A stretch of DNA of 58,309 nucleotides from positions 1 through 58,309 of the forward strand of contig JABMQH010000075.1 of assembly GCA_013203355.1 (NCBI GenBank), read 5' to 3'. Made by a program: the position numbers and the translations under genes. This DNA is from Candidatus Omnitrophota bacterium (GTDB taxonomy: Bacteria; Omnitrophota; Gorgyraeia; JABMQH01). Position 1 is the first letter of the stretch. Every line of letters begins with the position of its first letter. The notes beneath the pieces are model-generated. The model was not told the DNA's origin and made no database searches. It saw nothing but the letters and a program-made list of their open reading frames with translations. Below, in pieces: positions 1-58,309 of the stretch.

Positions 1-122
1 ACTAGTATTATAATAATCTCTACTGCACGGCGAAAACGTGCGCCTTTAACCTTTTTATGGCAATACCTGCAAATTATAGCCTTGTCTTGTATCTCTTCAT
101 CACAATAAGGGCATCTTTTCAT
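1..122 (-). CDS. small zinc-ribbon protein, truncated by the left window edge
   Basis: ATG at 120-122 on the minus strand, with GGAGG 4 nt upstream. It translates as [41 protein letters not shown].., giving CPxC and CxxC knuckles followed by a hydrophobic stretch. It is absent from the ORF track because it runs off the edge. Confidence 0.45.
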
Positions 123-148
123 CTCGCCTCCTTAATAAATATATAAAT

Positions 149-175
149 AAAAAAACAACTCTTTTTCAGAGTTGT
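149..175 (-). terminator. Rho-independent terminator downstream of the 462-aa ORF
   Basis: On the minus strand: ACAACTCT-gaaaa-AGAGTTGT (8 bp stem, 5 nt loop) followed by TTTTTTATTT. The stem is AT-rich, so the call is moderate. Confidence 0.5.
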
Positions 176-265
176 CAAAATTTACCTCCTCATAAACCAT
201 AATCATATCTCTACGGTTCATTGAAACATAATACTATGTCAATATCATAAAAACAAGTGGAAATT

Positions 266-309
266 TCTAACCTGGCAAGACTAACCTGGTTAGATCTGGC
301 AGGTTAGAT
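266..309. repeat. cluster of CTAACC/GGTTAG half-sites directly after a stop codon; contains a 23-mer also found at 52452-52474
   Basis: The sequence reads tCTAACCTGGcaagaCTAACCTGGTTAGATCTGgCAGGTTAGAT. It has two direct CTAACCTGG copies, two GGTTAGAT copies and a central palindrome CTAACC-T-GGTTAG. Confidence 0.6.
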
Positions 310-1692
310 TTGGGAGTCAGTTAGTTTTAGGAGCGTTGCCCGGGATCTTTCTCGATTCAACCGTAATAACAATTCGTTATCGTCATATAGCGGCCGCTTT
401 CCTTCATATGCTGAAGGAGGGATATCTCCATCTAATAAACTCCCGCGGATCTTTAGTATTTCACGGAGCAGCCTCTCGCCTAATCTAGTCCGACTAAGAC
501 GGCCGTTCTGGTCTTCTTTTATTAAGCCATCGTATATCGCACGGTTAATAGCCTGCCTAAAGCGTTCTCCTACTATGTCTTTTGTTTGAGAAAACATACG
601 CAGGTGTAAGCGGTGCTCTTGAACGGCAAAGAGCTTCTCTAACACTTCTTCTTCCCTCATGGGATTAGTAAGAGCATATAATAGGACATTTCTGCGATAT
701 AATAACGCTGTTTCATCCACTTCTCCGGCAAGAGGTTCACAGGTAAAAAATAGATCTCGTATCCATCTAAAATGTTCCGTATCCCCTCTTTTAACAAAAA
801 CCGGCATGGCTCCCCACACATATTTTGGATATGGCACCATATCTACAAAGAGTCGATCGTGTTGCGCAAATTCTTGAACTGGGTCAGCATTTCTATCTGC
901 TACTCCTTCATGAGCTCCTAGATCCCTAAAAATCTCAGCCCATTGATCTCCAATATAATGCATCTCTACAACAAAGGCGTTTCGCAGACGCGGTGACATA
1001 TCCATCCCTTTGCGTATCTTCCCGAGCGGAACTTGACCATATTCACCTTTATGCCAAACGATTAACAAATCCACATCCGGTATAATACGTTTAAGGAATT
1101 CTACTTCGTCTATCTTACCGCGTGCTAACCTTAGGATAGTGAAGAAGATGATTTTCGTGATATCGGCATCACCGTAGAAAGGGTAACCAACGCCATATAC
1201 CGCCTTGACATGCGGGGCCCCAAGTAATGTCTTGGCAATTCGTCCCGCCCTTCGGCGATCCTCTCTAAAATCTTTGTTCTCAGCATAGAATCTTACCGCC
1301 TTTCTGGCTATCCACCGGCGCTTTTTGCCTACATACTTATCTATCATTCGATTTAAGCGTCTCGTGGAAAAGAAGCGATCAATTTCTTTTTCAGCAAATT
1401 CATCCAATTCCGGTATTTCTTCGTGCACCTGATGGAGAAATAAGAATATCTCATCCTGCTGGTCTGGAGATAACCTGCTAAAATCGCGCTCTTTCATTCC
1501 TTGTATCTGAGTTAATCGCGAACTAGCCGCCTCAAGCACTTCTTTTGACACACCATTGTTGTTCCCACCCCTGTCCCGAAATGCCTTTGCCCTCAAGGAA
1601 TAGAGGCTATAAGGATGCGCCCATACAATCCCCTGGCACAGGAATGTAAAAACGAGTATCCCTACAATGGATTTTGTTATTTTTAAACTCAT
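304..1692 (-). CDS. hypothetical exported protein (N-terminal hydrophobic helix then the motif W-A-H-P-Y-S..LR)
   Basis: 462-aa ORF with the signal-like N-terminus MSLKITKSIVGILVFTFLCQGIVWA. I recognise no confident family. A weak minimal-nucleotidyltransferase-like pattern (GVGYPFYGDAD ... DVDLLIV) is only a hint. Confidence 0.55.
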   Translation of the reverse strand: MSLKITKSIVGILVFTFLCQGIVWAHPYSLYSLRAKAFRDRGGNNNGVSKEVLEAASSRLTQIQGMKERDFSRLSPDQQDEIFLFLHQVHEEIPELDEFAEKEIDRFFSTRRLNRMIDKYVGKKRRWIARKAVRFYAENKDFREDRRRAGRIAKTLLGAPHVKAVYGVGYPFYGDADITKIIFFTILRLARGKIDEVEFLKRIIPDVDLLIVWHKGEYGQVPLGKIRKGMDMSPRLRNAFVVEMHYIGDQWAEIFRDLGAHEGVADRNADPVQEFAQHDRLFVDMVPYPKYVWGAMPVFVKRGDTEHFRWIRDLFFTCEPLAGEVDETALLYRRNVLLYALTNPMREEEVLEKLFAVQEHRLHLRMFSQTKDIVGERFRQAINRAIYDGLIKEDQNGRLSRTRLGERLLREILKIRGSLLDGDIPPSAYEGKRPLYDDNELLLRLNRERSRATLLKLTDSQI

Positions 1693-1848
1693 AGGATTAC
1701 ATACCTTAAGTGTGTAACAATTGTCTGAGTTACTAATAATATAGCATATGATTATAGTAAAGCAAGGGAAATTATCTAGCTTTTTGAAATATTAACAACT
1801 GACAAGGCGGGGGGACGTTCCCTAAGGGGACGGATTGTGGGGTTGTAA

Positions 1849-3684
1849 CTATTTCTTGCTTTGTAACTCTAATGCTTTTTGACGCATGATATCTGCTTCT
1901 TTGTGCTTGTTTAACTCCGTGTAGCAAATGGCAAGATTATTATATACCAGAGGGCTATCAGGCGCTAAGGGTAATAATCTTTTGTATTCTTCCGCTGCCT
2001 TTATGTAAAGATTCAAATGAAAATAAACTCCCGCACGATCAAAAAGGGCATTGAGATTTTCGGGTTCTATTTCTAATATGCGCTCTAATCTATCAAGGGC
2101 TTCGATATACAGGTTCTTCTTTAGGTATAATTTTGAAAGTTCGTAATTAACCGTTATATCATGAGGTTTCTTTTTGGCCACTTTCAATAATTTCCTGAAC
2201 CTTTTATCTTCCGCATACAAAAGCCTACTCATAGTTTTCCGCGTCGGCTGATAAAACGGCATTAAGCGTAAGGCCGTTTTCCAATTTTCAACAGCGCTGT
2301 CCTTATCATCTTCCAAATAATCCAAAAAGCCGATCCCGTGATAGACCAAAGGGTGGTTTGGATTAAGTTCGGCTGCCTTTTGAAATTCCTGTCGGGCAAG
2401 CCCAAGCTTATTAGCCGATATATAGAGAGAGGCTATATTCATATGCCCACCTGCGGAATTTGGGCTATATTTAAGTAAGTTTTGATAGAATTCAAATGGC
2501 CTCCCCCATTCCACATTCCTAAAAACTGTGCGGATTAAAAAAAAGCTTAAGAATCCGATAAAAAGCAAAGTGGCCATTTTTGTTACAGGGCTCTGTTTTG
2601 CGATTGGCTTCTTTAAATCTAAAACCTTAACAAGGCCGAATGAGACAATACTATATATGCCAATGGACGGCAGATACAGCCAGTGTTCTGCCATCGGCGC
2701 ATTCATAGCTAATACGTTCAGCATAGGAAAAAGTGTTATAAAAGAAAAACTTATACAGAAAAATAATGGCTTGGAACGCCTGTAAGCAATTTTTGAAACC
2801 CAGATTATGCATATTATTGCTATCAGGGAAATAATGGCCTGTGGGTTAAAAATCGAATGGATGGCCGGCTCAAGCCTTTCCATATGTAAATGTATAGGAA
2901 AGAATAAAAGCCATAAGTATGAAACTAGAATTTTAGGCGTAGTTAGCAAAAATGACTTAAGGGCCATCTGGCCCGGGATGGCTAAAGGCAGCCCTAAGAA
3001 AAACAGCCTATAAAAAACATAAACAAATATTATCAGAAAATAAGCAGCGTATAACTTAAGTGATCTTGCGGTAACTGAAGTCTGTCGTAGTATTAACGCG
3101 TCATAAAGAATTAGAACAAGCGGAAAAATCAAAGCGGCCTCTTTAGTCAGCAGTGAAAATGTAAAACATAGAACGGAAAAGAGAAATAGCTTCCCTTTGT
3201 GCTCACTTCTAAACTTGCTATAAAACAAAAACGCTGATAGAAAGAAAAAACTGCTTATCGGATCTGCCCTACCGGAGATATGGGTCACTGCCTCTGTATT
3301 GATCGGGTGTATCGCAAAAATTAGGCTCACCAAAAAAGCTATGTCGCGATTTTTAAAGATACGTCCTACAAAAAAATAGACCAACAGTATATTTAAAAGA
3401 TGGAAGATTACATTTGTTAAATGATAGCCGAAGGGGTTCAGCTTCCATATTGAGTAATCAAACATAAAGGAAAGGGTTTGTATCGGTCTGTAAAAATTGC
3501 TACCCCCTACCCCCCGAAATAGATGAGTTTTAAAAATAACGGGCAAATTCTGAAAACTTTTAATACTTTCCTCATTGACAACCAGATGAAAATCATCCCA
3601 AATGAACCAATTACTGAGCGAAGCCGAATAGATAGCAAAGGTCGTAAGGAGGATTAAGTAGAATAAGAGGCGCTTTTTATTCAT
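1849..3684 (-). CDS. GT-C fold glycosyltransferase, TMTC/PMT-like, with C-terminal TPR repeats
   Basis: 611 aa with about 10-12 hydrophobic helices. It has an N-terminal FIWDDF acidic motif and YRPIQTLSF..GYHLTNVIFH, as in TMTC/PMT_2-type enzymes. The C-terminal 200 aa have TPR-like periodicity. Confidence 0.65.
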   Translation of the reverse strand: MNKKRLLFYLILLTTFAIYSASLSNWFIWDDFHLVVNEESIKSFQNLPVIFKTHLFRGVGGSNFYRPIQTLSFMFDYSIWKLNPFGYHLTNVIFHLLNILLVYFFVGRIFKNRDIAFLVSLIFAIHPINTEAVTHISGRADPISSFFFLSAFLFYSKFRSEHKGKLFLFSVLCFTFSLLTKEAALIFPLVLILYDALILRQTSVTARSLKLYAAYFLIIFVYVFYRLFFLGLPLAIPGQMALKSFLLTTPKILVSYLWLLFFPIHLHMERLEPAIHSIFNPQAIISLIAIICIIWVSKIAYRRSKPLFFCISFSFITLFPMLNVLAMNAPMAEHWLYLPSIGIYSIVSFGLVKVLDLKKPIAKQSPVTKMATLLFIGFLSFFLIRTVFRNVEWGRPFEFYQNLLKYSPNSAGGHMNIASLYISANKLGLARQEFQKAAELNPNHPLVYHGIGFLDYLEDDKDSAVENWKTALRLMPFYQPTRKTMSRLLYAEDKRFRKLLKVAKKKPHDITVNYELSKLYLKKNLYIEALDRLERILEIEPENLNALFDRAGVYFHLNLYIKAAEEYKRLLPLAPDSPLVYNNLAICYTELNKHKEADIMRQKALELQSKK

Positions 3685-4253
3685 TAAAATAAAAAGACCG
3701 CGGAGGCAATAACAGTGGAATACCAGGCATTTGTGCCAACGACTGTGGATTGTGTGATATTTGTGGTTCTGACGATCTTCTCGCTGATTTTATATAGCTC
3801 TTCCTTTTCATCCCAGCTTTTATCTTCTTCAAATTCAATACCAAGCGTAGATGCAAGCATCGCTGCGGCAAGATCTTCTGAATAGTCGCCCGCTATCTCG
3901 TCCGTCTGGCCGTAAGCATGGTGTTCACTCAGATAGCCATAGGCATTTGGGTCTGAAGGAATAGCGCAACCTACCGAGGAGGCAATTAAACGATGGGGTT
4001 CGTTGCTTGAGCATCGGGCCATTACGCAAAAAGTGATCATGCCGGGTATAAGTTCTTTTATCCCTTCATTCTTTGAAATGGTTTTACAATCTGGAGGCAA
4101 AATGCTTGAGACCTGGACCAAGTTGCACTTTTCAATCCCTGCCTCTCTTAAGGCAAGCTCGTATGACCTAAGCTCCTCTTTATGAGTCCCCACCCCCTTT
4201 GTGAAGAATATTTTCTTTGGGAGCATTATCTTTTTCCTTGGGGTCAGAATCAT
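3684..4253 (-). CDS. pdaD: pyruvoyl-dependent arginine decarboxylase
   Basis: 189 aa with [14 protein letters not shown] and the self-cleavage motif [10 protein letters not shown] strong AAGGAGG lies 6 nt before the ATG at 4253. The gene overlaps the 3' tail of speB by 74 nt. Confidence 0.8.
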
Positions 4254-5172
4254 TCTTTTCCTCCTTCTTTAGTTGTGATAACCGCTTTGGTGAAAACAAA
4301 TATCCTAACAATCTATATGTTAGTTTAGCGGCAAAAAAATCAGAGGCAATATGGTCTTTTACCGGACATAATTCGACTATATCCATCCCGACGATATTTC
4401 TGTTCATAATAATTAAAGACAGCAACTCCAGAAATTCATACCAGCCAATACCTCCCGGTTCGGGCGTGCCGACAGCCGGGACGATAGATGGATCGAAGAC
4501 ATCCAGGTCAATTGAGATATAGACGTTTTTGGAAAGAAGCTGCCCTACCTTGTCCTTCCATAACGCATCATCGAGTATATCGTAAACACTTATCACATTC
4601 ACCTTTGTTCCTGCGGGGAGGTTGTTTAGAAACTCCTTTTCCTCTTTGCTTATACTCCTTGTCCCCGCCTCAACAAGGCCCGCGGATTCCGATATCCGCC
4701 TCGCTGTACAGCCATGATTGAATTTAGAGCCGTTAAATTCATCTTTTAAATCGTAATGCGAATCCAAATACAATACGCTTAAATCCTCATAATTTTCTTT
4801 AAAGGCCTGAACGGCTCCGATGCTCACAGAATGCTCCCCTCCTAAAATCACAGGGAACTTGTTTGTTTTTATCAGGTCCCGGACGGCTTCTTTTACCTTT
4901 TTTATCATATCTTCCGACGACAAACCCCTTACCTGTAATTCTTCCATTGTATGGATGCCGATCTTGTATGTTTCCTGATTCAACTCATCGTCAAACATCT
5001 CCATATGCGTTGAGGCCTCTATTATGGCACGGGGCCCGGAACTGGTACCTTTTCTGTAGGTGGTGGTACTTTCATAAGGGGTGGGCACAACAACAACCTT
5101 TGACCTCTTGAGGCTTGAATATTCTTCGCTTAGTTCTCCGAAATTTAGAATCTTCTGCGTTTGCTCTTCCAT
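4180..5172 (-). CDS. speB: agmatinase (arginase/ureohydrolase family)
   Basis: Motifs [16 protein letters not shown] and [20 protein letters not shown] match the Mn-binding signatures. It is adjacent to pdaD. It carries a charged, low-complexity C-terminal tail. Confidence 0.8.
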
Positions 5173-5187
5173 GAGATCCTTCCTGTA

Positions 5188-6234
5188 TTATCCTGCTTTT
5201 CTAAGTTTATCTGAAACCCCAATCAGGCGGTCCATGACCGCTGTTGTAATATGCTCATCGGCCAACCCCAAGCCGCAGCTCGGTGTGACCAGCATTGAAT
5301 CAAGGATTGCTTTTTCCTTTATGCCTTTATTTATAAGCAGCTTTGAGGCATTTTTGAATCTCTCAACCAGAGAATCATCGCTTTCCTCCAGGACCTCTTT
5401 CCCATTGGGTACAATGCCCCACGCCAAAAGACCGCCTTTTGTCAAAAATGCTTCCAGCTCTTTCGGGTACAACGATATACTTTCATAAAAATTATACGCG
5501 TCAAAGTTGACTATATCAACATCCGTATTAAGCAAAAAAGCCCAATCGGTATTTCCGCAACAGTGTATCCCGCAAATGGCCCCTTCCTGATGGATAGCGG
5601 AAATAACCTCATTCAACCCCAAGAGGGCATCCTCCTTCTTCAGGCTTACATAGCTTGATCCTATCGAAGTCAAATATGGCTCATCAATAATAATTATACA
5701 ATCTATCCCTGTCTCTTTCAATTTTCTTATCTGCCACTTTACCCTCATCGCCAAGGTTTTTAATATCGCCTCTTTCATCTCTGTATTATAAAAAAGAGAG
5801 CGCCTTTTGTCGTCAGTAACCGTCAGACCGAAACTTACAGGACCTGTTATCTGGCCTTTTAAAAATTTTGGCTTGCTCGACATTTTCTTTACGGCCTCTA
5901 TTAATTCATACAGGCCTTCGGCATGGTCTCTGCTAATCGCAAAAAAATCTAAATCGTTCTGCAAAAATTTCTCATATAGCTTCTCTAACTCTGGGGAGAG
6001 ATCTTTTTGCGTATCAACATATATCCTCTTCTCTTTTGAGTCTACGACTACACCGGGGAGTTTCTCAGAAAACTGGACATACATATTTTCGGCGAATGAG
6101 CGCTTGATAAGTTGAGGCCAGAAGGGTATTTCCTTAAAAACCTTTAAGATTTTTTCACAGGCGAACTTCGAGTCCTTGTACGGCAGGCTTCCTACTGATG
6201 TTGGATAAAATTTCCCTTTTAATTCCTGTATCAC
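5188..6234 (-). CDS. MetE C-terminal-domain-like (cobalamin-independent methionine synthase / URO-D_CIMS superfamily) protein
   Basis: 348 aa. The Zn-ligand-like motifs IHCCGN and TPSCGLG sit at the spacing of the MetE HxC and CGL motifs. Confidence 0.55.
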   Translation of the reverse strand: MIQELKGKFYPTSVGSLPYKDSKFACEKILKVFKEIPFWPQLIKRSFAENMYVQFSEKLPGVVVDSKEKRIYVDTQKDLSPELEKLYEKFLQNDLDFFAISRDHAEGLYELIEAVKKMSSKPKFLKGQITGPVSFGLTVTDDKRRSLFYNTEMKEAILKTLAMRVKWQIRKLKETGIDCIIIIDEPYLTSIGSSYVSLKKEDALLGLNEVISAIHQEGAICGIHCCGNTDWAFLLNTDVDIVNFDAYNFYESISLYPKELEAFLTKGGLLAWGIVPNGKEVLEESDDSLVERFKNASKLLINKGIKEKAILDSMLVTPSCGLGLADEHITTAVMDRLIGVSDKLRKAG

Positions 6235-6289
6235 CCCGTTACAAACCTCTCTTTCGCCCCACTACAGCACAACAGTTTGTAGCGGGGTA

Positions 6290-7138
6290 TCACCCGACCA
6301 CCACTTCTCCCAGTCGCTTTATGCGTTCCTTAATCGGAGGGTGCGTAGAAAAAAGCTTTGCCAAAAAGCCTCCACTTAAAGGATTTACTATAAACATATG
6401 TGCGGTCTGTGGGGAGGCGCTTAGCTTTTTATATTTCGATGCCTCTTCGAGTTTTTGAAGGGCATTTGCAAGGCCTGTTGAGGAATGCGCCAGATATGCG
6501 CCTTGTTTATCGGCGGCATATTCCCTCGAGCGCGATATTGCCAATTGAATCAACGTCGCCGCCAGAGGCGCGACTATAACAGTTGCCAGAAGCCCTATTA
6601 TATTTGAGCTTCCCCCGCTATTCCTTGATCTAAAACCGCCAAAGATTGCCGCCCATCTCGCCATATATGCGAGCATCATAATTGCCCCGGCGAGCGTAGC
6701 GGTTATGGACATGATCAATATATCTCTATTCTTTACATGACCTAACTCATGCGCTATAACGCCTTTTAGCTCTTCCTCGCTTAATATATCCATTATGCCT
6801 TTTGTTACGCAAACTACGGCATTATCCGGGTCCCTGCCGGTTGCAAATGCATTCGGCGAATCCTGAGGTATAACATATACCCGCGGCATAGGAAGCTTCG
6901 CATCTTGTGTAAGACCTTTTACGATCTGAAAAAGTTTTGGATATTCATCCTCGCCTGCAGGGCGAGCCTTATACATCCTGAGGACAATCTTGTCGCTGAA
7001 CCAAAAACTTGCCGCATTCATTATAAACGCTATTATAAAGGCTATTTGTGCACCTCTGGCGCCGCCAATCATCCCGCCGACCCAGACCAATAATAATGTA
7101 AGCCCAGCAATCAATATCCCTGTTTTTAAGTAATTCAC
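6290..7138 (-). CDS. htpX: membrane zinc metalloprotease HtpX (M48)
   Basis: HELGHVKNRD zinc motif, 4 TM helices and the C-terminal STHPPIKERI motif. The start overlaps the upstream stop by 4 nt. Confidence 0.85.
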   Translation of the reverse strand: MNYLKTGILIAGLTLLLVWVGGMIGGARGAQIAFIIAFIMNAASFWFSDKIVLRMYKARPAGEDEYPKLFQIVKGLTQDAKLPMPRVYVIPQDSPNAFATGRDPDNAVVCVTKGIMDILSEEELKGVIAHELGHVKNRDILIMSITATLAGAIMMLAYMARWAAIFGGFRSRNSGGSSNIIGLLATVIVAPLAATLIQLAISRSREYAADKQGAYLAHSSTGLANALQKLEEASKYKKLSASPQTAHMFIVNPLSGGFLAKLFSTHPPIKERIKRLGEVVVG

Positions 7139-8490
7139 CCTGCAATCACCTCATTAATTTTTTTTGCCACCTTCGAATACAAATCATTTGCTTCCTTTTT
7201 CGTCTTCGCCTCTACAATTATCCTGATTATGGGCTCTGTGTTAGAGGATCTTACATGAACCCATCTATCCGGCCAGATAACCTTAAGGCCATCGGTAACA
7301 TCTATATCCTCATTTTTGTAAACGTACCTTAAGGTGTTAAGGACATCTGTGGTTTTTGAGAGCGGGCATTCAAACTTTCCTTTTATCATCTCAAAGCGGG
7401 GCATCCCATCTACAAGCTGCGAAATCTTTTGATTGGACTTCGCAAGATATTCTAAGATAAGCCCCATGCCTACAAGGCTATCCCGTCCATAATTTATCTT
7501 CGGGAATATCACTCCGCCATTCCCTTCCCCTCCGATAACAGCGTTTCTTTTTTTCATCTCACGGACAACATTTGACTCCCCTACCTTTGCCCTGATCAAT
7601 TTAACCTTAAATCCCTTTGTTATGTAGTTCAACACCTGCGACGCAGAAAGATTTGTCACGACAGGGCCTTTTTTTCTATAAGAGAGTATGAACTTCACTG
7701 AAAGCGCAAGGGTCAGCTCTTCGCCGATCGCAGCCCCTTTATCCGAAACCACCGCCAGCCTGTCGGCGTCCGGGTCCTGCGCAAAACCTATATTCAATCT
7801 CTTTTGTTTTACTAATCGGCAAAGCGCCTTCAGGTTCTCAGGTAAGGGTTCGGGCTCATGGTTGAAGATCCCATTCGGGTTATCATTTAAAGCAAAAACC
7901 TTACATCCAAGCTCAGAAAGAAATCTTGGTGTTATCACGCATCCTGTGCCGTTTACATAATCAACCCCGATTTTAAAACGCTTTTTTCTTATGGCCTTCA
8001 CGTCCAGATTTTTCAGCACTTCCTTAATGTGCAATTCGACGGCATTAGGGTCTTTGCTTATATTATTAATCGCATCCCACGGAACATTTCTAAATTCTTT
8101 TTTATAATAGATATCGAAGAACTTCTCAAGCCTTGACTCATTTAAGAAGGTCCCATCCGGTTCAATAAACTTAAAACCATTCCATTCCCCGGGGTTATGG
8201 CTTGCGGTAATCATAACACCGCCGTCCACCTTGTGTTTTCGCACATAAAAGAGTACCGTCGGCGTAGGTACAATGCCCAGATCTATAACCTTGCAGCCGG
8301 ATGATAAAAGGCCTGCCACAACTGCGTTCTTCAACATATCCCCGCTTGTCCGGGTATCCCTTGCGATAGCAACTTTACCACAATTACTAAAAGTACCGAA
8401 GGTCTGACCAAACTCCAAGGCCACTGCGTTCGTTAACGCCTTTCCTGCGATACCCCTTACGCCTGAAATACCTATCTTTAGTGAAGTCAT
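7135..8490 (-). CDS. alpha-D-phosphohexomutase (PGM/PMM/GlmM family)
   Basis: ISGVRG, TASHNPGEWNGFK (phosphoserine loop), DPDADR (Mg loop), GGEGNGG and RSSNTEP. It overlaps the GH94 gene by 4 nt. Confidence 0.8.
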   Translation of the reverse strand: MTSLKIGISGVRGIAGKALTNAVALEFGQTFGTFSNCGKVAIARDTRTSGDMLKNAVVAGLLSSGCKVIDLGIVPTPTVLFYVRKHKVDGGVMITASHNPGEWNGFKFIEPDGTFLNESRLEKFFDIYYKKEFRNVPWDAINNISKDPNAVELHIKEVLKNLDVKAIRKKRFKIGVDYVNGTGCVITPRFLSELGCKVFALNDNPNGIFNHEPEPLPENLKALCRLVKQKRLNIGFAQDPDADRLAVVSDKGAAIGEELTLALSVKFILSYRKKGPVVTNLSASQVLNYITKGFKVKLIRAKVGESNVVREMKKRNAVIGGEGNGGVIFPKINYGRDSLVGMGLILEYLAKSNQKISQLVDGMPRFEMIKGKFECPLSKTTDVLNTLRYVYKNEDIDVTDGLKVIWPDRWVHVRSSNTEPIIRIIVEAKTKKEANDLYSKVAKKINEVIAG

Positions 8491-10910
8491 ACCTTAACCT
8501 TGCTCTTTTCGGATTTGGTGGTTTTTTTCGTTTCCTTTTTTCTCCCCATCACCACATCCACCCTATGGACCCTTCCATCTTTATGGGGTTTAATAAGATT
8601 CCCGTTCAGTTTTTTACCGTCAAGAATGATTTCCTTCGTGCCCCATTCCACCCCATCAGGATTTTTGATATAAACTTCGTAGACAGCCCCTCTGAACGGC
8701 CGTCTGATAAAGCACTCCTTCCATGCATGTGGCAGGCAAGGATCTATACGGAGGCCTTCCAGTTCTCGTCTGCAGCCTAATATCCACTCGGTAGCTGCTG
8801 TAAACATCCAAGGGGATGTCCCTGTATTCCATGTAAATGCGCCTTCGCCAAACCTATATGTTGACCCCGGCCCGATTATATATTCCGCCCATACGTATGG
8901 CTCAACCTTATATTTATCATGATCCGCTTTTGCGGGGTTCATGGGCATCAATCTATTAAATGTCTCGTATGCCTTATCTCCCCGTTTTATAAAACAGTCG
9001 GAAACAATCTTAAAGGCGCAGGCGTGCGAAAACACGGCCGCGTTTTCCTTTGTCCCTTCCGCAAATGCGGTAACCCTGCCTATGCCCGGATTAAATTTTG
9101 TATAGCTTGGCAAAAACAGGGCCGGGCCATACGGTGTATCCAAATAGTTATCTATCTTGTCTAAAATCTTTTTAAGCCTACTCTTATCTGTCACGACCTC
9201 ACTTAAGATAGCCCATGTTTGACTATTTAGCGGTACCTTCCCCTCTTCATTCTTGCTTGAGCCAATTTTGTAACCTTCATCATTGAAGGCGGCCAGATAC
9301 CAATCGCCATCCCATCCTATCTTGTTTATGATTTCGTACATCTCTTTATAGATCTTGCGCATCTCTTTGACAACTTCTTTATCGCCTAAGAAATTGGCAA
9401 GCTCCTCAACCTGTTTTGCGGCCCTGCATAAGGCCATGCCAAGCCACACGCTCTCACCTTTACCGCCTAAACCCACGTGGTCATAGGCATCATTCCAATC
9501 CGCTTTGAATATCAACGGCAAGCCATGAGACCCCCTGGTCTTGTGTAAATATCGTACGGCCCTCAATATATGTTCATAGACTGTGGCGGATGAACCGTCG
9601 CAAAATTTGTATCCCTTCCTAAGAAATCCCACATCCCCTGTTTCTTTTATATAAGAAACAACACAATAAGGCAGCCATATCGCAACATCCGCCTTGCCGG
9701 TTACCGGCGATTGGTGAAGCGAATCCCATGAACCTTCTGTATCCGAAAAACCAGCAACAGCGTGTCCGTTAGAATACTGATACCTTAAAATCTTTTCCAT
9801 CTTCTTCATGCCGAGTTCCAGATCTAAAGCAAAAAGGCCTTCAGCATCCTGGGCCGTATCCCGATAACCAAGCCCGCCTTCAACGCCATGATACTGTGAT
9901 GTGCCTCTCCAATGGGTAATCGCGCAAAGTTGATATTTTCCCCATACATTCACCATGAGGTCGAAATTTGGATCCGGTGTTTTAACCTTTATCTTCTCAA
10001 TTGCCTGGTTCCAGAAATCTTTTATGTTGGCCATTTCCTTTTTTACTGTCTTTACATCTAAAAATTTCTTCGCCAAGGTACTTATATCGGACTTCTTTTC
10101 AGCAAAACCCAACAGAACCACGAATTCCTTTTCCTCGCCGGGATTTAATTTAAGGTTCGTCTCTAATACCCCGATCATGTCTTCGCCGCGGGTGTCTGTA
10201 TCGGTGCACTTTCCTTTCGAGAGGATGTTTTCAGGTTTTGTTATATCATTATACCTGCCACAGAAGTTTTCCTTTCGCGTATCATATCCCTTTATATCCA
10301 GGCTGGTGGTAAAGAAACTGAAGCTTTCCTTGTGCGTACTTTTGAATCTATGCTTAAAAGACACTATGGAATTTGATTCTTTGTCAAAATAGGCCTCATT
10401 GTAAAGCATCACAATATTTCTATAGCATGCCTCGACTTCAATGTCGCCAGATACGAATTCCACGAATGGGAAAATCTTTAGATTTCTTTTTTTCTTTGAA
10501 TTATTCTTTATTTTAACATGCCACATCTCGACAGGCTCATCCTGGGCAACAAGATATGTGATCTCACCTGCAATACTGCTATGCGTGCAGGAAATCTTCG
10601 AATACCCAAGGCCATGAGTCGCCTCCCACTTGTCTAACGGCTCACAAAACGGCTGCCAGTTTAACGACCATGTTGACTTTTTATCCTCATCCCTTACAAA
10701 GATATATCTTCCGGGTCTGTCGGTAGACAGGTGATCATATCTTAGAATCCTGTTTGTCTTCGGATCCTTGTAGTAACTGAAGCCTCCTCCGGTTCCCGAG
10801 ATAAGCGCGTGGTATACATTATTAAAAAGGTAATTAAACCAGGGCCTCGGCGTATTGGGGTTTGTAATTACATATTCTCTGCCATCTTTTGAAAAATATC
10901 CGTATTTCAT
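8487..10910 (-). CDS. GH94 disaccharide phosphorylase (cellobiose / N,N-diacetylchitobiose phosphorylase type)
   Basis: 807 aa. The N-terminus MKYGYFSKDGREYVITNPNTPRPWFNYL is typical of CBP/ChBP, and YRDTAQDAEG matches the catalytic Asp region. I cannot assign substrate (Glc vs GlcNAc) by eye. Confidence 0.85.
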   Translation of the reverse strand: MKYGYFSKDGREYVITNPNTPRPWFNYLFNNVYHALISGTGGGFSYYKDPKTNRILRYDHLSTDRPGRYIFVRDEDKKSTWSLNWQPFCEPLDKWEATHGLGYSKISCTHSSIAGEITYLVAQDEPVEMWHVKIKNNSKKKRNLKIFPFVEFVSGDIEVEACYRNIVMLYNEAYFDKESNSIVSFKHRFKSTHKESFSFFTTSLDIKGYDTRKENFCGRYNDITKPENILSKGKCTDTDTRGEDMIGVLETNLKLNPGEEKEFVVLLGFAEKKSDISTLAKKFLDVKTVKKEMANIKDFWNQAIEKIKVKTPDPNFDLMVNVWGKYQLCAITHWRGTSQYHGVEGGLGYRDTAQDAEGLFALDLELGMKKMEKILRYQYSNGHAVAGFSDTEGSWDSLHQSPVTGKADVAIWLPYCVVSYIKETGDVGFLRKGYKFCDGSSATVYEHILRAVRYLHKTRGSHGLPLIFKADWNDAYDHVGLGGKGESVWLGMALCRAAKQVEELANFLGDKEVVKEMRKIYKEMYEIINKIGWDGDWYLAAFNDEGYKIGSSKNEEGKVPLNSQTWAILSEVVTDKSRLKKILDKIDNYLDTPYGPALFLPSYTKFNPGIGRVTAFAEGTKENAAVFSHACAFKIVSDCFIKRGDKAYETFNRLMPMNPAKADHDKYKVEPYVWAEYIIGPGSTYRFGEGAFTWNTGTSPWMFTAATEWILGCRRELEGLRIDPCLPHAWKECFIRRPFRGAVYEVYIKNPDGVEWGTKEIILDGKKLNGNLIKPHKDGRVHRVDVVMGRKKETKKTTKSEKSKVKV

Positions 10911-10949
10911 ATGTTCCTATATCCTCCTTATTCTATTATGATGAAATAA

Positions 10950-10998
10950 CCCACCACTAATTTACCTTTAAACTGCGGATCTACGAATTAGTGCTGGG
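10950..10998 (-). other. intergenic stem-loop between the ROK gene and the GH94 gene
   Basis: CCCACCACTAAT (10950-10961) pairs with ATTAGTGCTGGG (10987-10998): 12 bp with one mismatch and a 25-nt loop. There is no clear T-tract, so it could be an attenuator or a processing structure. Confidence 0.35.
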
Positions 10999-11020
10999 TG
11001 AAATCTGTTATTTTTTTGTA

Positions 11021-12223
11021 CTATACCTTACTAAATACACTTCTGATTACCAATGTGGCGGCACCCAGCGCAACAGAGTTGTTGCCGAGTCTGGCGGGAA
11101 TAATCTTTACAACCTCTGCCATCTCTTCAAAGGCCCACTTCTTAACCGACTTCCTTACAGAATCCAATAACAGCGAACCCGCCTGCTCAATCCCGCCGCC
11201 TATCACAACTATATCCGGATTTAACAGATTCACCAAAAAGGCAATCCTTACGCCGAGGGCTCCCCCGGCCTTTTCGATAGCCTCAGTGGCCAATTTATCG
11301 TTTTCCTTTGCAGCTTTAAAAACTATATCTAATGTTATATTTTCCGGCTTACCGGCCATCTTTAAAATCTTGGAGTCGGGGCTTTGCTTGATGCGCTCCT
11401 TAACCTCATCGGGAATTCCAAGGTGTGCGGCCCATGGGCCTAACGCAGAAAGTTTCCCTATCCATAGGTCGGTGGGCTCAAGATGGTCTCTAAGACTTGT
11501 CTCTCCGGCAACGCCTGCGGCACCGCGAAACACCTCACCATTAATAACAATACCGCACCCAACCCCTGAGTACATATAAAGCATAACCTTTGTATCCAAA
11601 TCCAGGCTTAACGCCCATTCACCGTAAGCCGCAGCGGTGGCATCGTTTTCAATAAACGTATCTATGTCAAGTTTCCTCTCAAGCGATAGGTTTATCGGGA
11701 GGAATACACTGGTAGTACCGACTGTGGAATGAACTGTTCCCGCTTCTTTATCCACAAGGCCTGAGGCGGCAACACATATACCTTTTACCTTAGATTTATC
11801 TAACTTAGCGGTCTTTATTACTTCCTCAATGGAACGTGTTATGCAATTAATAATACTCTCCGCATCTTCAGCAGGTCTTTCCTTTTGTGTGCTGGCAATT
11901 ACCTTTGCCTCCAAATCCGTCAGCACAGTCCTGACCCCGTCAAGGGCCAGGTCAACGCCTATAACATGCGCATAGGAACTCTTTAGTTCAATAATTGTGG
12001 GCCGCCTGCCGCCCGTAGAGGAATCATATCCCCTTTCAATGATAAGCCCCTTTTTAATATAATCATTGATATAATTTGACACCGTAACTATATTAAGCCC
12101 TGTGATCCTCGAAATATCAGTTCTGGAAATAGTCTTTCCCCGCCTTATCGATTCTAATATTGCCAAATTCTTTCTCTCGTGATCCGACAAAACGCTTCCA
12201 CTACCATACCCTACACTAACCAT
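11021..12223 (-). CDS. ROK-family transcriptional regulator (NagC/XylR-like)
   Basis: N-terminal wHTH (ISRTDISRITGLNIVTVSNYINDYIKKG) and a ROK glycine-rich signature (SGVGCGIVINGEVFRGAAGVAGE). The usual CxCGxxGC zinc motif is absent. Confidence 0.8.
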   Translation of the reverse strand: MVSVGYGSGSVLSDHERKNLAILESIRRGKTISRTDISRITGLNIVTVSNYINDYIKKGLIIERGYDSSTGGRRPTIIELKSSYAHVIGVDLALDGVRTVLTDLEAKVIASTQKERPAEDAESIINCITRSIEEVIKTAKLDKSKVKGICVAASGLVDKEAGTVHSTVGTTSVFLPINLSLERKLDIDTFIENDATAAAYGEWALSLDLDTKVMLYMYSGVGCGIVINGEVFRGAAGVAGETSLRDHLEPTDLWIGKLSALGPWAAHLGIPDEVKERIKQSPDSKILKMAGKPENITLDIVFKAAKENDKLATEAIEKAGGALGVRIAFLVNLLNPDIVVIGGGIEQAGSLLLDSVRKSVKKWAFEEMAEVVKIIPARLGNNSVALGAATLVIRSVFSKV

Positions 12224-12337
12224 TCTTAACCCCCTTGCGTTAGATGGTATGCACTACGGGTTACTTCTTAAAACGAGAGTGCCTGCCTTCTAAAAGTTTT
12301 TAAAAAGTTTATCGCAATATTGTTATAGGTTTACTAA

Positions 12338-12366
12338 ACTTTATCATAAATCGATTTATAAGTCAA
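12338..12366 (-). promoter_or_regulatory. candidate promoter of the ROK gene, with an operator-like palindrome in the spacer
   Basis: On the minus strand: TTGACT, a 17-nt spacer, then TAAAGT. The spacer contains the perfect 14-bp palindrome ATAAATCGATTTAT (12346-12359). Confidence 0.35.
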
Positions 12367-12390
12367 ATAAAAATAGGCAGGAAGCAGGAA

Positions 12391-13434
12391 TTATAAAGAA
12401 TCGGGCTTTTGGATGCCGAAAAAGGCCTCCCCCAGCGTATCCCAAACGCCCTGGGGGTCATCACTTGCCAGATATGACATGCATCCTGTCCCTAAGTAGC
12501 TCCAGGCAGCAATATTCCGTATGCCCTCTTTATGTGCTGCCATTACTGCTGTCTTGATATCTTTGTGGGTACCTTTTTTTATCCTAAAATTCAAGATCCA
12601 GATCTGGCCTTCTTTGTTGTATTCTTGCGCTAAATCATAAATCTTCTTTGAGAATCCTCGCACTAGACTCCCAACATCTTTTTCTCCAACTTTCCAGTAG
12701 GGGTCGGTCCCGATAATATCTAAAGATTTAATCGCAGCTGCCTTTGACCAATCCATGATCCCGCCAAGGGAACCTTTAAACGGCAGGAAGCAAACCGCGT
12801 TCTTTATAGTTCTCGGTTCTTGGTTCTCGGTTTTTGGTGCTCGGTTTTTGACATATTCGCACATTGTTTTTAAAAAATCGATGATGGAATCCTCTTTGAA
12901 AAGCTTTATATCATCGTTTGATTCAACGGGCATCTCATATCCAAATCTTTTTTTGAATTCCCGACGACAAACTTCGCATCTGCATGCCCAAAGCGTAGAG
13001 TCTCTTTCCATTTGGTCTAAAGGATACAGATAAAAATGGGGTTCATCCCAGAAAAAAACATCCGGTTTTAGCTCAAGCGCGGCATCGATCCAGGAAAGCA
13101 TAAAATCCCTAAACTGCGCATTATTCAAACAGGCAGCCGGAAGGGACTCTCCCTTTGCTGAAATCTCTCTCGCCTCTAAATTCACAGCTACAAATTTTGA
13201 ATAGGCCTCGCCGCCGAACACACCGCCAACAGCCCATGGGTCAACCCAAACCTCAAGTCCCAGGCCATGTGAAATCTCTACGATCTCCTTCATTGTCCCT
13301 TTGTAAAATTCCAAATCCGTCTCACTGAAGGTATGAACAACGAAGTTGCAGTTATGGTCCTTGATATCCTGCATGTCTTCCTTAACATGCCGTTGAATCC
13401 TGGAACCGAAATAGCTCACGCCTGTCTTTAGCAT
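12391..13434 (-). CDS. cytoplasmic GH42-like (clan GH-A) TIM-barrel glycosidase catalytic domain
   Basis: 347 aa with no signal peptide. FFWDEPH sits at the acid/base position, and the Cys cluster CRCEVCRREFKKRFGY resembles the GH42 Zn-site motif CxCxxCxxxF. It is much shorter than a full GH42 enzyme. Confidence 0.4.
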   Translation of the reverse strand: MLKTGVSYFGSRIQRHVKEDMQDIKDHNCNFVVHTFSETDLEFYKGTMKEIVEISHGLGLEVWVDPWAVGGVFGGEAYSKFVAVNLEAREISAKGESLPAACLNNAQFRDFMLSWIDAALELKPDVFFWDEPHFYLYPLDQMERDSTLWACRCEVCRREFKKRFGYEMPVESNDDIKLFKEDSIIDFLKTMCEYVKNRAPKTENQEPRTIKNAVCFLPFKGSLGGIMDWSKAAAIKSLDIIGTDPYWKVGEKDVGSLVRGFSKKIYDLAQEYNKEGQIWILNFRIKKGTHKDIKTAVMAAHKEGIRNIAAWSYLGTGCMSYLASDDPQGVWDTLGEAFFGIQKPDSL

Positions 13435-13481
13435 TTTACCTTCCTTTATTCATATTATAATTATATCTTATCTTCTCCTAT

Positions 13482-13510
13482 TTGACAATAAAGGAATTAT
13501 CTGATATATT
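13482..13510 (+). promoter_or_regulatory. sigma70-type promoter; ATG only 8 nt after the -10 (leaderless transcript predicted)
   Basis: TTGACA (13482-13487), a 17-nt spacer, TATATT (13505-13510), then taaaacaa and ATG at 13519. No Shine-Dalgarno sequence is possible. Confidence 0.6.
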
Positions 13511-13518
13511 TAAAACAA

Positions 13519-15765
13519 ATGAAGCTAATGAAGGCTATCCCCTTAATTATTGCTTTTTTAATCCTGCCAGTTGACACTTGCTGCGCCAAACAAGATAAGG
13601 TCACTCTTACTCTATGGGAATTTAGTGCAAATGAACAGCTGATGCAGAATCTGCTCAGCCGATTCGAGCAAGAAAATCCTGATGTAAAGATAAACCTGCA
13701 ACAACTAACATGGGAATATGGGCTTGATAAATTTATTATAAGTCTCGCCGCAGAAAACGCCCCTGATATATGCGAACTCGGTACAACATGGATCTCAAAA
13801 TTCGCCTCTTCCGGGGTTCTGCTGGACATCACAGATGATATTCAAGATGTAAAAGCAAAATATTTCTTATGGGACTCGGCTACCTACGATAATAAGATTT
13901 ACGGCATACCTTGGTTTGCGGGCACAAGGGTCCTTTTTTACAATAAGGAACTTTTCCTGAATGCCGGACTTGACCCGGAAAAACCTCCTCAAACATGGCA
14001 AGAACTATTAAATGCCGCAAAAAAGATTCACGCCCCAGAGAAAGGGATATGGGGTTTTTCGATATTCGCAGGGGAACCAGAATCCCCCTGGCAAGAATTT
14101 CTCCCCTTTGCCTGGGCCAATGGGGCTTATATCCTAAGTAGAGATTTTAAACAGAGCGCGTTAGATTCCCAGGAAACCCTGCAGGCATTAGAGTTCTATA
14201 AAGAGCTTTCGAAATATTCCTTGATCGAAAGGCAATCACAGGTAAATGAACTTTTTGCGCAAGGACAGGTTGGCATTCAGATATCAGGTGCCTGGAACTT
14301 AAGGTTTATACCCAGGCATAACCCGCAGTTAAATTTTGGAGTAGGGCTTATGCCGACACCGGAGCAAGAAACATCAAACCCATCCGCATTCGCAGGCGGG
14401 GAATTATTTGTAATCACAAAAAATTCCAAGCATCCGGAGGAGGCCTTAAGGTTAATCAAATTCCTAACCAGCAAAGATAACGTAATGAAAGCGGTAAAGA
14501 TCCAGCAAAATGTCATCCCGGCGCAAAAAGAGGCCCTGAGGGACCCCTACTACGAGCACTACCCTGAACAAAAAATATTCTTAACCCAACTCAAAAGCGC
14601 CATAGGCCCGCCGGCTCATCCAAAGTGGATAGAGATGCAAGAACATATAACCCAGCTTGTTGAAGAAACAATTATGAAGGATACCCCTCCCCAGGAGGCA
14701 ATGAAAAATGCCTCACTTAAGATAGATAATTTGTTGAAAAAAGAAACCAAAGAAAGTACAGCCAGCGATAAGATCATAGCGATTGTTGCCGGGATCTTTC
14801 TTTTAATAGCTGTGTTTTTCGTTTATTTAGTAAACAAAATAAAGCGCACGATAAAAAAACCGGCCTCTGCCGGCGCAAAAAGAGAATTAAAACCTTTCCT
14901 TTACCTAAGTCCGTGGCTTGTGATCTTTGTAATCTTCGGTCTTTACCCGATCTTATATTCGTTTATAATAAGTTTTTCAAAATATGACATCCTCAGCTCC
15001 CAATTTAATCTAATCGGGGTACAAAATTATTTGCTTGCGCTCTCTGATAAAAGTTTCCACAGGGCGCTGTGGCATACATTTGTATTCGCCATCGGGACCG
15101 TTCCGTTTACGGTAGGCCTTTCGCTTTTCTGTGCGATTTTGATAAATAGAAAAATTCCCTTCAAGCAACTCTATCAGGCGGGGTTATTTTTGCCGGTTAC
15201 TACCTCTGTCATTGTAATAGCAACGGTCTTTACATACATATACTCACCCCGTGGTCTGGCTAATTTGGCATTAGACTATCTTGGGATCATACACCCGCAA
15301 TCAAGTTGGCTTAACAGTCCGTTAAGCTGGCTTGACATAAGCATACCGCTGCTTAGCATAATGGCTATGAACATCTGGGCAAGTTTTGGCTATTATACAG
15401 TGCTATTTCTAGCCGGACTGCAAACAATACCTGACAGCCTTTATGAAATGGCAAGTCTCGACGGGGCAACAGAGTGGCATAAGTTTAAATATATCACCCT
15501 TCCACAGCTTAAACCGATAATACTTCTTGTTATTGTACTAAATACAATATATTCAATGCAGGTATTCCCTGAGATATTCACAATGACAATGGGCGGACCA
15601 TTGGGCTCAACAACCACCGTAGTATATCATTTATATCAATTAGGGTTCCATAAATTTGATATGGGCATGGCTTCCAGCGTAGCCTATATACTCTCGTTTA
15701 TAATAATCGCGTTCTCGCTCTTACAAATGCGCTTGCTTAAAAGTGAAGAAAAATTAGAAGAATGA
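13519..15765 (+). CDS. CUT1 sugar ABC transporter: solute-binding protein fused to a MalF-type permease
   Basis: aa 1-410 form a family-1 extracellular solute-binding domain (signal/lipobox-like start, WEYGLDKF, GIPWFAGTRVLFYN). An extra TM helix follows at about aa 418-437. Then comes a 6-TM permease with the EAA-type loop (ASLDGATEWHKFKYITLPQLKP). Confidence 0.8.
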   Translation: MKLMKAIPLIIAFLILPVDTCCAKQDKVTLTLWEFSANEQLMQNLLSRFEQENPDVKINLQQLTWEYGLDKFIISLAAENAPDICELGTTWISKFASSGVLLDITDDIQDVKAKYFLWDSATYDNKIYGIPWFAGTRVLFYNKELFLNAGLDPEKPPQTWQELLNAAKKIHAPEKGIWGFSIFAGEPESPWQEFLPFAWANGAYILSRDFKQSALDSQETLQALEFYKELSKYSLIERQSQVNELFAQGQVGIQISGAWNLRFIPRHNPQLNFGVGLMPTPEQETSNPSAFAGGELFVITKNSKHPEEALRLIKFLTSKDNVMKAVKIQQNVIPAQKEALRDPYYEHYPEQKIFLTQLKSAIGPPAHPKWIEMQEHITQLVEETIMKDTPPQEAMKNASLKIDNLLKKETKESTASDKIIAIVAGIFLLIAVFFVYLVNKIKRTIKKPASAGAKRELKPFLYLSPWLVIFVIFGLYPILYSFIISFSKYDILSSQFNLIGVQNYLLALSDKSFHRALWHTFVFAIGTVPFTVGLSLFCAILINRKIPFKQLYQAGLFLPVTTSVIVIATVFTYIYSPRGLANLALDYLGIIHPQSSWLNSPLSWLDISIPLLSIMAMNIWASFGYYTVLFLAGLQTIPDSLYEMASLDGATEWHKFKYITLPQLKPIILLVIVLNTIYSMQVFPEIFTMTMGGPLGSTTTVVYHLYQLGFHKFDMGMASSVAYILSFIIIAFSLLQMRLLKSEEKLEE

Positions 15766-16922
15766 AAAAAACAAAAGTTGTAAATTCAATAGTGGTCTTT
15801 TCACTGCTCGTGCTTGTAATGTTAACCTTAACACCTCTTGTTTTAATGTTTCATGCTTCATTCAAGCCTGTCGGTACCCTGACCAAAGAGACCAGGGAAG
15901 TTAAATTGTATCCCATAAATAAGTCTAAAAATATCTGGTCGCTAAGGCTCAATCAGGATGTACGAAAGTTCTCTACAATAAACCTTTTGGTTAAGGGCAG
16001 TCGCGGTGGCGAACAATTTAAGATTATATTCCACGATATTAGTGGAAGGACGTGTGCTATGGATTCAAGCAGATATTTAAAAAATGGATTATCGCAGCAT
16101 GCGGCTATCCTTAGAATACCCACAAAAGATTTCAGCATACATGCCTTGAATCCTGGCCTTCCCGAGAAGATCGCGGAATTCATCACAATAAGGCCGAATA
16201 ATAAGGACGATTCCATCTTTATCGACGAGTTAACACTTGACATAAAAAGATTTACCTTAGCAAATTTTATAGATGTACTAACAAGCGGGCATTTCGGAAG
16301 GTATTTCTTCAACAGCACCCTAATTGCCATAATCATAACTCTGGGAAATATTTTCTTCTGTACGGTTGTAGGTTATACCTTTGCCAGGAAGGATTTTGCC
16401 TTCAAAAAGCTTCTATTCATGCTCATCCTGGCAAGCATAATGATCCCGCCCCAGGTATTGATTGTCCCGATATTTATACTGATGAAAAACCTCGGATGGC
16501 TAAACACATATTTTGCGCTTATTGTACCTTCTATGGTTCAGCCGTTTGGGATATTTTTGATGAAACAGTATATATCCAGGCTTCCTACATCTTTAGAGGA
16601 TCAGGCCCGGGTGGACGGGGCGACAGAGAGGCAGATACTTTTTAAGATAATATTCCCACTTTCAAAACCTGCACTGGCAATCATAGGGATAACTACATTT
16701 ATGGGCGCTTGGAATACATTCCTTTTCCCCTTTATCCTGACAAACACCACGCGGATGAGAACACTCCCAGTGGGTCTTGCCCTGTTTAAAAATCTTCAAG
16801 GCGCGGATTGGGTTCATCTTATGGCAGGTTCTAGCCTTACTGCGCTGCCTGTAATCCTTGTATTCTTGGGATTTCAGAAATACATAATTGCGGGTTTAAC
16901 AACGGGGTTGGTTAAGCGATAG
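15762..16922 (+). CDS. CUT1 sugar ABC transporter permease (MalG type) with an inserted extracytoplasmic domain of about 130 aa
   Basis: EAA loop QARVDGATERQILFKIIFPLSKPA. The loop between TM1 and TM2 (aa ~40-170) is enlarged and resembles the CBM-like module of the 37.9-42.9 kb operon. It overlaps the upstream gene by 4 nt. No ATPase gene is present in the window. Confidence 0.8.
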   Translation: MKKTKVVNSIVVFSLLVLVMLTLTPLVLMFHASFKPVGTLTKETREVKLYPINKSKNIWSLRLNQDVRKFSTINLLVKGSRGGEQFKIIFHDISGRTCAMDSSRYLKNGLSQHAAILRIPTKDFSIHALNPGLPEKIAEFITIRPNNKDDSIFIDELTLDIKRFTLANFIDVLTSGHFGRYFFNSTLIAIIITLGNIFFCTVVGYTFARKDFAFKKLLFMLILASIMIPPQVLIVPIFILMKNLGWLNTYFALIVPSMVQPFGIFLMKQYISRLPTSLEDQARVDGATERQILFKIIFPLSKPALAIIGITTFMGAWNTFLFPFILTNTTRMRTLPVGLALFKNLQGADWVHLMAGSSLTALPVILVFLGFQKYIIAGLTTGLVKR

Positions 16923-16924
16923 GG

Positions 16925-17707
16925 TTAATCTATATCAACCCATTCGGTCTTGGCCTTGTTCCACTCTTGAATTGTATGGCCGCGATCTTCAAAAAACTTT
17001 CTTATCTGGGCCTCGTCATACCTTAAGATATCCTCCAAAATCGGAACAAGCACACTCAAGGCATCTTCTGAGATCATAGAGCGCTTGCATATATGCCCCA
17101 TGTATGGAGTAAGGGAAACGGATATTGTATACCCCTGGTAGGAAAGGACGTGCAGCATAACATGCATATCCGAGGCGCCATCCCCAACATAAATAATCCT
17201 ATGCCTGGGTATCCTCTCCTTGGCCTTTAGTATGTCCAGGGTGGCAACCTTGGCGTGCCCTGCACCGGTATGTTCTATATCAACAGCAATATCATTCTTA
17301 TCAAAAATGAACTTGGTTCCAAAAATATGATCAGCCGGCAAGATCCCTTCAAGGGCCTTCTCTACAATTTCCTGCGGTCCTGCCGAGAGTACATAAAAAG
17401 AAAATTTCCTCCCGTTAAAACCATCCGTTAATACCTTGGCTAAGTCTGCGACGTTCTTCTTCAGCCTTGTCTCTTGTCCGGCTTCACGTAGGATCTTTTT
17501 TGAAACCTTACCTTTATATGCGGGGTCATTTACGATAAGATGCGCCAGCTCTCCGCCAAGCTGAGAGATGTTTCTTTTCTGGGTCCTCTCCGTCTTTTCC
17601 GTGAATTCCTTCTGCGAAATGCCCAGCTTCGAGCTCAAGATAACGCCGGCATCGTCTATGCTTAGCGTCTTGTCAAAATCTGAAACAAATAGATATCTTC
17701 GTACCAT
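16925..17707 (-). CDS. HAD-superfamily hydrolase
   Basis: DFDKT motif I (LFVSDFDKTLS), a motif III/IV-like VGDGASDMHV, and 260 aa. Confidence 0.6.
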   Translation of the reverse strand: MVRRYLFVSDFDKTLSIDDAGVILSSKLGISQKEFTEKTERTQKRNISQLGGELAHLIVNDPAYKGKVSKKILREAGQETRLKKNVADLAKVLTDGFNGRKFSFYVLSAGPQEIVEKALEGILPADHIFGTKFIFDKNDIAVDIEHTGAGHAKVATLDILKAKERIPRHRIIYVGDGASDMHVMLHVLSYQGYTISVSLTPYMGHICKRSMISEDALSVLVPILEDILRYDEAQIRKFFEDRGHTIQEWNKAKTEWVDID

Positions 17708-17717
17708 CCAACCATTC

Positions 17718-19484
17718 CTATGTAGCCCAGTCCATCTTGCCTATTTCCCTGAGTATGATCTTCATCGTAACAAAACAGATTATTATCGCAATCAGCCCTC
17801 TTATGTACTGGCCCATCACCAACCAGCCTAAACCAAAGAGTGCTGAATAAATACTTATCGAAGTCAAAAGCCAGTTAAATATTTCCCGCCGGCCTATTTT
17901 CATAGCGTTCACATCCGGACATTTCTTGGCAATAGGCCCCCACCAGCCTCCGGGTTTTACCCTCCTGTAGAATTTCTCCAGATGCTCCTCCGGTTCAGGT
18001 GGTGTCAAAAACGCAACTAACAGTGCTATCGCTGTGCATGAAACAATCGTGATGACAAGCCTGATCGGGTAATAATCATCCGTACCCAATACGGGTACTC
18101 TTAAAAGTGCGAGCGCTATGGTAGCGGTAGAGATCAAAGAGGCGAATTCGCACCAAACGTTTATCCTCCACCAATACCAGCGCAGGAGCACAATAATAGC
18201 CGTTCCCACCATAAGCGACATTACAAAAAGCCAGGCAGAGTAAATGGATTTCATCATTAAACAGGCGGATCCGGCTAAAATAGTCATAAATATTATGGAA
18301 AGCCTCGACATCCAGACATAATGTTTCTCTGATGCGCCTTTTACAAGAAATCTTTTATATATGTCATTTACAAGATAGGATGCGCCCCAGTTTATATGCG
18401 TGACTACCGTTGACATAAACGCCGCCAGGAATGCCGCAACCATCATGCCGCGTAAGCCGTTTGGCAGAAATTTAACCATCATCCGCGGATATGCTGTTTC
18501 CGGATCGGCAATGTTCGGGAAGTATATAAGAGAGGCAAGGCCAACAACAATCCATGGCCATGGCCTTATAGCGTAATGCGCAAAATTATACCACAAAACG
18601 GCCAGGAGGGAATGCTTTTCATTCTTACAGGAAAACAGCCTCTGCGCCAAAAATCCGCCGCCTTCTCCCCCGCCCCACCATTGGACCAATATGAATACCA
18701 AAAATGTTATAACCGCAAGGTTTGAGGATTCCAGATTGGGGAATATATTAACAAGCTGGGACGACTCAACAACCCGTGACTGAACCCCTGCGGCGTTTGC
18801 CGCCTCGGCAGCTGCAATAGATTTTGTAATTAAGGCCGCTGGGCCGCCTGTCTTTACCATAACGATACCTGCTAATATTATAGATCCCGTCATTGCCAAT
18901 ATAAACTGGAAGAAATCGGTCGCTATAACACCCCAAAGTCCGGAGAAGAAAATATATATTATGGCAATAAACACCAGGGCCCATGTTGACATAACCTTTG
19001 GCCAGCCTAAAAGGACGTGCACGATTTTATACATGGCCAGGATTACCCAACCCAGCACAATGGAATTCCAGAATATCGAACGGTAAAAAGCGTGAAATCC
19101 CCTTAAAAATGCAGCGGGTTTGCCGTGATACCTGATTTCCATAAACTCAGCGTCAGTTATCAGGTTTGCCCGTCTCCATAGCCGTGCATAGAAAAATACG
19201 CAGAGCACACCACCCATAATTCCGCTCCACCAATACCAATTGCCCTGAAGCCCTCTGGTTCTTACGATCGCGGTAATAGCCAAAGGCGTATCTGCGGCAA
19301 AGCTGGTAGCGACTATAGAAGTGCCTGCAAGCCACCAATTAACTTCTCTTCCTGCAACAAAATATTCCAAGAGCCCCTTAGAGCCGCGTTTTGTAAAATA
19401 CAACCCTACCGCGATGGAAATCATCATGTAGATGATAATAATGCTCCAATCTACCTTGGAAAGTACCATTAATGTACCACCCAT
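17718..19484 (-). CDS. sodium:solute symporter family (SSS) transporter
   Basis: 588 aa with about 13 TM helices. The N-terminal block YFVAGREVNWWLAGTSIVATSFAADTPL is typical of SSS. AGGAGA lies 8 nt before the ATG. Confidence 0.8.
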   Translation of the reverse strand: MGGTLMVLSKVDWSIIIIYMMISIAVGLYFTKRGSKGLLEYFVAGREVNWWLAGTSIVATSFAADTPLAITAIVRTRGLQGNWYWWSGIMGGVLCVFFYARLWRRANLITDAEFMEIRYHGKPAAFLRGFHAFYRSIFWNSIVLGWVILAMYKIVHVLLGWPKVMSTWALVFIAIIYIFFSGLWGVIATDFFQFILAMTGSIILAGIVMVKTGGPAALITKSIAAAEAANAAGVQSRVVESSQLVNIFPNLESSNLAVITFLVFILVQWWGGGEGGGFLAQRLFSCKNEKHSLLAVLWYNFAHYAIRPWPWIVVGLASLIYFPNIADPETAYPRMMVKFLPNGLRGMMVAAFLAAFMSTVVTHINWGASYLVNDIYKRFLVKGASEKHYVWMSRLSIIFMTILAGSACLMMKSIYSAWLFVMSLMVGTAIIVLLRWYWWRINVWCEFASLISTATIALALLRVPVLGTDDYYPIRLVITIVSCTAIALLVAFLTPPEPEEHLEKFYRRVKPGGWWGPIAKKCPDVNAMKIGRREIFNWLLTSISIYSALFGLGWLVMGQYIRGLIAIIICFVTMKIILREIGKMDWAT

Positions 19485-19538
19485 AATTTTATTCTCCTAT
19501 ATTAAGTTATTATACACATATAATATATAAAAAATGGT

Positions 19539-19572
19539 GGATATATTATAACATATCCACCAAAATTCAAGC
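19539..19572 (-). terminator. Rho-independent terminator of the 3749-aa gene
   Basis: On the minus strand: TGGTGGATAT-gttataat-ATATCCACCA (10 bp stem, 8 nt loop) followed by TTTTTT. It lies 42 nt after the stop codon. Confidence 0.65.
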
Positions 19573-19613
19573 AAGGGGAAAATAACGCCTAAATTGAACC
19601 GACCGTTACCTTA

Positions 19614-22600
19614 TTATATATTTTCTGCAGTTTGTTCTGGTCCCTTCCCTAAGTCGTCTAGTCCTGCCGCACCAGCTGCAGGCTGCTTAGGCTTTCCATT
19701 TGGCACCCATTGATATTCTACCTTGCCCGCACCTTCGGGTGAGAGGCGAAGCCATCGACCTTTTGTAAACTCATCATTTGCCATCTCCCAACGGCCTTCA
19801 CTCAGGTGTGTTGTAAATCTTGCGATACCTCTTTCTAGCTGCTCTTGCGTATAGCCGGGGTTCTGATCAGGATCAGCTAACATTGCTTGACATATTTCAA
19901 GCGCTTCTTTTATCTTGGCCACCATAAGTTTATCTACCAGATGCCTTTGGTCTTCAGGCATCGCTGCCTTTGTCTTACTAATTAAATGTCTGAAAATTAC
20001 TCCAGGCATATCTAGAACTCCGCCTATTTCATCATTCTCTAAGCCGGGGCCGTTCTTAAAAGTAAACGCAAGAACGTTTTCGTCTTTTCTTATTCCATTT
20101 TTTACATACGCGCAGAAACCTACCCTGGCTCCAGCCGCTATATCCGTATCCGAAGCTATAAAGGCACTTTCTATTACAACCCTTTCTTTCGCTCCTGTTA
20201 TGCCTATAGTTGAACCACCTCCTATATTGGCAACATTGGCAACATATACAGTCTCCCCATCTATTTCCGCTTTAATCTCAGGGAAATCCGTATTACGAAT
20301 TGCTGTAGCCATATGGTGGTCTGCTAGACCTGTTGCGCCATTTGTTAACTCGGTCCCAACGGTTGAATCAATAAATGGGCTTCCTATAGTACCGGCACTT
20401 CTACCTCCTACAACTACAGCGCGTGGTTCAAACTTTGTTCCATCGGCTGCAGTGTTTCTTTCTATCAAATTATGAGAAGACGTTACATCATCTCCAAGCT
20501 GAGAATTACGTATACGTGAATTTGAGTGCTTATTGTTTTCGCCTATTGTTACATTTTCTCCTACACAATTCTCAATCTCTGAATTTGCTCCCACTGTAAC
20601 ATTGTCGAGATGGGAACCCCATACGGTTACTCCTGGTCCAATTACTGTGTTGCCTGTGAGCCTGGTCCCTGGAAGAAGTCTCGCAGTTGGATGCACCTCC
20701 ACCGCTGCATCGACATACGTTATTTGTGTTCTTGATCTCAGGGCTTGTGTTTTTACTATATCCGTCCGAATAGGTTCTCTTGCAACACCTTGACGCCTAA
20801 CATCCAATATCTGTGGCATCATTGTCTGTGCGTACTGGTGATGATTTGCGATAAGTCCATCCGCGATCAATTTGGTTAATAGCGGCTTACATCTGTCACT
20901 TGTATACATCGCAGTCGCAGCATCGTAATTCCACTCTGAAATAAACTTACCATTGCGAAATTCCCACGCTCTACTGTCCAAATGTGTTTTATATAAAGCT
21001 AATGCCTGCTGTAGTGTATCCCTTCTCGCTTCGAGTTTCGCCTTTGCTTCGGAACCGTCGCCCTCTGCAGCAATCAATGGCTCAAGCGCAGATAAGGCCT
21101 TTGTGCAAATAACCATACCTGTCCTAAGCATCTTCTCTGGAAAATCATCCAACACCTTAAGTACCTCATCTGGATCCGTATCATCCAGTTTTGCTTTCGC
21201 GTGAACTTTGGTGACCATATTTTCCATCATTCTTATAATCGCATGCGGACTATACGTAAAGGTCCATCCGGGAGTGGTATCTCTCGGACTAAGCCCATGT
21301 CTGGCCTCACCCGGTAGTATCTGGCCCCAGACCTCCCTTCCCTGATGTGCGGCTACACTAAATGGATTAATAACGGTTAGGTTCGGCTCCATGGCATGTT
21401 CCCAAGTTGTCAAATCCAGTTGTCTAGATAAAGCTATAATTCTTGTGTCCGGGGCAATTATACAGGATGGTTTAACAAAAACCGTACCGTGGTCGCTTAT
21501 GTCTCCTACTCCTGTAATGCGAGTGACGTAGTCACCCTGCGCAACCGCCTTCTCACCCTGATAATCTGAGAAGATAGCATACTCGCCCACAGGACTTACA
21601 TTAGGCAAACCCTCTATAAATTCTGGAACTACATTATCACCTTGTAAATCCAGTGCTAAAACCTTGTTTGTGAATACTCCTGTAACAAAAGCCATTCTCT
21701 TGATCTCTAATCCCCAGCCAAGCCAGGACTCAGCCACCTCTGTGGGGCCTATTATATTCACTAAATCCTCTGCATGAACCAATTCCACCTTGGCTCTTAC
21801 AATATTACATTGTCTGCCTATTTCGCTATGAGATACGTCGCTTTCTTCCACTACTGACCCCTTACCAACTCTGGTATTAATAAGATTGGACTGTCCTGTT
21901 ACTTTAGCTTCTGTTTCTATAACAGTCCTATCGTTAGCAACGCGGTACTCGCTATCCGCGTACCCCCATTTCTTTTTCTTTTCCACCGTCTTTAAAGTGG
22001 AATCCGAAATTATTGCCCTCTTCTCTACGTCAACATCATCCAACTTGCTGCGTTTGATTTGTGCACCCTGCTCAACTATGGAATTGGCGACAACGCTATT
22101 CTCGGAAATCCTTACATCTGAACCTATAACTGTCTTCATGCCTGTTACTATGCTTCCGCTTCCTATAAAAGCAGTCTCATCTATATTTCTAAGATCGACA
22201 TCCTTGGCTATCATTCCTCCTTGCTGTGTTTCATAGTAGTGGCCGTTATCGGTAAGGTTCAATTTAGCCATTCGTTCTGCTCTTTCCGCAGGAGGCATTG
22301 CTACTGCTGCTTCTACCACAGGAGTTCCTGCGGTAAGCCGCGCAAAGGAAAATTCAGAAGACGTTGATCTATTAAGTTCATTCGCAAAGATCGTCGCTAA
22401 TGTCATCTGGCTGAAATTTGTCAGTTCGTTGGGTGAATCGGGTATCGTCAGAATAAGTGCTCCTCGATTTTCAAGGAAGTCCACTGCCGGTTTTGCCTCT
22501 GCCCCATCCTGTACATCCGATTCCTTTACCACCACTATCAGGCTGGCGGCCCTCGTATCGTTTCTGTTTGCATCAACAACAGCTGCGGTCAGCGTCCTGG

Positions 22601-25600
22601 AATCGGTACCTAATACAACAACCAAGGCATCTTGGTATTTCGAAGCCGGGGCCTCTGTCGGATGAGGAGTAAACTCTGAATTCCTACCCGCTTTATTAAT
22701 CTGATCCAAAAATTTCTTTACCGTGTTCCACACCGCTGCCAGAGGTCCATGCACAGATTCATCTACAGGAAGGGCTTCTGCTTCAACACCGGCTATACGA
22801 TGCAACATAGACCCCCAGACCAACGCACTTGCATAATCCTGGCCGCCACCAATGATCTGAACCGTCCTATGCTGCATATCAAATTTATTCCTCCTCAAGT
22901 CAACGAGGCGCTGTCGCAAACGTCCAATCTGAGCTTCATTGGTAACAACTTGCCGTGACAACTCTCTAGCAGAGGTTAGGCCTACTTCGTAATCCTTCAT
23001 ATTTAGCGAGCCTTTTTGCCAACCCAGATAAACCCCAAAGCTCATCAACGACATATAGTACATTCCTGTAGTAGATGTTGCGTCCAAGTCATTGGGCAGG
23101 ACAATTGAGCCAAAACTGTTATTTCCATATGCCAGGACGCCTGGCGAGCGCCCATCAGTAATAGCAAATATGGGTGTCCCTTCAGGGACGTTTTCCTCTA
23201 ACACCTGCAGAATAAGCTCTTCGCCAATCGCATCCCCGGGCACTGCTTGTTGATCTGCATTACGGCCTTCAACCGGATCTTCGATATCAGGGATCTCTGC
23301 ATTTCTGCCCCAGGGTCTATTGTTCGACCGCCGCAGGACGACAACCACGGTATTTTCATCAATATCTGATGCAAGATCATAATCGCGTGGATTGTGGACT
23401 ATTACATTTACCCCTGCCAGTGTAGGTTTAACTGCTTCAAACACAAGTCCTTGTGTTTTATTCGCCGTAATCTTATACTCCCTGCCGTCGAAAAATGCTT
23501 TCAGCTGCTGTTGAAATTCCCTAGAAAACTGTCCTTCGTCAACCGTTGCAAATTCTATTAGCTGATCCTCACCCTTAACTTTTTTAACACCATCTTCCCC
23601 AATACCATTAATTTCTATTGGGCCACCTATTGGCTGGCCATGTTTAGTTTTTTGAATATAAAAATTGCGCGTACGAAAATTAAACGTAACGGTATAATAT
23701 TCTCCATTGACGGCAACATTTCCTACTGTCTGAGTCTCCATCGGTGTTCCGGTAGCCGGATCCTTAGGCCGATCAAAGAGACCTGCTCCTGTTATTCGAA
23801 AATCTGCGTGTCCCAAGGGGCCTGCAGCCATAATAGCTGCTGTATTACCATCGACCACTTCTTCAGTGATCACAACTACTTTTTTTATGTTCTCTGGACC
23901 AAATTGCTTAATGGCACTATCGTTGAATGTGCTGTAGCCAGCCATGCCGCCGACAGTGTTAGGAAGACACCTTCGTGTAACATTATCATATACTAATGGA
24001 AGTCTGGCTATGGCCTTATCGATTGATTTTGCCAATGTGGCCCAGTAAGCAGCAATCGCCTGCTGGTGCTGCACAACAAGCTCTTCAATAGCAACACCTT
24101 GAAGTTCGCTCATATATTGAAACATTTCATAGAGAACGCCGGGGACTTTAATACCTTTTACCGTGACAGATTTGGCGAGATTACGTGAACTATCAATTTC
24201 TGTATCCGATAAACCTGCTTGCCTAGCAAACGCTACCGCAGACTTAAAAAAGAACGTTGCATCGACAACAGCCTGGAGGGCGGGATGAACTCTATCAACC
24301 CCAAAAATCTGGACGCGGTCGCGACCATCGCCGCCTTCTGCTACAGGATCTATACCCGCTTCTTGCTTTAAAGTTTGTAGTTGTTCCCAAAATTCATTTT
24401 TCTCATCGCCTTCAAAATCATCCTCGTTAAAAGTTTGCACGATAAAATCAAGGCCAAGCTCTTTGCATCTTCTTATAAGCGCTAGTGCCTCATCAAACCG
24501 TGTAGGGTCGGTAACTTGAATAACGATCGGCCATCTCAGTTTATTTTTAGCAATAAACTCTAGAAGATTCCATGCAGTATCCTCGCCATAATCATAAGCC
24601 TTACCGAGAATCCAGCGTGTCTCCTCCCATTTTAATTCACCTTCCTCTATAATAGGATTATTGTGCTTACTGCCGAATACCAGAGCACCGCTCCCATTCC
24701 GATAGCGTTTGCCTTCGGCCATAATCCAACTATTCGGGTCCTCTGGATCTAATTGCGGATCTCTTACTTGTGCTGTTAGTATTTCCGGCATTTGCTGTTG
24801 TTGTTGCACAATTGTCATGCGCTCTGCCTGCACCTGCTGTCTTTGTTCTTCTTGGAGCGCGCCATCGCGCATTTGGCTAAGCTGAACACCGAGGATACCA
24901 AGATCAAATAGGATGCCCAAGAATCCTTTCGTGGTAAAGACGGCTCTCTCTTCTCCGGTCTTTACGTGAATTGTACCTGCCGAGTCAGCGGTGAGCGTTC
25001 CAATATCCGACTTAGGTTTTCCAGTAAGAGAAGCGGTGCATACCCCGTGACTGTCCTTAGCCTGCGTCAAGGCATCGAGCGTCAATGCCGTGGAACCGGA
25101 CCAGCTAATACCGACAACAAAATCGTGTTTTTCATCATAATGCTGGTTAGTAGAGACGAGATGACCCGGACCTACGGGAATAATTTCAACGCCGGGTAAA
25201 AGGGTTTTGAAAAGTCGCTGAACACATTTTGCATCTCTTTCAGAGCTTCCGATACCAGTAATAAACATTCGTTCAAGCCCCTCAAGATTCTCACCAAATC
25301 GTGCCTTTAACTCATCAATATCAATACCATATCGCTTGAAAACTCCCTTAACCTTTTCCATTGACATATCAACGGTCCCATCGGGCTGAATATAATTGGC
25401 CACACTCCTTAAAACAATCCATGGGATTTCATTGATGTGTTTCTCGGCATAGGTCCTAAATTTACCCTTATCAGCTATATCAATAGGGATTAAATCTTCC
25501 TCATCTTTTATTTCATCTGTTGTGGTTGGATCGATAGGGGTACCCAAGAACTTAGTATACTCAAGATTAACTTCCCAGTCATCAGTTGCTTCATTGAGCC

Positions 25601-28600
25601 TTTTTGATATTGAAACGACCTTTTGTTTGCCTTTAAGGGTTACCACGCGGGCGCTATATTTGTTTCTAATCACGTCCTTCTTGGTTTCCACTTCTTTGTC
25701 GATTTCTCGAACCCTTATGTTAAAAGCCTCGATTGCCTGGGCTACTTGCGGCTCATAGGAAGCTCCTAATTCCGCTTGCTTTCCAGCGAGCACTTCAAGT
25801 GCTGCATCCCTCGCTGCTCTAGCTTCGTCCACCGCCGCCATACCGTCTTCATCTATCTGATTAAGATCTCTTACATCGGCATCTATTTGTTGAGTGTCCC
25901 ATAACCGCAAGGCAGAACTGGGATCAGAGGTAACCTGGTATTTAGCGTCGACTACTTTCCCCTTTACAACTTCAGTTCTAATGACTACATAAAGAGGCCT
26001 TTCATGGCTTACGATAATGTGTTTATCAGGCATGTGGAGAGAGCGCACATCTGCAGCTATTTCAGATATTTCAGATTCCGGACCAAACACCGTAAGGGCC
26101 ACGCGCAAGGCTATTTCGTCAGGCGACATGAATCTAGTTTTTTTCGATGTCTTGACAATTTCGTTCCACAATGCTGCTAATGTCATCTCCTCCCCTGTCG
26201 CTATTTGTACGTTCCCTTCCAAGAAATTATGCGGGGAGTCTGTATCTGTATACTCTTGGGTTTCGTCACTCCTTCTGGATTCTTCACCACTTATAGCCAT
26301 AGAATCTAGGGCCGCTGCATCGCGAACATACTCCCAGAATACAATAAGCGCTTTGGTGTCGGTAAGAATCCTTTCTCCGTCTTCTGTCATAAAGTCATAA
26401 CCGCGCGCTTCAAGAAACTCTACCATGGCAGCAACGATATTCGGATTTAAGTCACCATTGTGGGCCATGATGCGTGTCGCTCTGCCTCTTTCCTCGGCCG
26501 GCAGAGCCTTGGCTCTTTTTAAACATTCCTGTAAACGTTCTCGCGAGCTCAAAGGTTGTCCACCATCTCCGTTGTGTGTAGGTAAATCTTTAACTATTGA
26601 AGCGATAGCGCTGGCCCTAAGCCCTGACACTCTACCAGTGTCCGTATGCGGTTGCCCATCTTTCTTCTCGTTACTTCCAGTGGTGGCCCATCGATCGTGT
26701 CCTCCTATGTAATCTATATTACTCATGTACCCCAAAGTAATGCTATCAAGGGTGCCGAGTTCGATCCCGTATTTCCTAATAACCGCAATTTTTGCATTAC
26801 CTGGATTTGCCGGAACAACAGATTCCCTCTGGAACCATATCGTCAGCGCCTCAGAAGCCCTGCCAACCATATTAAGCCGTGCCTCTTCGCGCCAGTCAGT
26901 AAACCAATCTTTTGTTCTCCAATCTTTTACGCCCTTGGTTCTCAACAGGGTTCGGTAGTTTTTCTCTACTTCTCCTCGATCTTCTGTCCGCACGGTAAAA
27001 GTGCCTATTAACGATGACTGCAACCTGAAGAGGTGCCGAACAGGATCCAGACTAAATATAGCAGGAACCCTGACAAAACGACCATTGAGAAACTGCTTTA
27101 TGGCATCCCAGCGGACTTGATCGCCTGCGGGAACCTCTTCTCCCCTGATTACCCTATCAATCACCCGCTCGTAGGTCATAACAAGCTCTGCTATCTTTGC
27201 TTCGATGTGTTCTGGATGTTGTCCCATCGCTTGCTCAGCAGCAGTAATTGCTTCTTCTAATTCAAATTTAATAAAATATTTAATATACTCGATATCCAGT
27301 TGATGTTTGTCTTTAAGTCTCCTTACCAAAGCGGGGATATTATTGCGGATTTTATATTCTCTACCACCAAAAAAATCAACTGCTAATCCGACGGGAGAAA
27401 ATCCCATTTGTCCAACCCCAATTGCTTTATTCTTTACGACATGGCCAGCGGCATCAAGCTCTCGAGTATACATCTCAGGTGCGCTGAAATCTGAATGTGC
27501 AGTAACGGCTATGTTTTGGTGGGTTCGCAATGTTTGACGTGCAGCAGTGACCCGCCTATTTATTTCCTGGCGCTCTTTCCGGTTCAGATTTCTCCATTTT
27601 TCATGAAGTGCTGCCAGGTCTTGATCTGTAAGCGGTTTGTGGTCATACAATTTAAGTAATGCTATTTCTAATTGAGGATCTTCACAGTCCGATACAACAG
27701 CTTCACGATTTTCATATAAATAATGCATAGCTCTTTCTTCAAGTCCCTGGCCTCTCATATATATAGCCCTGGCCATTTCTTCAGAGCCACCCATCACCTT
27801 ATTTACCCGGGTGCCAAACTCATCGTTGGTACTAATACCTACATCATCCGATCCCCTATACTCCATCTGCCTCATTGATCCCAGATGCTTACCAAATCCT
27901 GCTCCGATAGTTGTAATAATGCCGCAGGCACCTCTTATCCGTTTCAAATCGGCCCCTTCTAAAAGCCGAAATCCTGCATCACGAGCTTGCATAACCGGCT
28001 GAAGGAGCTTAAGTTCATCACCTAACTCACCATTAACCAGAATATTTCCTGTCCATCTTTGTATAAAATCCCCTATTGGTTCTGTTTGCTGAATCCCATT
28101 ATCTCTATAAGTTATTTCACTTTCACTTATGCTTTCAACTTCGACATAGTGATTTCCTTCTGGATCAGAAGCATTCCTTTTTACATGAGCTATAAATCTC
28201 TGCTGCCCGGTAGCTAGGTGTCTTAAAAGCTCAAAGCCGTTAGCAGTGGGTGCCATTCCGACACCTATTAACTCGCCTAATTCAGCTAATGCAAAGGCCG
28301 TATGATATAACCTGCCCTCTGCATCAATGTGGGCAACTTTGCCTTCCGACTCTGACATATCTATAGCTGTCAAAAACAATGCTGATATATCATTAGAGAC
28401 ATGCGAAGGCGAGGAGTATCGGCCTGTAAAAAGCGGGCTGGCATGTTGGGGATTATGAAGTGCATCGTGTAGGGCTTGTGGGCCGCAGGCCTCTGCAAGC
28501 CGCCTGTTAAGCCTATCCCATTCTTTTCTTGCAGTAGCCTGGAGTGCGGTATTTCCTGGATTGAGTGCTGCTACAATTTCTAAAAGCCAGTTATCAGGGC

Positions 28601-30863
28601 TACCGCGAAGACCGTGCATGCTCTTGACAAATAGCTCTGCCAATTTATCCACCCTCTCCTGTCGCGTTGCCCTTCGGCCCTTAGCGGTTCTTGACCATGC
28701 CTCAAACTCCCTCTTAAAAAGTGCGCTATCCGCTTCAGCTACAAGCGTTTTGGGTGCTTGTGCTTCCCCTCTTGTTACCTGAATCCCTGAGGCCTCTACA
28801 ACCCGGGCATATTGCGCTTCTGTTAGAATCTGAAGACCTACATTCTCCTGCTCTCCTACGACATCAGGATCAACTTCAATATCCGCAGGGGCTTCTTCTA
28901 AATTAAAATAACGGATAATTCTTTTTTCTCCAGCGATAGTGATAGGTATGTAATAGCGTCCGGTTCTATCTACCAAAAGATTGTCTATATCAAATGTTAG
29001 CGAACCAAGGGCTGCTCTAAGATTTTCTGCTTGGTCGTGCCGCAGGCTACCTACATACCCTGAAAACCATGTATCCCTTGCTTCATTTAATCTTTGCGTT
29101 AGGTCCGCGCTACTAATATTTGGATCTTCTTGCTTTAATTTATACACAAAGCCGCTTAAGAATAATAAAGCTACTTGCGTATTAAAATCTACTATCGCCT
29201 CGCTAGCAACAGGTGAATCTTTGGCCAGAAGTGAAGTTATGGCCAATTCATTTCTGTCGGTAGAAAACTTTTTTACATAAGGAATTTTTGTTCCTGAAAG
29301 AATTTTTAAATACGGGTTTTCTGTACTATGGCTTGTTATGCGCGGCGAAATCACTACATAAGATATGCCTCGCCCCCTTAGCCGCTCCGTTATCCCCTTT
29401 GTATGATAGCCACCAGTGATCAAGGCCATTACATCGACATTGCTTTCGTCCATCTTTTTAATTGTATTCTCGATTATGGCATCATCTCGCGTATCTGCTA
29501 TACGATAAAAGTCTTCTAAATCAGGCAGGTGTTTATCTATAAGAGAAAAATTTGGATCAGGGCGATATGGGATCCTATATTTTTTAGCCTTAGAATTTAT
29601 AAAGTCTATAAAGACAGCCGAGCGGAAGTTGGTTTTATTATTCGTGTAATACTCTACGTCTTTTTTCGACATAGAGATATCAAGCATATTTTCTAAAAGC
29701 TGTATGTGCTTCAAGAGCTTAGCAAGTGTGCGCTGATCCTCATTAGCAAAAAGCCCTTCCTTGATCAGATCTTCCAAAGCAACCATTTCCTCTAAAAGAC
29801 CTAAATTATCTATCCTTTCATAGATCATTAAATACGTGATATAGTGACTTAGGTTTGGATATTTATGAAGATCGATCTTTTTTACATAGGAGAGGTTTCT
29901 CAAATAGGCGTAATATACGGCTGCGCCAATTCGATTGGATTGAAAACTCGTGCTTTGCGTCAATAACTCTTCAAGCTCTTTTTTTGAAAGAATCTTTTCT
30001 AAAATAGAAATAACATCGGAGCGTTCACGGTCTACTTGATTGAAATTGATCTTCTTTTCTATATCGATAGTCTTATAAAGGAGTTTAAGGTTGGCAAATT
30101 CTTCTACGGGTACCTTCTTGGATTTTGCAAGCTTCCGCAGATAATTACAATAATCAATTAGGTTGATCTTCTCATTTTGGTACGCAGCGGCCTTTGCGTC
30201 TAAGCGCTTAAGCGTCTTTGAATAAATACGTTCCTTAAATTTACCTAACACCCTCTTTACGTTATCACATGCGGATATCATCGCCTCTCTGTCCGCTAAA
30301 GTATTGGTGAATGATGCAAGATTTGCTAAATAGTACTCTTTTGTCTCCACGCCATAAAGTTGTGGCGGGTTTTTAGAGGTTATCGCGAGAAACTCCGCAC
30401 CGTTTATCTTTCCCTTTTTCATAAAATAGGTTGCAACTTCTCTTCTGATGTCTTTATCCGGGAAAGCGGTAAATAAAGAAGGGTCTATTTCGCCTGTCGA
30501 TCCCTCAAGGCCGATAAATCTTAAACCATTTTCGTTTACAAGGGTATCTAAAATCTGAGAAATATTCGATTGTGCCTCAAAATTGCAGTGGGCATCTTGG
30601 ATGTTTATTACAAGCCTGCTCTTATTTCCCTTAAAAATCTCATGCACCCTACCTGCGCTCTCAGCAATTATGATCTTTTCGGGGTCAGTTATCTTAATTT
30701 GACGGGAAATTGAAAGGTCCCCTTCAACTTTCAGTTCCGGGGATTGAGATTGTGATGTTTCCATCATACCAGCAAGGCTTGCCTGGGTGGGATTTGTTAA
30801 CAGAAAGGAAAAAACAACAAGGAGAGAAATAATCCTGCACAAATATGTCTTCCTAAAACTCAT
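19614..30863 (-). CDS. 3749-aa signal-anchored multidomain protein. Domain order: unknown N-domain, degenerate C39-like domain, expanded GlmS-type amidotransferase (GATase plus SIS pair), second SIS-like pair, two DUF4954/left-handed beta-helix modules
   Basis: AAGGAGG 8 nt before the ATG. N-terminus is MSFRKTYLCRIISLLVVFSFLLTNPTQA. GlmS landmarks: Cys980 (GA-CGII), EYRG, GGHDRWATTG (W1392), HNGDLNPN (H1468), TDTKAL, GISWSGSTALTL, GELKWEE, and NLAKSVTV (ending at aa 2235), which matches the GlmS C-terminus. VHGPLAAV lies at H2705. Hexapeptide-repeat regions start at about aa 2869 and about aa 3380. Confidence 0.75.
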   Translation of the reverse strand: MSFRKTYLCRIISLLVVFSFLLTNPTQASLAGMMETSQSQSPELKVEGDLSISRQIKITDPEKIIIAESAGRVHEIFKGNKSRLVINIQDAHCNFEAQSNISQILDTLVNENGLRFIGLEGSTGEIDPSLFTAFPDKDIRREVATYFMKKGKINGAEFLAITSKNPPQLYGVETKEYYLANLASFTNTLADREAMISACDNVKRVLGKFKERIYSKTLKRLDAKAAAYQNEKINLIDYCNYLRKLAKSKKVPVEEFANLKLLYKTIDIEKKINFNQVDRERSDVISILEKILSKKELEELLTQSTSFQSNRIGAAVYYAYLRNLSYVKKIDLHKYPNLSHYITYLMIYERIDNLGLLEEMVALEDLIKEGLFANEDQRTLAKLLKHIQLLENMLDISMSKKDVEYYTNNKTNFRSAVFIDFINSKAKKYRIPYRPDPNFSLIDKHLPDLEDFYRIADTRDDAIIENTIKKMDESNVDVMALITGGYHTKGITERLRGRGISYVVISPRITSHSTENPYLKILSGTKIPYVKKFSTDRNELAITSLLAKDSPVASEAIVDFNTQVALLFLSGFVYKLKQEDPNISSADLTQRLNEARDTWFSGYVGSLRHDQAENLRAALGSLTFDIDNLLVDRTGRYYIPITIAGEKRIIRYFNLEEAPADIEVDPDVVGEQENVGLQILTEAQYARVVEASGIQVTRGEAQAPKTLVAEADSALFKREFEAWSRTAKGRRATRQERVDKLAELFVKSMHGLRGSPDNWLLEIVAALNPGNTALQATARKEWDRLNRRLAEACGPQALHDALHNPQHASPLFTGRYSSPSHVSNDISALFLTAIDMSESEGKVAHIDAEGRLYHTAFALAELGELIGVGMAPTANGFELLRHLATGQQRFIAHVKRNASDPEGNHYVEVESISESEITYRDNGIQQTEPIGDFIQRWTGNILVNGELGDELKLLQPVMQARDAGFRLLEGADLKRIRGACGIITTIGAGFGKHLGSMRQMEYRGSDDVGISTNDEFGTRVNKVMGGSEEMARAIYMRGQGLEERAMHYLYENREAVVSDCEDPQLEIALLKLYDHKPLTDQDLAALHEKWRNLNRKERQEINRRVTAARQTLRTHQNIAVTAHSDFSAPEMYTRELDAAGHVVKNKAIGVGQMGFSPVGLAVDFFGGREYKIRNNIPALVRRLKDKHQLDIEYIKYFIKFELEEAITAAEQAMGQHPEHIEAKIAELVMTYERVIDRVIRGEEVPAGDQVRWDAIKQFLNGRFVRVPAIFSLDPVRHLFRLQSSLIGTFTVRTEDRGEVEKNYRTLLRTKGVKDWRTKDWFTDWREEARLNMVGRASEALTIWFQRESVVPANPGNAKIAVIRKYGIELGTLDSITLGYMSNIDYIGGHDRWATTGSNEKKDGQPHTDTGRVSGLRASAIASIVKDLPTHNGDGGQPLSSRERLQECLKRAKALPAEERGRATRIMAHNGDLNPNIVAAMVEFLEARGYDFMTEDGERILTDTKALIVFWEYVRDAAALDSMAISGEESRRSDETQEYTDTDSPHNFLEGNVQIATGEEMTLAALWNEIVKTSKKTRFMSPDEIALRVALTVFGPESEISEIAADVRSLHMPDKHIIVSHERPLYVVIRTEVVKGKVVDAKYQVTSDPSSALRLWDTQQIDADVRDLNQIDEDGMAAVDEARAARDAALEVLAGKQAELGASYEPQVAQAIEAFNIRVREIDKEVETKKDVIRNKYSARVVTLKGKQKVVSISKRLNEATDDWEVNLEYTKFLGTPIDPTTTDEIKDEEDLIPIDIADKGKFRTYAEKHINEIPWIVLRSVANYIQPDGTVDMSMEKVKGVFKRYGIDIDELKARFGENLEGLERMFITGIGSSERDAKCVQRLFKTLLPGVEIIPVGPGHLVSTNQHYDEKHDFVVGISWSGSTALTLDALTQAKDSHGVCTASLTGKPKSDIGTLTADSAGTIHVKTGEERAVFTTKGFLGILFDLGILGVQLSQMRDGALQEEQRQQVQAERMTIVQQQQQMPEILTAQVRDPQLDPEDPNSWIMAEGKRYRNGSGALVFGSKHNNPIIEEGELKWEETRWILGKAYDYGEDTAWNLLEFIAKNKLRWPIVIQVTDPTRFDEALALIRRCKELGLDFIVQTFNEDDFEGDEKNEFWEQLQTLKQEAGIDPVAEGGDGRDRVQIFGVDRVHPALQAVVDATFFFKSAVAFARQAGLSDTEIDSSRNLAKSVTVKGIKVPGVLYEMFQYMSELQGVAIEELVVQHQQAIAAYWATLAKSIDKAIARLPLVYDNVTRRCLPNTVGGMAGYSTFNDSAIKQFGPENIKKVVVITEEVVDGNTAAIMAAGPLGHADFRITGAGLFDRPKDPATGTPMETQTVGNVAVNGEYYTVTFNFRTRNFYIQKTKHGQPIGGPIEINGIGEDGVKKVKGEDQLIEFATVDEGQFSREFQQQLKAFFDGREYKITANKTQGLVFEAVKPTLAGVNVIVHNPRDYDLASDIDENTVVVVLRRSNNRPWGRNAEIPDIEDPVEGRNADQQAVPGDAIGEELILQVLEENVPEGTPIFAITDGRSPGVLAYGNNSFGSIVLPNDLDATSTTGMYYMSLMSFGVYLGWQKGSLNMKDYEVGLTSARELSRQVVTNEAQIGRLRQRLVDLRRNKFDMQHRTVQIIGGGQDYASALVWGSMLHRIAGVEAEALPVDESVHGPLAAVWNTVKKFLDQINKAGRNSEFTPHPTEAPASKYQDALVVVLGTDSRTLTAAVVDANRNDTRAASLIVVVKESDVQDGAEAKPAVDFLENRGALILTIPDSPNELTNFSQMTLATIFANELNRSTSSEFSFARLTAGTPVVEAAVAMPPAERAERMAKLNLTDNGHYYETQQGGMIAKDVDLRNIDETAFIGSGSIVTGMKTVIGSDVRISENSVVANSIVEQGAQIKRSKLDDVDVEKRAIISDSTLKTVEKKKKWGYADSEYRVANDRTVIETEAKVTGQSNLINTRVGKGSVVEESDVSHSEIGRQCNIVRAKVELVHAEDLVNIIGPTEVAESWLGWGLEIKRMAFVTGVFTNKVLALDLQGDNVVPEFIEGLPNVSPVGEYAIFSDYQGEKAVAQGDYVTRITGVGDISDHGTVFVKPSCIIAPDTRIIALSRQLDLTTWEHAMEPNLTVINPFSVAAHQGREVWGQILPGEARHGLSPRDTTPGWTFTYSPHAIIRMMENMVTKVHAKAKLDDTDPDEVLKVLDDFPEKMLRTGMVICTKALSALEPLIAAEGDGSEAKAKLEARRDTLQQALALYKTHLDSRAWEFRNGKFISEWNYDAATAMYTSDRCKPLLTKLIADGLIANHHQYAQTMMPQILDVRRQGVAREPIRTDIVKTQALRSRTQITYVDAAVEVHPTARLLPGTRLTGNTVIGPGVTVWGSHLDNVTVGANSEIENCVGENVTIGENNKHSNSRIRNSQLGDDVTSSHNLIERNTAADGTKFEPRAVVVGGRSAGTIGSPFIDSTVGTELTNGATGLADHHMATAIRNTDFPEIKAEIDGETVYVANVANIGGGSTIGITGAKERVVIESAFIASDTDIAAGARVGFCAYVKNGIRKDENVLAFTFKNGPGLENDEIGGVLDMPGVIFRHLISKTKAAMPEDQRHLVDKLMVAKIKEALEICQAMLADPDQNPGYTQEQLERGIARFTTHLSEGRWEMANDEFTKGRWLRLSPEGAGKVEYQWVPNGKPKQPAAGAAGLDDLGKGPEQTAENI

Positions 30864-30941
30864 ATATACGTCCTCCTTACTTTCTTAGGGAACTCCCTTA
30901 CATAACCTATTATTATACCGTTATAATAAGGTCTGCGTATA

Positions 30942-30969
30942 AGTATAGCATATACAAGGCAAATGTCAA
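30942..30969 (-). promoter_or_regulatory. sigma70-type promoter of the 3749-aa gene
   Basis: On the minus strand: TTGACA (30969-30964), a 16-nt spacer, then TATACT (30947-30942). A 5' UTR of about 75 nt follows, with a small AGGGAgtTCCCT hairpin and AAGGAGG. Confidence 0.55.
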
Positions 30970-31106
30970 GAAAAACTTGCTAACTTTTTTAACTCCTAAC
31001 TAACTTGTACCGTTTTGCCACAGTTTCCTATTTGGGCTCGAAATAGTTCCCGATACCAGTGTGAAACAGTTTCTGGCGCCAATTAGAAGCTGTTTCGTAT
31101 TGGTAC

Positions 31107-31136
31107 TTGACAGAGGGGTATGGCTTCTTGTAGAAT
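31107..31136 (+). promoter_or_regulatory. sigma70-type promoter of the MtnX-like gene; very short leader
   Basis: TTGACA (31107-31112), an 18-nt spacer, TAGAAT (31131-31136), then ATG 12 nt downstream with no Shine-Dalgarno sequence. Confidence 0.5.
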
Positions 31137-31148
31137 AAAGCGCTTAAT

Positions 31149-31814
31149 ATGAGAAAGATAATCGTGATCTCGGATTTTGACGGAACAATCACAGCAAAGG
31201 ATTCGCTTGTTGAGATATTAAACAAATTCGCAAGCCCGGAGTGGCATAAGATCGCAAGGCTTATAAATAAAGGCCGCCTTGGTACCCGAATCGGCCTGCG
31301 AAAAGAATTCAATTTATGCAAAGTCACCAGAAAGGAATTCGTAAATTTTCTTATCAAAAACATAAAGATCGATACAACCTTTAAAAACTTTTTACAATTC
31401 TGCAGAAAAAATAAATTCAGATTCCTGGTTGTAAGCGGCGGCTTCGGGCTTAATATTAAAACCATCTTTAAAAAATTCGGGATCAAGAACATACCTTTTT
31501 ACGCCAATGCAATAAAGTTCAATGAGGACGTAGCCGAGTTAAAATTCCCTCCCGAAGCTAAGACCTGCAAAACATGCAGCCATTGCAAGGCGCCTTATAT
31601 AGGACAATTTAAAAAGAAGGGTTATTTCACTATTTATATCGGGGATAGTGTAACGGACCGCTGCCCTGCAAGGGTCGCTGACTTAGTATTCGCCAAGCAT
31701 CAGCTGGCTGAATATTGCAAGGCCAAAGGCATTAAGTATATTCCTTATAATACCTTTGGCCAGATAAAGAAATATCTTACTTCTTGCTCTTTACAGCCTC
31801 GGAAGCGACACTAA
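31149..31814 (+). CDS. HAD-IB phosphatase of the MtnX (2-hydroxy-3-keto-5-methylthiopentenyl-1-phosphate phosphatase) family
   Basis: IVISDFDGTITAKDSLVEILNKFASPEWHKI closely resembles the B. subtilis MtnX N-terminus. The Cys cluster CKTCSHCKAPY and IGDSVTDRCPA..DLVFAK also match. No other methionine-salvage genes are nearby. The 3' end overlaps the convergent DUF4954 gene by 38 nt. Confidence 0.65.
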   Translation: MRKIIVISDFDGTITAKDSLVEILNKFASPEWHKIARLINKGRLGTRIGLRKEFNLCKVTRKEFVNFLIKNIKIDTTFKNFLQFCRKNKFRFLVVSGGFGLNIKTIFKKFGIKNIPFYANAIKFNEDVAELKFPPEAKTCKTCSHCKAPYIGQFKKKGYFTIYIGDSVTDRCPARVADLVFAKHQLAEYCKAKGIKYIPYNTFGQIKKYLTSCSLQPRKRH

Positions 31815-33690
31815 TAGTCTCAAGAAGCTTTTCCACTTCTTTTTTAAGCTGCGCGGTTTCCTGGTGAGTTTGCTTTACAAAGCTATCCTCGGCAGCTGGT
31901 GCATGTGCCTCCGGATAGTCGTCTATAATACGAGCCCCTCTTATATCATCCTTCTCTTTTGAAACCTGCACATCTCTGGCGATCTTCTCCTGCATCGAAA
32001 CTAAGAGCTTCAGGTTTTCTTCAATGCTGTTGCTGGACAGCTCTTGGTTCAAAATCGCCCTCTCGTGTTCCCATCTGGGATCCTGGGTCTTTTTGGTCAA
32101 GGTGTCTTTTGCTTTTTTGTTGGCCTCAAGCTGTTTTTTTAACCCCATAAGAGCATAATACCTTATATAAAAAGTATAGGCCTCAATACCTGCCTTGCGG
32201 GATCTTTCCAGCATATAGCTCTTACCTATCCCCTTTATATCTTTATCCGTATAGAGCTCTTTTTTCTGCTTAACGTCTTCCAGCCTCTTTCTTGCATCAA
32301 TCATAAGATCTACTATCTCGGGCCTGAAGACCTCAAATTCAATCTTTGCCCGTTTTGCCTTATTTCTCTTTTTGTATTTACCTTCATTTCTCCTGACTGT
32401 AAATATGTTATCGCTCAATACCCATCCCGGCATGATCTCATTATATGCGGGGGATATCTTCTCAATGGTTGCAGCGGATGAATTAATAAGAGAAAACGGG
32501 AATGTAACCTTTTGTGGAAGCGCATTCACGGCAGTTGCAATAATCGAATAGGGTGCCTTTGTGAAATCTGATGGAAATTTTATATTTACGCCTAAGCCAA
32601 AGAAGGTGCCTTCTCCCGCCCATAATTCCTGGTCGGGTGCTTTTGAGGTATGGTTTGAACCAACGTTTGCTCCATAGCCAACGTTACCTTTACCTTCCGG
32701 CCAGAATGCCGCGATCAAAAGGGCCTGATGATGAAAGCCTACAAATGGGCCAACCAAACAAGCAGTAACCTCTCCCTCGGCAATACCGGTGTTTGCTCCT
32801 ATGATGGAATCCGTGACCTTCCCATGACGCTCAACATGAGAATGCTCTACCAAAACAGAGTTGGCGACTATTGCCATCGAGGTAACCTCGCAACCCCATT
32901 GGATAAGCGAACCTTTTACATAAGCGCCATCGGAAATCTCGGTTTCCTCTGCCTCGCTACTTAAGATCATTGAATTAAGAATCGTCTCAGCGCTATCTAT
33001 TGCGGCATGCTTTCCTATATAAGTATTCGAGATTTTCTTTATATTCTTTACCTTTGCGCCTTCTTCGATAATTCCTTTATCCTGCTTAATTTGTTCAATG
33101 TATTTGTCTACGGAGTTGCTGTATTCCTCCAGGAATTTCTTATCAGCTCTGGAGGCCGCTACCTTGGAGGCTACTTCTATGGTTATTTCAGCATAGGTCT
33201 TTACTTCTCTGCCACCTGTCTCAATGGCAATTGGTAATTCCGAACCATTACCGAATGTGTTTTCCTTTTTTGCGGAAATAACACCGCAGTTAAAGACAAC
33301 GGTGTTATCTGCGACAATATAATTAGATAAAGTCTTTACATCTTGTATAAGTACTCCGTCGCCTATATTGGAATCAATTACTATGGAGTTAAATATTCCG
33401 GAGGGGACCTTGGTGCCTTTTGCGATCTCTACGTTTCCGGATAATTTGCCTATAGTCACCTCACCTGAAAAATAATTGCGCCTTATCCTTGATATATCAA
33501 TACCCTTGGCAACCTTTATCTTTTTCCAGTCCTCGGCACAATTGCCGTTCGCCTTTAATTTATCTATCTCTGCCTTGGTAAGCGAGGCGGTTGCCTTCTT
33601 GGCAATTTTCTTTGAGCCTTGTATGCTTTTTATAATTTCGGATTTGGTTATAAGCCCCTTTAATTCACTTAATACTTCTTTGGTGCCCAT
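31777..33690 (-). CDS. DUF4954-family left-handed beta-helix protein
   Basis: 637 aa. It starts with LTKAEIDKLKANGNCAEDWKKIKVAKG..IRRNYFSGEVTIGKL, continues with long imperfect hexapeptide repeats, and ends in a helical C-terminal region. This matches DUF4954 proteins as I remember them and needs HMM confirmation. Confidence 0.55.
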   Translation of the reverse strand: MGTKEVLSELKGLITKSEIIKSIQGSKKIAKKATASLTKAEIDKLKANGNCAEDWKKIKVAKGIDISRIRRNYFSGEVTIGKLSGNVEIAKGTKVPSGIFNSIVIDSNIGDGVLIQDVKTLSNYIVADNTVVFNCGVISAKKENTFGNGSELPIAIETGGREVKTYAEITIEVASKVAASRADKKFLEEYSNSVDKYIEQIKQDKGIIEEGAKVKNIKKISNTYIGKHAAIDSAETILNSMILSSEAEETEISDGAYVKGSLIQWGCEVTSMAIVANSVLVEHSHVERHGKVTDSIIGANTGIAEGEVTACLVGPFVGFHHQALLIAAFWPEGKGNVGYGANVGSNHTSKAPDQELWAGEGTFFGLGVNIKFPSDFTKAPYSIIATAVNALPQKVTFPFSLINSSAATIEKISPAYNEIMPGWVLSDNIFTVRRNEGKYKKRNKAKRAKIEFEVFRPEIVDLMIDARKRLEDVKQKKELYTDKDIKGIGKSYMLERSRKAGIEAYTFYIRYYALMGLKKQLEANKKAKDTLTKKTQDPRWEHERAILNQELSSNSIEENLKLLVSMQEKIARDVQVSKEKDDIRGARIIDDYPEAHAPAAEDSFVKQTHQETAQLKKEVEKLLETISVASEAVKSKK

Positions 33691-33707
33691 ATTTCTCCCT
33701 TCGTCTT

Positions 33708-33762
33708 AAATAGGGACGATCCCTTCTGCCTCTATCTTTAGGTTAGGGAGCCGTCCCTATTT
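33708..33762 (-). other. long intergenic stem-loop between nagB and the DUF4954 gene
   Basis: AAATAGGGACG (33708-33718) pairs with CGTCCCTATTT (33752-33762): an 11 bp perfect stem, with further TCCCT/AGGGA pairing inside the 33-nt loop. It ends 6 nt upstream of the DUF4954 RBS. Confidence 0.4.
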
Positions 33763-33803
33763 ATACATTCAGCAATGACGATGAACAATAAACTCTATGC
33801 TAA

Positions 33804-34574
33804 TTACTTACAGCCGCAGCAGCCAGAAGTCGGTGCTTCGTATTGCTTCTTTAAATTGCTGGCAGCATCTTTATCAACTACAAACGTAGTGTTTTTGTGT
33901 GCCTGTAAGAGCGAAGCAGGTACCTGCTCGGTTGGTGAACCTTCAATTGACTTTGCGATCGCATCCGCCTTTGAGGTCTTATCGGCAATAAGGACTATCT
34001 CCTTTGCCTCTAAGATAGTGCCGTTACCCATCGAAAGGGCCTGTTTCGGCACTTCATTTGCGCTCTTGAAAAATCTTGCGTTATCCTCAATAGTCGTCTT
34101 GGTTAAATCAACAACCCTTGTCCTTGAATCTTTTGCTGAACCGGGTTCATTGAAGGCGATATGGCCGTTTCCACCTATCCCAAGCAATTGAATGTCAATA
34201 CCGCCGGCCTTTTTTATTGCCTCTTCGTAGGCCTTGCACTCAGCAGCCGGGTCTTTTGCTACACCGCTTAATACGTGCGTATTGGCCTTGTTGATGTTGA
34301 TGTGGTCGAAAAGGTTGGTATTCATGAAGTATCTGTAGCTCTGGTCGTGCTCCGAGGTTATCCCTAGGTACTCATCCAGATTGAAAGATCTCACGTTTGA
34401 AAAATCAAGGCCTTCCTCCTTGTGTATACGGATTAGCTCCTTATACATCTTGACAGGCGTCCCACCTGTTGCAAGCCCTAATATGATATTGGGCTTTTTC
34501 TTAATCCTCTCTGCGAAGATTCGAGCAGCTGCTTTGCTCATCTCGTCAGAACTCTTGCAAACAATAACTTTCAT
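33804..34574 (-). CDS. nagB: glucosamine-6-phosphate deaminase
   Basis: ILGLATGGTPVKMY, FNLDEY and GIGGNGHIAFNEPGS signatures, with AAAGGAGA before the ATG. It has an unusual C-terminal tail ..APTSGCCGCK. Confidence 0.85.
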   Translation of the reverse strand: MKVIVCKSSDEMSKAAARIFAERIKKKPNIILGLATGGTPVKMYKELIRIHKEEGLDFSNVRSFNLDEYLGITSEHDQSYRYFMNTNLFDHININKANTHVLSGVAKDPAAECKAYEEAIKKAGGIDIQLLGIGGNGHIAFNEPGSAKDSRTRVVDLTKTTIEDNARFFKSANEVPKQALSMGNGTILEAKEIVLIADKTSKADAIAKSIEGSPTEQVPASLLQAHKNTTFVVDKDAASNLKKQYEAPTSGCCGCK

Positions 34575-34760
34575 TGCGGTTCTCCTTTCCCTGTTAATAA
34601 AGTTTGAGCTTATGAACTTATCATATTAAGAAAAATTTGTCAATAATTTTCTGGGGACGGCATGCGGAGAAACAGGCTATCTGTTTATAACTCCTTATAC
34701 TTAAAGATGTTGCGGTAAGTACTCCTATAATAGGATGTCCCCTTTAGAACTGTCCCACTG

Positions 34761-36860
34761 TTAGTCTTTTTCGCACAAGGCCTTGTAGCTCTTATAATAG
34801 TGTATTGCAAACCCTGCGAAGCTTGGATGTCTCTCAAACTCTCTTTTTGCCTCAACTAAAACCTTATTCAGATCCCTTTGAGTCAAATCTGCAAATGTCA
34901 ACTTCTCAAGCATTACTTCCTTTGCCGCAAACATCAAAAAACTGCTTCCATCCTCACTGCTATATTCCTGATATCGAATGTCTCTGAATTCAGGGTTTTG
35001 TGAAATGGCCTCAATCGCATCAAATGTCAGTTCACTAAGCCCTTCTTCGTCTTCTGGCTTAACGATCCCCCCGAATAAGGCCCTTAATTCAAAGAGTGCC
35101 TTTTTGAAATCTTCTTCAGCGGCCTTTTCCGGCTTCATGAGGCCTATGTATGTTTTTTTGTTGTCCGTATAAGTCTTTAGTGAAAATCCGTTGAAGCGGG
35201 TTCCTCCGACAAACCACGAGGTTTCTTCATCTGACAGATATTTATTGAACTTATCTTCATCTAAGCGCGAAATAAAATAAACTTCCTGATTAGGATATTT
35301 CGATGTCTCAACGCCTACAAAAACTTTTTTTCTGACCTCAGCGGCGTATTTTAACTCATCCAGGGCAAGCCGTATCATCCCGTCGGGACCAGATGCATAA
35401 TTTCTGTAGGCCATTATCCCTACATTATCGCATATATCAATTAACCTCTTATCAAGAAAACCCACCTGGTCAAACCAGAATGGTATGTCTATCCCGAATT
35501 CCAGCTTGGATTCGCTTGAGGAGATCAGTTTCTTGCACTCCTTGTTTAACGCCAAAAACTGATTTACAATCTCTTCTTTTTTACCAGAATGAAAACCGGG
35601 CAACAAATAGGGCTCGTTATCATAATGAATACCGTCTATCTGTTCCGAGGCAGGATATTTTTTATTAAACTCCAATATCGCATTTACCTCTGCCAGAACA
35701 AGGTGATGTTTGTCCTTCAAGCAAAAATCAGCCGCGCCGTCCAGTATGTGCACCTTCAGTCCCTCCGCATGCGCCTCCCTAAGAAAGGACCTTAACTTTG
35801 TTTCATAAAGCAATCTGCAGACTGTCTTGCCCTTATAAGGAATAAATTGATACTGGAGTTGAAAAAACAGAATTTGGATATCCTTCTTTTTGCAGAAATC
35901 AAACAACTCCTTTCTTTTGGCTTCATTCAGAAGGATTTCTTTCGAATGCCAGACCCACATTGCATTCTGCGTATTATTTTTCTCAGCCCTTTTTCTCATC
36001 AGGGTAACCTCTCTTCTTATCGTAAGCGCAGTGGATTTATTGTTAAATATCTTTCGTTTCAATTCTTTAAATTCCCAATACCGCGTATTTTCCCCGTCGA
36101 CCCTTGCGATCAAGTCTCCTTCTCTTAAACCTGACTTGTATGAGGGGCTCCCTTCCTTAATAGTTTTGACTATGGGGCCCTCAAATTCCATGCTTATCGA
36201 GAAAGGTAAAGATAACGCAATTGATGGCAATGGCCCGACATTAACATCTCTTTCTATAACTATTTTCAATATGGTGTTTGAAAGTCCTATTAAGATCCTT
36301 GACGCATTTTTCAGCCCTGCATAGGTAAGGTATTTCGCCCAACAGCTTACAATCACATCCCCTATTAAGAGATCAGTTTCTTTGGGGGCCTCTTTATCCA
36401 GGGCCTTGATAGCGATCTTCTCGCCGACCTTCTTTAAGCTAATCCCCAGCTGGGCCTTCAAGATATCCTTAAGATCTCTATAACGCCAACTCTTATTAAA
36501 ATGCCATCTTGCGTCCTCAAGGCCTTTTATGGCATCCTGGGTTTCTTTAAAATCTGGATTTGATTGAAGCGCCAACCGATAGAATTGAAGCGCCTTTTCA
36601 AAATCGCCTTTGGTTTTAAACTTTTTTCCGATATATAAATTATTCTGATACGGCTCATTAAAAAATATTTCGTCTATTTTTGATTTAAGGATTTCTCCTT
36701 CTCCGTAGTCGGGAATGTTAAATACAAATCGGTCATAATACTCTTCAACGACTAATCCCTTTTCCGTAGTGCCGTCTTTAAAATATATAGTATCAGCAAA
36801 AGCTTTGGGGGATAAAAAATACAGCGCAAAGGATAAGAAGAGGACTAAAGATTTCTTCAT
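34761..36860 (-). CDS. exported multidomain protein: TPR, 2 PDZ-like domains and a GH-A-like TIM barrel
   Basis: Signal peptide ..SPKAFA-DT, a TPR-like segment (GDFEKALQFYRLALQSNP), a PDZ-like segment (SPSYKSGLREGDLIARVDGENT) and a C-terminal barrel. The barrel has MWVWHSKE.., IDGIHYDNEPY (NEP acid/base motif) and VFVGVETSK. Confidence 0.6.
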   Translation of the reverse strand: MKKSLVLFLSFALYFLSPKAFADTIYFKDGTTEKGLVVEEYYDRFVFNIPDYGEGEILKSKIDEIFFNEPYQNNLYIGKKFKTKGDFEKALQFYRLALQSNPDFKETQDAIKGLEDARWHFNKSWRYRDLKDILKAQLGISLKKVGEKIAIKALDKEAPKETDLLIGDVIVSCWAKYLTYAGLKNASRILIGLSNTILKIVIERDVNVGPLPSIALSLPFSISMEFEGPIVKTIKEGSPSYKSGLREGDLIARVDGENTRYWEFKELKRKIFNNKSTALTIRREVTLMRKRAEKNNTQNAMWVWHSKEILLNEAKRKELFDFCKKKDIQILFFQLQYQFIPYKGKTVCRLLYETKLRSFLREAHAEGLKVHILDGAADFCLKDKHHLVLAEVNAILEFNKKYPASEQIDGIHYDNEPYLLPGFHSGKKEEIVNQFLALNKECKKLISSSESKLEFGIDIPFWFDQVGFLDKRLIDICDNVGIMAYRNYASGPDGMIRLALDELKYAAEVRKKVFVGVETSKYPNQEVYFISRLDEDKFNKYLSDEETSWFVGGTRFNGFSLKTYTDNKKTYIGLMKPEKAAEEDFKKALFELRALFGGIVKPEDEEGLSELTFDAIEAISQNPEFRDIRYQEYSSEDGSSFLMFAAKEVMLEKLTFADLTQRDLNKVLVEAKREFERHPSFAGFAIHYYKSYKALCEKD

Positions 36861-37792
36861 TTTTTCTCTACTAGTTTTCTATAACTTAAATAATGGTGCA
36901 TTGCAATACCGGCAAAGGCAGGATTGCTGCCATATGCCTTAACCAACTTGCGTATTTCACTTTCCATCTCTTGCTCGGTCATCTTCGCGAATGTTATATG
37001 CTCCGGATAGAGGTTCTCCTTTGTCTCCTGGCCAATATAAATCTTCTTGTTTACGCTATCTGCGTATTCGATCTCATTTTTCGCGAGGGCAATAGAGCCA
37101 TTAGGGCCGTCTGCAAAGTTTCTATAATCCATAATTGTAACGGAATCGACTGTATCCAGAATATGAAAACTTGGGGATTTTGCCTGCCCATCCCAGATAA
37201 CGACTAAAGAAGGATCGTCATCATACCAGAACGGGATATCACAGGCATATATTATATCCGCTTCCTCTATCTGCCTTAGCTCGATTATTTTCCTATTCAG
37301 GTCAAGGTATTCCTTAAGAAGCTTCCCTTTATTCTGCTCCCACGGTTTGCCCAAAAGGTACACCTCGGTATCATTTTGTATGCCGTCAAATCTTTCCCTC
37401 GGCTTTACGGCCCTGTTAAAGCTCAAAATCGCCTCAAACCACCTCAAAGGCTGTTGATGATACCTTTCCAGGCCCCATCTCGGGTCTCCTCCGAGGGCAT
37501 GGACAGAAATATCATGACTATGTGCAAGGCGATTAAATAGACGGTAATTTTGGATGTTCTGTTCACTAAAATGGTGGGCGGATATGTATAGGCGGTTTAT
37601 ATTCCTGGTCTTGCAAAATTCAAGGAGCCTGCGCGTAGATTCCTTCGACGCGGGGATCTTTACGTCCCAGACCCACATTGCGCGCGGCGGCTCAGCTATA
37701 TCCTGCGCATCTATAAGAAGTGTTGGGGAAAATATAAAAAGAATTATCAAAAACCATTTTGAAATTTTTGTATATTTCGCCCCGTTACGCAT
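36857..37792 (-). CDS. exported GH-A-like TIM-barrel protein (paralog of the C-terminal domain of the 699-aa protein)
   Basis: 311 aa with a signal-like N-terminus. It has RAMWVWDVK.., FDGIQNDTEVY, DIPFWYDDD, TIMDYRNFADGPNGS, IYIGQETKE and FAGIAMHHYLSYRKL. All of these are collinear with the 699-aa and 792-aa proteins. Confidence 0.6.
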   Translation of the reverse strand: MRNGAKYTKISKWFLIILFIFSPTLLIDAQDIAEPPRAMWVWDVKIPASKESTRRLLEFCKTRNINRLYISAHHFSEQNIQNYRLFNRLAHSHDISVHALGGDPRWGLERYHQQPLRWFEAILSFNRAVKPRERFDGIQNDTEVYLLGKPWEQNKGKLLKEYLDLNRKIIELRQIEEADIIYACDIPFWYDDDPSLVVIWDGQAKSPSFHILDTVDSVTIMDYRNFADGPNGSIALAKNEIEYADSVNKKIYIGQETKENLYPEHITFAKMTEQEMESEIRKLVKAYGSNPAFAGIAMHHYLSYRKLVEKK

Positions 37793-37830
37793 TTTGGTCT
37801 CGCTCCATTAAAGACCCCAATTACATCTAA

Positions 37831-37858
37831 ATCCCGTTAGATAAGTTTCTAACGGGAT
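37831..37858 (-). other. perfect 11-bp stem-loop between the 262-aa and 311-aa genes
   Basis: ATCCCGTTAGA-taagtt-TCTAACGGGAT. Only TT follows on the minus strand, so it is a weak terminator at best. It may be an intra-operon processing or stability element. Confidence 0.4.
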
Positions 37859-37906
37859 AAACATAGCAATCATTCTATTATCGCACACAATAATGTGTAA
37901 CGGGGT

Positions 37907-38692
37907 TCATTTCTCAAGCGCTATATCGTCAATAAGCACACCGCCCGAACCAGCGCCTTCAGGATAGCAATCTGCTTCAAAATTTATTGATACCGAAGAC
38001 AGGCTTGCGTAATCCAGAAAAAACACATTAAGCGGTATTTTGGCCTTCTGCCACTCAGTAGTAATCCTGCCTTTTTCCAAATAGACGCCTACCTCTTCTG
38101 ATTTTAAGGAGTCGCCCATCCTATCCCAATGCTCATCGGCTAGGCCAATCATAAAATTTTCACCACCCTCTTCACCTTTTACCCAAAAGGTTATGAGACT
38201 ATAATTTGACGCGTCAAAATACTGGCTGGTCCTTGGATTTTTAAGCAGTGTGTAATAGCCGCACCATCCGCCAAGCCCGCTGGGCCCGCCTGTATTCTTT
38301 TTTTCATACTTAATCATCAGAACCTTTGTTTCCTTGCCGGATATAACTTCATCGCGTTTCGCAAGCATAACCCTCGAAGGCGGCCTTACGTATATATTTG
38401 TTCGTGAACCAAGTTTATTCGTACCGCCCCCCTTTTCAAAATCATCAATGATGACTATGTCGGCATCCGGTGAAGCTGTCGGGTAAGGAGCGCTGGGTTT
38501 TACCGGCGCGCTTGAAGCCTGCGAACCTTGATCTGATGACTCAAACTTATTTATCACAGTAACCTCTTCGCTAATCGCCTGTTTCTTCTCTATGCCCGTG
38601 GTGATAAAATAGAAAATACTAAAGAGACATATTACATTAATTACTACGACCATCCCTACCTTTATTGCCTTCAGTTTATTTTTCTCCCCCAT
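37907..38692 (-). CDS. membrane-anchored protein with one CBM-like jelly-roll module
   Basis: I prefer the start at 38692 (MGEKNK.., GGAGG 8 nt upstream) over the track start at 38728. It has a TM helix and a Ser/Pro linker. The module reads GGWCGYYTLLKNP..ITFWVKGEEGGENFMIGLADEHWDRMGDSLKSEE..TTEWQKAKIPLNVFFLD..VLIDDIALE. Confidence 0.65.
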   Translation of the reverse strand: MGEKNKLKAIKVGMVVVINVICLFSIFYFITTGIEKKQAISEEVTVINKFESSDQGSQASSAPVKPSAPYPTASPDADIVIIDDFEKGGGTNKLGSRTNIYVRPPSRVMLAKRDEVISGKETKVLMIKYEKKNTGGPSGLGGWCGYYTLLKNPRTSQYFDASNYSLITFWVKGEEGGENFMIGLADEHWDRMGDSLKSEEVGVYLEKGRITTEWQKAKIPLNVFFLDYASLSSVSINFEADCYPEGAGSGGVLIDDIALEK

Positions 38693-38708
38693 GGAACCAA
38701 CCTCCGTT

Positions 38709-39317
38709 TCATTCAAACGCCACTTCATCTATATAAACCACGCCTCTTCCCTGCCCCTCAGGGAAACAATCGCCTTCAAAACAAATAGCCACAGAGGCCA
38801 ACTCCTTCATGTCCAGGAAAAATACGTCAAGTGGCACAGTCGCCTTCTGCCATTCTGTCGTAATATGATTCTTCGGCAGATACGCGCTGATCTCTTCTGA
38901 TTTTAAGGAATCGCCCATTTGCTCCCAGTATTTGTCTGCTAATCCAATTTTAAAATTCTCCTGCCCCTTCTCTCCTTTTACCCAGAATATAAGGTTTGTA
39001 AAACCCGTGGCATCAAGATATTTCGGGCCTGACTTTAAGAGAGAGTAATAACCACACCACCCACCCGTGTCATCGGGGCCGCCTACATTTTTCTTATCGT
39101 ATCTTATGACTAATGCCTTCCCCGAAGGCCCGTAATGCTCCCTGTCGCTAGTCGCAGCAGTCGCCCTTGAGGGTGCGCGTTGATACACGCTTGTGCGGCC
39201 GCCTAAAAGATTCCCAACCTTTTCAAAATGGTCAACGTAAAAAGGCTCGGCAAAACAAGGAGTGACATAAAACGAAATACATAAAACGCAAAATAGAAAT
39301 ACACTAACCTTCCTCAT
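38709..39317 (-). CDS. secreted protein consisting of one CBM-like jelly-roll module
   Basis: Signal peptide ..TPCFA-EP, then GGWCGYYSLLKSG..LIFWVKGEKGQENFKIGLADKYWEQMGDSLKSEE..TTEWQKATVPLDVFFLD..VYIDEVAFE. GGAGG precedes the ATG. Confidence 0.65.
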   Translation of the reverse strand: MRKVSVFLFCVLCISFYVTPCFAEPFYVDHFEKVGNLLGGRTSVYQRAPSRATAATSDREHYGPSGKALVIRYDKKNVGGPDDTGGWCGYYSLLKSGPKYLDATGFTNLIFWVKGEKGQENFKIGLADKYWEQMGDSLKSEEISAYLPKNHITTEWQKATVPLDVFFLDMKELASVAICFEGDCFPEGQGRGVVYIDEVAFE

Positions 39318-39320
39318 CGC

Positions 39321-40529
39321 TCAATCCTCCTTCAAATAGAATTTTAAATCATCAATATATACGGTTCCTTTTCCTTTTTCGTTAAAATTTATCACAAATG
39401 AACCCATCTGTGAAAAATCCAGCAGGCCAAAATCCTCAAGCGGTACGACTACCTCCTGCCATTCGGTGGTAATGCCGCCGGGCAGGTACTTTGCCACTCC
39501 GCCTGCCTTTAAGGAATCCCCTATTATGCCCCAATTCTTATCGGCCATGCCTATTTCAAATTTCTCGCCTCCCGTTTTGCCTTTTACCATAAAAGAGGCG
39601 GCCTTAAAGCCTGAAAGGTCGTAGTATTCTCCGTCTATTTGATTCAGCAACGTATAATACCCGGCCCATCCGGTTGATTCCCTTTTATAAACGATTTTTA
39701 AAGAGCGGCCTTTTGAACCAAAATACTCTTCGGATGACCTTCCGGTTTTGCATACCGAAGGAAGCTTCTTATAAGTATTTGTCTTCCTTCCGAGAAGATT
39801 TAAATCGGAATAATCAAAACTATCCAACAGCAAGAAGCCCTTCTTTTTTATCTGCTCCAATCTCCCCTCAAAAACCAAATCTTCTTTATAAAACCTTACT
39901 TCATCAATCCAGAATACGCCATCACTTATGTCATTAAATTGAAAAACCAGGCTATATGTCTTTGATATGTCAGGCCCGTAAAAGTCCGAAAGCGGAAGCT
40001 TAACCAGCTGCCAATTCTTCGTAAGGCCACTCGGCAGATACCTATCTATGGGCCCAATATAAACAGCATCTTCCCTTTTATTGGATATCACATCGTTCAT
40101 TCCGACTTCAAAAACCTCACCGCCTTTTTGTCCTTTAATTAAAAAGGAAATGGTTTTATATCCGGATAAATCAGCCATCAATATCATATAGGCGCCGCAA
40201 AAGCTTTTCTCGTCGGCCTTTTTATACATAACCTTTATTGCCTTATGATCCAGCGTATCTTTTGCCTCCTTAGTGGAATCTGCTATTGACTCGCCTTTAT
40301 AAAATACCTTCTTATCATAAAATACGCCAACCTTAGAAGGCGAGCAGACAAACCCACCAATCTTCCCTCTATATCCAAATCTCTTTTCGCTTTCAAAAAG
40401 CTGGGTTTCTTTTGGCATCGGCGGCAGGTCATTTATGCTAACAGAATCGGCTAAACTTACAGAGAATAAGGAATAGAAAACGGATGATAAGAAACAAAAA
40501 ATCGAAATGATTATAGCTTTTTTATTCAA
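39321..40529 (-). CDS. secreted protein with two tandem CBM-like jelly-roll modules
   Basis: Module 1: ISFLIKGQKGGEVFEVGMND..WQLVKLPLSDF..FWIDEVRFY. Module 2: GWAGYYTLLNQ..SFMVKGKTGGEKFEIGMADKNWGIIGDSLKAG..TTEWQEVVVPLEDF..VYIDDLKFY. Confidence 0.65.
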   Translation of the reverse strand: MNKKAIIISIFCFLSSVFYSLFSVSLADSVSINDLPPMPKETQLFESEKRFGYRGKIGGFVCSPSKVGVFYDKKVFYKGESIADSTKEAKDTLDHKAIKVMYKKADEKSFCGAYMILMADLSGYKTISFLIKGQKGGEVFEVGMNDVISNKREDAVYIGPIDRYLPSGLTKNWQLVKLPLSDFYGPDISKTYSLVFQFNDISDGVFWIDEVRFYKEDLVFEGRLEQIKKKGFLLLDSFDYSDLNLLGRKTNTYKKLPSVCKTGRSSEEYFGSKGRSLKIVYKRESTGWAGYYTLLNQIDGEYYDLSGFKAASFMVKGKTGGEKFEIGMADKNWGIIGDSLKAGGVAKYLPGGITTEWQEVVVPLEDFGLLDFSQMGSFVINFNEKGKGTVYIDDLKFYLKED

Positions 40530-42900
40530 GTTCTAACACCCCAAACGTGGTTGGGTCTCCCCAAACCCGGTTTTGTGACGTGGACATGAGTACCTTCATT
40601 GGATTGGTTATGTCATCCGTGTCTCCCACGTCTATCATTATACCAATTCTGCCTCCTTTAGGCAAACCTAAACTGGCTCCTTCTTCAGACCCTGGTCGAG
40701 AGGTTCCACTGCTTTCCGCCTGCATTGATTCAACATTACCCACGGAAATCTGTCTCTCATAAAGCAAGATCTCTTTTGGAATCCTCGCCTCAACAATATA
40801 CCCACTTTGCGTCTTGGAAGAGGCGACCTCCACAAGTTCCTTATACTTTAATTCCTCCGGTAGGGTAGGCACCCAGAGATAGACCTCTGGCTCTAAACTG
40901 GAAAAGTTTCCCGCATTTAGCCCAAATTGGAAATCATCATCTGATGTTACCGACTCATTCAAATCAGTGGCCAGGTCTATATCAAACCAGAGCTCCACGT
41001 GATCCCCCTCCCACATATCCTTGCCAACCTTTTCCTGAATGTATTTATCGTCTGTAACATCCATCGCAATATATAACGCATCCTTATCCCACTGAGTATA
41101 AAATTTATAACTTAAGTCCTCTTGCCCCTGCCACGCAATCTGGCCGTAAAGTACATATTTTTCATCCATAATTTCATAAGGCGTACTTAAACCCCAATCG
41201 TCTAACGCACCGTCTATTACCAAATCGCCCACCCTCTGAGCTGCCTTTATGATATAATTTTCTTTCCGCTGTTTAGTCGGCACATTTCTCCCTCTTGTCA
41301 TAATCCTATAGCTGTCATAACAGTGGATAGCGATGCCTTCAAAGCTTGGATCAAATAAGAATTCCTGTTTTACCCTGTCGAGCTGGCGCTCCATCTGCTC
41401 CCAGCCTTCCTCAATAAAGGTGTTGCGCCTTTTACCTTGGCGCATCGAGATCAGATCCTGTGTCTCGACCGCTATCACAACCCTCTTGTTCATTTTATTT
41501 GCCAGATCAATATGAAATTTCGCATGCCCGATAATCTCTTTTGCCGTATCATAATAATCCATCAGCGCGATATAATCTACGTACCCTAAAATCTCCTTCT
41601 CAAATGCGCCTTCATCCTCCTTGTCGTAAAAGAAAGGTATGGCCGCTCCCATCCGAAATTCCTGTTGGTAACTGTCGACGAGTTCTCTGCATTGCCTCAA
41701 TAGATCCACGTACTCCCTTTTTATCCTATCCCTATTCTGCTCCCATTCCGCGGTCAGATATGGCTCTACATCCAAAGAGACGCCGTCTATCCTCTCCTCT
41801 TCGGGCCTTCTGTTGTTGTAGTCCAAAAAGAATTTTATCCAATTCAGAAGCAAATAATGGTTTTCAGCTAAAGACCAGACTGGGTTACCTGTCAGGGCCT
41901 CTACTTTAATACCGATATCGTGACACTCTTTTAAGAATTCTGAGAGTGAGTCAAAATAACCCGCTTCCGGCATTTCGGTGAATTCCGGAAAGAACAGATA
42001 CAATACTCCGATATCCGCATTTTTACAAAGCTTAAATACGTTTTGCCTTTGCTTTTTATTGCTTATGGGATCTATTTTCCAAATCCAGAGTGCCCTTGGA
42101 TGCATAGGATCCTTTTCTGCCTGCGGCAGGTTGTATGCCTCTATCTTTGCGATACCTATGTCGTTCTTAAATTTGACATCCTCTACGTATACCTTCCCGG
42201 AACCTCCGTACTTAAAGAAAAAAATCAAAGACCCCATTTTGGACAAATCCATCTCGGAAGACAATCTTGACAATGGAATCTTTGCCTCTTTCCATTCCTT
42301 TGTGATAAACCTTCCCGGTAAAAATGAAGTAGCGGGCCCTAAGAAGCAGGCATCTATCTCAAGCTCCCTCATCTGCGCATCGGCTAACCCAACATCAAAG
42401 TTTTCCCCGCCTTCCTCGCCTTTGATCCAAAAACTTAGGGTGTTATATGAAGTTATATCAATATCATTCAAAAGCGTATACCACCCGCTCCACCCTCCTT
42501 CTTTTCTATAGTCAATAACCAGACTTTGGCCCTGCTCGCCTCTTATGACCTCGCGTGATTTAGTAATAATGGCGTAACTCGGCCTAACGGCAAACGTGCC
42601 CTGGTAGCTGCCTACCCTGTTTTTCCTTCCGTGAGCTATCCCGCTGGTTAATCCTACATCGAAATCATCCACTAAAATTTCATCCTGTAACAGCTCAGGC
42701 AGTATAGGAGTGCGCCATCTTCTTGTCCCTCTTATGACTACCTGAATAGGTTTCTCGAGGATTCTTCTGGCAATCCCTTTCAGCTCTTCCCTCTTCTCCT
42801 TGGCATTCAGCATAAAATATATATTAACCCCTGAAACTATTCCAAGGATAAATACCGAAATTATTATCCCGATTAATACGAATTTATTGAACTTTCGCAT
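40522..42900 (-). CDS. membrane-anchored protein: CBM-like module, GH-A-like TIM barrel and C-terminal CBM9/DOMON-like domain
   Basis: It has an N-terminal TM helix. The CBM-like module reads GGWSGWYTLLND..LSFWIKGEEGGENFDVGLAD..KEWKEAKIPLS..VYVEDVKF. The barrel has RALWIWKID.., IDGVSLDVEPY, ALMDYYD and VVIAVETQD. The C-terminus reads IDGALDDWG..YTQWDKDALYIAMDVTDD, as in CBM9-like domains. Confidence 0.65.
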   Translation of the reverse strand: MRKFNKFVLIGIIISVFILGIVSGVNIYFMLNAKEKREELKGIARRILEKPIQVVIRGTRRWRTPILPELLQDEILVDDFDVGLTSGIAHGRKNRVGSYQGTFAVRPSYAIITKSREVIRGEQGQSLVIDYRKEGGWSGWYTLLNDIDITSYNTLSFWIKGEEGGENFDVGLADAQMRELEIDACFLGPATSFLPGRFITKEWKEAKIPLSRLSSEMDLSKMGSLIFFFKYGGSGKVYVEDVKFKNDIGIAKIEAYNLPQAEKDPMHPRALWIWKIDPISNKKQRQNVFKLCKNADIGVLYLFFPEFTEMPEAGYFDSLSEFLKECHDIGIKVEALTGNPVWSLAENHYLLLNWIKFFLDYNNRRPEEERIDGVSLDVEPYLTAEWEQNRDRIKREYVDLLRQCRELVDSYQQEFRMGAAIPFFYDKEDEGAFEKEILGYVDYIALMDYYDTAKEIIGHAKFHIDLANKMNKRVVIAVETQDLISMRQGKRRNTFIEEGWEQMERQLDRVKQEFLFDPSFEGIAIHCYDSYRIMTRGRNVPTKQRKENYIIKAAQRVGDLVIDGALDDWGLSTPYEIMDEKYVLYGQIAWQGQEDLSYKFYTQWDKDALYIAMDVTDDKYIQEKVGKDMWEGDHVELWFDIDLATDLNESVTSDDDFQFGLNAGNFSSLEPEVYLWVPTLPEELKYKELVEVASSKTQSGYIVEARIPKEILLYERQISVGNVESMQAESSGTSRPGSEEGASLGLPKGGRIGIMIDVGDTDDITNPMKVLMSTSQNRVWGDPTTFGVLELE

Positions 42901-42908
42901 ATATACTT

Positions 42909-42937
42909 ATTATAGACTGATCATATCCTAAAGTCAA
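42909..42937 (-). promoter_or_regulatory. near-consensus sigma70 promoter; ATG 8 nt after the -10 (leaderless first gene of the six-gene operon)
   Basis: On the minus strand: TTGACT (42937-42932), a 17-nt spacer, TATAAT (42914-42909), then aagtatat and ATG at 42900. Confidence 0.65.
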
Positions 42938-42966
42938 TTTATAGAAGAGTGTCTGTCGGTTTAACT

Positions 42967-45900
42967 TTAGATTGCCGCAGCAGCTGCAGTCTTGGCATCA
43001 TGCGCCTGTTCCATTTCCGCAGAACTAACTGGTGTAGCCGGGGAGGAGATCCCTTTTTGTTGCATATAATCTCTTAAATCCTTTTGGGCGGCAGGAAGTA
43101 CTTTTTGATAGGGTCTAAGCGCCGGACTAAGATTTCCAAGATCAGCCGTTAATATCTGCTCGGAGGTTTTAGCAACGGTTCTTTGTAAAACGTTGCCTAA
43201 GGTCGTTTTTAAAAAACCGTAGGTCTTATCAACTATTTCCTGCTGTTGATCCGGCTGAACGCCGGTTATGGAAGATGGGAAAACAGCGCTTGCGCCCAGT
43301 CTTGTCAGCCCGATCTCAGTTATCGAATCCCTAAACCAGATCCAGCCAATTGGGATCTTTTTGCCGCCCCTATGTATATAAAACTTAATCTTATACCCTC
43401 CGTCGCCAATCTGACGGCGCATAGGGGGTTTCTCCCGGCGGTTACCCCTGCCGGGCTTAGCCCTTTCTTCATAATTTACATATTCATAACTAATGTCTTC
43501 TTTACTGACACCCCAGATTCCCGCTAAGCCTGAGAGTGCGCTTTCTCTAAAATCGCTTTCAAATACATCATCTACGGTATCCTTAATCAATCCAACTATC
43601 AAAGGTGGATTTATCATCTCGCCTTCCCCGCCAACTGTGAAGAAATCCGTAGTCTTGCTTGCGGGCAAATAGCTTATTACCCTATGCATAATCGTAGCCA
43701 TGCCTTCTCCCGTATCCCACCAGCTTTCGTCGAATTCGTCTTCCCGCCCCAGGCGCCTAAGCAATGCGCGCATGAACTGCTTGCCGGTAGCAGGACTTAA
43801 AAAATTGATAAGACTTTTTATGGTGTGGATCGGGTCGCGAACTAACAGGTCTGGGGTAAAATCGCTTCCATTGCTGCCTTCTCCGCCAACAATTACTTTA
43901 ATCTTTTCACCGTCGTGGCTAGCGTCAAATTGCTGCCTCACACTATCCGGGATTATGATTTCTTCTTCACCGCTTTCGGCGGCCTCTTTTAATTCGGCCC
44001 AAGTCATATTGGAAAGGCGTTCCATCCCATCCGCCACATATGCCTCCCCTGTTTGCGTACGTATGACAACAAATCCCAAAACCTCTGCCAGCTCTTCAAG
44101 CAATACCCCTGTCGGCCCATTACAGGAAACTCCTAAAATCCTTTTAGGCTGGTTTTTCTCAAAGTCATATTCACTCAACGCATAACTTATGACATCCAGC
44201 GCAAAGCAAATCTGTACCATATCATCCCTGAGGGAAAATTCGCCTTTTAAGTCAATGGGCCTGTAATTACGGCGGTCTCCGTCGGTGTCGTTATGCAAGG
44301 AACCTATCACCGTATAACCCTGCCGCACAGCTATATCCCTAATGCTTTCCAGCGCCTCGGTTGTTTCTGCCACAGCAGCAGTGGAAGGACAAAGCTCGTG
44401 ATCCATGTCATAGCGCGGCCGTGGATTAAGCCTGTAAGTTTTGATCCCCAACGCATCCAGGTAGCCCATATCCTCTCTTGCCCCACCGTTAGGATCAGAA
44501 ATAACTGCCAGTTTAAGCCGGGATATCATATCTCTAATTTCTGCTATGGGTGCTTGAGCCTGTTGGTTTGTTGAAACGCCAGCGATGATCCTATCGCGAT
44601 AATTCCAATCTGCTTGCTGGGATTGCTGTTTTACCTGTGGTATTCTTTCATAAACCGCTCTAACATCTTTGGGGTCAATGCTACTAACCTTTGCAATAAC
44701 GTCCCTTGTATGTGAAGCATTCTCCAAAACACCTTTTACCCGTCCTTTTCTTACTGACGGGTGACTGCCGCACAAAACGAATATATAAGGATAAGCAACG
44801 GGTTCGGGCATCACACGGCCATCCCCCAACAACAACTTTATCCCATTATAGCCCTCATCATTGTGTGATGCAGAAATATAAATACATCCGTCAATATCGG
44901 GATTGTCTTTAACATAAACCGCTGCCTCATCTACGCTGGCAACAAAGGCATATTCAACATCTACGCCTTCAGCTATAAGTGTGCGAATATCCACATCTGC
45001 CAAGGCGGGACCTGTACTTCTGGTATCTAATAAAACTGTTATCTTTTTTCTTTTTCTCTTCGTTTTAGAAGCTTGCGTTTTTTCCAATAAAGAAACAAAA
45101 TCGCTCTTATTTTGTTTATGCTGTTCAACAGTCTGATCTGCTAATCGCGGTATTCTTTCAGCAAACCCGCTAGGATCCTGTAACATCTGCGCAAAAAGTT
45201 CGGCCTGTGTAGCGGCATGAACCTTTGCCGCCATAGTAGGTTCTGTTCCGATGCCAAGACGCCATGGAAATCTTAACGGCAAAGGTCTGTCTCCAAAAAA
45301 CGGATCGAAAATCTGCCTAATGCCGGAAACGCTGAATACACCTGCAGTCGTCCTCTGCCATATGTCATCTTGAAGCTTATCGTAATCAATCATATCTATG
45401 TCACCGAAGGGGGCCCTGTCCGGATTGCCGATTTCCAATCTTGATCTTTCATTAATCATCGTATTCTGAACATCTTCCCATGTCCTTAAGGCCTCACCGG
45501 AAAGCGACAACTCTCCCGCCCGGGCAACAATCCTGGCCCATAGCGCTGGGTTGTCATTCCCATTTGTCGCCCTAAGATAAATCAAAATATAACGGCCGAG
45601 GGTATTCTCGGAGAGGTTATTAAAAAGATAATCTATCTCCTCATCACTTAACTCCGCTTTTCCTTCATGAATTATTTCCTGGTAGAGTCTATTGTGATGC
45701 ACTATGCGCCTTACACGTTTTTCTTTGCCTTCATCGCGGATGGTGAAATATCTGTTTTCCTTAACCAAAAATTTATCCTTTTTGAGCGCTTCACTCAAAA
45801 GATACCTTGTATGGCCAATGCTTAAAAAATGCTCTTGGCCTTCCGGCCTAACAAATCCTTCGGCCTCGAGGGCTTGATCAATAATAGTCAATGCCCCGGG

Positions 45901-48153
45901 GACTACAAGTTCTCCTCTGGCATTTCTAATATCTGTTATGATAACCGGGCCTGCTAATCTCGCGAAAACCCTATCTACTACCTCAGCGGCTCTTAATTCT
46001 ACCTCTTGCCTGCCTTTTATCCTCTGGCCCTTTTTTATCCTGACGGGTTCTCCATCTTTTGAAGCCTTTATAACGACAACTCCCCCATTAAAAAATTCAA
46101 CGCCGTCTTCTATTGTAACCGGGCCGTTCCCTTCTATTATAACTGTGGTATCGTCCCCGATTTTTACATTCCTGCCTATGTTTATTTCAAATCCATTCCC
46201 AAGATAACTGCCGCCAAGATACAGTCCCGCATTCCTGCCAAACCTAAGGGTAGGATCTATTTTTGCCCTGGCAAGCGGGCTGATTTCTACAACAGTGCCT
46301 TCTCCTATATTTTCGCCTGGGATCCCAAATTCCTGCTGCAGCCTTGCCATATGCTTAGATGCGTAATGGTCTCTGCTTTCAACAAATTTTCTCGCGTCCT
46401 TCGTAGGTAACGCATCCCCTTCATCCACCAATGCCACAGAAGTTGAGCCTAAAATTTCCGGCAGCCTTTGGATAGGCAGTTCGAGATTATCGGTTTGAAC
46501 TTTTGTGCCGTCTTTTTTATTTCTGCTCTTTTTCGACTGGACGAAGGGCTTCAGTTTCCTTGTCTCTATAACGGCCTTGAGGTTTTCCATGCTTAAATTA
46601 TAAGCGCCGGTGTTGGCTGGAATAACAAGCTCCGGGTTGGTAGCCTGCGCTTGACTTGAGGCCAATAAGCCATTAATCTCCTCCTGAAGATGTTGAATTG
46701 CCCCTGCCTTCAGTTCTTCAGATTCTGCATTTATTGCTTCAAGCCCTCCCATTGTTTCCACCATTTCGCTAAGCCTGTCTTGCAAAACGCCTTTACCTAC
46801 GCCCCATCTTGTACGATACACAAGGTCCTGAAGTCCATTATTCCTTTCAAAATACTCCACTATGGCTGCTGAGTCGGGATCCGTTGAAAAGAACGTACCG
46901 AGGGTAAATTCATCTTCAACATAAATCCCGGTAATATTGCCAGCATCATCTTTTTTGGTTTTTACGGATACTGTCCGGGGATAATCATAACCAATGGCGG
47001 ATAGTTCGCTGCCTGTAGCTTCTCTTGTCCCAACCAAACCTGATATTATTTCTGGCTCTAACGCCATATCCGTCTGTAAAAAGTTTGCATCTTCGACTTC
47101 GGGGTAATTCGCATCCAGCCATTCTAACGGTGTTTCCTCTGCTACCAGCGCCTCTTGGCCATTTTGCACAAGGAGCATGCCTTTATTACCTAATGCCATA
47201 ACAGTACCACCGCCGCCATCAGGCGCTTCTATGAACGTCCCATCAGGTTCCGACTCTATCGGACCCCAGCTCATGACAGCGCCGTCAGCATCATAGGTTT
47301 TATACACAGGGACAGCACTTTGGTCTTTTATAATAACCGTCTTCAGGCCAAAATAATTGTTTTTTCTAAGCGCTTCCAATATGGGCCTTCGTGTATCCGG
47401 GCCGACTATAACAACCACTGGGGAATCATCAGTATCTTGGGCGATTCTCCTCAATGATTCAAGAATAACCGTTATGGGGCTTTTGTGCATTATCTTCGAA
47501 TAAGGCACTGTCGGCTTTGAAATGCTTTTGAGCTCTGCTTTTTTTAAATCACCCGCGCCGATTTGCTGCCGCTGGCCTTCTGACATAGTATATAATTCCT
47601 GAAGTCGCGTACCGGCGCCTCCTGCCATAAGGACATTTATTACTTTCGGCATTCTTCTCATACCAATTGAAGAAGCATCCGAGGCACGTCTTATATTTTC
47701 GGTAGGGAATAAATTATGCGTAACTACTTCATAACCTTCCGGCCCGATAGAAACAGCCATGGGGATGTCGGAATAGTCTTGGAAGTTTATATTCGGAGGG
47801 GAGCGTGCGGAGTCATTTGCAATTATGTACTCTTTGACCGCCTTCATGTCCTTTAAAATAAACATCAATCTTTCAGCAACTAAACCAAATAATTTTTTAC
47901 TGGCTATGGTGGGGCTTTCGGCAATTTGAGCTTTTACATTATCCAGCTGCCTGGAATAGTCCCCTGCAAAAGAATTAAGCTGAGCGAGATCTTCTTTGGC
48001 CTTGGCAATTTTTGCATCTAACGTGCTTCGCTCAAGTAAAGGTAACTGCCTCAGGCAGGATTCGGGGGCAGGCCAGGTTATGGTGGGGGTTATAAATAGG
48101 ATTGATATAACTAACGCAATAATTTTGGAGGCAAGAACATTCGGCCTCATCAT
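42967..48153 (-). CDS. 1728-aa signal-anchored fusion of a UAP1/UDPGP-type UDP-sugar pyrophosphorylase (with beta-helix) and an alpha-D-phosphohexomutase
   Basis: N-terminus is MMRPNVLASKIIALVISILFITPTITWPAPESCLRQL. The pyrophosphorylase part has LMAGGAGTRL (M176), SKPTVPY and EAPDGGGGTVMAL. A hexapeptide-like region lies at about aa 611-725. The mutase part has VSGIRQ, YISASHNDEGYNGIK (S1096), HNDTDGDRR, GGEGSNG and FRDSITE. The start lies 1 nt after the stop of the upstream gene. Confidence 0.7.
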   Translation of the reverse strand: MMRPNVLASKIIALVISILFITPTITWPAPESCLRQLPLLERSTLDAKIAKAKEDLAQLNSFAGDYSRQLDNVKAQIAESPTIASKKLFGLVAERLMFILKDMKAVKEYIIANDSARSPPNINFQDYSDIPMAVSIGPEGYEVVTHNLFPTENIRRASDASSIGMRRMPKVINVLMAGGAGTRLQELYTMSEGQRQQIGAGDLKKAELKSISKPTVPYSKIMHKSPITVILESLRRIAQDTDDSPVVVIVGPDTRRPILEALRKNNYFGLKTVIIKDQSAVPVYKTYDADGAVMSWGPIESEPDGTFIEAPDGGGGTVMALGNKGMLLVQNGQEALVAEETPLEWLDANYPEVEDANFLQTDMALEPEIISGLVGTREATGSELSAIGYDYPRTVSVKTKKDDAGNITGIYVEDEFTLGTFFSTDPDSAAIVEYFERNNGLQDLVYRTRWGVGKGVLQDRLSEMVETMGGLEAINAESEELKAGAIQHLQEEINGLLASSQAQATNPELVIPANTGAYNLSMENLKAVIETRKLKPFVQSKKSRNKKDGTKVQTDNLELPIQRLPEILGSTSVALVDEGDALPTKDARKFVESRDHYASKHMARLQQEFGIPGENIGEGTVVEISPLARAKIDPTLRFGRNAGLYLGGSYLGNGFEINIGRNVKIGDDTTVIIEGNGPVTIEDGVEFFNGGVVVIKASKDGEPVRIKKGQRIKGRQEVELRAAEVVDRVFARLAGPVIITDIRNARGELVVPGALTIIDQALEAEGFVRPEGQEHFLSIGHTRYLLSEALKKDKFLVKENRYFTIRDEGKEKRVRRIVHHNRLYQEIIHEGKAELSDEEIDYLFNNLSENTLGRYILIYLRATNGNDNPALWARIVARAGELSLSGEALRTWEDVQNTMINERSRLEIGNPDRAPFGDIDMIDYDKLQDDIWQRTTAGVFSVSGIRQIFDPFFGDRPLPLRFPWRLGIGTEPTMAAKVHAATQAELFAQMLQDPSGFAERIPRLADQTVEQHKQNKSDFVSLLEKTQASKTKRKRKKITVLLDTRSTGPALADVDIRTLIAEGVDVEYAFVASVDEAAVYVKDNPDIDGCIYISASHNDEGYNGIKLLLGDGRVMPEPVAYPYIFVLCGSHPSVRKGRVKGVLENASHTRDVIAKVSSIDPKDVRAVYERIPQVKQQSQQADWNYRDRIIAGVSTNQQAQAPIAEIRDMISRLKLAVISDPNGGAREDMGYLDALGIKTYRLNPRPRYDMDHELCPSTAAVAETTEALESIRDIAVRQGYTVIGSLHNDTDGDRRNYRPIDLKGEFSLRDDMVQICFALDVISYALSEYDFEKNQPKRILGVSCNGPTGVLLEELAEVLGFVVIRTQTGEAYVADGMERLSNMTWAELKEAAESGEEEIIIPDSVRQQFDASHDGEKIKVIVGGEGSNGSDFTPDLLVRDPIHTIKSLINFLSPATGKQFMRALLRRLGREDEFDESWWDTGEGMATIMHRVISYLPASKTTDFFTVGGEGEMINPPLIVGLIKDTVDDVFESDFRESALSGLAGIWGVSKEDISYEYVNYEERAKPGRGNRREKPPMRRQIGDGGYKIKFYIHRGGKKIPIGWIWFRDSITEIGLTRLGASAVFPSSITGVQPDQQQEIVDKTYGFLKTTLGNVLQRTVAKTSEQILTADLGNLSPALRPYQKVLPAAQKDLRDYMQQKGISSPATPVSSAEMEQAHDAKTAAAAAI

Positions 48154-48154
48154 T

Positions 48155-51100
48155 TTATATACCGGAACTAACGGCTCTTCTTGTCTTTAATCCGTCCTGC
48201 GCAGCTTGAGTTGCCAGCGCACCAGCAACTACCGCTCCGGCTTCTCTGTCGAGTGCGGCGGCTCCTTTTTGTTTTCCTTCTCTTTCAATGACTGCAGGTT
48301 TCTCGAGCCGTGGGTTTGCCGGTACATAATAAAATCTTATCTCGTCGTTAGTGGTCTTCTGGGTCTTTTTGCTATTTTCGTAGGTGTCTTTCTCGCTTAC
48401 CTCTATTATTCTTTCAAATTCTACGGCGCCGGAAATTACTTCGCTGCCTGTAAGTTTTGCATGTCTCTTGCTTCTTGAAACCGAGCGTATGCCAACGCCG
48501 ATAGGAACCATTACGCGTTCTGTCGTTCCCCCAATCTCTACATCTTTAACAACATATAAATAATGCGCAACTAAATATTTTCTATGCTTCGCCCGTTCTA
48601 CCGGGTCGGGGTATTCTTTTGTTATGCGCGCCTCATTCTCAGGGTCAACACCCAATCCCTTCTGCTGCTCATCAACAATGGTCCTGCCCTCTTCATACGC
48701 CACCATAGCAAGGCCTGAGCTGTTTAAAGGAACGGCGCCGGGGTTGGTGACAATCTCATCATAGGTAACCTCTTTTTTGCCGTCTAATTTTCCGCGCCTT
48801 TGCACTAATCGTTCTGCTAAATGCCATTTATTAGTCCTTTTATCTCTTACAATGCGCCCGGTCGGCCGAATGGCACCTTTTACGTACTTTCCATTCTCGG
48901 CCCTTCTCGCTTGAGGTGATAGCATGATACGCATTTTTTTGCCTCCTACCTTTGCATCGCCAACAGCCGGCGGTTCGAGCTCCAGCGCCTTTTTAATAGT
49001 GGGGTGCCCTAAGGTAGTTGCCGTATCGGAGACTGTTTTTTTCTCTATAGCCTCTGTTAATTCTGCAACTCTGCGTTTCCAGAAATTCTCCAAAGCCGTA
49101 AGGTACTCTGCCATGGTCTTGCCTCCGGTTACAGGAAGGCGTTCGCTCCGTCCGGCTGCCCGCTGGACAGCCTTTTTGGCAAGCGGACTAATACGTTTTA
49201 GTATTGCTTTGGCAAATTCAAGTTCCCTTGTGGCCTGATTTGTCTGTGCCTTTTCATATTCGCCAGAGGCACTCTTAGTTTCTTCTGCAGTCTTGCTCCC
49301 GGCTACCTTCGCCCTACTATTGATGACCTGGCCGGCGGCCTTTTGAACACCTATATATTGTTCAATTGTTACAGGGGAAAAAATACTGGAGTCCTTCCTT
49401 CTTGAGCGGCTCTTTCTTGCTTTCACTTTCGTCATATCAGCTATCTCGGCAGCAATCCGCTTTTTCTCCAACTCTAATAACCTTGCTTCATTGGCCTCCA
49501 GGGCAGTCAGCAGTTGCTTTACATAACCCGGGCTCGGTTGGCTCTCGAGCCCATCCTGAAAGACAGTAAGGCTTTCAATGTCAAAATATGAGGATATATC
49601 ACGTTTATGCGAACCCACAAACCATTGAGTTACCGCACTACTATATCTCTTTGCTGACCCTCTCAGATAATCTTGCACCTGGCGTTGCCTCTCCCGAAAA
49701 TAGCGTAAGCCTCCTTCTATTTTATCTGCCCGGGTTTGAGTAAATTCTACTTCATATCCTGCCTGTATCCGTCTTCTTTGCAGTGTGGTCATACCAGTCA
49801 GGCGCGTTTGAAGCGGCATTGCGTCAAGCCCTGACTTAAGCGCTCTACCGTCCATACCAATAACGCGTAGCGGGTCAACCATGTTTGGCATGTTCCTCGA
49901 AAGCATGGTATGGTCATGCAATATATCCTCTGATCTACGCTGTGCATCAAGAAGGCTGACCCAGGCATCCTGGACTCTTCTCAATGCCTCTTTGCGCTCA
50001 TCTTCTGCTGCCATTATTTGCCTCTCTAGTGTGTTAGCATCACTCCTCGCGCTACGATTGCTCATCATGACCTGGAAGATCGCAAGGCGCTCTCCGTATT
50101 CCTGGTCCATGAGGAGTCCCTCATTCCGCTCGGATATGGACGGAGAAAGGGCTGATCCGAGGGCTACGCGAATCCTCATTGTCTGTCCACCCACCTCGTG
50201 TCGCTCTAACTCAATGGTGGCAAGCTGTAGCTCGCGCTCTCTCTTTTCTTTCCATTCCGGCAGTTCCCCTCGTATATATCTTCCGCGGTATTTACTCAGG
50301 TAATCTACGCGATGCCTGGCTAAACTAACCCTGGCATCTTGTTCGGCAATAACAGCTTTATTAAGCGCTTGTTGGGCATCAAAGGTATTTTCTTTTGTTG
50401 GGGATGTATCTTCCGCAGATATCTTCCGAAATCGCTGAAGTATGTTTATGGAATGTTGTTGTGTCCGTAGTAATTTGATGTTGGCTTTATAAACCCCGAC
50501 CTCTTTTTCTAGGTTTTGCACCGTTCTTGTGCGCCTACTCCGCCTAAACGCAATTTCCCGTTCGGCCGTCTTCTTCTGGGATTCTAAATGTGCGATCTCG
50601 GCATTCAGGAGTTTCTTCTTCTGTTCTAACTGCTGGTCGATCAAAGGTGCGCAATGCTCACTAAGAACCTTTTTTTGTTGTCCTTTTGACAACGCGGGGC
50701 GCCCTGGTATTAATAAGCATGGCTCATGCGCTGCTGAGAGATTTCGTCCTGCCCCAGGCAGAAATAAAATTCCCTGATCCAATAATTTGTCATTTAGTTC
50801 TCTTTCCTGTTGCGCCATAGCATGGTTGTATGCCGCTATTTGCTCAGCATATTTTAAAGAAGCCTGCGGTTCTACCACCTTGCCATATAGTGGATGTTTT
50901 GGCCCAAACTTAGATTTGAAGGGGTGAGCTTTAATAAAAGAATGGTCTTTAGACGTAAGCTCCTGGACGCTCTTAAGATAATCGCGCGTTGTCTTAGCAA
51001 GGGCTTGCCATACACTGCTCTGTTTTGCTTTATCATTGACGGCGCCAGCTTTGTAATACTGCGATAAAAGCTGATTCATCTTTTCTTTAAAAGCGGTATC

Positions 51101-51478
51101 CATCCGGCGTCTCAGAGAAGCGGATTTAGCGCGGCCTTCGATCATGATCCTCATATAAGAGTTAATGAGGCCTTGGCTTCCAAGAATCTCAAGCTCATCC
51201 TTCGCTTGGACTTTATTGTCTGCGCCTAAGGCGTCTAAAGTAGTACCTGGTGCAACGACACCTGCGGAAGTCAGTATCCCCATCGTTCTCAAAAAACCTC
51301 GACGACTCCTTCCTGCGGCGCTTAAGGCATCTAAATCATCTGCTTCACTCTGCCCGCCTTCAATTATGGCAAGCGGCCTTAGGGAAGATTGCGGCGCAGA
51401 CCAGGCGATATTAGAATACACCAGGAGTATTGAAAGTAGGATCGACCAAATTTTAAACATCTTGTTTCTGGTGTTCAT
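48155..51478 (-). CDS. 1107-aa coiled-coil-rich protein with an N-terminal hydrophobic helix and an internal twin-arginine-like motif; paralog of the core of the >2051-aa protein
   Basis: N-terminus is MNTRNKMFKIWSILLSILLVYSNIAWSAPQSSLRPL, followed by GRSRRGFLRTMGILTSAGVVAP (R59-R60). Long Glu/Arg/Lys/Gln-rich helical stretches follow. The C-terminal ~280 aa are about 65-70 percent identical by eye to the paralog. Confidence 0.7.
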   Translation of the reverse strand: MNTRNKMFKIWSILLSILLVYSNIAWSAPQSSLRPLAIIEGGQSEADDLDALSAAGRSRRGFLRTMGILTSAGVVAPGTTLDALGADNKVQAKDELEILGSQGLINSYMRIMIEGRAKSASLRRRMDTAFKEKMNQLLSQYYKAGAVNDKAKQSSVWQALAKTTRDYLKSVQELTSKDHSFIKAHPFKSKFGPKHPLYGKVVEPQASLKYAEQIAAYNHAMAQQERELNDKLLDQGILFLPGAGRNLSAAHEPCLLIPGRPALSKGQQKKVLSEHCAPLIDQQLEQKKKLLNAEIAHLESQKKTAEREIAFRRSRRTRTVQNLEKEVGVYKANIKLLRTQQHSINILQRFRKISAEDTSPTKENTFDAQQALNKAVIAEQDARVSLARHRVDYLSKYRGRYIRGELPEWKEKRERELQLATIELERHEVGGQTMRIRVALGSALSPSISERNEGLLMDQEYGERLAIFQVMMSNRSARSDANTLERQIMAAEDERKEALRRVQDAWVSLLDAQRRSEDILHDHTMLSRNMPNMVDPLRVIGMDGRALKSGLDAMPLQTRLTGMTTLQRRRIQAGYEVEFTQTRADKIEGGLRYFRERQRQVQDYLRGSAKRYSSAVTQWFVGSHKRDISSYFDIESLTVFQDGLESQPSPGYVKQLLTALEANEARLLELEKKRIAAEIADMTKVKARKSRSRRKDSSIFSPVTIEQYIGVQKAAGQVINSRAKVAGSKTAEETKSASGEYEKAQTNQATRELEFAKAILKRISPLAKKAVQRAAGRSERLPVTGGKTMAEYLTALENFWKRRVAELTEAIEKKTVSDTATTLGHPTIKKALELEPPAVGDAKVGGKKMRIMLSPQARRAENGKYVKGAIRPTGRIVRDKRTNKWHLAERLVQRRGKLDGKKEVTYDEIVTNPGAVPLNSSGLAMVAYEEGRTIVDEQQKGLGVDPENEARITKEYPDPVERAKHRKYLVAHYLYVVKDVEIGGTTERVMVPIGVGIRSVSRSKRHAKLTGSEVISGAVEFERIIEVSEKDTYENSKKTQKTTNDEIRFYYVPANPRLEKPAVIEREGKQKGAAALDREAGAVVAGALATQAAQDGLKTRRAVSSGI

Positions 51479-51536
51479 ATGTCACCTTTTTTAACTTGAT
51501 CCTTCCCTTGAATGCCAGGGACAGGTTCAAACTTGG

Positions 51537-51570
51537 GTTTGGGGACACTTGCGTATTCAAATCCCCAAAC
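51537..51570 (-). other. stem-loop in the spacer between the HD-GYP gene and the 1107-aa gene
   Basis: GTTTGGGGA (51537-51545) pairs with TCCCCAAAC (51562-51570): a 9 bp stem and a 16-nt loop, with no T-tract. Confidence 0.35.
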
Positions 51571-51586
51571 GGTACCAATATTACTA

Positions 51587-52165
51587 TTATATCACTTTTA
51601 AGAGCTCCACGATAAACACTTCAACGATCCTTGGATCAAACTGTTTGGCAGAATATTTACGCAATATTCTTATCGCCTCCTGAATTATCATAGCCTTTCT
51701 GTAAGGCCTCACTGAAACCATCGCCTCATAGGAATCGCAAACCGCTATGATCCGTGCACTGATGGGGATCCTGGATCCCTTCTTTCGTGCATTAGTCGGA
51801 TATCCGTTTCCGTTAAACCAGACGTGGTGATAATAGATTGCCTCGACAACCTCTTTGCTAAATCCTGCCTCTTTCACCAAACGGGCAGAAATTATCGGAT
51901 GCATCTTTATCTTAAGCCATTCAACGCTCGACAATCTTTGCTCTTTCCCCCAGATCCGCATATCTATTCCTATCTTTCCAACATCATGGATTAGGCTGGC
52001 GGCTATAATCATATCTTTTTTCTTGCCTCTGATCTTCAACACCTTACATAATGCCATGGCGTAATTTGCCACATTCTCGGAGTGGCAGGGCGTACAATTA
52101 TTCGTCCTGTCAAGTTTCCTCGCTAATGTCCTGAGGTCCTGTGGGGTGTATATTAGCTTGCCCAT
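51587..52165 (-). CDS. stand-alone HD-GYP domain protein (putative cyclic-dinucleotide phosphodiesterase)
   Basis: 192 aa with LIHDVGKIGI (HD) and YYHHVWFNGNGYP (a variant of the HHExxDGxGYP motif). There is no receiver or sensor domain. The start overlaps the end of the upstream giant ORF by 13 nt. Confidence 0.7.
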   Translation of the reverse strand: MGKLIYTPQDLRTLARKLDRTNNCTPCHSENVANYAMALCKVLKIRGKKKDMIIAASLIHDVGKIGIDMRIWGKEQRLSSVEWLKIKMHPIISARLVKEAGFSKEVVEAIYYHHVWFNGNGYPTNARKKGSRIPISARIIAVCDSYEAMVSVRPYRKAMIIQEAIRILRKYSAKQFDPRIVEVFIVELLKVI

Positions 52166-55100
52166 TTTTTAAACACTCTCCTAAAAGGTTTCTTAAAATA
52201 CTTCAGGAAATCCTCTCTGATCCTCGCAAAATGGATAGGGCTGGTTTTGAATTCTTCCTTATCCATAAATCGGTCTGTATCCCCGAATGCCGTCCTTGTC
52301 TGCGTGGATTTTTTACGCACCGGATATTTCCCTGCAGGCGTATCCTTGGTTCTTGAGAACATATATTCCAAATTAAGTGAAGTGATCAAAGGGATCAATC
52401 TTCGGTCTCTTGCGATTTTAATCAAGGTGTTCCTATCTAACCGTACAGATTCTAACCTGGTTAGATCTGTCAGGATAGGATAGTCCGCAAATAGGCTTTG
52501 TAAGTCTAGCTCCGTCATAAACGGCTCAAGCAAGCCGTCTATATCTTCTATCTTGTCCACGTCGAGTATCACGCCGTATGGCACTCCAAGGTCGCTTAAT
52601 TTCTTTTCCATCATATCCCGCTCAACAGATACAACTAATATATCTCTCCTGCCCATACCCCCTAACTTCTCCTGTACGGCTTGAATCATTCCTGCAGTTG
52701 CCTTTTCCTGAGGGATACCTATTACAAGAGAGGTCTTGCGGGTTTTTGGTATAACCTGTGTAATCTTAAATGACGAGGATAGTTCCATCCTTCCGGCAAG
52801 TTCTACAATAGGAAGTTCTCTTATGACGTCGGTTGCACTTATCGGTGGTTTTAATTCTCCAACTAATGGCTTTGCTTGTGGTGTTTGCTGCTGGATTTCA
52901 GCCTTTGCACCAGCCCAAAATTCTCCATCACTTGCTATCTGCTCTCTAGTTCTGCCAGAAGACCTATAGAAACTTGGATATAGCCCTTCAAGTCCTCCTC
53001 TTTCTAACAGGTCATAAATACTAATAAGCAGAATATGGGGATCGGCAGACACGCCTGATTCGAATCTCGTGACGTGTCTTGCTATTGCTTCATCTGCGGA
53101 CACTCCAGATTGCCTAATACTGTTCTCAGCCCTCCCTCTTAACAACCCGATATTTTGTTTCAATATTGTATCAGCATTTATGAATTCTTCATTAAATATG
53201 GCTATTATCTCCCTGCGAACTTCGGGGTTCTCCCATCCATCAATATAATTTCTTAAATACGTAAGCTCTCCCACATCTATAAATTGATCTTGAAGTACAT
53301 CTGGTACATCTGGTGGAATCTCTGCTATAACCTGTTGTGGATAATCTTCAAAATCATCAACATCGCAAAGACTATGGGCATGATCTATAATAGTTACGTC
53401 TCCTGTATCTCTATTTACGAGCATGTCGGGTGGATGAACTCTGGTAAATACAACTTCTCTTCCCCGCGCAAGTCTAGCCATATTTCTTATAAAATTCCTA
53501 GCTACTTCATTTTGGTTGGCATAACTTATTTTTTGATCTTCTGGTAGCTCGTTAGCACTAAGTCGCTCACCCGCAATCCTTGGTGCCATAGCACCCCTAA
53601 CACCTCCTAAAGTAAATATGTTATAAGTATTATATATCCCGCATGCCATAAGTAATTCGCTAGTAGCTCGACGTTGTTCAGGCCAGCTGCCATAAAATAC
53701 AGTCTCTATACTCCTCCCATCTCTTGTATTAAATGTTACAAAGTACGTAGAGCGGTCATTGCCTCCTGCAAATATCACTTCTCCTATAGGATTATTTGGA
53801 TCCAAATTAGCTGCTTCCTCTCCAAGATAGGTCAGTACAAGTCTTGTTAATTCATTTGAATCCAGCCTATATACATCTTTATATGTATGAGGATATTTCG
53901 TAAAATCAGGTTCTTGCGTAAAGGATTCGAATATATGTCGGTTTTGTTCTAGTGCATCTCTTAAAGCCCTACCTCTCGTCTCTTCTTCTGTCATTTTCTC
54001 TGCTGTTCTGGAAAAATCTGCAATCCAGCCTTCAACTACCTTACCAATACAAACCACTAGCCCAAATTGACCTTTCTCAGCGAGTACCCTCGCTTCCATT
54101 AAAGCGCTAACCACAAAATTCGCAACAAAACCAGGCGAGGTCTTATCGATAAACACATTGAATTCAGGATGTGCGCTAATACTTCTGGACAACGTAGGTA
54201 TTACACTCGCCACGTCGCCTGCGGTAGGCAAATCATCACGTCTTGCCATAGCAATATAATTTCTAATTTCATCAGAAATTCTATCCGAAGACAAAAATGC
54301 CACCATTTCCGCTTCCCTTTCATCAAATGTCTTGACTTCTATACATGAATTAATAATACCTTGTGAGGAAAATTCTGCATCACGTCTTCCGATAACACGT
54401 AATCTGCCTAAATAAGCTTCGTATGCACCAGGATCAATTGCCCCTGCTTGGAAAGTGGCATTTATATCCCTAATCAGTGCTGTTGCCGTCGCTATCATAT
54501 GGAAATTTACATGATGGCTGCGCTTACTTGACCCAAAGAACTCGACATTACTATCGAGCTTGTCTATCCTAGCATCTATTGTCTCACCCATACCAGCAGC
54601 CGACATAGCGGCAGCTGCAACCACTGTTTCACCTTTTCTGTCAGCTGCAGCTTGACCCTTTGGCTTTTTTTCGGTTTCAATAACTGCGGGTTTCCCAAGA
54701 CGCTCGATCGACGGAACCAAGTAAAATCTTACCTCTTCTGTGGTGGTCTCTTGCGTCTTTGTGCTGGCCTCATAGGTGTCTTCTTCTGTTACGTCTATTA
54801 CATTTTCAAATTCTACACGGCCGGCTATTACATCTGCTGCTGTAAGCTTTGTATTCCTTTCAGTTCTTGAAAGCGAGCGTATACCGACACCGACAGGAAC
54901 CAGCATGCGTTGTGTCCTTCCTGAAACCTTTACATCTTTACCAACATAAAGGTGATGCGCAACTAAATATTTTCTATGCTTTGCCCGTTCTTCTGGATCA
55001 GGATATTGGTCTGCTATGCGTGCTTCATTCTCTGGGTCAACGCCTAACTCCCTCGGTTGCTCGTTAACAACGGTTCTGCCTTCTTCGTATGCTACCGTGA

Positions 55101-58100
55101 CAATATCGGCTCCGTTGTAAGCAACAGCGCCCTCACTTCCAACAACCTCATCATAGTTAACTTCTTCCTCACCGTCTAATTTCCCTTTTCTCTGCACCAA
55201 ACGTTCTCTTAAATGCCAAGTCTTGGTCTGTGGATCCTGTACGACATCTCCGCTCGGCCGGACAGCGCCTTTTACGTACCTTCCATTAGCAGCCCTTCTT
55301 AATTGAGATGGCAACATAATAGGCATAGTCTTGTCTTTTCCATCTTTTACCTTTACCTTTGCGTCACCAACAGCCGGCTTTCCGAGTTCCAGCGCCCTTT
55401 CAATGGCGGGCTGGCCTTTACCGGAAGATACAGAGGAAGGTAGACCTTTTTCTACTCCCTGTTCTGCTTGTTTTGTTCTACGCGCCCAGAAACCTTGCAA
55501 GGCCTTGCAATACTCTGCGCGTGTGCGGGTGCCGGTTACAAGATATCTGCCAGCAATAGGTGTCTCTGCGCCACGTGCAAGCGTACTCAAGTGGTCTGAC
55601 ATTGCTTTTGCAAATTGAAGCTCCAGCGCAGCCTGATTTGCCTGCGCTTGCTTGTATTTATCATTTGCTGCCTCAGCTTCTTGGTCCGTCGTGGCCCTTA
55701 TTGCTTCCAGGCGATAATCAATGAGCCGGCGCGCGCCATTCATCAGCACTATATATTGCTTAAGTAATGGCACTAGTGCGGCAGGTTTATACATAAGATC
55801 CTTCTCTGTTTGGTTCATTTCAGTAGTAATCCGTTCGCTCTCTAATTCCAAGAGTTCTTCTTCGTGATCTGCTAAAGCGTCAAGGCGGGCAGGTACCTCA
55901 CCTGGACTCATATATTCGATACGGCCTGATTGAAGCGGTATTAAATTCTCAACGTCAAAATAAGGAGTCTCTATAATCCTATGTGAATTAACAACCCATC
56001 TGGCTATCATGCCGTTATATGTCCCTCTTGTTTGCGGAATAGCCGCTTGTGCCCTGGCTGCTTGTTTCTTAAAGTATTCAATACCTTCCGCTGCTTCTCG
56101 AGCCTGGCGTTTAGTCCGGCTAACATGCATCCATGCCTGAAGCTCAGCTCGATTCATCCGTGCCTGCTGCATTAGATGCCCTATTCTGGCGCGGTCAGCC
56201 TGATGTGCTAATTTGTAGTTTGAACCCCCCATTAAACTTCGATAGCCAGTAGCCTGACTCTTGCCATAAGCCTGCATAACTTGTGCCTGGCCAATTTCAA
56301 GTTGGGCAAGCCCATATTGCAATCTGGATATATCGCGTTGAAACTCAATATAGTCAAGGCCTCCCCACGCTTTATTTACCGCCGCCAAAGACCTTTGGTA
56401 TTCCCCTCTGGCTTCGTCTACCCTTGCTGCTTGTTGTCCGGCAGCCTGGACCGCCCTGTAGATATTGCTGCGGGCATGGAAGATTAAAAGACGAGCGCCA
56501 TATTCATGATCTATATCCAGCTCTTCATTTCGTTCGGGCAAAGATGGGGCAAGGGTCCCTCCAAGTTCTGAGATTTCCACCATTATTTTCTCAATTAGTT
56601 CACTGTGCCTGCGCGCAAACCTGATACGCTGGAACTCATCTAATCTCCCTTCTTTATCCTTAGCCGGTTCAACACGCGCCGGGCCGTGATATGTGCGCAG
56701 TTCCTCTTCTTCTTTTTTTATGATGATAATATTTAAGCGCTGTTCGGCAATAACTGCCTTATTAATATCTTGTTGGGCATCGAGGCGTTCTTTGTCTGTA
56801 GTCGCATTATTAAGCTTTCTTAGCCCTTTCAAGGCATCCCTTTGCGCCTCTAATAATGCAATGCGTGTTTCATAATCAGCGATCCTTTGCCGTATTGGAG
56901 TTATCATTGAATGTGTCTGATTAGCGAATCTGCCGATCACCTCCTCCTCTGATTTTTTCTTGCTTTCAAAATGTGCGATTTCAGAATCTAAAACCGATAT
57001 CTTATAATCTAATAATGCATTCCGCGCGGGGACAAAAGTCTCGCGTATCAGTTTTTCCCTTTCCTGCTTAGTAAGTGTTGGCCGCCCTGGCTGCGATATA
57101 AACGCCTCCTGTGCAGAGTGGATGTTACGGCCTCCTTCGGGGAGAAATAAAAGTCCCTGGCTGAGTAATTTCTCGTTCAGTTCTCTTTCGTGCTTAGCGC
57201 GGTCATAAGCATGCCTTGTTTCTCTTTCAAAACCTATCAATAATGATGAAGTATCGCCAAAGCGTCCGCTAGTTCTTATGAAAAGATCTCTGACCCTTGG
57301 CAGATGTGCCTTCATAAAAGCGCTATTCTTAGATTCAAATTCTTCTACTCTTTTAAGATAGCTACGGGTAGTGCCTGCAATATCCTGCCATAATACGTGT
57401 GCTGTTTTCTCATCACCCGAATTACGTGCTTCATAATATTGCGGTAAAAGCAAATTCATCCTTCGCTGGAACCAGCCATCCAGTTCCCGTTTATAGGAAA
57501 TAGCGCGAGACTGTCGAGCTAATAACATTCCCATGGGATCATTGACAAGACCTAGCTGTCCAAGTCGCTCAAGCTCATCTTTAGCGCTTGGTGGCGCTTC
57601 TGCGCCTAAAGCTCTAACGGTCACGCTAGGTGCTATAGCAACCCCAGCGGCTGCGGCAACAGCTTCCCTTATAAAGTCACGCCGACTTATTCTGAAATCA
57701 GCCGGCATAGCCGGTGGCTGTACGCCAATTTTACCCTGCGCATACTTTAAGAACTCTGCCTCATATTCCAGTATTGCCCTTGCGTCGCCTCTTAGTTGTG
57801 CAGGTACTGTCCTGTCTTCTCTTGAAAAAGACTCAAGTATCCTTAGGGCTTGTGGAGTTCCTTCCTGTGCGAGTTGGTCTAAGTACCATTTATGGAATGC
57901 GCTTATATGTTCTCCTTCATTTATAAAGTTCCTTGAGCCCTGGGCAGCGTATCTGTGTCTTAGTTGGGGTGGTATATTTCTTTCTGGTTCTGCTGCTTCT
58001 ATGTTTTCCTTATATTCATGATCTATTAGTTCATCAAGCATGTTCTCATTGGAAGTTAGTTCATCGAAGTATCCTTCGGTTACATATATATGTACTTCTC

Positions 58101-58309
58101 CATCTACTACCCCTGCGTGTGCGTTTACCATCTCTGTTATACTTGTTGCGCCGTCTTTCCTTGGTATGCCCATACCAGAGGTTTCATCTGTCTTCTTCAA
58201 TACGTGGATCTTTACTGTGGTTTCTCCTACCTGTTGGGTGTGCTGTACGGTTGAAGGGGTGCGGGCTATTACTTCATTTATATGTTCCTGTTCAGCTGTT
58301 GATGCGCCG
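52153..58309 (-). CDS. giant protein (>2051 aa), 5' end outside the window: 1107-aa-like core plus a ~790-aa C-terminal extension with a possible kinase-like fold
   Basis: The track begins at a TTG (58200), but the same frame stays open through 58201-58308 (GASTAEQEHINEVIARTPSTVQHTQQVGETTVKIHV). It contains an internal ISRRDFIREAVAAAAGVAIAP motif and is collinear with the 1107-aa protein. Confidence 0.7.
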   Translation of the reverse strand, partial: GASTAEQEHINEVIARTPSTVQHTQQVGETTVKIHVLKKTDETSGMGIPRKDGATSITEMVNAHAGVVDGEVHIYVTEGYFDELTSNENMLDELIDHEYKENIEAAEPERNIPPQLRHRYAAQGSRNFINEGEHISAFHKWYLDQLAQEGTPQALRILESFSREDRTVPAQLRGDARAILEYEAEFLKYAQGKIGVQPPAMPADFRISRRDFIREAVAAAAGVAIAPSVTVRALGAEAPPSAKDELERLGQLGLVNDPMGMLLARQSRAISYKRELDGWFQRRMNLLLPQYYEARNSGDEKTAHVLWQDIAGTTRSYLKRVEEFESKNSAFMKAHLPRVRDLFIRTSGRFGDTSSLLIGFERETRHAYDRAKHERELNEKLLSQGLLFLPEGGRNIHSAQEAFISQPGRPTLTKQEREKLIRETFVPARNALLDYKISVLDSEIAHFESKKKSEEEVIGRFANQTHSMITPIRQRIADYETRIALLEAQRDALKGLRKLNNATTDKERLDAQQDINKAVIAEQRLNIIIIKKEEEELRTYHGPARVEPAKDKEGRLDEFQRIRFARRHSELIEKIMVEISELGGTLAPSLPERNEELDIDHEYGARLLIFHARSNIYRAVQAAGQQAARVDEARGEYQRSLAAVNKAWGGLDYIEFQRDISRLQYGLAQLEIGQAQVMQAYGKSQATGYRSLMGGSNYKLAHQADRARIGHLMQQARMNRAELQAWMHVSRTKRQAREAAEGIEYFKKQAARAQAAIPQTRGTYNGMIARWVVNSHRIIETPYFDVENLIPLQSGRIEYMSPGEVPARLDALADHEEELLELESERITTEMNQTEKDLMYKPAALVPLLKQYIVLMNGARRLIDYRLEAIRATTDQEAEAANDKYKQAQANQAALELQFAKAMSDHLSTLARGAETPIAGRYLVTGTRTRAEYCKALQGFWARRTKQAEQGVEKGLPSSVSSGKGQPAIERALELGKPAVGDAKVKVKDGKDKTMPIMLPSQLRRAANGRYVKGAVRPSGDVVQDPQTKTWHLRERLVQRKGKLDGEEEVNYDEVVGSEGAVAYNGADIVTVAYEEGRTVVNEQPRELGVDPENEARIADQYPDPEERAKHRKYLVAHHLYVGKDVKVSGRTQRMLVPVGVGIRSLSRTERNTKLTAADVIAGRVEFENVIDVTEEDTYEASTKTQETTTEEVRFYLVPSIERLGKPAVIETEKKPKGQAAADRKGETVVAAAAMSAAGMGETIDARIDKLDSNVEFFGSSKRSHHVNFHMIATATALIRDINATFQAGAIDPGAYEAYLGRLRVIGRRDAEFSSQGIINSCIEVKTFDEREAEMVAFLSSDRISDEIRNYIAMARRDDLPTAGDVASVIPTLSRSISAHPEFNVFIDKTSPGFVANFVVSALMEARVLAEKGQFGLVVCIGKVVEGWIADFSRTAEKMTEEETRGRALRDALEQNRHIFESFTQEPDFTKYPHTYKDVYRLDSNELTRLVLTYLGEEAANLDPNNPIGEVIFAGGNDRSTYFVTFNTRDGRSIETVFYGSWPEQRRATSELLMACGIYNTYNIFTLGGVRGAMAPRIAGERLSANELPEDQKISYANQNEVARNFIRNMARLARGREVVFTRVHPPDMLVNRDTGDVTIIDHAHSLCDVDDFEDYPQQVIAEIPPDVPDVLQDQFIDVGELTYLRNYIDGWENPEVRREIIAIFNEEFINADTILKQNIGLLRGRAENSIRQSGVSADEAIARHVTRFESGVSADPHILLISIYDLLERGGLEGLYPSFYRSSGRTREQIASDGEFWAGAKAEIQQQTPQAKPLVGELKPPISATDVIRELPIVELAGRMELSSSFKITQVIPKTRKTSLVIGIPQEKATAGMIQAVQEKLGGMGRRDILVVSVERDMMEKKLSDLGVPYGVILDVDKIEDIDGLLEPFMTELDLQSLFADYPILTDLTRLESVRLDRNTLIKIARDRRLIPLITSLNLEYMFSRTKDTPAGKYPVRKKSTQTRTAFGDTDRFMDKEEFKTSPIHFARIREDFLKYFKKPFRRVFKKWAS
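52451..52474. repeat. second copy of the 23-mer seen at 281-303, including the 15-bp palindrome TCTAACC-T-GGTTAGA
   Basis: CTAACCTGGTTAGATCTG-t-CAGG matches 281-303 (CTAACCTGGTTAGATCTG-g-CAGG): 18 nt exact and 22 of 23 overall, in the same orientation. Here it lies inside coding sequence. Confidence 0.6.

Follow-up and report, generated by a model that had tools for sequence, protein, structure and literature searches.

What does a bacterial polypeptide do when two predicted sugar enzymes follow one another behind a single hydrophobic segment? Within the window, by which we mean the whole 58,309-nucleotide stretch of DNA analysed, from an uncultured Omnitrophota bacterium, the open reading frame at 42967–48153 was confirmed and encodes 1728 residues from an ATG start; it and all of its features described below lie on the minus strand. 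A sequence-only reading had proposed that it fuses a nucleotidyltransferase (NTase) to a phosphohexomutase. The ORF is real, the order of the fusion recurs in relatives, and every motif listed sits where that reading had placed it, the phosphoserine, for example, being S1096. The gene begins one base after its 1107-aa neighbour, as had also been noted: the neighbour's TAA (48157–48155) and the ATG at 48153 are directly visible in the sequence (junction 48153–48157). At the same junction in relatives the stop-to-start spacing is 4, 16 and 27 nt, so that close linkage is kept and exact overlap is not; translational coupling between the two genes can only be inferred. The 1107-aa neighbour itself (w1107) gave no match in a PDB search.

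The N-terminal half belongs, as a very divergent nucleotidyltransferase, to the UDPGP superfamily and comes nearest to the UAP1/AGX type. Its homology emerges only when a family profile or a structure model is used. A Pfam scan with PF01704 (UDPGP), the check that the sequence-only reading had itself suggested, stayed below the gathering score and left the protein unmatched even at E ≤ 1; an NCBIfam scan for UDPGP was likewise blank. Among 16 family members, four match PF01704 directly (1.5e-6 to 9e-4), mostly under the 22-bit cut-off. With a family profile built from 18 sequences, the best 11 PDB matches were all UAP1/AGX proteins (4e-19 to 6e-13), followed by USP (2e-8) and UGP (4e-6). Alignment of this profile to canonical UDP-HexNAc diphosphorylases (PF01704 proteins) by hhalign gave 99.9% probability (E=1.6e-31, 340 columns) across the entire catalytic core. 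An AF2 model of the N-module from the 18-sequence alignment reached pLDDT 81 and pTM 0.84; a 3-sequence alignment had yielded an unusable model (pLDDT 45). In Foldseek, the best 50 PDB matches to the model were all UAP1/AGX/USP structures (E=4.6e-18 to 2.6e-14; TM about 0.6 for UAP1/AGX1, normalised to the target). Among 5.8 billion proteins, the nearest canonical relatives are named UDP-GlcNAc/GalNAc diphosphorylase.

The catalytic core (residues ~166–628; 46270–47658), supported by the family profile, hhalign and AF2/Foldseek, carries the nucleotide-binding loop LMAGGAGTRL (175–184), SKPTVP (212–217), NNYFGL (265–270), DQSAVP (277–282), EAPDGGGG (309–316, with APDGGGG at 310–316), LQTDMA (359–364), IVEYFE (431–436), PANTGAY (512–518), LPTKD (582–586) and VEISPL (622–627). 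The columns aligned by hhalign and shared with UAP1/AGX1 are GGxGTRL, (P/S)K, YFGL, QG.P, PDGxGG, the D of VDN, EY, N, the catalytic K and VEISPL. LMAGGAGTRL, K213 (in SKPTVP) and K585 (in LPTKD) align with the canonical GGQGTRLG, PKG and SPVKN; both lysines are invariant within the family, whose invariant NTase columns read K, G.GG, D, K and E. The likeness to UAP1/AGX1 has clear limits. Identity is about 16–25%, some 25 residues are inserted between GTRL and the lysine, and a subfamily-specific helical insert of about 70 residues occupies positions ~437–505. Of the residues that we take to form the HexNAc pocket of UAP1 (the Asn of PDGNGG, the Asn of VDN, E-Y and the Asn of AGN), E-Y (IVEYFE) and the last Asn (PANTGAY) are kept, whereas Gly stands in for the Asn of PDG-N-GG and Met for that of VD-N. 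Both Asn are invariant in canonical UAPs, and with them lost, specificity, or even activity, may differ.

On either side of this core lie two further parts of the N-module. A helical extension (residues ~44–165; 47659–48024) precedes it, conserved as part of the N-module in P0002 and P0003 (P0003 residues 543–660) and without a family match in a Pfam scan. Behind the core, the reading from sequence had placed a C-terminal beta-helix. Profile matches to hexapeptide, gamma-carbonic-anhydrase and GlmU beta-helix proteins (E=7e-5 to 1e-2), together with alignments to UGP structures that extend through the UGP C-terminal region, agree with this for residues ~629–720 (45994–46269); AF2 confidence is low there, so a short left-handed beta-helix-like domain is moderately supported. 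Such an extra domain sets the N-module apart from UAP1/AGX1 and is more as in UGP/USP, and the N-terminal leader with its membrane segment and the fusion to another enzyme set it apart further.

GlmU is the bacterial bifunctional GlcN-1-P acetyltransferase and GlcNAc-1-P uridylyltransferase, and it offers an obvious comparison: a bifunctional enzyme of UDP-HexNAc synthesis in which a nucleotidyltransferase is followed by a left-handed beta-helix. A GlmU-type identity was rejected, however. GlmU structures match only profile positions ~320–462, the beta-helix, at E of at least 9.5e-5, while UAP1 matches the core at 1e-19. The NTase core here is thus not of the GlmU type, the beta-helix is short and has no identified acetyltransferase site, and the second activity is predicted to be a mutase. 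The preference for UAP1/AGX1 over GlmU expressed from sequence is therefore upheld by family profile, hhalign and Foldseek alike.

The C-terminal enzyme is an alpha-D-phosphohexomutase with large inserts (residues ~936–1640; 43234–45348). Domain I is recognised by PF02878 (PGM_PMM_I; 5.5e-15, 55.7 bits against a 22.5-bit cut-off). Pfam matches to PGM_PMM_II (E=0.027) and PGM_PMM_III (E=0.0097–0.069) are weak, although PGM_PMM_II does reach significance in P0031 and P0036, both remote relatives with the fusion, and PF00408 (domain IV) found no match in the sub-sequence. Against canonical mutases, hhalign aligned domains I–III at 97.4–98.4% (best E=4.9e-15), with three loops in register: the phosphoserine loop SASHND (1094–1099; 44857–44874) with TASHNP, the metal loop DTDGDR (1289–1294; 44272–44289) with DPDADR, and the sugar loop GGEGSNG (1423–1429; 43867–43887) with GGEGNGG. 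The replacement of Pro by Asp in the phosphoserine loop, pointed out earlier, is evident in this alignment; at that position P0026 reads canonical SASHNP. SVSGIRQ (941–947), the N-terminal SGxR motif, and DTRSTG (1042–1047) complete the mutase motifs. All loops are conserved across four cassettes at about 54% identity.

Of the four domains and four loops that had been claimed for the mutase, domain IV and the phosphate loop stand at motif level only. The candidate phosphate loop RDSITE (1608–1613; 43315–43332) lies in WIWFRDSITE, the best local match to canonical WVHVRSSNTE (hhalign weak, E=0.1–0.14), and the motif GDGGYK...GW.WFRDS.TE is invariant in the four cassettes. Pairwise local alignment of domain IV to the canonical mutase did no better than shuffles.

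Which mutase does it resemble? It matches archaeal-type GlmM (TIGR03990), P. horikoshii-type phospho-sugar mutases and bacterial GlmM best. In eukaryotes, UAP1 is partnered by the phosphoacetylglucosamine mutase AGM1/PGM3, and no mutase of the AGM1 type is among the matches to this half. The archaeal-type enzymes (1wqa-like, from P. horikoshii) share the order of domains I–III and the R-x-S-x-T-E motif at its expected place, and the sugar loop of a canonical mutase in the same window, GGEGNGG, resembles GGEGSNG. In contrast to these enzymes of about 450 residues, the fusion mutase spans about 700, with inserts in domains I, I/II, III and IV, reads SASHND for SASHNP, and is always preceded by a further module, M. 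NCBIfam Arch_GlmM is matched only partially (2.9e-21, 75.9 bits against a cut-off of 439). The mutase is thus closest to archaeal-type GlmM/PGM-PMM yet far under the cut-offs, which leaves a role as GlcNAc-6-P mutase only putative.

The approximately 200 residues between the two enzymes had been described as a linker. Instead, they form a conserved module (M, residues ~721–935; 45349–45993) that always travels with the mutase and sits directly upstream of it in P0002, P0024 and P0026; a Pfam scan and a PDB profile search found no match to it. A close relative, L009 (about 85% nucleotide identity), lacks exactly residues ~721–1710, and its slot is filled by a 743-aa N-module only. By blastn, L009 8–2945 corresponds to window 48928–45994 (84.5%) and L009 2966–3444 to window 43021–42542 (84.8%). 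M and mutase therefore make up one discrete in-frame cassette of 2,972 bp (43022–45993). The reading frame is kept across both junctions, and the C-terminal tail that follows (42967–43023), ending in ...EMEQAHDAKTAAAAAI and then the stop, is retained and homologous to the tail of P0004. Foreign acquisition, judged by composition, was considered and left no signal, GC and GC3 of the cassette being equal to those of its flanks. In L002, N-module and module M lie on separate genes, the M gene with a leader of its own; it ends just past the first helix of the mutase, and the contig stops 214 nt later without mutase coding, so L002 serves only partly as proof of a separate M gene. On these sequence comparisons, the most likely explanation is that M plus mutase is a mobile cassette of about 990 residues that a core N-module has either gained or lost.

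The fusion extends well beyond this contig. P0002, from an independent assembly (ENA), has the same architecture in an uninterrupted 1742 aa at 48% identity and is followed by the same downstream gene. The order NTase–M–mutase recurs inside single ORFs of the giants P0024 and P0026, and NTase precedes PGM in three remote relatives (P0036, P0031 and P0034). A limited literature search for natural mutase–UDPGP fusions gave only engineered chimeras. The family is very rare and unannotated, with 35 representatives in 1.84 billion sequences, none in 185,579 reference genomes in a GTDB-representative scan and none in a scan of JGI metagenome contigs. It is an isolated, mainly Omnitrophota clade; the label eukaryote-type applies to the class of UDPGP fold only and implies neither eukaryotic nor archaeal descent.

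From this architecture we read the protein, with good but not full confidence, as a membrane-tethered single polypeptide that joins two enzymes around a sugar-1-phosphate intermediate, acts most likely on a hexosamine or N-acetylhexosamine, and carries a mobile cassette. The N-terminal hydrophobic segment would tether the whole chain. The C-terminal mutase would interconvert sugar-6-phosphate and sugar-1-phosphate through phospho-Ser1096, with Mg2+ on D1289, D1291 and D1293, and the NTase would combine sugar-1-phosphate with UTP to give UDP-sugar and PPi, using the GGxGTRL loop, K213 and K585. Elsewhere in the family the NTase forms part of multi-enzyme proteins that modify sugars and are often of giant size. 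The domain identities, the cassette structure, the conserved catalytic motifs, the recurring fusion and the synteny are demonstrated; catalytic activity, channelling, the identity of the sugar and the membrane orientation we infer. HexNAc specificity is a plausible prediction: PIG-L, NAGPA and WbqC domains co-occur in family members, the cluster encodes GH18-like/CBM proteins, NagB and DUF4954, and GH94 and a canonical mutase lie in the same window. Radical-SAM domains also co-occur in the family, and the cluster includes a PDZ protein (34761–36860). As a separate observation, and one against our main reading, the close relative L009 manages without the cassette.

How the protein is tethered is less straightforward than the term signal anchor, applied from sequence alone, implies. 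A Kyte-Doolittle scan finds one hydrophobic segment only, at residues ~8–27, so the membrane segment stands. It belongs, however, to a leader (residues 1–43; 48025–48153) that is conserved in unrelated neighbours. The leader has basic residues at R3 and K10, then a juxtamembrane motif W-P-A-P-ES-C-LRQ-LPLL-ER; the consensus is a hydrophobic segment followed by W-[SA]-A-P-x2-[CS]-L-R-[PQ]-x4-E-R. This motif is also present in w1107, in w462 and in neighbouring proteins of L001, L002 and L010, and no curated sorting-signal model matched it in an NCBIfam scan. It is paired with the other end of the protein: family members and neighbours end in ...AAAI, ...AAQI or ...xxI, and all 15 leader-bearing proteins have a terminal Ile, against 4 of 53 others (Fisher p=9e-12).

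On which side of the membrane, then, would the enzymes work? R3 and K10 precede the segment and the net charge after it is about zero; by the positive-inside rule on residues 1–45, this distribution favours an N-in/C-out protein with its bulk outside the cytoplasm, a point that counts against our main reading. One alternative, a possibility that we consider unlikely without dismissing it, is that the leader drives Sec-type export and that the enzyme is exported, surface-displayed or prey-directed, NTase and mutase working outside the cytoplasm, with nucleotide sugars or sugar phosphates, for instance, as substrates, either at the surface of the cell or inside a host or prey, as would fit the predatory or epibiotic lifestyle proposed for Omnitrophota. 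A leader that co-clustered proteins share and that is paired with a C-terminal Ile looks like a dedicated sorting signature, and the neighbours include secreted-type CBM/GH18-like proteins and the PDZ protein. PGM/PMM and glycolytic domains of Omnitrophota giant proteins have been predicted to be extracellular (10.1101/2023.11.21.568195), and 94% of long Omnitrophota proteins have a signal peptide (SP) or transmembrane segment (TM) (10.64898/2026.06.07.730766). Yet both papers caution that the extracellular call may reflect mislocalisation and that a cytoplasmic-face reading suits sugar-metabolism modules. UTP and sugar phosphates are, moreover, not expected outside cells, and the Pro right behind the W-[SA]-A site speaks against ordinary signal-peptidase cleavage.

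Leader and obligatory C-terminal Ile could also be the two ends of an undescribed Omnitrophota sorting or tethering system that places sugar-nucleotide factories at or beyond the envelope, a speculative idea to which we give little weight. If it were true, these factories might build or remodel a surface glycan or act on a host or prey cell, and the cargo would include the giants of the family that bear radical-SAM, PIG-L and WbqC modules, the 1.7-kaa protein being the smallest tractable one.

A different pathway would leave the chemistry intact and change its purpose. PGM- and UDPGP-family reactions are reversible and meet at sugar-1-phosphate. The protein might be a catabolic or salvage branch point, at which sugar-1-phosphate released by a GH94-type phosphorylase from imported chito- or cello-oligosaccharides enters glycolysis through the mutase or the UDP-sugar pool through the NTase. 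The window does hold a GH94 phosphorylase, a canonical mutase, a ROK regulator, transporters, NagB and GH18-like, CBM9 and CBM30 proteins. Their arrangement, however, makes this rather improbable: the GH94 gene already has the canonical mutase (7135–8490) directly downstream and lies about 32 kb from the fusion gene, and the synteny block conserved in L010, L001 and L009 is known for CBM, PDZ and NagB genes, not for GH94. Relatives, too, fuse the NTase to tailoring domains of a biosynthetic type (radical SAM, WbqC, PIG-L).

One or both modules might instead be catalytically dead sugar- or nucleotide-binding domains with a structural or regulatory part in a membrane complex. Such a fate would be in keeping with the extreme divergence, in which UDPGP and PGM domains II and IV escape Pfam, with the Asp in the phosphoserine loop, the two lost UAP Asn residues, the large mutase inserts and a cassette that a close relative can dispense with. 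Against it, the residues of catalysis persist among sequences only 25–54% identical: the phosphoserine, the three metal-binding Asp, the sugar-loop Glu-x-Ser, R-x-S-x-T-E, GGxGTRL and both catalytic lysines. P0026, moreover, retains canonical SASHNP. We regard dead modules as distinctly unlikely. That a sequencing or assembly error joined two or three genes into a single ORF, or that the contig is chimeric, is highly improbable and was rejected, for although the slot in L009 is occupied by the 743-aa N-module alone and L002 splits N-module from M, the independent P0002, the single ORFs of P0024 and P0026, the in-frame L009 indel with its homologous tail and the uniform composition all tell against it.

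Read as a tethered two-enzyme protein, the fusion is a compact 1.7-kaa counterpart of the giant proteins of its phylum. The giants are likewise SP- or TM-bearing and filled with metabolic enzyme domains, members of 3.5–4.5 kaa contain the identical M-plus-mutase cassette, and they raise the same question of localisation. Their published 'sugar metabolism module' comprises PGM/PMM, radical SAM and a response regulator (10.64898/2026.06.07.730766, 10.1101/2023.11.21.568195); by term counts, these two papers name no nucleotidyltransferase or pyrophosphorylase domain, nor do they mention the leader motif or the C-terminal Ile.

For Omnitrophota, the finding reveals a family of nucleotidyltransferases that escapes standard domain scans, beside the PGM domains already known in their megaproteins. 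Since the hidden NTase adjoins those domains, the sugar metabolism modules probably make activated sugars and not sugar phosphates alone. The clean cassette indel between genomes about 85% identical is a natural experiment on the assembly of multi-enzyme proteins. With its 1.7 kaa, the protein is small enough to be expressed and offers a handle on whether the SP- or TM-bearing enzyme proteins of Omnitrophota work inside or outside the cell, and the signature of leader and C-terminal Ile may be a new sorting signal.

The target is an ORF of 1,728 codons with an ATG start (42967..48153, minus strand) within a long run of narrowly spaced same-strand genes. Only one base separates the stop of the preceding 1107-aa gene (TAA, 48157-48155) from its ATG at 48153, as the sequence-only reading had described, and all six motifs that it listed lie where it placed them: LMAGGAGTRL at residues 175-184, (E)APDGGGG at 309-316, SASHND at 1094-1099 (its serine being S1096), DTDGDR at 1289-1294, GGEGSNG at 1423-1429 and RDSITE at 1608-1613. 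A Kyte-Doolittle scan revealed a sole hydrophobic segment at residues ~8-27.

The proposed UDPGP identity of the N-terminal nucleotidyltransferase (NTase) did not emerge from the target itself. Pfam returned no UDPGP match even at E<=1, yielding PGM_PMM_I (5.5e-15), a weak PGM_PMM_III and nothing else; NCBIfam gave partial mutase matches only, and a single-sequence PDB search surfaced a UAP structure at E=0.8. PF01704 directly matched 4 of 16 family members. Searched against the PDB, an 18-sequence domain profile of the NTase family (A4) recovered eukaryote-type UDP-GlcNAc pyrophosphorylases as all of its best 11 matches (4e-19 to 6e-13), followed by UDP-sugar pyrophosphorylase (2e-8) and UGP (4e-6), with the GlmU match confined to the beta-helix region. 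The closest canonical proteins in a large collection carry PF01704 and are source-named UDP-GlcNAc/UDP-GalNAc diphosphorylases; their alignment matched A4 in hhalign at 99.9% (E=1.6e-31, 340 columns). This alignment pairs target motifs with canonical ones: LMAGGAGTRL with LLAGGQGTRLG, SKPTVP with PKGMY.V, NNYFGL with N.YFGL, DQSAVP with QQGMLP, APDGGGG with SPDG(H/N)GG, QTD with VDN, IVEYFE with VIEYSE, PANTGAY with AGNI, LPTKD with SPVKN, and VEISPL with VEISPL. An AF2 model of the NTase built from A4 (pLDDT 81, pTM 0.84) found only UAP1/AGX/USP folds among its best 50 PDB matches, with E down to 4.6e-18. The C-terminal beta-helix expected of UDPGP enzymes is plausible and moderately supported: residues ~629-720 match left-handed beta-helix proteins (7e-5 to 1e-2) and alignments of the N-terminal module (N-module) to UGP structures extend through the UGP C-terminal region, although AF2 confidence is low there.

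For the C-terminal mutase, the comparator was the canonical four-domain mutase encoded at 7135..8490, together with two orthologues from Omnitrophota loci. In hhalign, the target paired with its relative P0002 matched the window's canonical mutase at 89.8%, that pair matched the three-sequence canonical profile at 97.4%, and a four-sequence cassette profile matched canonical mutase at 98.4% (E=4.9e-15). Because the alignment opens with SVSGIRQ (941-947) opposite the canonical N-terminal motif ISGVRG, the mutase begins at ~936, close to the ~930 first estimated. Of the four loops originally named, three are in register with the canonical mutase (SASHND/TASHNP, DTDGDR/DPDADR, GGEGSNG/GGEGNGG), and where the target reads SASHND, the giant relative P0026 carries the canonical SASHNP. 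The fourth, RDSITE, is right in motif and position but statistically insufficient: the best local alignment sets WIWFRDSITE against WVHVRSSNTE at E=0.1-0.14, PF00408 gave no Pfam match in the domain IV region, and the pairwise domain IV alignment did not rise above shuffles. By sequence, the target mutase is nearest to archaeal-type GlmM/PGM-PMM, not AGM1.

Taken together, the target is probably a two-enzyme protein, which we picture as membrane-tethered. The mutase half would interconvert sugar-6-P and sugar-1-P via phospho-Ser1096 and Mg2+, and the UAP1-like module would convert sugar-1-P and UTP to UDP-sugar. Its nearest canonical relatives, partner domains and neighbours make a hexosamine or N-acetylhexosamine the most likely sugar.

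The signal anchor first proposed stands as a hydrophobic segment, but not as a generic anchor, as the segment runs into a motif, W-[SAP]-A-P-x2-[CS]-L-R-[PQ]-x4-E-R, common to unrelated proteins. This leader (residues 1-43 of the target) recurs in the window's 1107-aa and 462-aa proteins, which are otherwise unrelated, and in neighbours in loci L001, L002 and L010; in the window, it spans 48025..48153, 51350..51478 and 1564..1692 in the 1728-, 1107- and 462-aa ORFs, respectively. A C-terminal Ile ends 15/15 complete leader-bearing proteins versus 4/53 without a leader (Fisher p=9e-12, with proteins drawn from few clusters and not fully independent), and the pairing occurs in the window and in L001, L002, L009 and L010. 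NCBIfam sorting models did not match the leader, and proline directly after a small-residue site disfavours ordinary signal peptidase I cleavage. Leader and C-terminal Ile may constitute a new sorting or tethering signature. With R3 and K10 before the hydrophobic segment and a net charge of ~0 after it, the positive-inside rule predicts the bulk of the target outside the cytoplasm, a location hard to reconcile with a requirement for UTP and sugar phosphates. That the enzyme is exported or directed at prey is possible, if on the unlikely side.

Twin-arginine-like internal motifs (e.g. SRRGFLRTMGILTSAGVV) occur in the proteins at 48155..51478 (minus strand, residues ~54-94) and 52153..58200 (minus strand, residues ~171-200), well downstream of the N-termini and with weak TAT-target model matches (E=0.03-0.11). 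These 1107-aa and 2015-aa proteins share a paralogous segment, one L009 fragment matching both (81% and 62%), and neither has a Pfam or PDB match. A 3749-aa ORF (19614..30863, minus strand) has a signal-peptide-like N-terminus and ends in Ile (...TAENI) without the LR[PQ] motif. In L002, P0003 (730..4431, called at 1233 aa) was probably assigned a start upstream of the real one: with the leader motif at residues ~190-218, translation likely begins around residue ~170. The next gene (4508..5692) breaks off just past a mutase's first helix, 214 nt before the end of the contig; L002 is possibly a Logan contig that is truncated or chimeric.

L010 keeps the gene order downstream of the target, and L001 and L009 keep part of it: a CBM9/CBM30/GH18-like 792-aa protein, three CBM30 proteins, a 311-aa protein, a TPR-PDZ protein, NagB and DUF4954. 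A row of four CBM30-bearing paralogues with membrane or signal anchors (792, 402, 202 and 273 aa) occupies 36857..42900 (minus strand), a block kept whole in L010, and the 792-, 311- and 699-aa proteins have in common a domain of ~270 residues that matches GH18 weakly. The TPR + PDZ protein (34761..36860, minus strand; L010 18017..20155) has an ordinary signal-peptide-like N-terminus and is conserved in synteny with leader-bearing genes. Since PDZ domains bind hydrophobic C-termini, we speculate that it could read the C-terminal Ile. The DUF4954 protein contains a hexapeptide beta-helix region resembling that of GlmU and adjoins a NagB-type glucosamine-6-phosphate deaminase/isomerase (31777..34574, minus strand; synteny kept in L010); the two possibly add other steps of the hexosamine pathway to this cluster.

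At 7135..12223 (minus strand), a GH94 phosphorylase of the cellobiose/chitobiose-phosphorylase family, with 63-79% identity to proteins from several Candidatus Omnitrophota MAGs, lies directly upstream of the canonical phosphohexomutase, near a probable ROK-type regulator (identified from N-terminal sequence only). This region is a phosphorolytic oligosaccharide-utilisation unit, and it shows that a standard mutase exists in the genome alongside the fused one. That the target is a salvage branch point tied to such phosphorolytic use is a shade more doubtful than export. Both alternatives are compatible with the two-enzyme UDP-sugar reading and depart from it chiefly in location or in physiological direction.

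That the modules are pseudoenzymes we consider distinctly unlikely. The canonical UAP1/AGX1 Asn residues of PDG-N-GG and VD-N, which line the uridine/sugar pocket, are both lost in the target, so its sugar specificity may differ. The invariant residues of the NTase family are exactly the two Lys, G.GG, Asp and Glu of the aligned motifs, and every mutase loop is invariant in four cassettes at only ~54% identity.

An assembly artefact is highly improbable, as the fusion into a single polypeptide is real: an independent ENA assembly encodes P0002, which repeats the architecture (1742 aa, 48% identity) and is followed by a homologue of the 792-aa gene downstream of the target. Two giants, P0024 (3521 aa) and P0026 (4521 aa), also order NTase, module M and mutase as in the target, and the remote relatives P0036, P0031 and P0034 carry PGM domains after the NTase, with domains I-III Pfam-significant. 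The family is rare, with two relatives among 5.8 billion clustered proteins, 35 representatives in an exhaustive profile search of 1.84 billion, and none found in 185,579 species-representative genomes. Other members join the N-module to a PIG-L deacetylase (P0003) or, in a fully syntenic 22-kb locus, an unrelated ~490-aa extension (P0005); further partners are NAGPA (P0032), PP2C (P0022) and WbqC (P0017), and the giants P0008 and P0009 combine B12-radical-SAM, PIG-L, WbqC and NTase. The fusion partners are sugar-tailoring enzymes, several acting on GlcNAc-type substrates.

What had been read as a ~200-aa linker without motifs is instead a conserved module, M (721-935), which has no Pfam or PDB match and always directly precedes this mutase type. 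In L009, a contig with ~85% DNA identity to the window, the slot between the 1107-aa and 792-aa homologues holds a 743-aa N-module only, which keeps the target's tail (...EQAHDA..AAAAAI). Compared by blastn, the window carries 2,972 additional bp in frame (43022-45993, residues ~721-1710), which defines M+mutase as a discrete cassette. As the more distant P0002 carries it, parsimony would favour its loss from the L009 lineage; GC and GC3 of the cassette do not differ from its flanks. Cassette identity of the target is even (~54% each to P0002, P0024 and P0026), whereas its NTase is 46% identical to that of P0002 and, over ~210 residues, only ~34% identical to those of the giants, a pattern pointing to shuffling of modules or to unequal rates.

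Two preprints report recurring PGM/PMM domains in giant SP/TM-bearing proteins of Omnitrophota, and both call the membrane side of such metabolic domains unresolved (10.64898/2026.06.07.730766; 10.1101/2023.11.21.568195). The terms 'pyrophosphorylase' and 'nucleotidyltransferase' are absent from both (10.64898/2026.06.07.730766; 10.1101/2023.11.21.568195), which fits with the NTase being Pfam-invisible. Both enzyme families, and the Omnitrophota habit of fusing metabolic domains, were already known. New here are the identification of a rare UAP-like family that Pfam does not see, the repeated fusion of this family with a mutase cassette, a clean polymorphism of that cassette between the window and L009, and the leader/C-terminal-Ile signature.

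What the first reader, a model, noticed from the sequence alone, without database searches (positions are those of the whole stretch)
48155..58309. Two paralogous coiled-coil giants with a highly conserved ~280-aa C-terminal module of unknown function
The 1107-aa protein is collinear with the core of the >2051-aa protein. Shared blocks include:
- DELEILGSQGLINSYMRIM vs DELERLGQLGLVNDPMGML.
- LNDKLLDQGILFLPGAGRN vs LNEKLLSQGLLFLPEGGRN.
- AEIAHLESQKK vs SEIAHFESKKK.
- A nearly identical module reading ..PAVGDAKV..RRA(E/A)NG(K/R)YVKGA(I/V)RP(T/S)G..WHL(A/R)ERLVQR(R/K)GKLDG..VAYEEGRT(I/V)V(D/N)EQ..GVDPENEARI..YPDP(V/E)ERAKHRKYLVAH(Y/H)LYV..VP(I/V)GVGIRS(V/L)SR..VEFE..DTYE..KTQ(K/E)TT..(I/V)RFY..KPAVIE.

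The similarity is visible at DNA level, with roughly 80 percent identity by eye between ~48206-49030 and ~54600-55425.

I recognise no known family. The long Arg/Glu/Gln-rich heptad-like stretches suggest extended scaffolds. Together with the enzyme giants in the same transcription unit, they could form a large envelope-associated assembly.
Basis: seen in the sequence. Interest (0 to 1): 0.62.

Follow-up and report, generated by a model that had tools for sequence, protein, structure and literature searches.

The report
Orphan paralogs with gene-converted tail domain
Two large neighbouring genes of an uncultured Omnitrophota bacterium are real paralogs of a very rare, unannotated protein family, but their near-identical last 250 residues reflect an old copy-paste (gene conversion) between the two genes rather than special conservation, and what the proteins do remains unknown.

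Summary
The 1107-aa protein (A) and the >2051-aa protein (B) align over 1054 residues at 40% identity. Their C-terminal ~250 residues are 64% identical in protein and 71% in DNA, not about 80%.

The family is an orphan. Pfam, NCBIfam, PHROGs, PADLOC, PDB sequences and Foldseek all gave nothing. A profile search of 1.84 billion representative proteins and about 440 Omnitrophota genomes found members in only three lineages.

The module is not specially conserved. Between orthologs its dN/dS (0.35-0.36) is no lower than in the helical part (0.25-0.36). Between the paralogs its dS is 0.7-0.9 against about 2.7 elsewhere, and indels group A with B there but A with the third lineage elsewhere. An ~0.8-kb gene conversion explains this, probably A-type into B.

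A crude heptad scan did not support a canonical coiled coil; the middle ~740 residues are long helices.

New here: the shared unit starts at a conserved twin-arginine signal-like segment (SRRxFL[KR], A/G-rich helix, LGA). It is internal in every member, and both protein ends carry variable, swapped cassettes. TatA and TatC are present, but similar segments inside giant ORFs of this class do not track TatC.

My best guess, at low confidence, is a membrane-anchored envelope scaffold.

The parts
52153..58308 (-). Gene B (P0002), >2051 aa. The 5' end is cut by the contig end.
   Evidence: ORF list and translation. The window is the whole of contig C51. No overlapping contig end was found in the assembly.
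57691..58308 (-). B N-terminal extension (residues 1-206), incomplete, with no hydrophobic segment and no family hit.
   Evidence: Similarity to the third lineage's N-extension is not significant.
57601..57690 (-). B internal twin-arginine signal-like segment (ISRRDFIREAVAAAAGVAIAPSVTVRALGA). It marks the start of the unit shared with A.
   Evidence: TIGR01409 TAT_signal_seq scores 22.0 bits against a cut-off of 16.7, the best hit in the genome. R, R and F are invariant in the family alignment.
55414..57600 (-). B all-alpha region (about residues 237-965).
   Evidence: Collinear with A 87-825 at 18-43% aa identity per 60-residue window.
54611..55417 (-). B beta-rich C-module, which is also the gene-conversion tract.
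   Evidence: blastn gives 71.4% identity to 48219-49010. dS is 0.89 here against 2.72 in the helical part. Four-fold-site identity is 59% against 34%.
52834..54603 (-). B variable cassette (residues 1236-1825, 590 aa), unannotated. In the close relative a SAM-methyltransferase domain takes its place.
   Evidence: Methyltransf_25, 35.3 bits, in L003; no homologs. My 'kinase-like' impression rests only on the motif HPPDMLVNRD..IIDHAH and is untested.
52156..52833 (-). B C-terminal tail (residues 1826-2051), shared with the relative's B ortholog.
   Evidence: Alignment. No family hit.
51587..52165 (-). HD_5 (HD-GYP-type) domain protein, 192 aa. It overlaps the end of B by 13 nt and sits at the same place in the relative.
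   Evidence: Pfam HD_5, E = 6.9e-31. Synteny in L003-L005.
48155..51478 (-). Gene A (P0001), 1107 aa, complete.
   Evidence: The ortholog P0003 is 81% identical.
51344..51478 (-). A N-terminal hydrophobic leader with the motif NIAWSAPQSSLRPLAIIE (residues 1-45).
   Evidence: Kyte-Doolittle segment at residues 6-29. The same leader type occurs on the 1728-aa and 462-aa proteins of the window and on ORFs of C141, C52 and C165. A leader profile hits 43 of 301 class genomes.
51221..51310 (-). A twin-arginine signal-like segment (RSRRGFLRTMGILTSAGVVAPGTTLDALGA, residues 57-86).
   Evidence: TIGR01409 scores 15.1 bits, below the 16.7 cut-off. TIGR02811 gives a weak hit. The motif is invariant across the family.
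49004..51220 (-). A all-alpha region (residues 87-825).
   Evidence: The AF2 secondary structure shows 13 helices of 24-74 residues, with pLDDT 70-85 in patches and 49.7 overall.
48219..49010 (-). A beta-rich C-module, which is also the gene-conversion tract (module residues 826-1072; the blastn tract covers about residues 824-1086).
   Evidence: (best model pLDDT 74, pTM 0.72; the other four about 42).

Best explanation
A and B are paralogs of a lineage-restricted orphan family of modular envelope proteins.

**Anatomy.** The unit they share is about 1,020 aa:
- a conserved twin-arginine signal-like segment (S-R-R-x-F-L-K/R, an Ala/Gly-rich h-region, then L-G-A or V-G-G);
- about 740 aa of long helices;
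- a beta-rich domain of about 250 aa.

Variable pieces are bolted onto both ends:
- In A, a hydrophobic leader plus a 30-aa linker.
- In B, at least 207 aa upstream, and in the third lineage 400 to at least 785 aa upstream.
- Downstream of the core, nothing in A, a 590-aa unknown cassette in B, a methyltransferase in B's ortholog, and another ~350 aa in the third lineage.

**Shown: the C-module similarity is a gene-conversion footprint.** An ~0.8-kb tract was converted between the paralogs, probably with the A-type sequence overwriting B. This happened after the split from the third lineage and before the split from the ENA relative. The module is under ordinary, fairly relaxed purifying selection, like the rest of the protein.

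**Inferred: localisation.** The RR/h segment acts as an N-in/C-out signal-anchor. In this TatA/TatC-positive genome it may be Tat-dependent. That would place the alpha+beta core on the outer face of the inner membrane, tethered there or released at the LGA site. The homogenised beta domains of A and B would then engage the same partner or each other, next to the exported-looking sugar-nucleotide giants and CBM proteins of the operon.

My confidence differs by claim: paralogy and conversion about 0.85, extracytoplasmic anchoring about 0.4, strict Tat dependence about 0.35.
For: **Paralogy.** (40% identity over 1054 aa).

**Rarity.**
- A module profile against 1.84e9 representative proteins found only P0005, plus a fragment of A itself.
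- Word-indexed searches found only P0003, P0004 and P0005.
- 0 of 400 other phylum genomes and 0 of 40 relatives carry the module.

**Gene conversion.**
- A/B nucleotide identity is 70-78% in the module against 38-56% elsewhere.
- Identity at four-fold sites is 59-72% against 33-40%, with about 26% expected by chance. Fisher p = 9e-4 for the window pair.
- By NG86, A/B dS is 0.89 in the module against 2.72, with the same dN/dS of 0.26.
- Between orthologs, dS in the module (0.30, 0.49) is not lower than in the helical part (0.23, 0.42). This excludes a mutational cold spot or synonymous constraint.
- In the helical part A is closer to the third lineage than to B (dN 0.49 against 0.70). In the module A is closer to B (0.23 against 0.44).
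- Indels agree. A 6-aa, a 13-aa and several smaller indels group A with the third lineage in the helical part. A 16-aa insertion and several small indels group A with B in the module.
- Direction: A-to-third-lineage dS is the same in module and helical part (1.71 against 1.62), as expected if A kept its own module.

**RR segment.**
- R59, R60 and F62 are invariant.
- TIGR01409 scores over its cut-off in B (22.0), B's ortholog (19.8) and P0004 (22.5).
- TatC scores 222 bits and two TatA copies score 74 and 72 bits.
- A, B and one radical-SAM ORF are the only TAT_signal candidates in the genome.

**Modularity.** The cassette swap between B and its ortholog and the N-extensions in L006 and L013.
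Against: **Against Tat targeting.**
- The RR segment is never N-terminal. It lies 58 aa in for A, at least 208 in for B, and 345 to at least 800 in for the third lineage.
- In A it follows a Sec-like hydrophobic leader. By the positive-inside rule that leader would leave the RR motif on the wrong side of the membrane.
- A's own segment scores below the TIGR01409 cut-off.
- Similar segments inside ORFs of 2,000 aa or more in this class show no association with TatC: 18 of 29 such genomes are TatC-positive against 51% background, p = 0.32. Eleven lack TatC, including a single-contig genome.
- G133, which carries the same bipartite leader on an unrelated protein, has no TatC.

**Against an extracytoplasmic location.**
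- A SAM-dependent methyltransferase fused downstream in B's ortholog would have no SAM outside the cytoplasm.

**Limits of the evidence.**
- Both structure models rest on five sequences. The full-length model has pLDDT 49.7, and only one of five module models reached 74.
- dS values above about 1.5 are poorly estimated.
Confidence: 0.5

Rival explanations
1. Cytoplasmic-face scaffold. The leader and the RR/h segment form a helical hairpin, or the RR/h segment is a plain Sec/YidC-inserted helix. The alpha+beta core and its C-terminal enzyme cassettes then stay in the cytoplasm, tethered to the membrane. There they could organise the operon's sugar-nucleotide enzymes, which need cytoplasmic substrates.
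For: - A SAM methyltransferase is fused to B's ortholog.
- The neighbouring giants carry GlmS, PGM and UDP-sugar pyrophosphorylase-type domains that need cytoplasmic substrates.
- RR-like segments in giant ORFs occur in TatC-less genomes.
- 'SP+TM' topologies are common among long Omnitrophota proteins (bioRxiv 10.64898/2026.06.07.730766).
Against: - Positive charges sit on the N-side of the h-region and acidic residues on its C-side, which favours N-in/C-out.
- The third lineage's L013 and B have no detectable second hydrophobic helix in the sequence available.
- A small-residue cleavage-type site (LGA or VGG) is conserved after the h-region.
Confidence: 0.27
2. Polymorphic secreted effector. 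The conserved core is a trafficking or translocation part, and the variable C-terminal cassettes (unknown 590 aa, methyltransferase) are payloads delivered to a host or prey cell, where SAM and ATP are available.
For: - The cassette is swapped between orthologs that are otherwise 70-90% identical in protein across the core.
- Omnitrophota are proposed to be host-dependent or predatory (PMC10066038; bioRxiv 10.1101/2023.11.21.568195).
Against: - There is no known toxin or trafficking domain.
- The variable cassette is followed by a conserved tail rather than ending the protein.
- A has no cassette at all.
- No immunity-like gene was recognised; the next gene is an HD-GYP-type protein.
Confidence: 0.1
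3. The C-terminal ~280 aa are a functionally critical domain kept nearly identical in both paralogs by unusually strong purifying selection.
For: Protein identity is 64% in the module against about 33% elsewhere.
Against: - Ortholog dN/dS in the module (0.36, 0.35) is equal to or higher than in the helical part (0.36, 0.25).
- Paralog dS is three times lower in the module.
- A against the third lineage is no better conserved in the module.
Confidence: 0.05
4. Phage or mobile-element structural protein, for example one resembling a tape measure, or an S-layer protein.
For: A long helical region is followed by a beta domain, and the distribution is very patchy.
Against: - No PHROGs hit.
- No BFVD or PDB fold match.
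- No phage genes in the window.
- No SLH domain.
Confidence: 0.03

Closest known systems
Twin-arginine (Tat) signal peptides (TIGR01409 TAT_signal_seq), and dual Sec/Tat-inserted membrane proteins such as the Streptomyces coelicolor Rieske protein Sco2149. The Rieske example is from my own knowledge (Keller et al. 2012) and was not checked here.
   Same: The family has the S-R-R-x-F-L-K motif, a weakly hydrophobic Ala/Gly-rich h-region and a small-residue site after it. Three family members score over the profile cut-off. TatA and TatC are present. The Rieske case shows that an internal RR helix preceded by Sec-type helices can work.
   Different: The segment is never N-terminal. In A a single hydrophobic segment precedes it, whereas the Rieske case has an even number, so the RR motif would face the wrong side. 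No cofactor-binding domain follows it. Look-alike segments in giant ORFs of this class occur in genomes without TatC.
Long or giant modular membrane-associated proteins of Omnitrophota, including the 'Archaeovorin'-type and 'SP+TM' classes (bioRxiv 10.1101/2023.11.21.568195; bioRxiv 10.64898/2026.06.07.730766; PMC10066038).
   Same: Same phylum. These proteins also have a signal-peptide-like N-terminus plus internal hydrophobic segments, mostly unannotated sequence, cytoplasm-type enzyme domains in 'extracellular' positions, and modular shuffling between relatives.
   Different: A and B are much shorter (1.1 and >2 kaa). They have no SecA_DEAD, C39 or dockerin domains. Their core was found in no other genome searched.
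Polymorphic toxin or effector proteins (Rhs, CDI, LXG type).
   Same: A conserved N-terminal or central part carries a C-terminal domain that is swapped between close relatives.
   Different: There is no recognisable trafficking, toxin or immunity module. The swapped cassette is internal and followed by a conserved tail. Paralog A lacks a cassette.
Concerted evolution of paralogs by gene conversion, as in bacterial tuf genes or surface-protein gene families (general knowledge).
   Same: A sharply bounded tract of low synonymous divergence lies between otherwise saturated paralogs that sit in direct orientation about 6.4 kb apart.
   Different: The tract is old (dS about 0.7-0.9) rather than continuously homogenised, and it covers one domain only.

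Membership tests
Tat substrates (TIGR01409 TAT_signal_seq) | Consensus S/T-R-R-x-F-L-K motif. | tested here: met
   The six sequences read SRRGFLR, SRRDFIR, DRRGFLR, GRRDFLK and SRRDFLK (twice). R, R and F are invariant.
Tat substrates (TIGR01409 TAT_signal_seq) | Profile score over the curated cut-off of 16.7 bits. | tested here: inconclusive
   B scores 22.0, B's ortholog 19.8 and P0004 22.5, all over the cut-off. A scores 15.1, below it.
Tat substrates (TIGR01409 TAT_signal_seq) | The signal lies at the N-terminus of the precursor. | tested here: not met
   The RR motif is at residue 59 in A, after a hydrophobic leader. It is at residue 209 or later in B, at 346 in P0004 (about 410 with the upstream leader ORF), and at least 800 residues in for L013. 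No convincing internal start with a ribosome-binding site was found.
Tat substrates (TIGR01409 TAT_signal_seq) | Tat translocase encoded in the genome. | tested here: met
   TatC scores 222 bits. TatA is present twice, at 73.9 and 72.1 bits.
Tat substrates (TIGR01409 TAT_signal_seq) | Export depends on TatC and on the RR pair. | not testable with these tools
   This needs reporter fusions. As indirect counter-evidence, RR-like segments in ORFs of 2,000 aa or more in the class do not co-occur with TatC.
Canonical coiled-coil rod proteins (SMC/myosin-like) | Long uninterrupted heptad periodicity. | tested here: inconclusive
   A home-made heptad scan found 0.9% of windows in A and 4.2% in B above the 99th percentile of shuffled sequence. 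AF2 shows 13 helices of 24-74 residues separated by loops. No calibrated coiled-coil predictor was available.
Phage tail, tape-measure or S-layer domains | A profile or fold match to a known structural family. | tested here: not met
   PHROGs gave nothing and Pfam nothing. The best Foldseek hits were E = 0.04 in PDB and E = 0.054 in BFVD, with TM-scores below 0.2.
Polymorphic toxins or effectors | A known trafficking domain, a C-terminal toxin domain and an adjacent immunity gene. | tested here: not met
   No such domains were found. The one feature met is the cassette swap between orthologs.
Class-wide N-terminal leader of long Omnitrophota proteins (unnamed) | A hydrophobic segment followed by [WF]-[SAT]-x-P .. 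(S)LRxL. | tested here: met
   A carries it. So do the 1728-aa and 462-aa proteins of the window and ORFs on C141, C52 and C165. The profile hits 43 of 301 class genomes, mostly on ORFs of 1,000-9,900 aa. Its function is unknown.

The most novel reading that the evidence does not exclude
The SRRxFLK-plus-A/G-rich-helix segment that opens the A/B core may be one instance of a class-wide element that delimits modules inside long and giant Omnitrophota proteins.

In 301 genomes of the class, 42 of 113 TAT_signal_seq hits over the cut-off lie in open frames of 2,000-44,145 aa, with up to three per frame. These giant-embedded copies are kept even in genomes without TatC.

That would make them functional membrane-insertion or processing signals that work without the canonical Tat translocase, for example through the giants' own SecA-like parts or through cleavage into separately targeted pieces. 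In A and a few unrelated proteins the segment is combined with a Sec-like leader into a conserved bipartite N-terminus.
Probability: 0.3. Interest if true: 0.7.

Novelty: new variant of a known kind. Interest (0 to 1): 0.48.

Why it matters
**For this locus.** The result removes a false lead, since the module is not an unusually constrained domain. In its place is a dated evolutionary event and a clear anatomy: an RR-type anchor, a helical region, a beta domain and swappable ends. That anatomy tells an experimenter which boundaries to use for constructs.

**More broadly.** Omnitrophota giant proteins are almost entirely unannotated, and how they reach or cross the membrane is an open question. 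Tat-signal-like segments turn out to be common inside them, and those copies do not follow TatC. A Sec-like leader combined with an RR segment also recurs on unrelated proteins. Together these give a concrete, testable handle on that question.

Tried and rejected
**Searches that found nothing**
- Pfam, NCBIfam, PHROGs and PADLOC on whole proteins and on excised segments. Only TAT-signal models hit in the window proteins. The relative's cassette hit methyltransferase models.
- PDB sequence searches with the module profile and with B's C-extension.
- Foldseek of the module model against PDB and BFVD, and of the full-length model against PDB. There were only chance-level OB-fold or helical hits, with TM-scores below 0.2.
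- The search for related loci on metagenome contigs (twice) and on genome contigs.
- The search for homologous proteins with B's 590-aa cassette.

**Ideas tested and dropped**
- Internal translation start just before the RR motif. Met codons exist in B and the third lineage but lack convincing Shine-Dalgarno sequences. A has none. Not adopted.
GG or GA is not conserved across the family.
- Homology between B's N-extension and the third lineage's repeated N-extension domain. BLASTP gave E = 0.08, and an HMM of the three copies hit nothing in the genome.
- A recent second conversion around the 16-aa insertion. The segment carries many synonymous differences, so it is as old as the rest of the tract. 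B's ortholog has simply lost part of it.
- Joining B's missing 5' end through overlapping contig ends. No overlap was found.

**Not possible**

Full report
**1. What is there**

The window is a whole contig (C51) of a 1.57-Mb, 206-contig genome that is 93% complete. Earlier notes of this scan call it an uncultured Omnitrophota. I did not verify that name. The class relatives do carry open frames of up to 44,145 aa, as described for this phylum (PMC10066038).

Three genes lie on the minus strand:
- B, 52153-58308, 2051 aa, with its 5' end cut by the contig end.
- A 192-aa HD_5 protein, 51587-52165, which overlaps B's end by 13 nt.
- A, 48155-51478, 1107 aa. Its stop lies 1 nt before the start of the 1728-aa UDP-sugar-pyrophosphorylase/PGM fusion.

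Intrinsic-terminator-like sites were no more frequent than in shuffled sequence, and none fell in the intergenic gaps on that strand.

**2. Observation check**

BLASTP aligns A 58-1084 with B 208-1230 at 40% identity, E = 0.

At the DNA level only the last part is alignable as a block. 48219-49010 pairs with 54611-55417 at 71.4% over 808 nt. That is lower than the 'about 80%' seen by eye.

**3. How rare it is**

No curated library recognises the core, and neither do PDB sequences.

A profile of the C-module was read against 1.84 billion representative proteins. It returned only P0005 (1413 aa) and a fragment identical to A's end. Word-indexed searches returned P0003, which is A's ortholog at 81%, plus P0004 and P0005. 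None of 400 other genomes of the phylum and none of 40 relatives carries the module. Three further collection scans were empty.

The family therefore has three known lineages:
- This genome, with A and B.
- A close ENA relative, with A_rel and B_rel on one contig in the same order as in the window.
- A 'C-type' lineage, represented by P0004 (JGI) and P0005 (ENA). The genes flanking it are 42-65% identical to a syntenic block on C186 of this genome, and that block lacks the gene.

**4. The 'highly conserved module' is a gene-conversion tract**

*Identity.* In 60-codon windows, A/B nucleotide identity is 38-56% up to residue 837, 69-78% from 838 to 1077, and 40% beyond.

*Synonymous sites.* At four-fold degenerate sites of identical residues, A and B agree at 33-40% in the helical part, where chance is about 26%, but at 59-72% in the module. 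Fisher p = 9e-4 for the window pair.

*Nei-Gojobori estimates.*

| Comparison | Region | dN | dS | dN/dS |
|---|---|---|---|---|
| A vs B | helical | 0.70 | 2.72 | 0.26 |
| A vs B | module | 0.23 | 0.89 | 0.26 |
| A_win vs A_rel | helical | 0.082 | 0.23 | 0.36 |
| A_win vs A_rel | module | 0.106 | 0.30 | 0.36 |
| B_win vs B_rel | helical | 0.105 | 0.42 | 0.25 |
| B_win vs B_rel | module | 0.170 | 0.49 | 0.35 |
| A vs C-type | helical | 0.49 | 1.62 | 0.30 |
| A vs C-type | module | 0.44 | 1.71 | 0.26 |

The ortholog comparisons show that the module is neither a mutational cold spot nor more constrained than the rest.

*Incongruence.* In the helical part A is nearer to the C-type than to B. In the module A is nearer to B.

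*Indels.* A 6-aa indel, a 13-aa indel and several small ones unite A with the C-type in the helical part. A 16-aa insertion, predicted to form two short helices, and several small indels unite A with B in the module.

*Timing and direction.* A_win/B_rel is as similar as A_win/B_win, so the event predates the split from the ENA relative. A-to-C-type dS is the same in module and helical part. This suggests A kept its own module and B's was overwritten. That step is an inference, because dS above about 1.5 is imprecise.

**5. Anatomy of the shared unit**

The alignment of five sequences begins to be conserved exactly at a twin-arginine motif, with R59, R60 and F62 invariant. An Ala/Gly/Thr-rich hydrophobic stretch follows, ending in LGA (VGG in the C-type).

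TIGR01409 scores over its cut-off in B (22.0 bits), B_rel (19.8) and P0004 (22.5), but not in A (15.1).

AlphaFold2 on the full-length A alignment gave a low mean pLDDT of 49.7. It predicts residues ~90-812 as 13 long helices, with patches at pLDDT 70-85. My crude heptad scan found no excess of heptad-regular windows over shuffled sequence. I therefore call the region all-alpha and not 'coiled-coil'.

The module alone gave one model at pLDDT 74 and pTM 0.72, while the other four were near 42. That model is beta-rich with a long hairpin and matches nothing in PDB or BFVD.

**6. Variable ends**

*Downstream of the core.*
- A ends 35 residues after the module.
- B continues with a 590-aa cassette that has no detectable relatives, then a 226-aa tail.
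- B_rel has a SAM-methyltransferase domain in place of the cassette (Methyltransf_25, 35.3 bits), then the same tail.
- The C-type has another ~350 aa.

*Upstream of the RR motif.*
- A has a hydrophobic leader with the motif NIAWSAPQSSLRPLAIIE, then a 30-aa acidic linker.
- B has at least 207 aa.
- P0004 has 345 aa. An upstream 90-aa ORF with a hydrophobic leader is separated from it only by a 68-nt tandem duplication, so without that duplication the leader is in frame.
- In L013 at least 785 aa precede the motif, across a scaffold gap, and they include two copies of one domain.

Both the window assembly and the ENA assembly break inside this upstream part of B.

**7. Is it a Tat substrate?**

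*For.* The genome encodes TatC (222 bits) and two TatA copies. A, B and one radical-SAM ORF on C105 are the only TAT-signal candidates.

*Against.* The segment is never N-terminal. In A, the preceding leader and the RR helix both prefer an N-in orientation, which cannot hold for two consecutive helices.

*Class-wide control.* In 301 genomes of the class, TIGR01409 gave 113 hits at E <= 0.005 per genome. Of these, 42 lie in frames of 2,000 aa or more and 25 in frames of 5,000 aa or more. Some frames carry two or three hits, for example G103 (12,652 aa, three hits) and G149 (39,687 aa, two hits).

TatC is present in 169 of the 301 genomes. Cross-tabulation gives:
- Genomes with hits only in frames under 1,000 aa: 34 of 42 TatC-positive, against 112 of 221 in genomes with no hit. 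Odds ratio 4.1, p = 3e-4.
- Genomes with hits in frames of 2,000 aa or more: 18 of 29 TatC-positive, p = 0.32. Eleven lack TatC, among them a single-contig genome.

Look-alike segments embedded in giants are therefore not generally Tat-dependent. I put strict Tat dependence for A and B at about 0.35. The weaker claim, that this is a conserved N-in-type signal-anchor opening the module, I put at about 0.4-0.5.

**8. The bipartite N-terminus recurs**

A's arrangement is a leader, an acidic linker and an RR segment. It also occurs on a 1668-aa ORF of G133, which continues into an unrelated domain that looks by eye like a glycoside hydrolase; G133 has no TatC. It occurs again on a 1139-aa ORF of G403. 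The leader part alone hits 43 of 301 genomes, mostly on ORFs of 1,000-9,900 aa.

The Omnitrophota papers in the library do not mention Tat or twin-arginine signals.

**9. Verdict**

This is a real, very rare, unannotated paralog pair. The striking C-terminal similarity is explained conventionally, by gene conversion. The function is not established.

My best guess is a membrane-anchored envelope scaffold with exchangeable accessory domains. A cytoplasmic-face scaffold is a serious rival, because of the fused methyltransferase and the TatC-independent look-alikes.

The more interesting lead lies outside the original claim: RR-type segments and a bipartite leader as recurrent targeting or delimiting elements of long Omnitrophota proteins.

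Noticed in passing
G103:C1:396052-403239 (L014, L015); the class-wide table: TAT_signal_seq (TIGR01409) matches over the cut-off are frequent inside giant ORFs of this class. 42 of 113 hits lie in frames of 2,000-44,145 aa, with up to 3 per frame, and the three G103 copies inspected each follow a Ser/Pro-rich linker. Genomes with such hits are no more likely to have TatC than the background: 18 of 29 against 51%, and 11 lack it.
   Followed up: partly
window 51344-51478, 48020-48153 and 1560-1692; genome contigs C141, C52, C165; L016 (G133:C55); L020 (G403:C75): A shared N-terminal leader, a hydrophobic segment followed by [WF]-[SAT]-x-P..(S)LRxL, sits on at least six proteins of this genome and hits 43 of 301 class genomes, mostly on long ORFs. 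On A, G133:C55 and G403:C75 a short acidic linker and an RR segment follow it, giving a bipartite N-terminus. By the positive-inside rule both segments prefer N-in, so the topology is unexplained.
   Followed up: partly
L006:517-651: A 68-nt perfect tandem duplication frameshifts the JGI homolog (P0004) away from an upstream 90-aa ORF that carries a hydrophobic leader. It is either an assembly artefact or a real disruption.
   Followed up: partly
L003:4550-5200: In the ENA relative the tail of B's ortholog is interrupted by repeated 'KVTDTTVISGNAAVS'-coding units on both strands and by a run of N. This could be a repeat-element insertion or a scaffolding problem.
   Followed up: no
L013:2-2359: The ENA C-type member has at least 785 aa upstream of its RR motif, including two copies of a ~90-aa domain (..ILKTxG..IWAHASDRG..FELLRYMAV) with ~600 aa between them. 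No family matches the domain, and it is absent from the window genome.
   Followed up: partly
genome contig C105:2-517: The only conventional N-terminal Tat-signal candidate in the genome (MDRREFLKRSCLFTAGVTL..) is a radical-SAM-type ORF with a CxxxCxxC motif, cut by the contig end.
   Followed up: no
window 52834-54603: B's 590-aa cassette contains HPPDMLVNRDTGDVTIIDHAH, which is reminiscent of a kinase/APH-type catalytic loop followed by a metal-binding Asp. No profile or homolog supports this.
   Followed up: partly
window 42967-48153 against L003:9361-15842: The 1728-aa UDPGP-PGM fusion of the window is represented in the relative by two separate genes of 767 and 1356 aa. The cluster therefore reshuffles modules between close relatives, as B's cassette does.
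   Followed up: no
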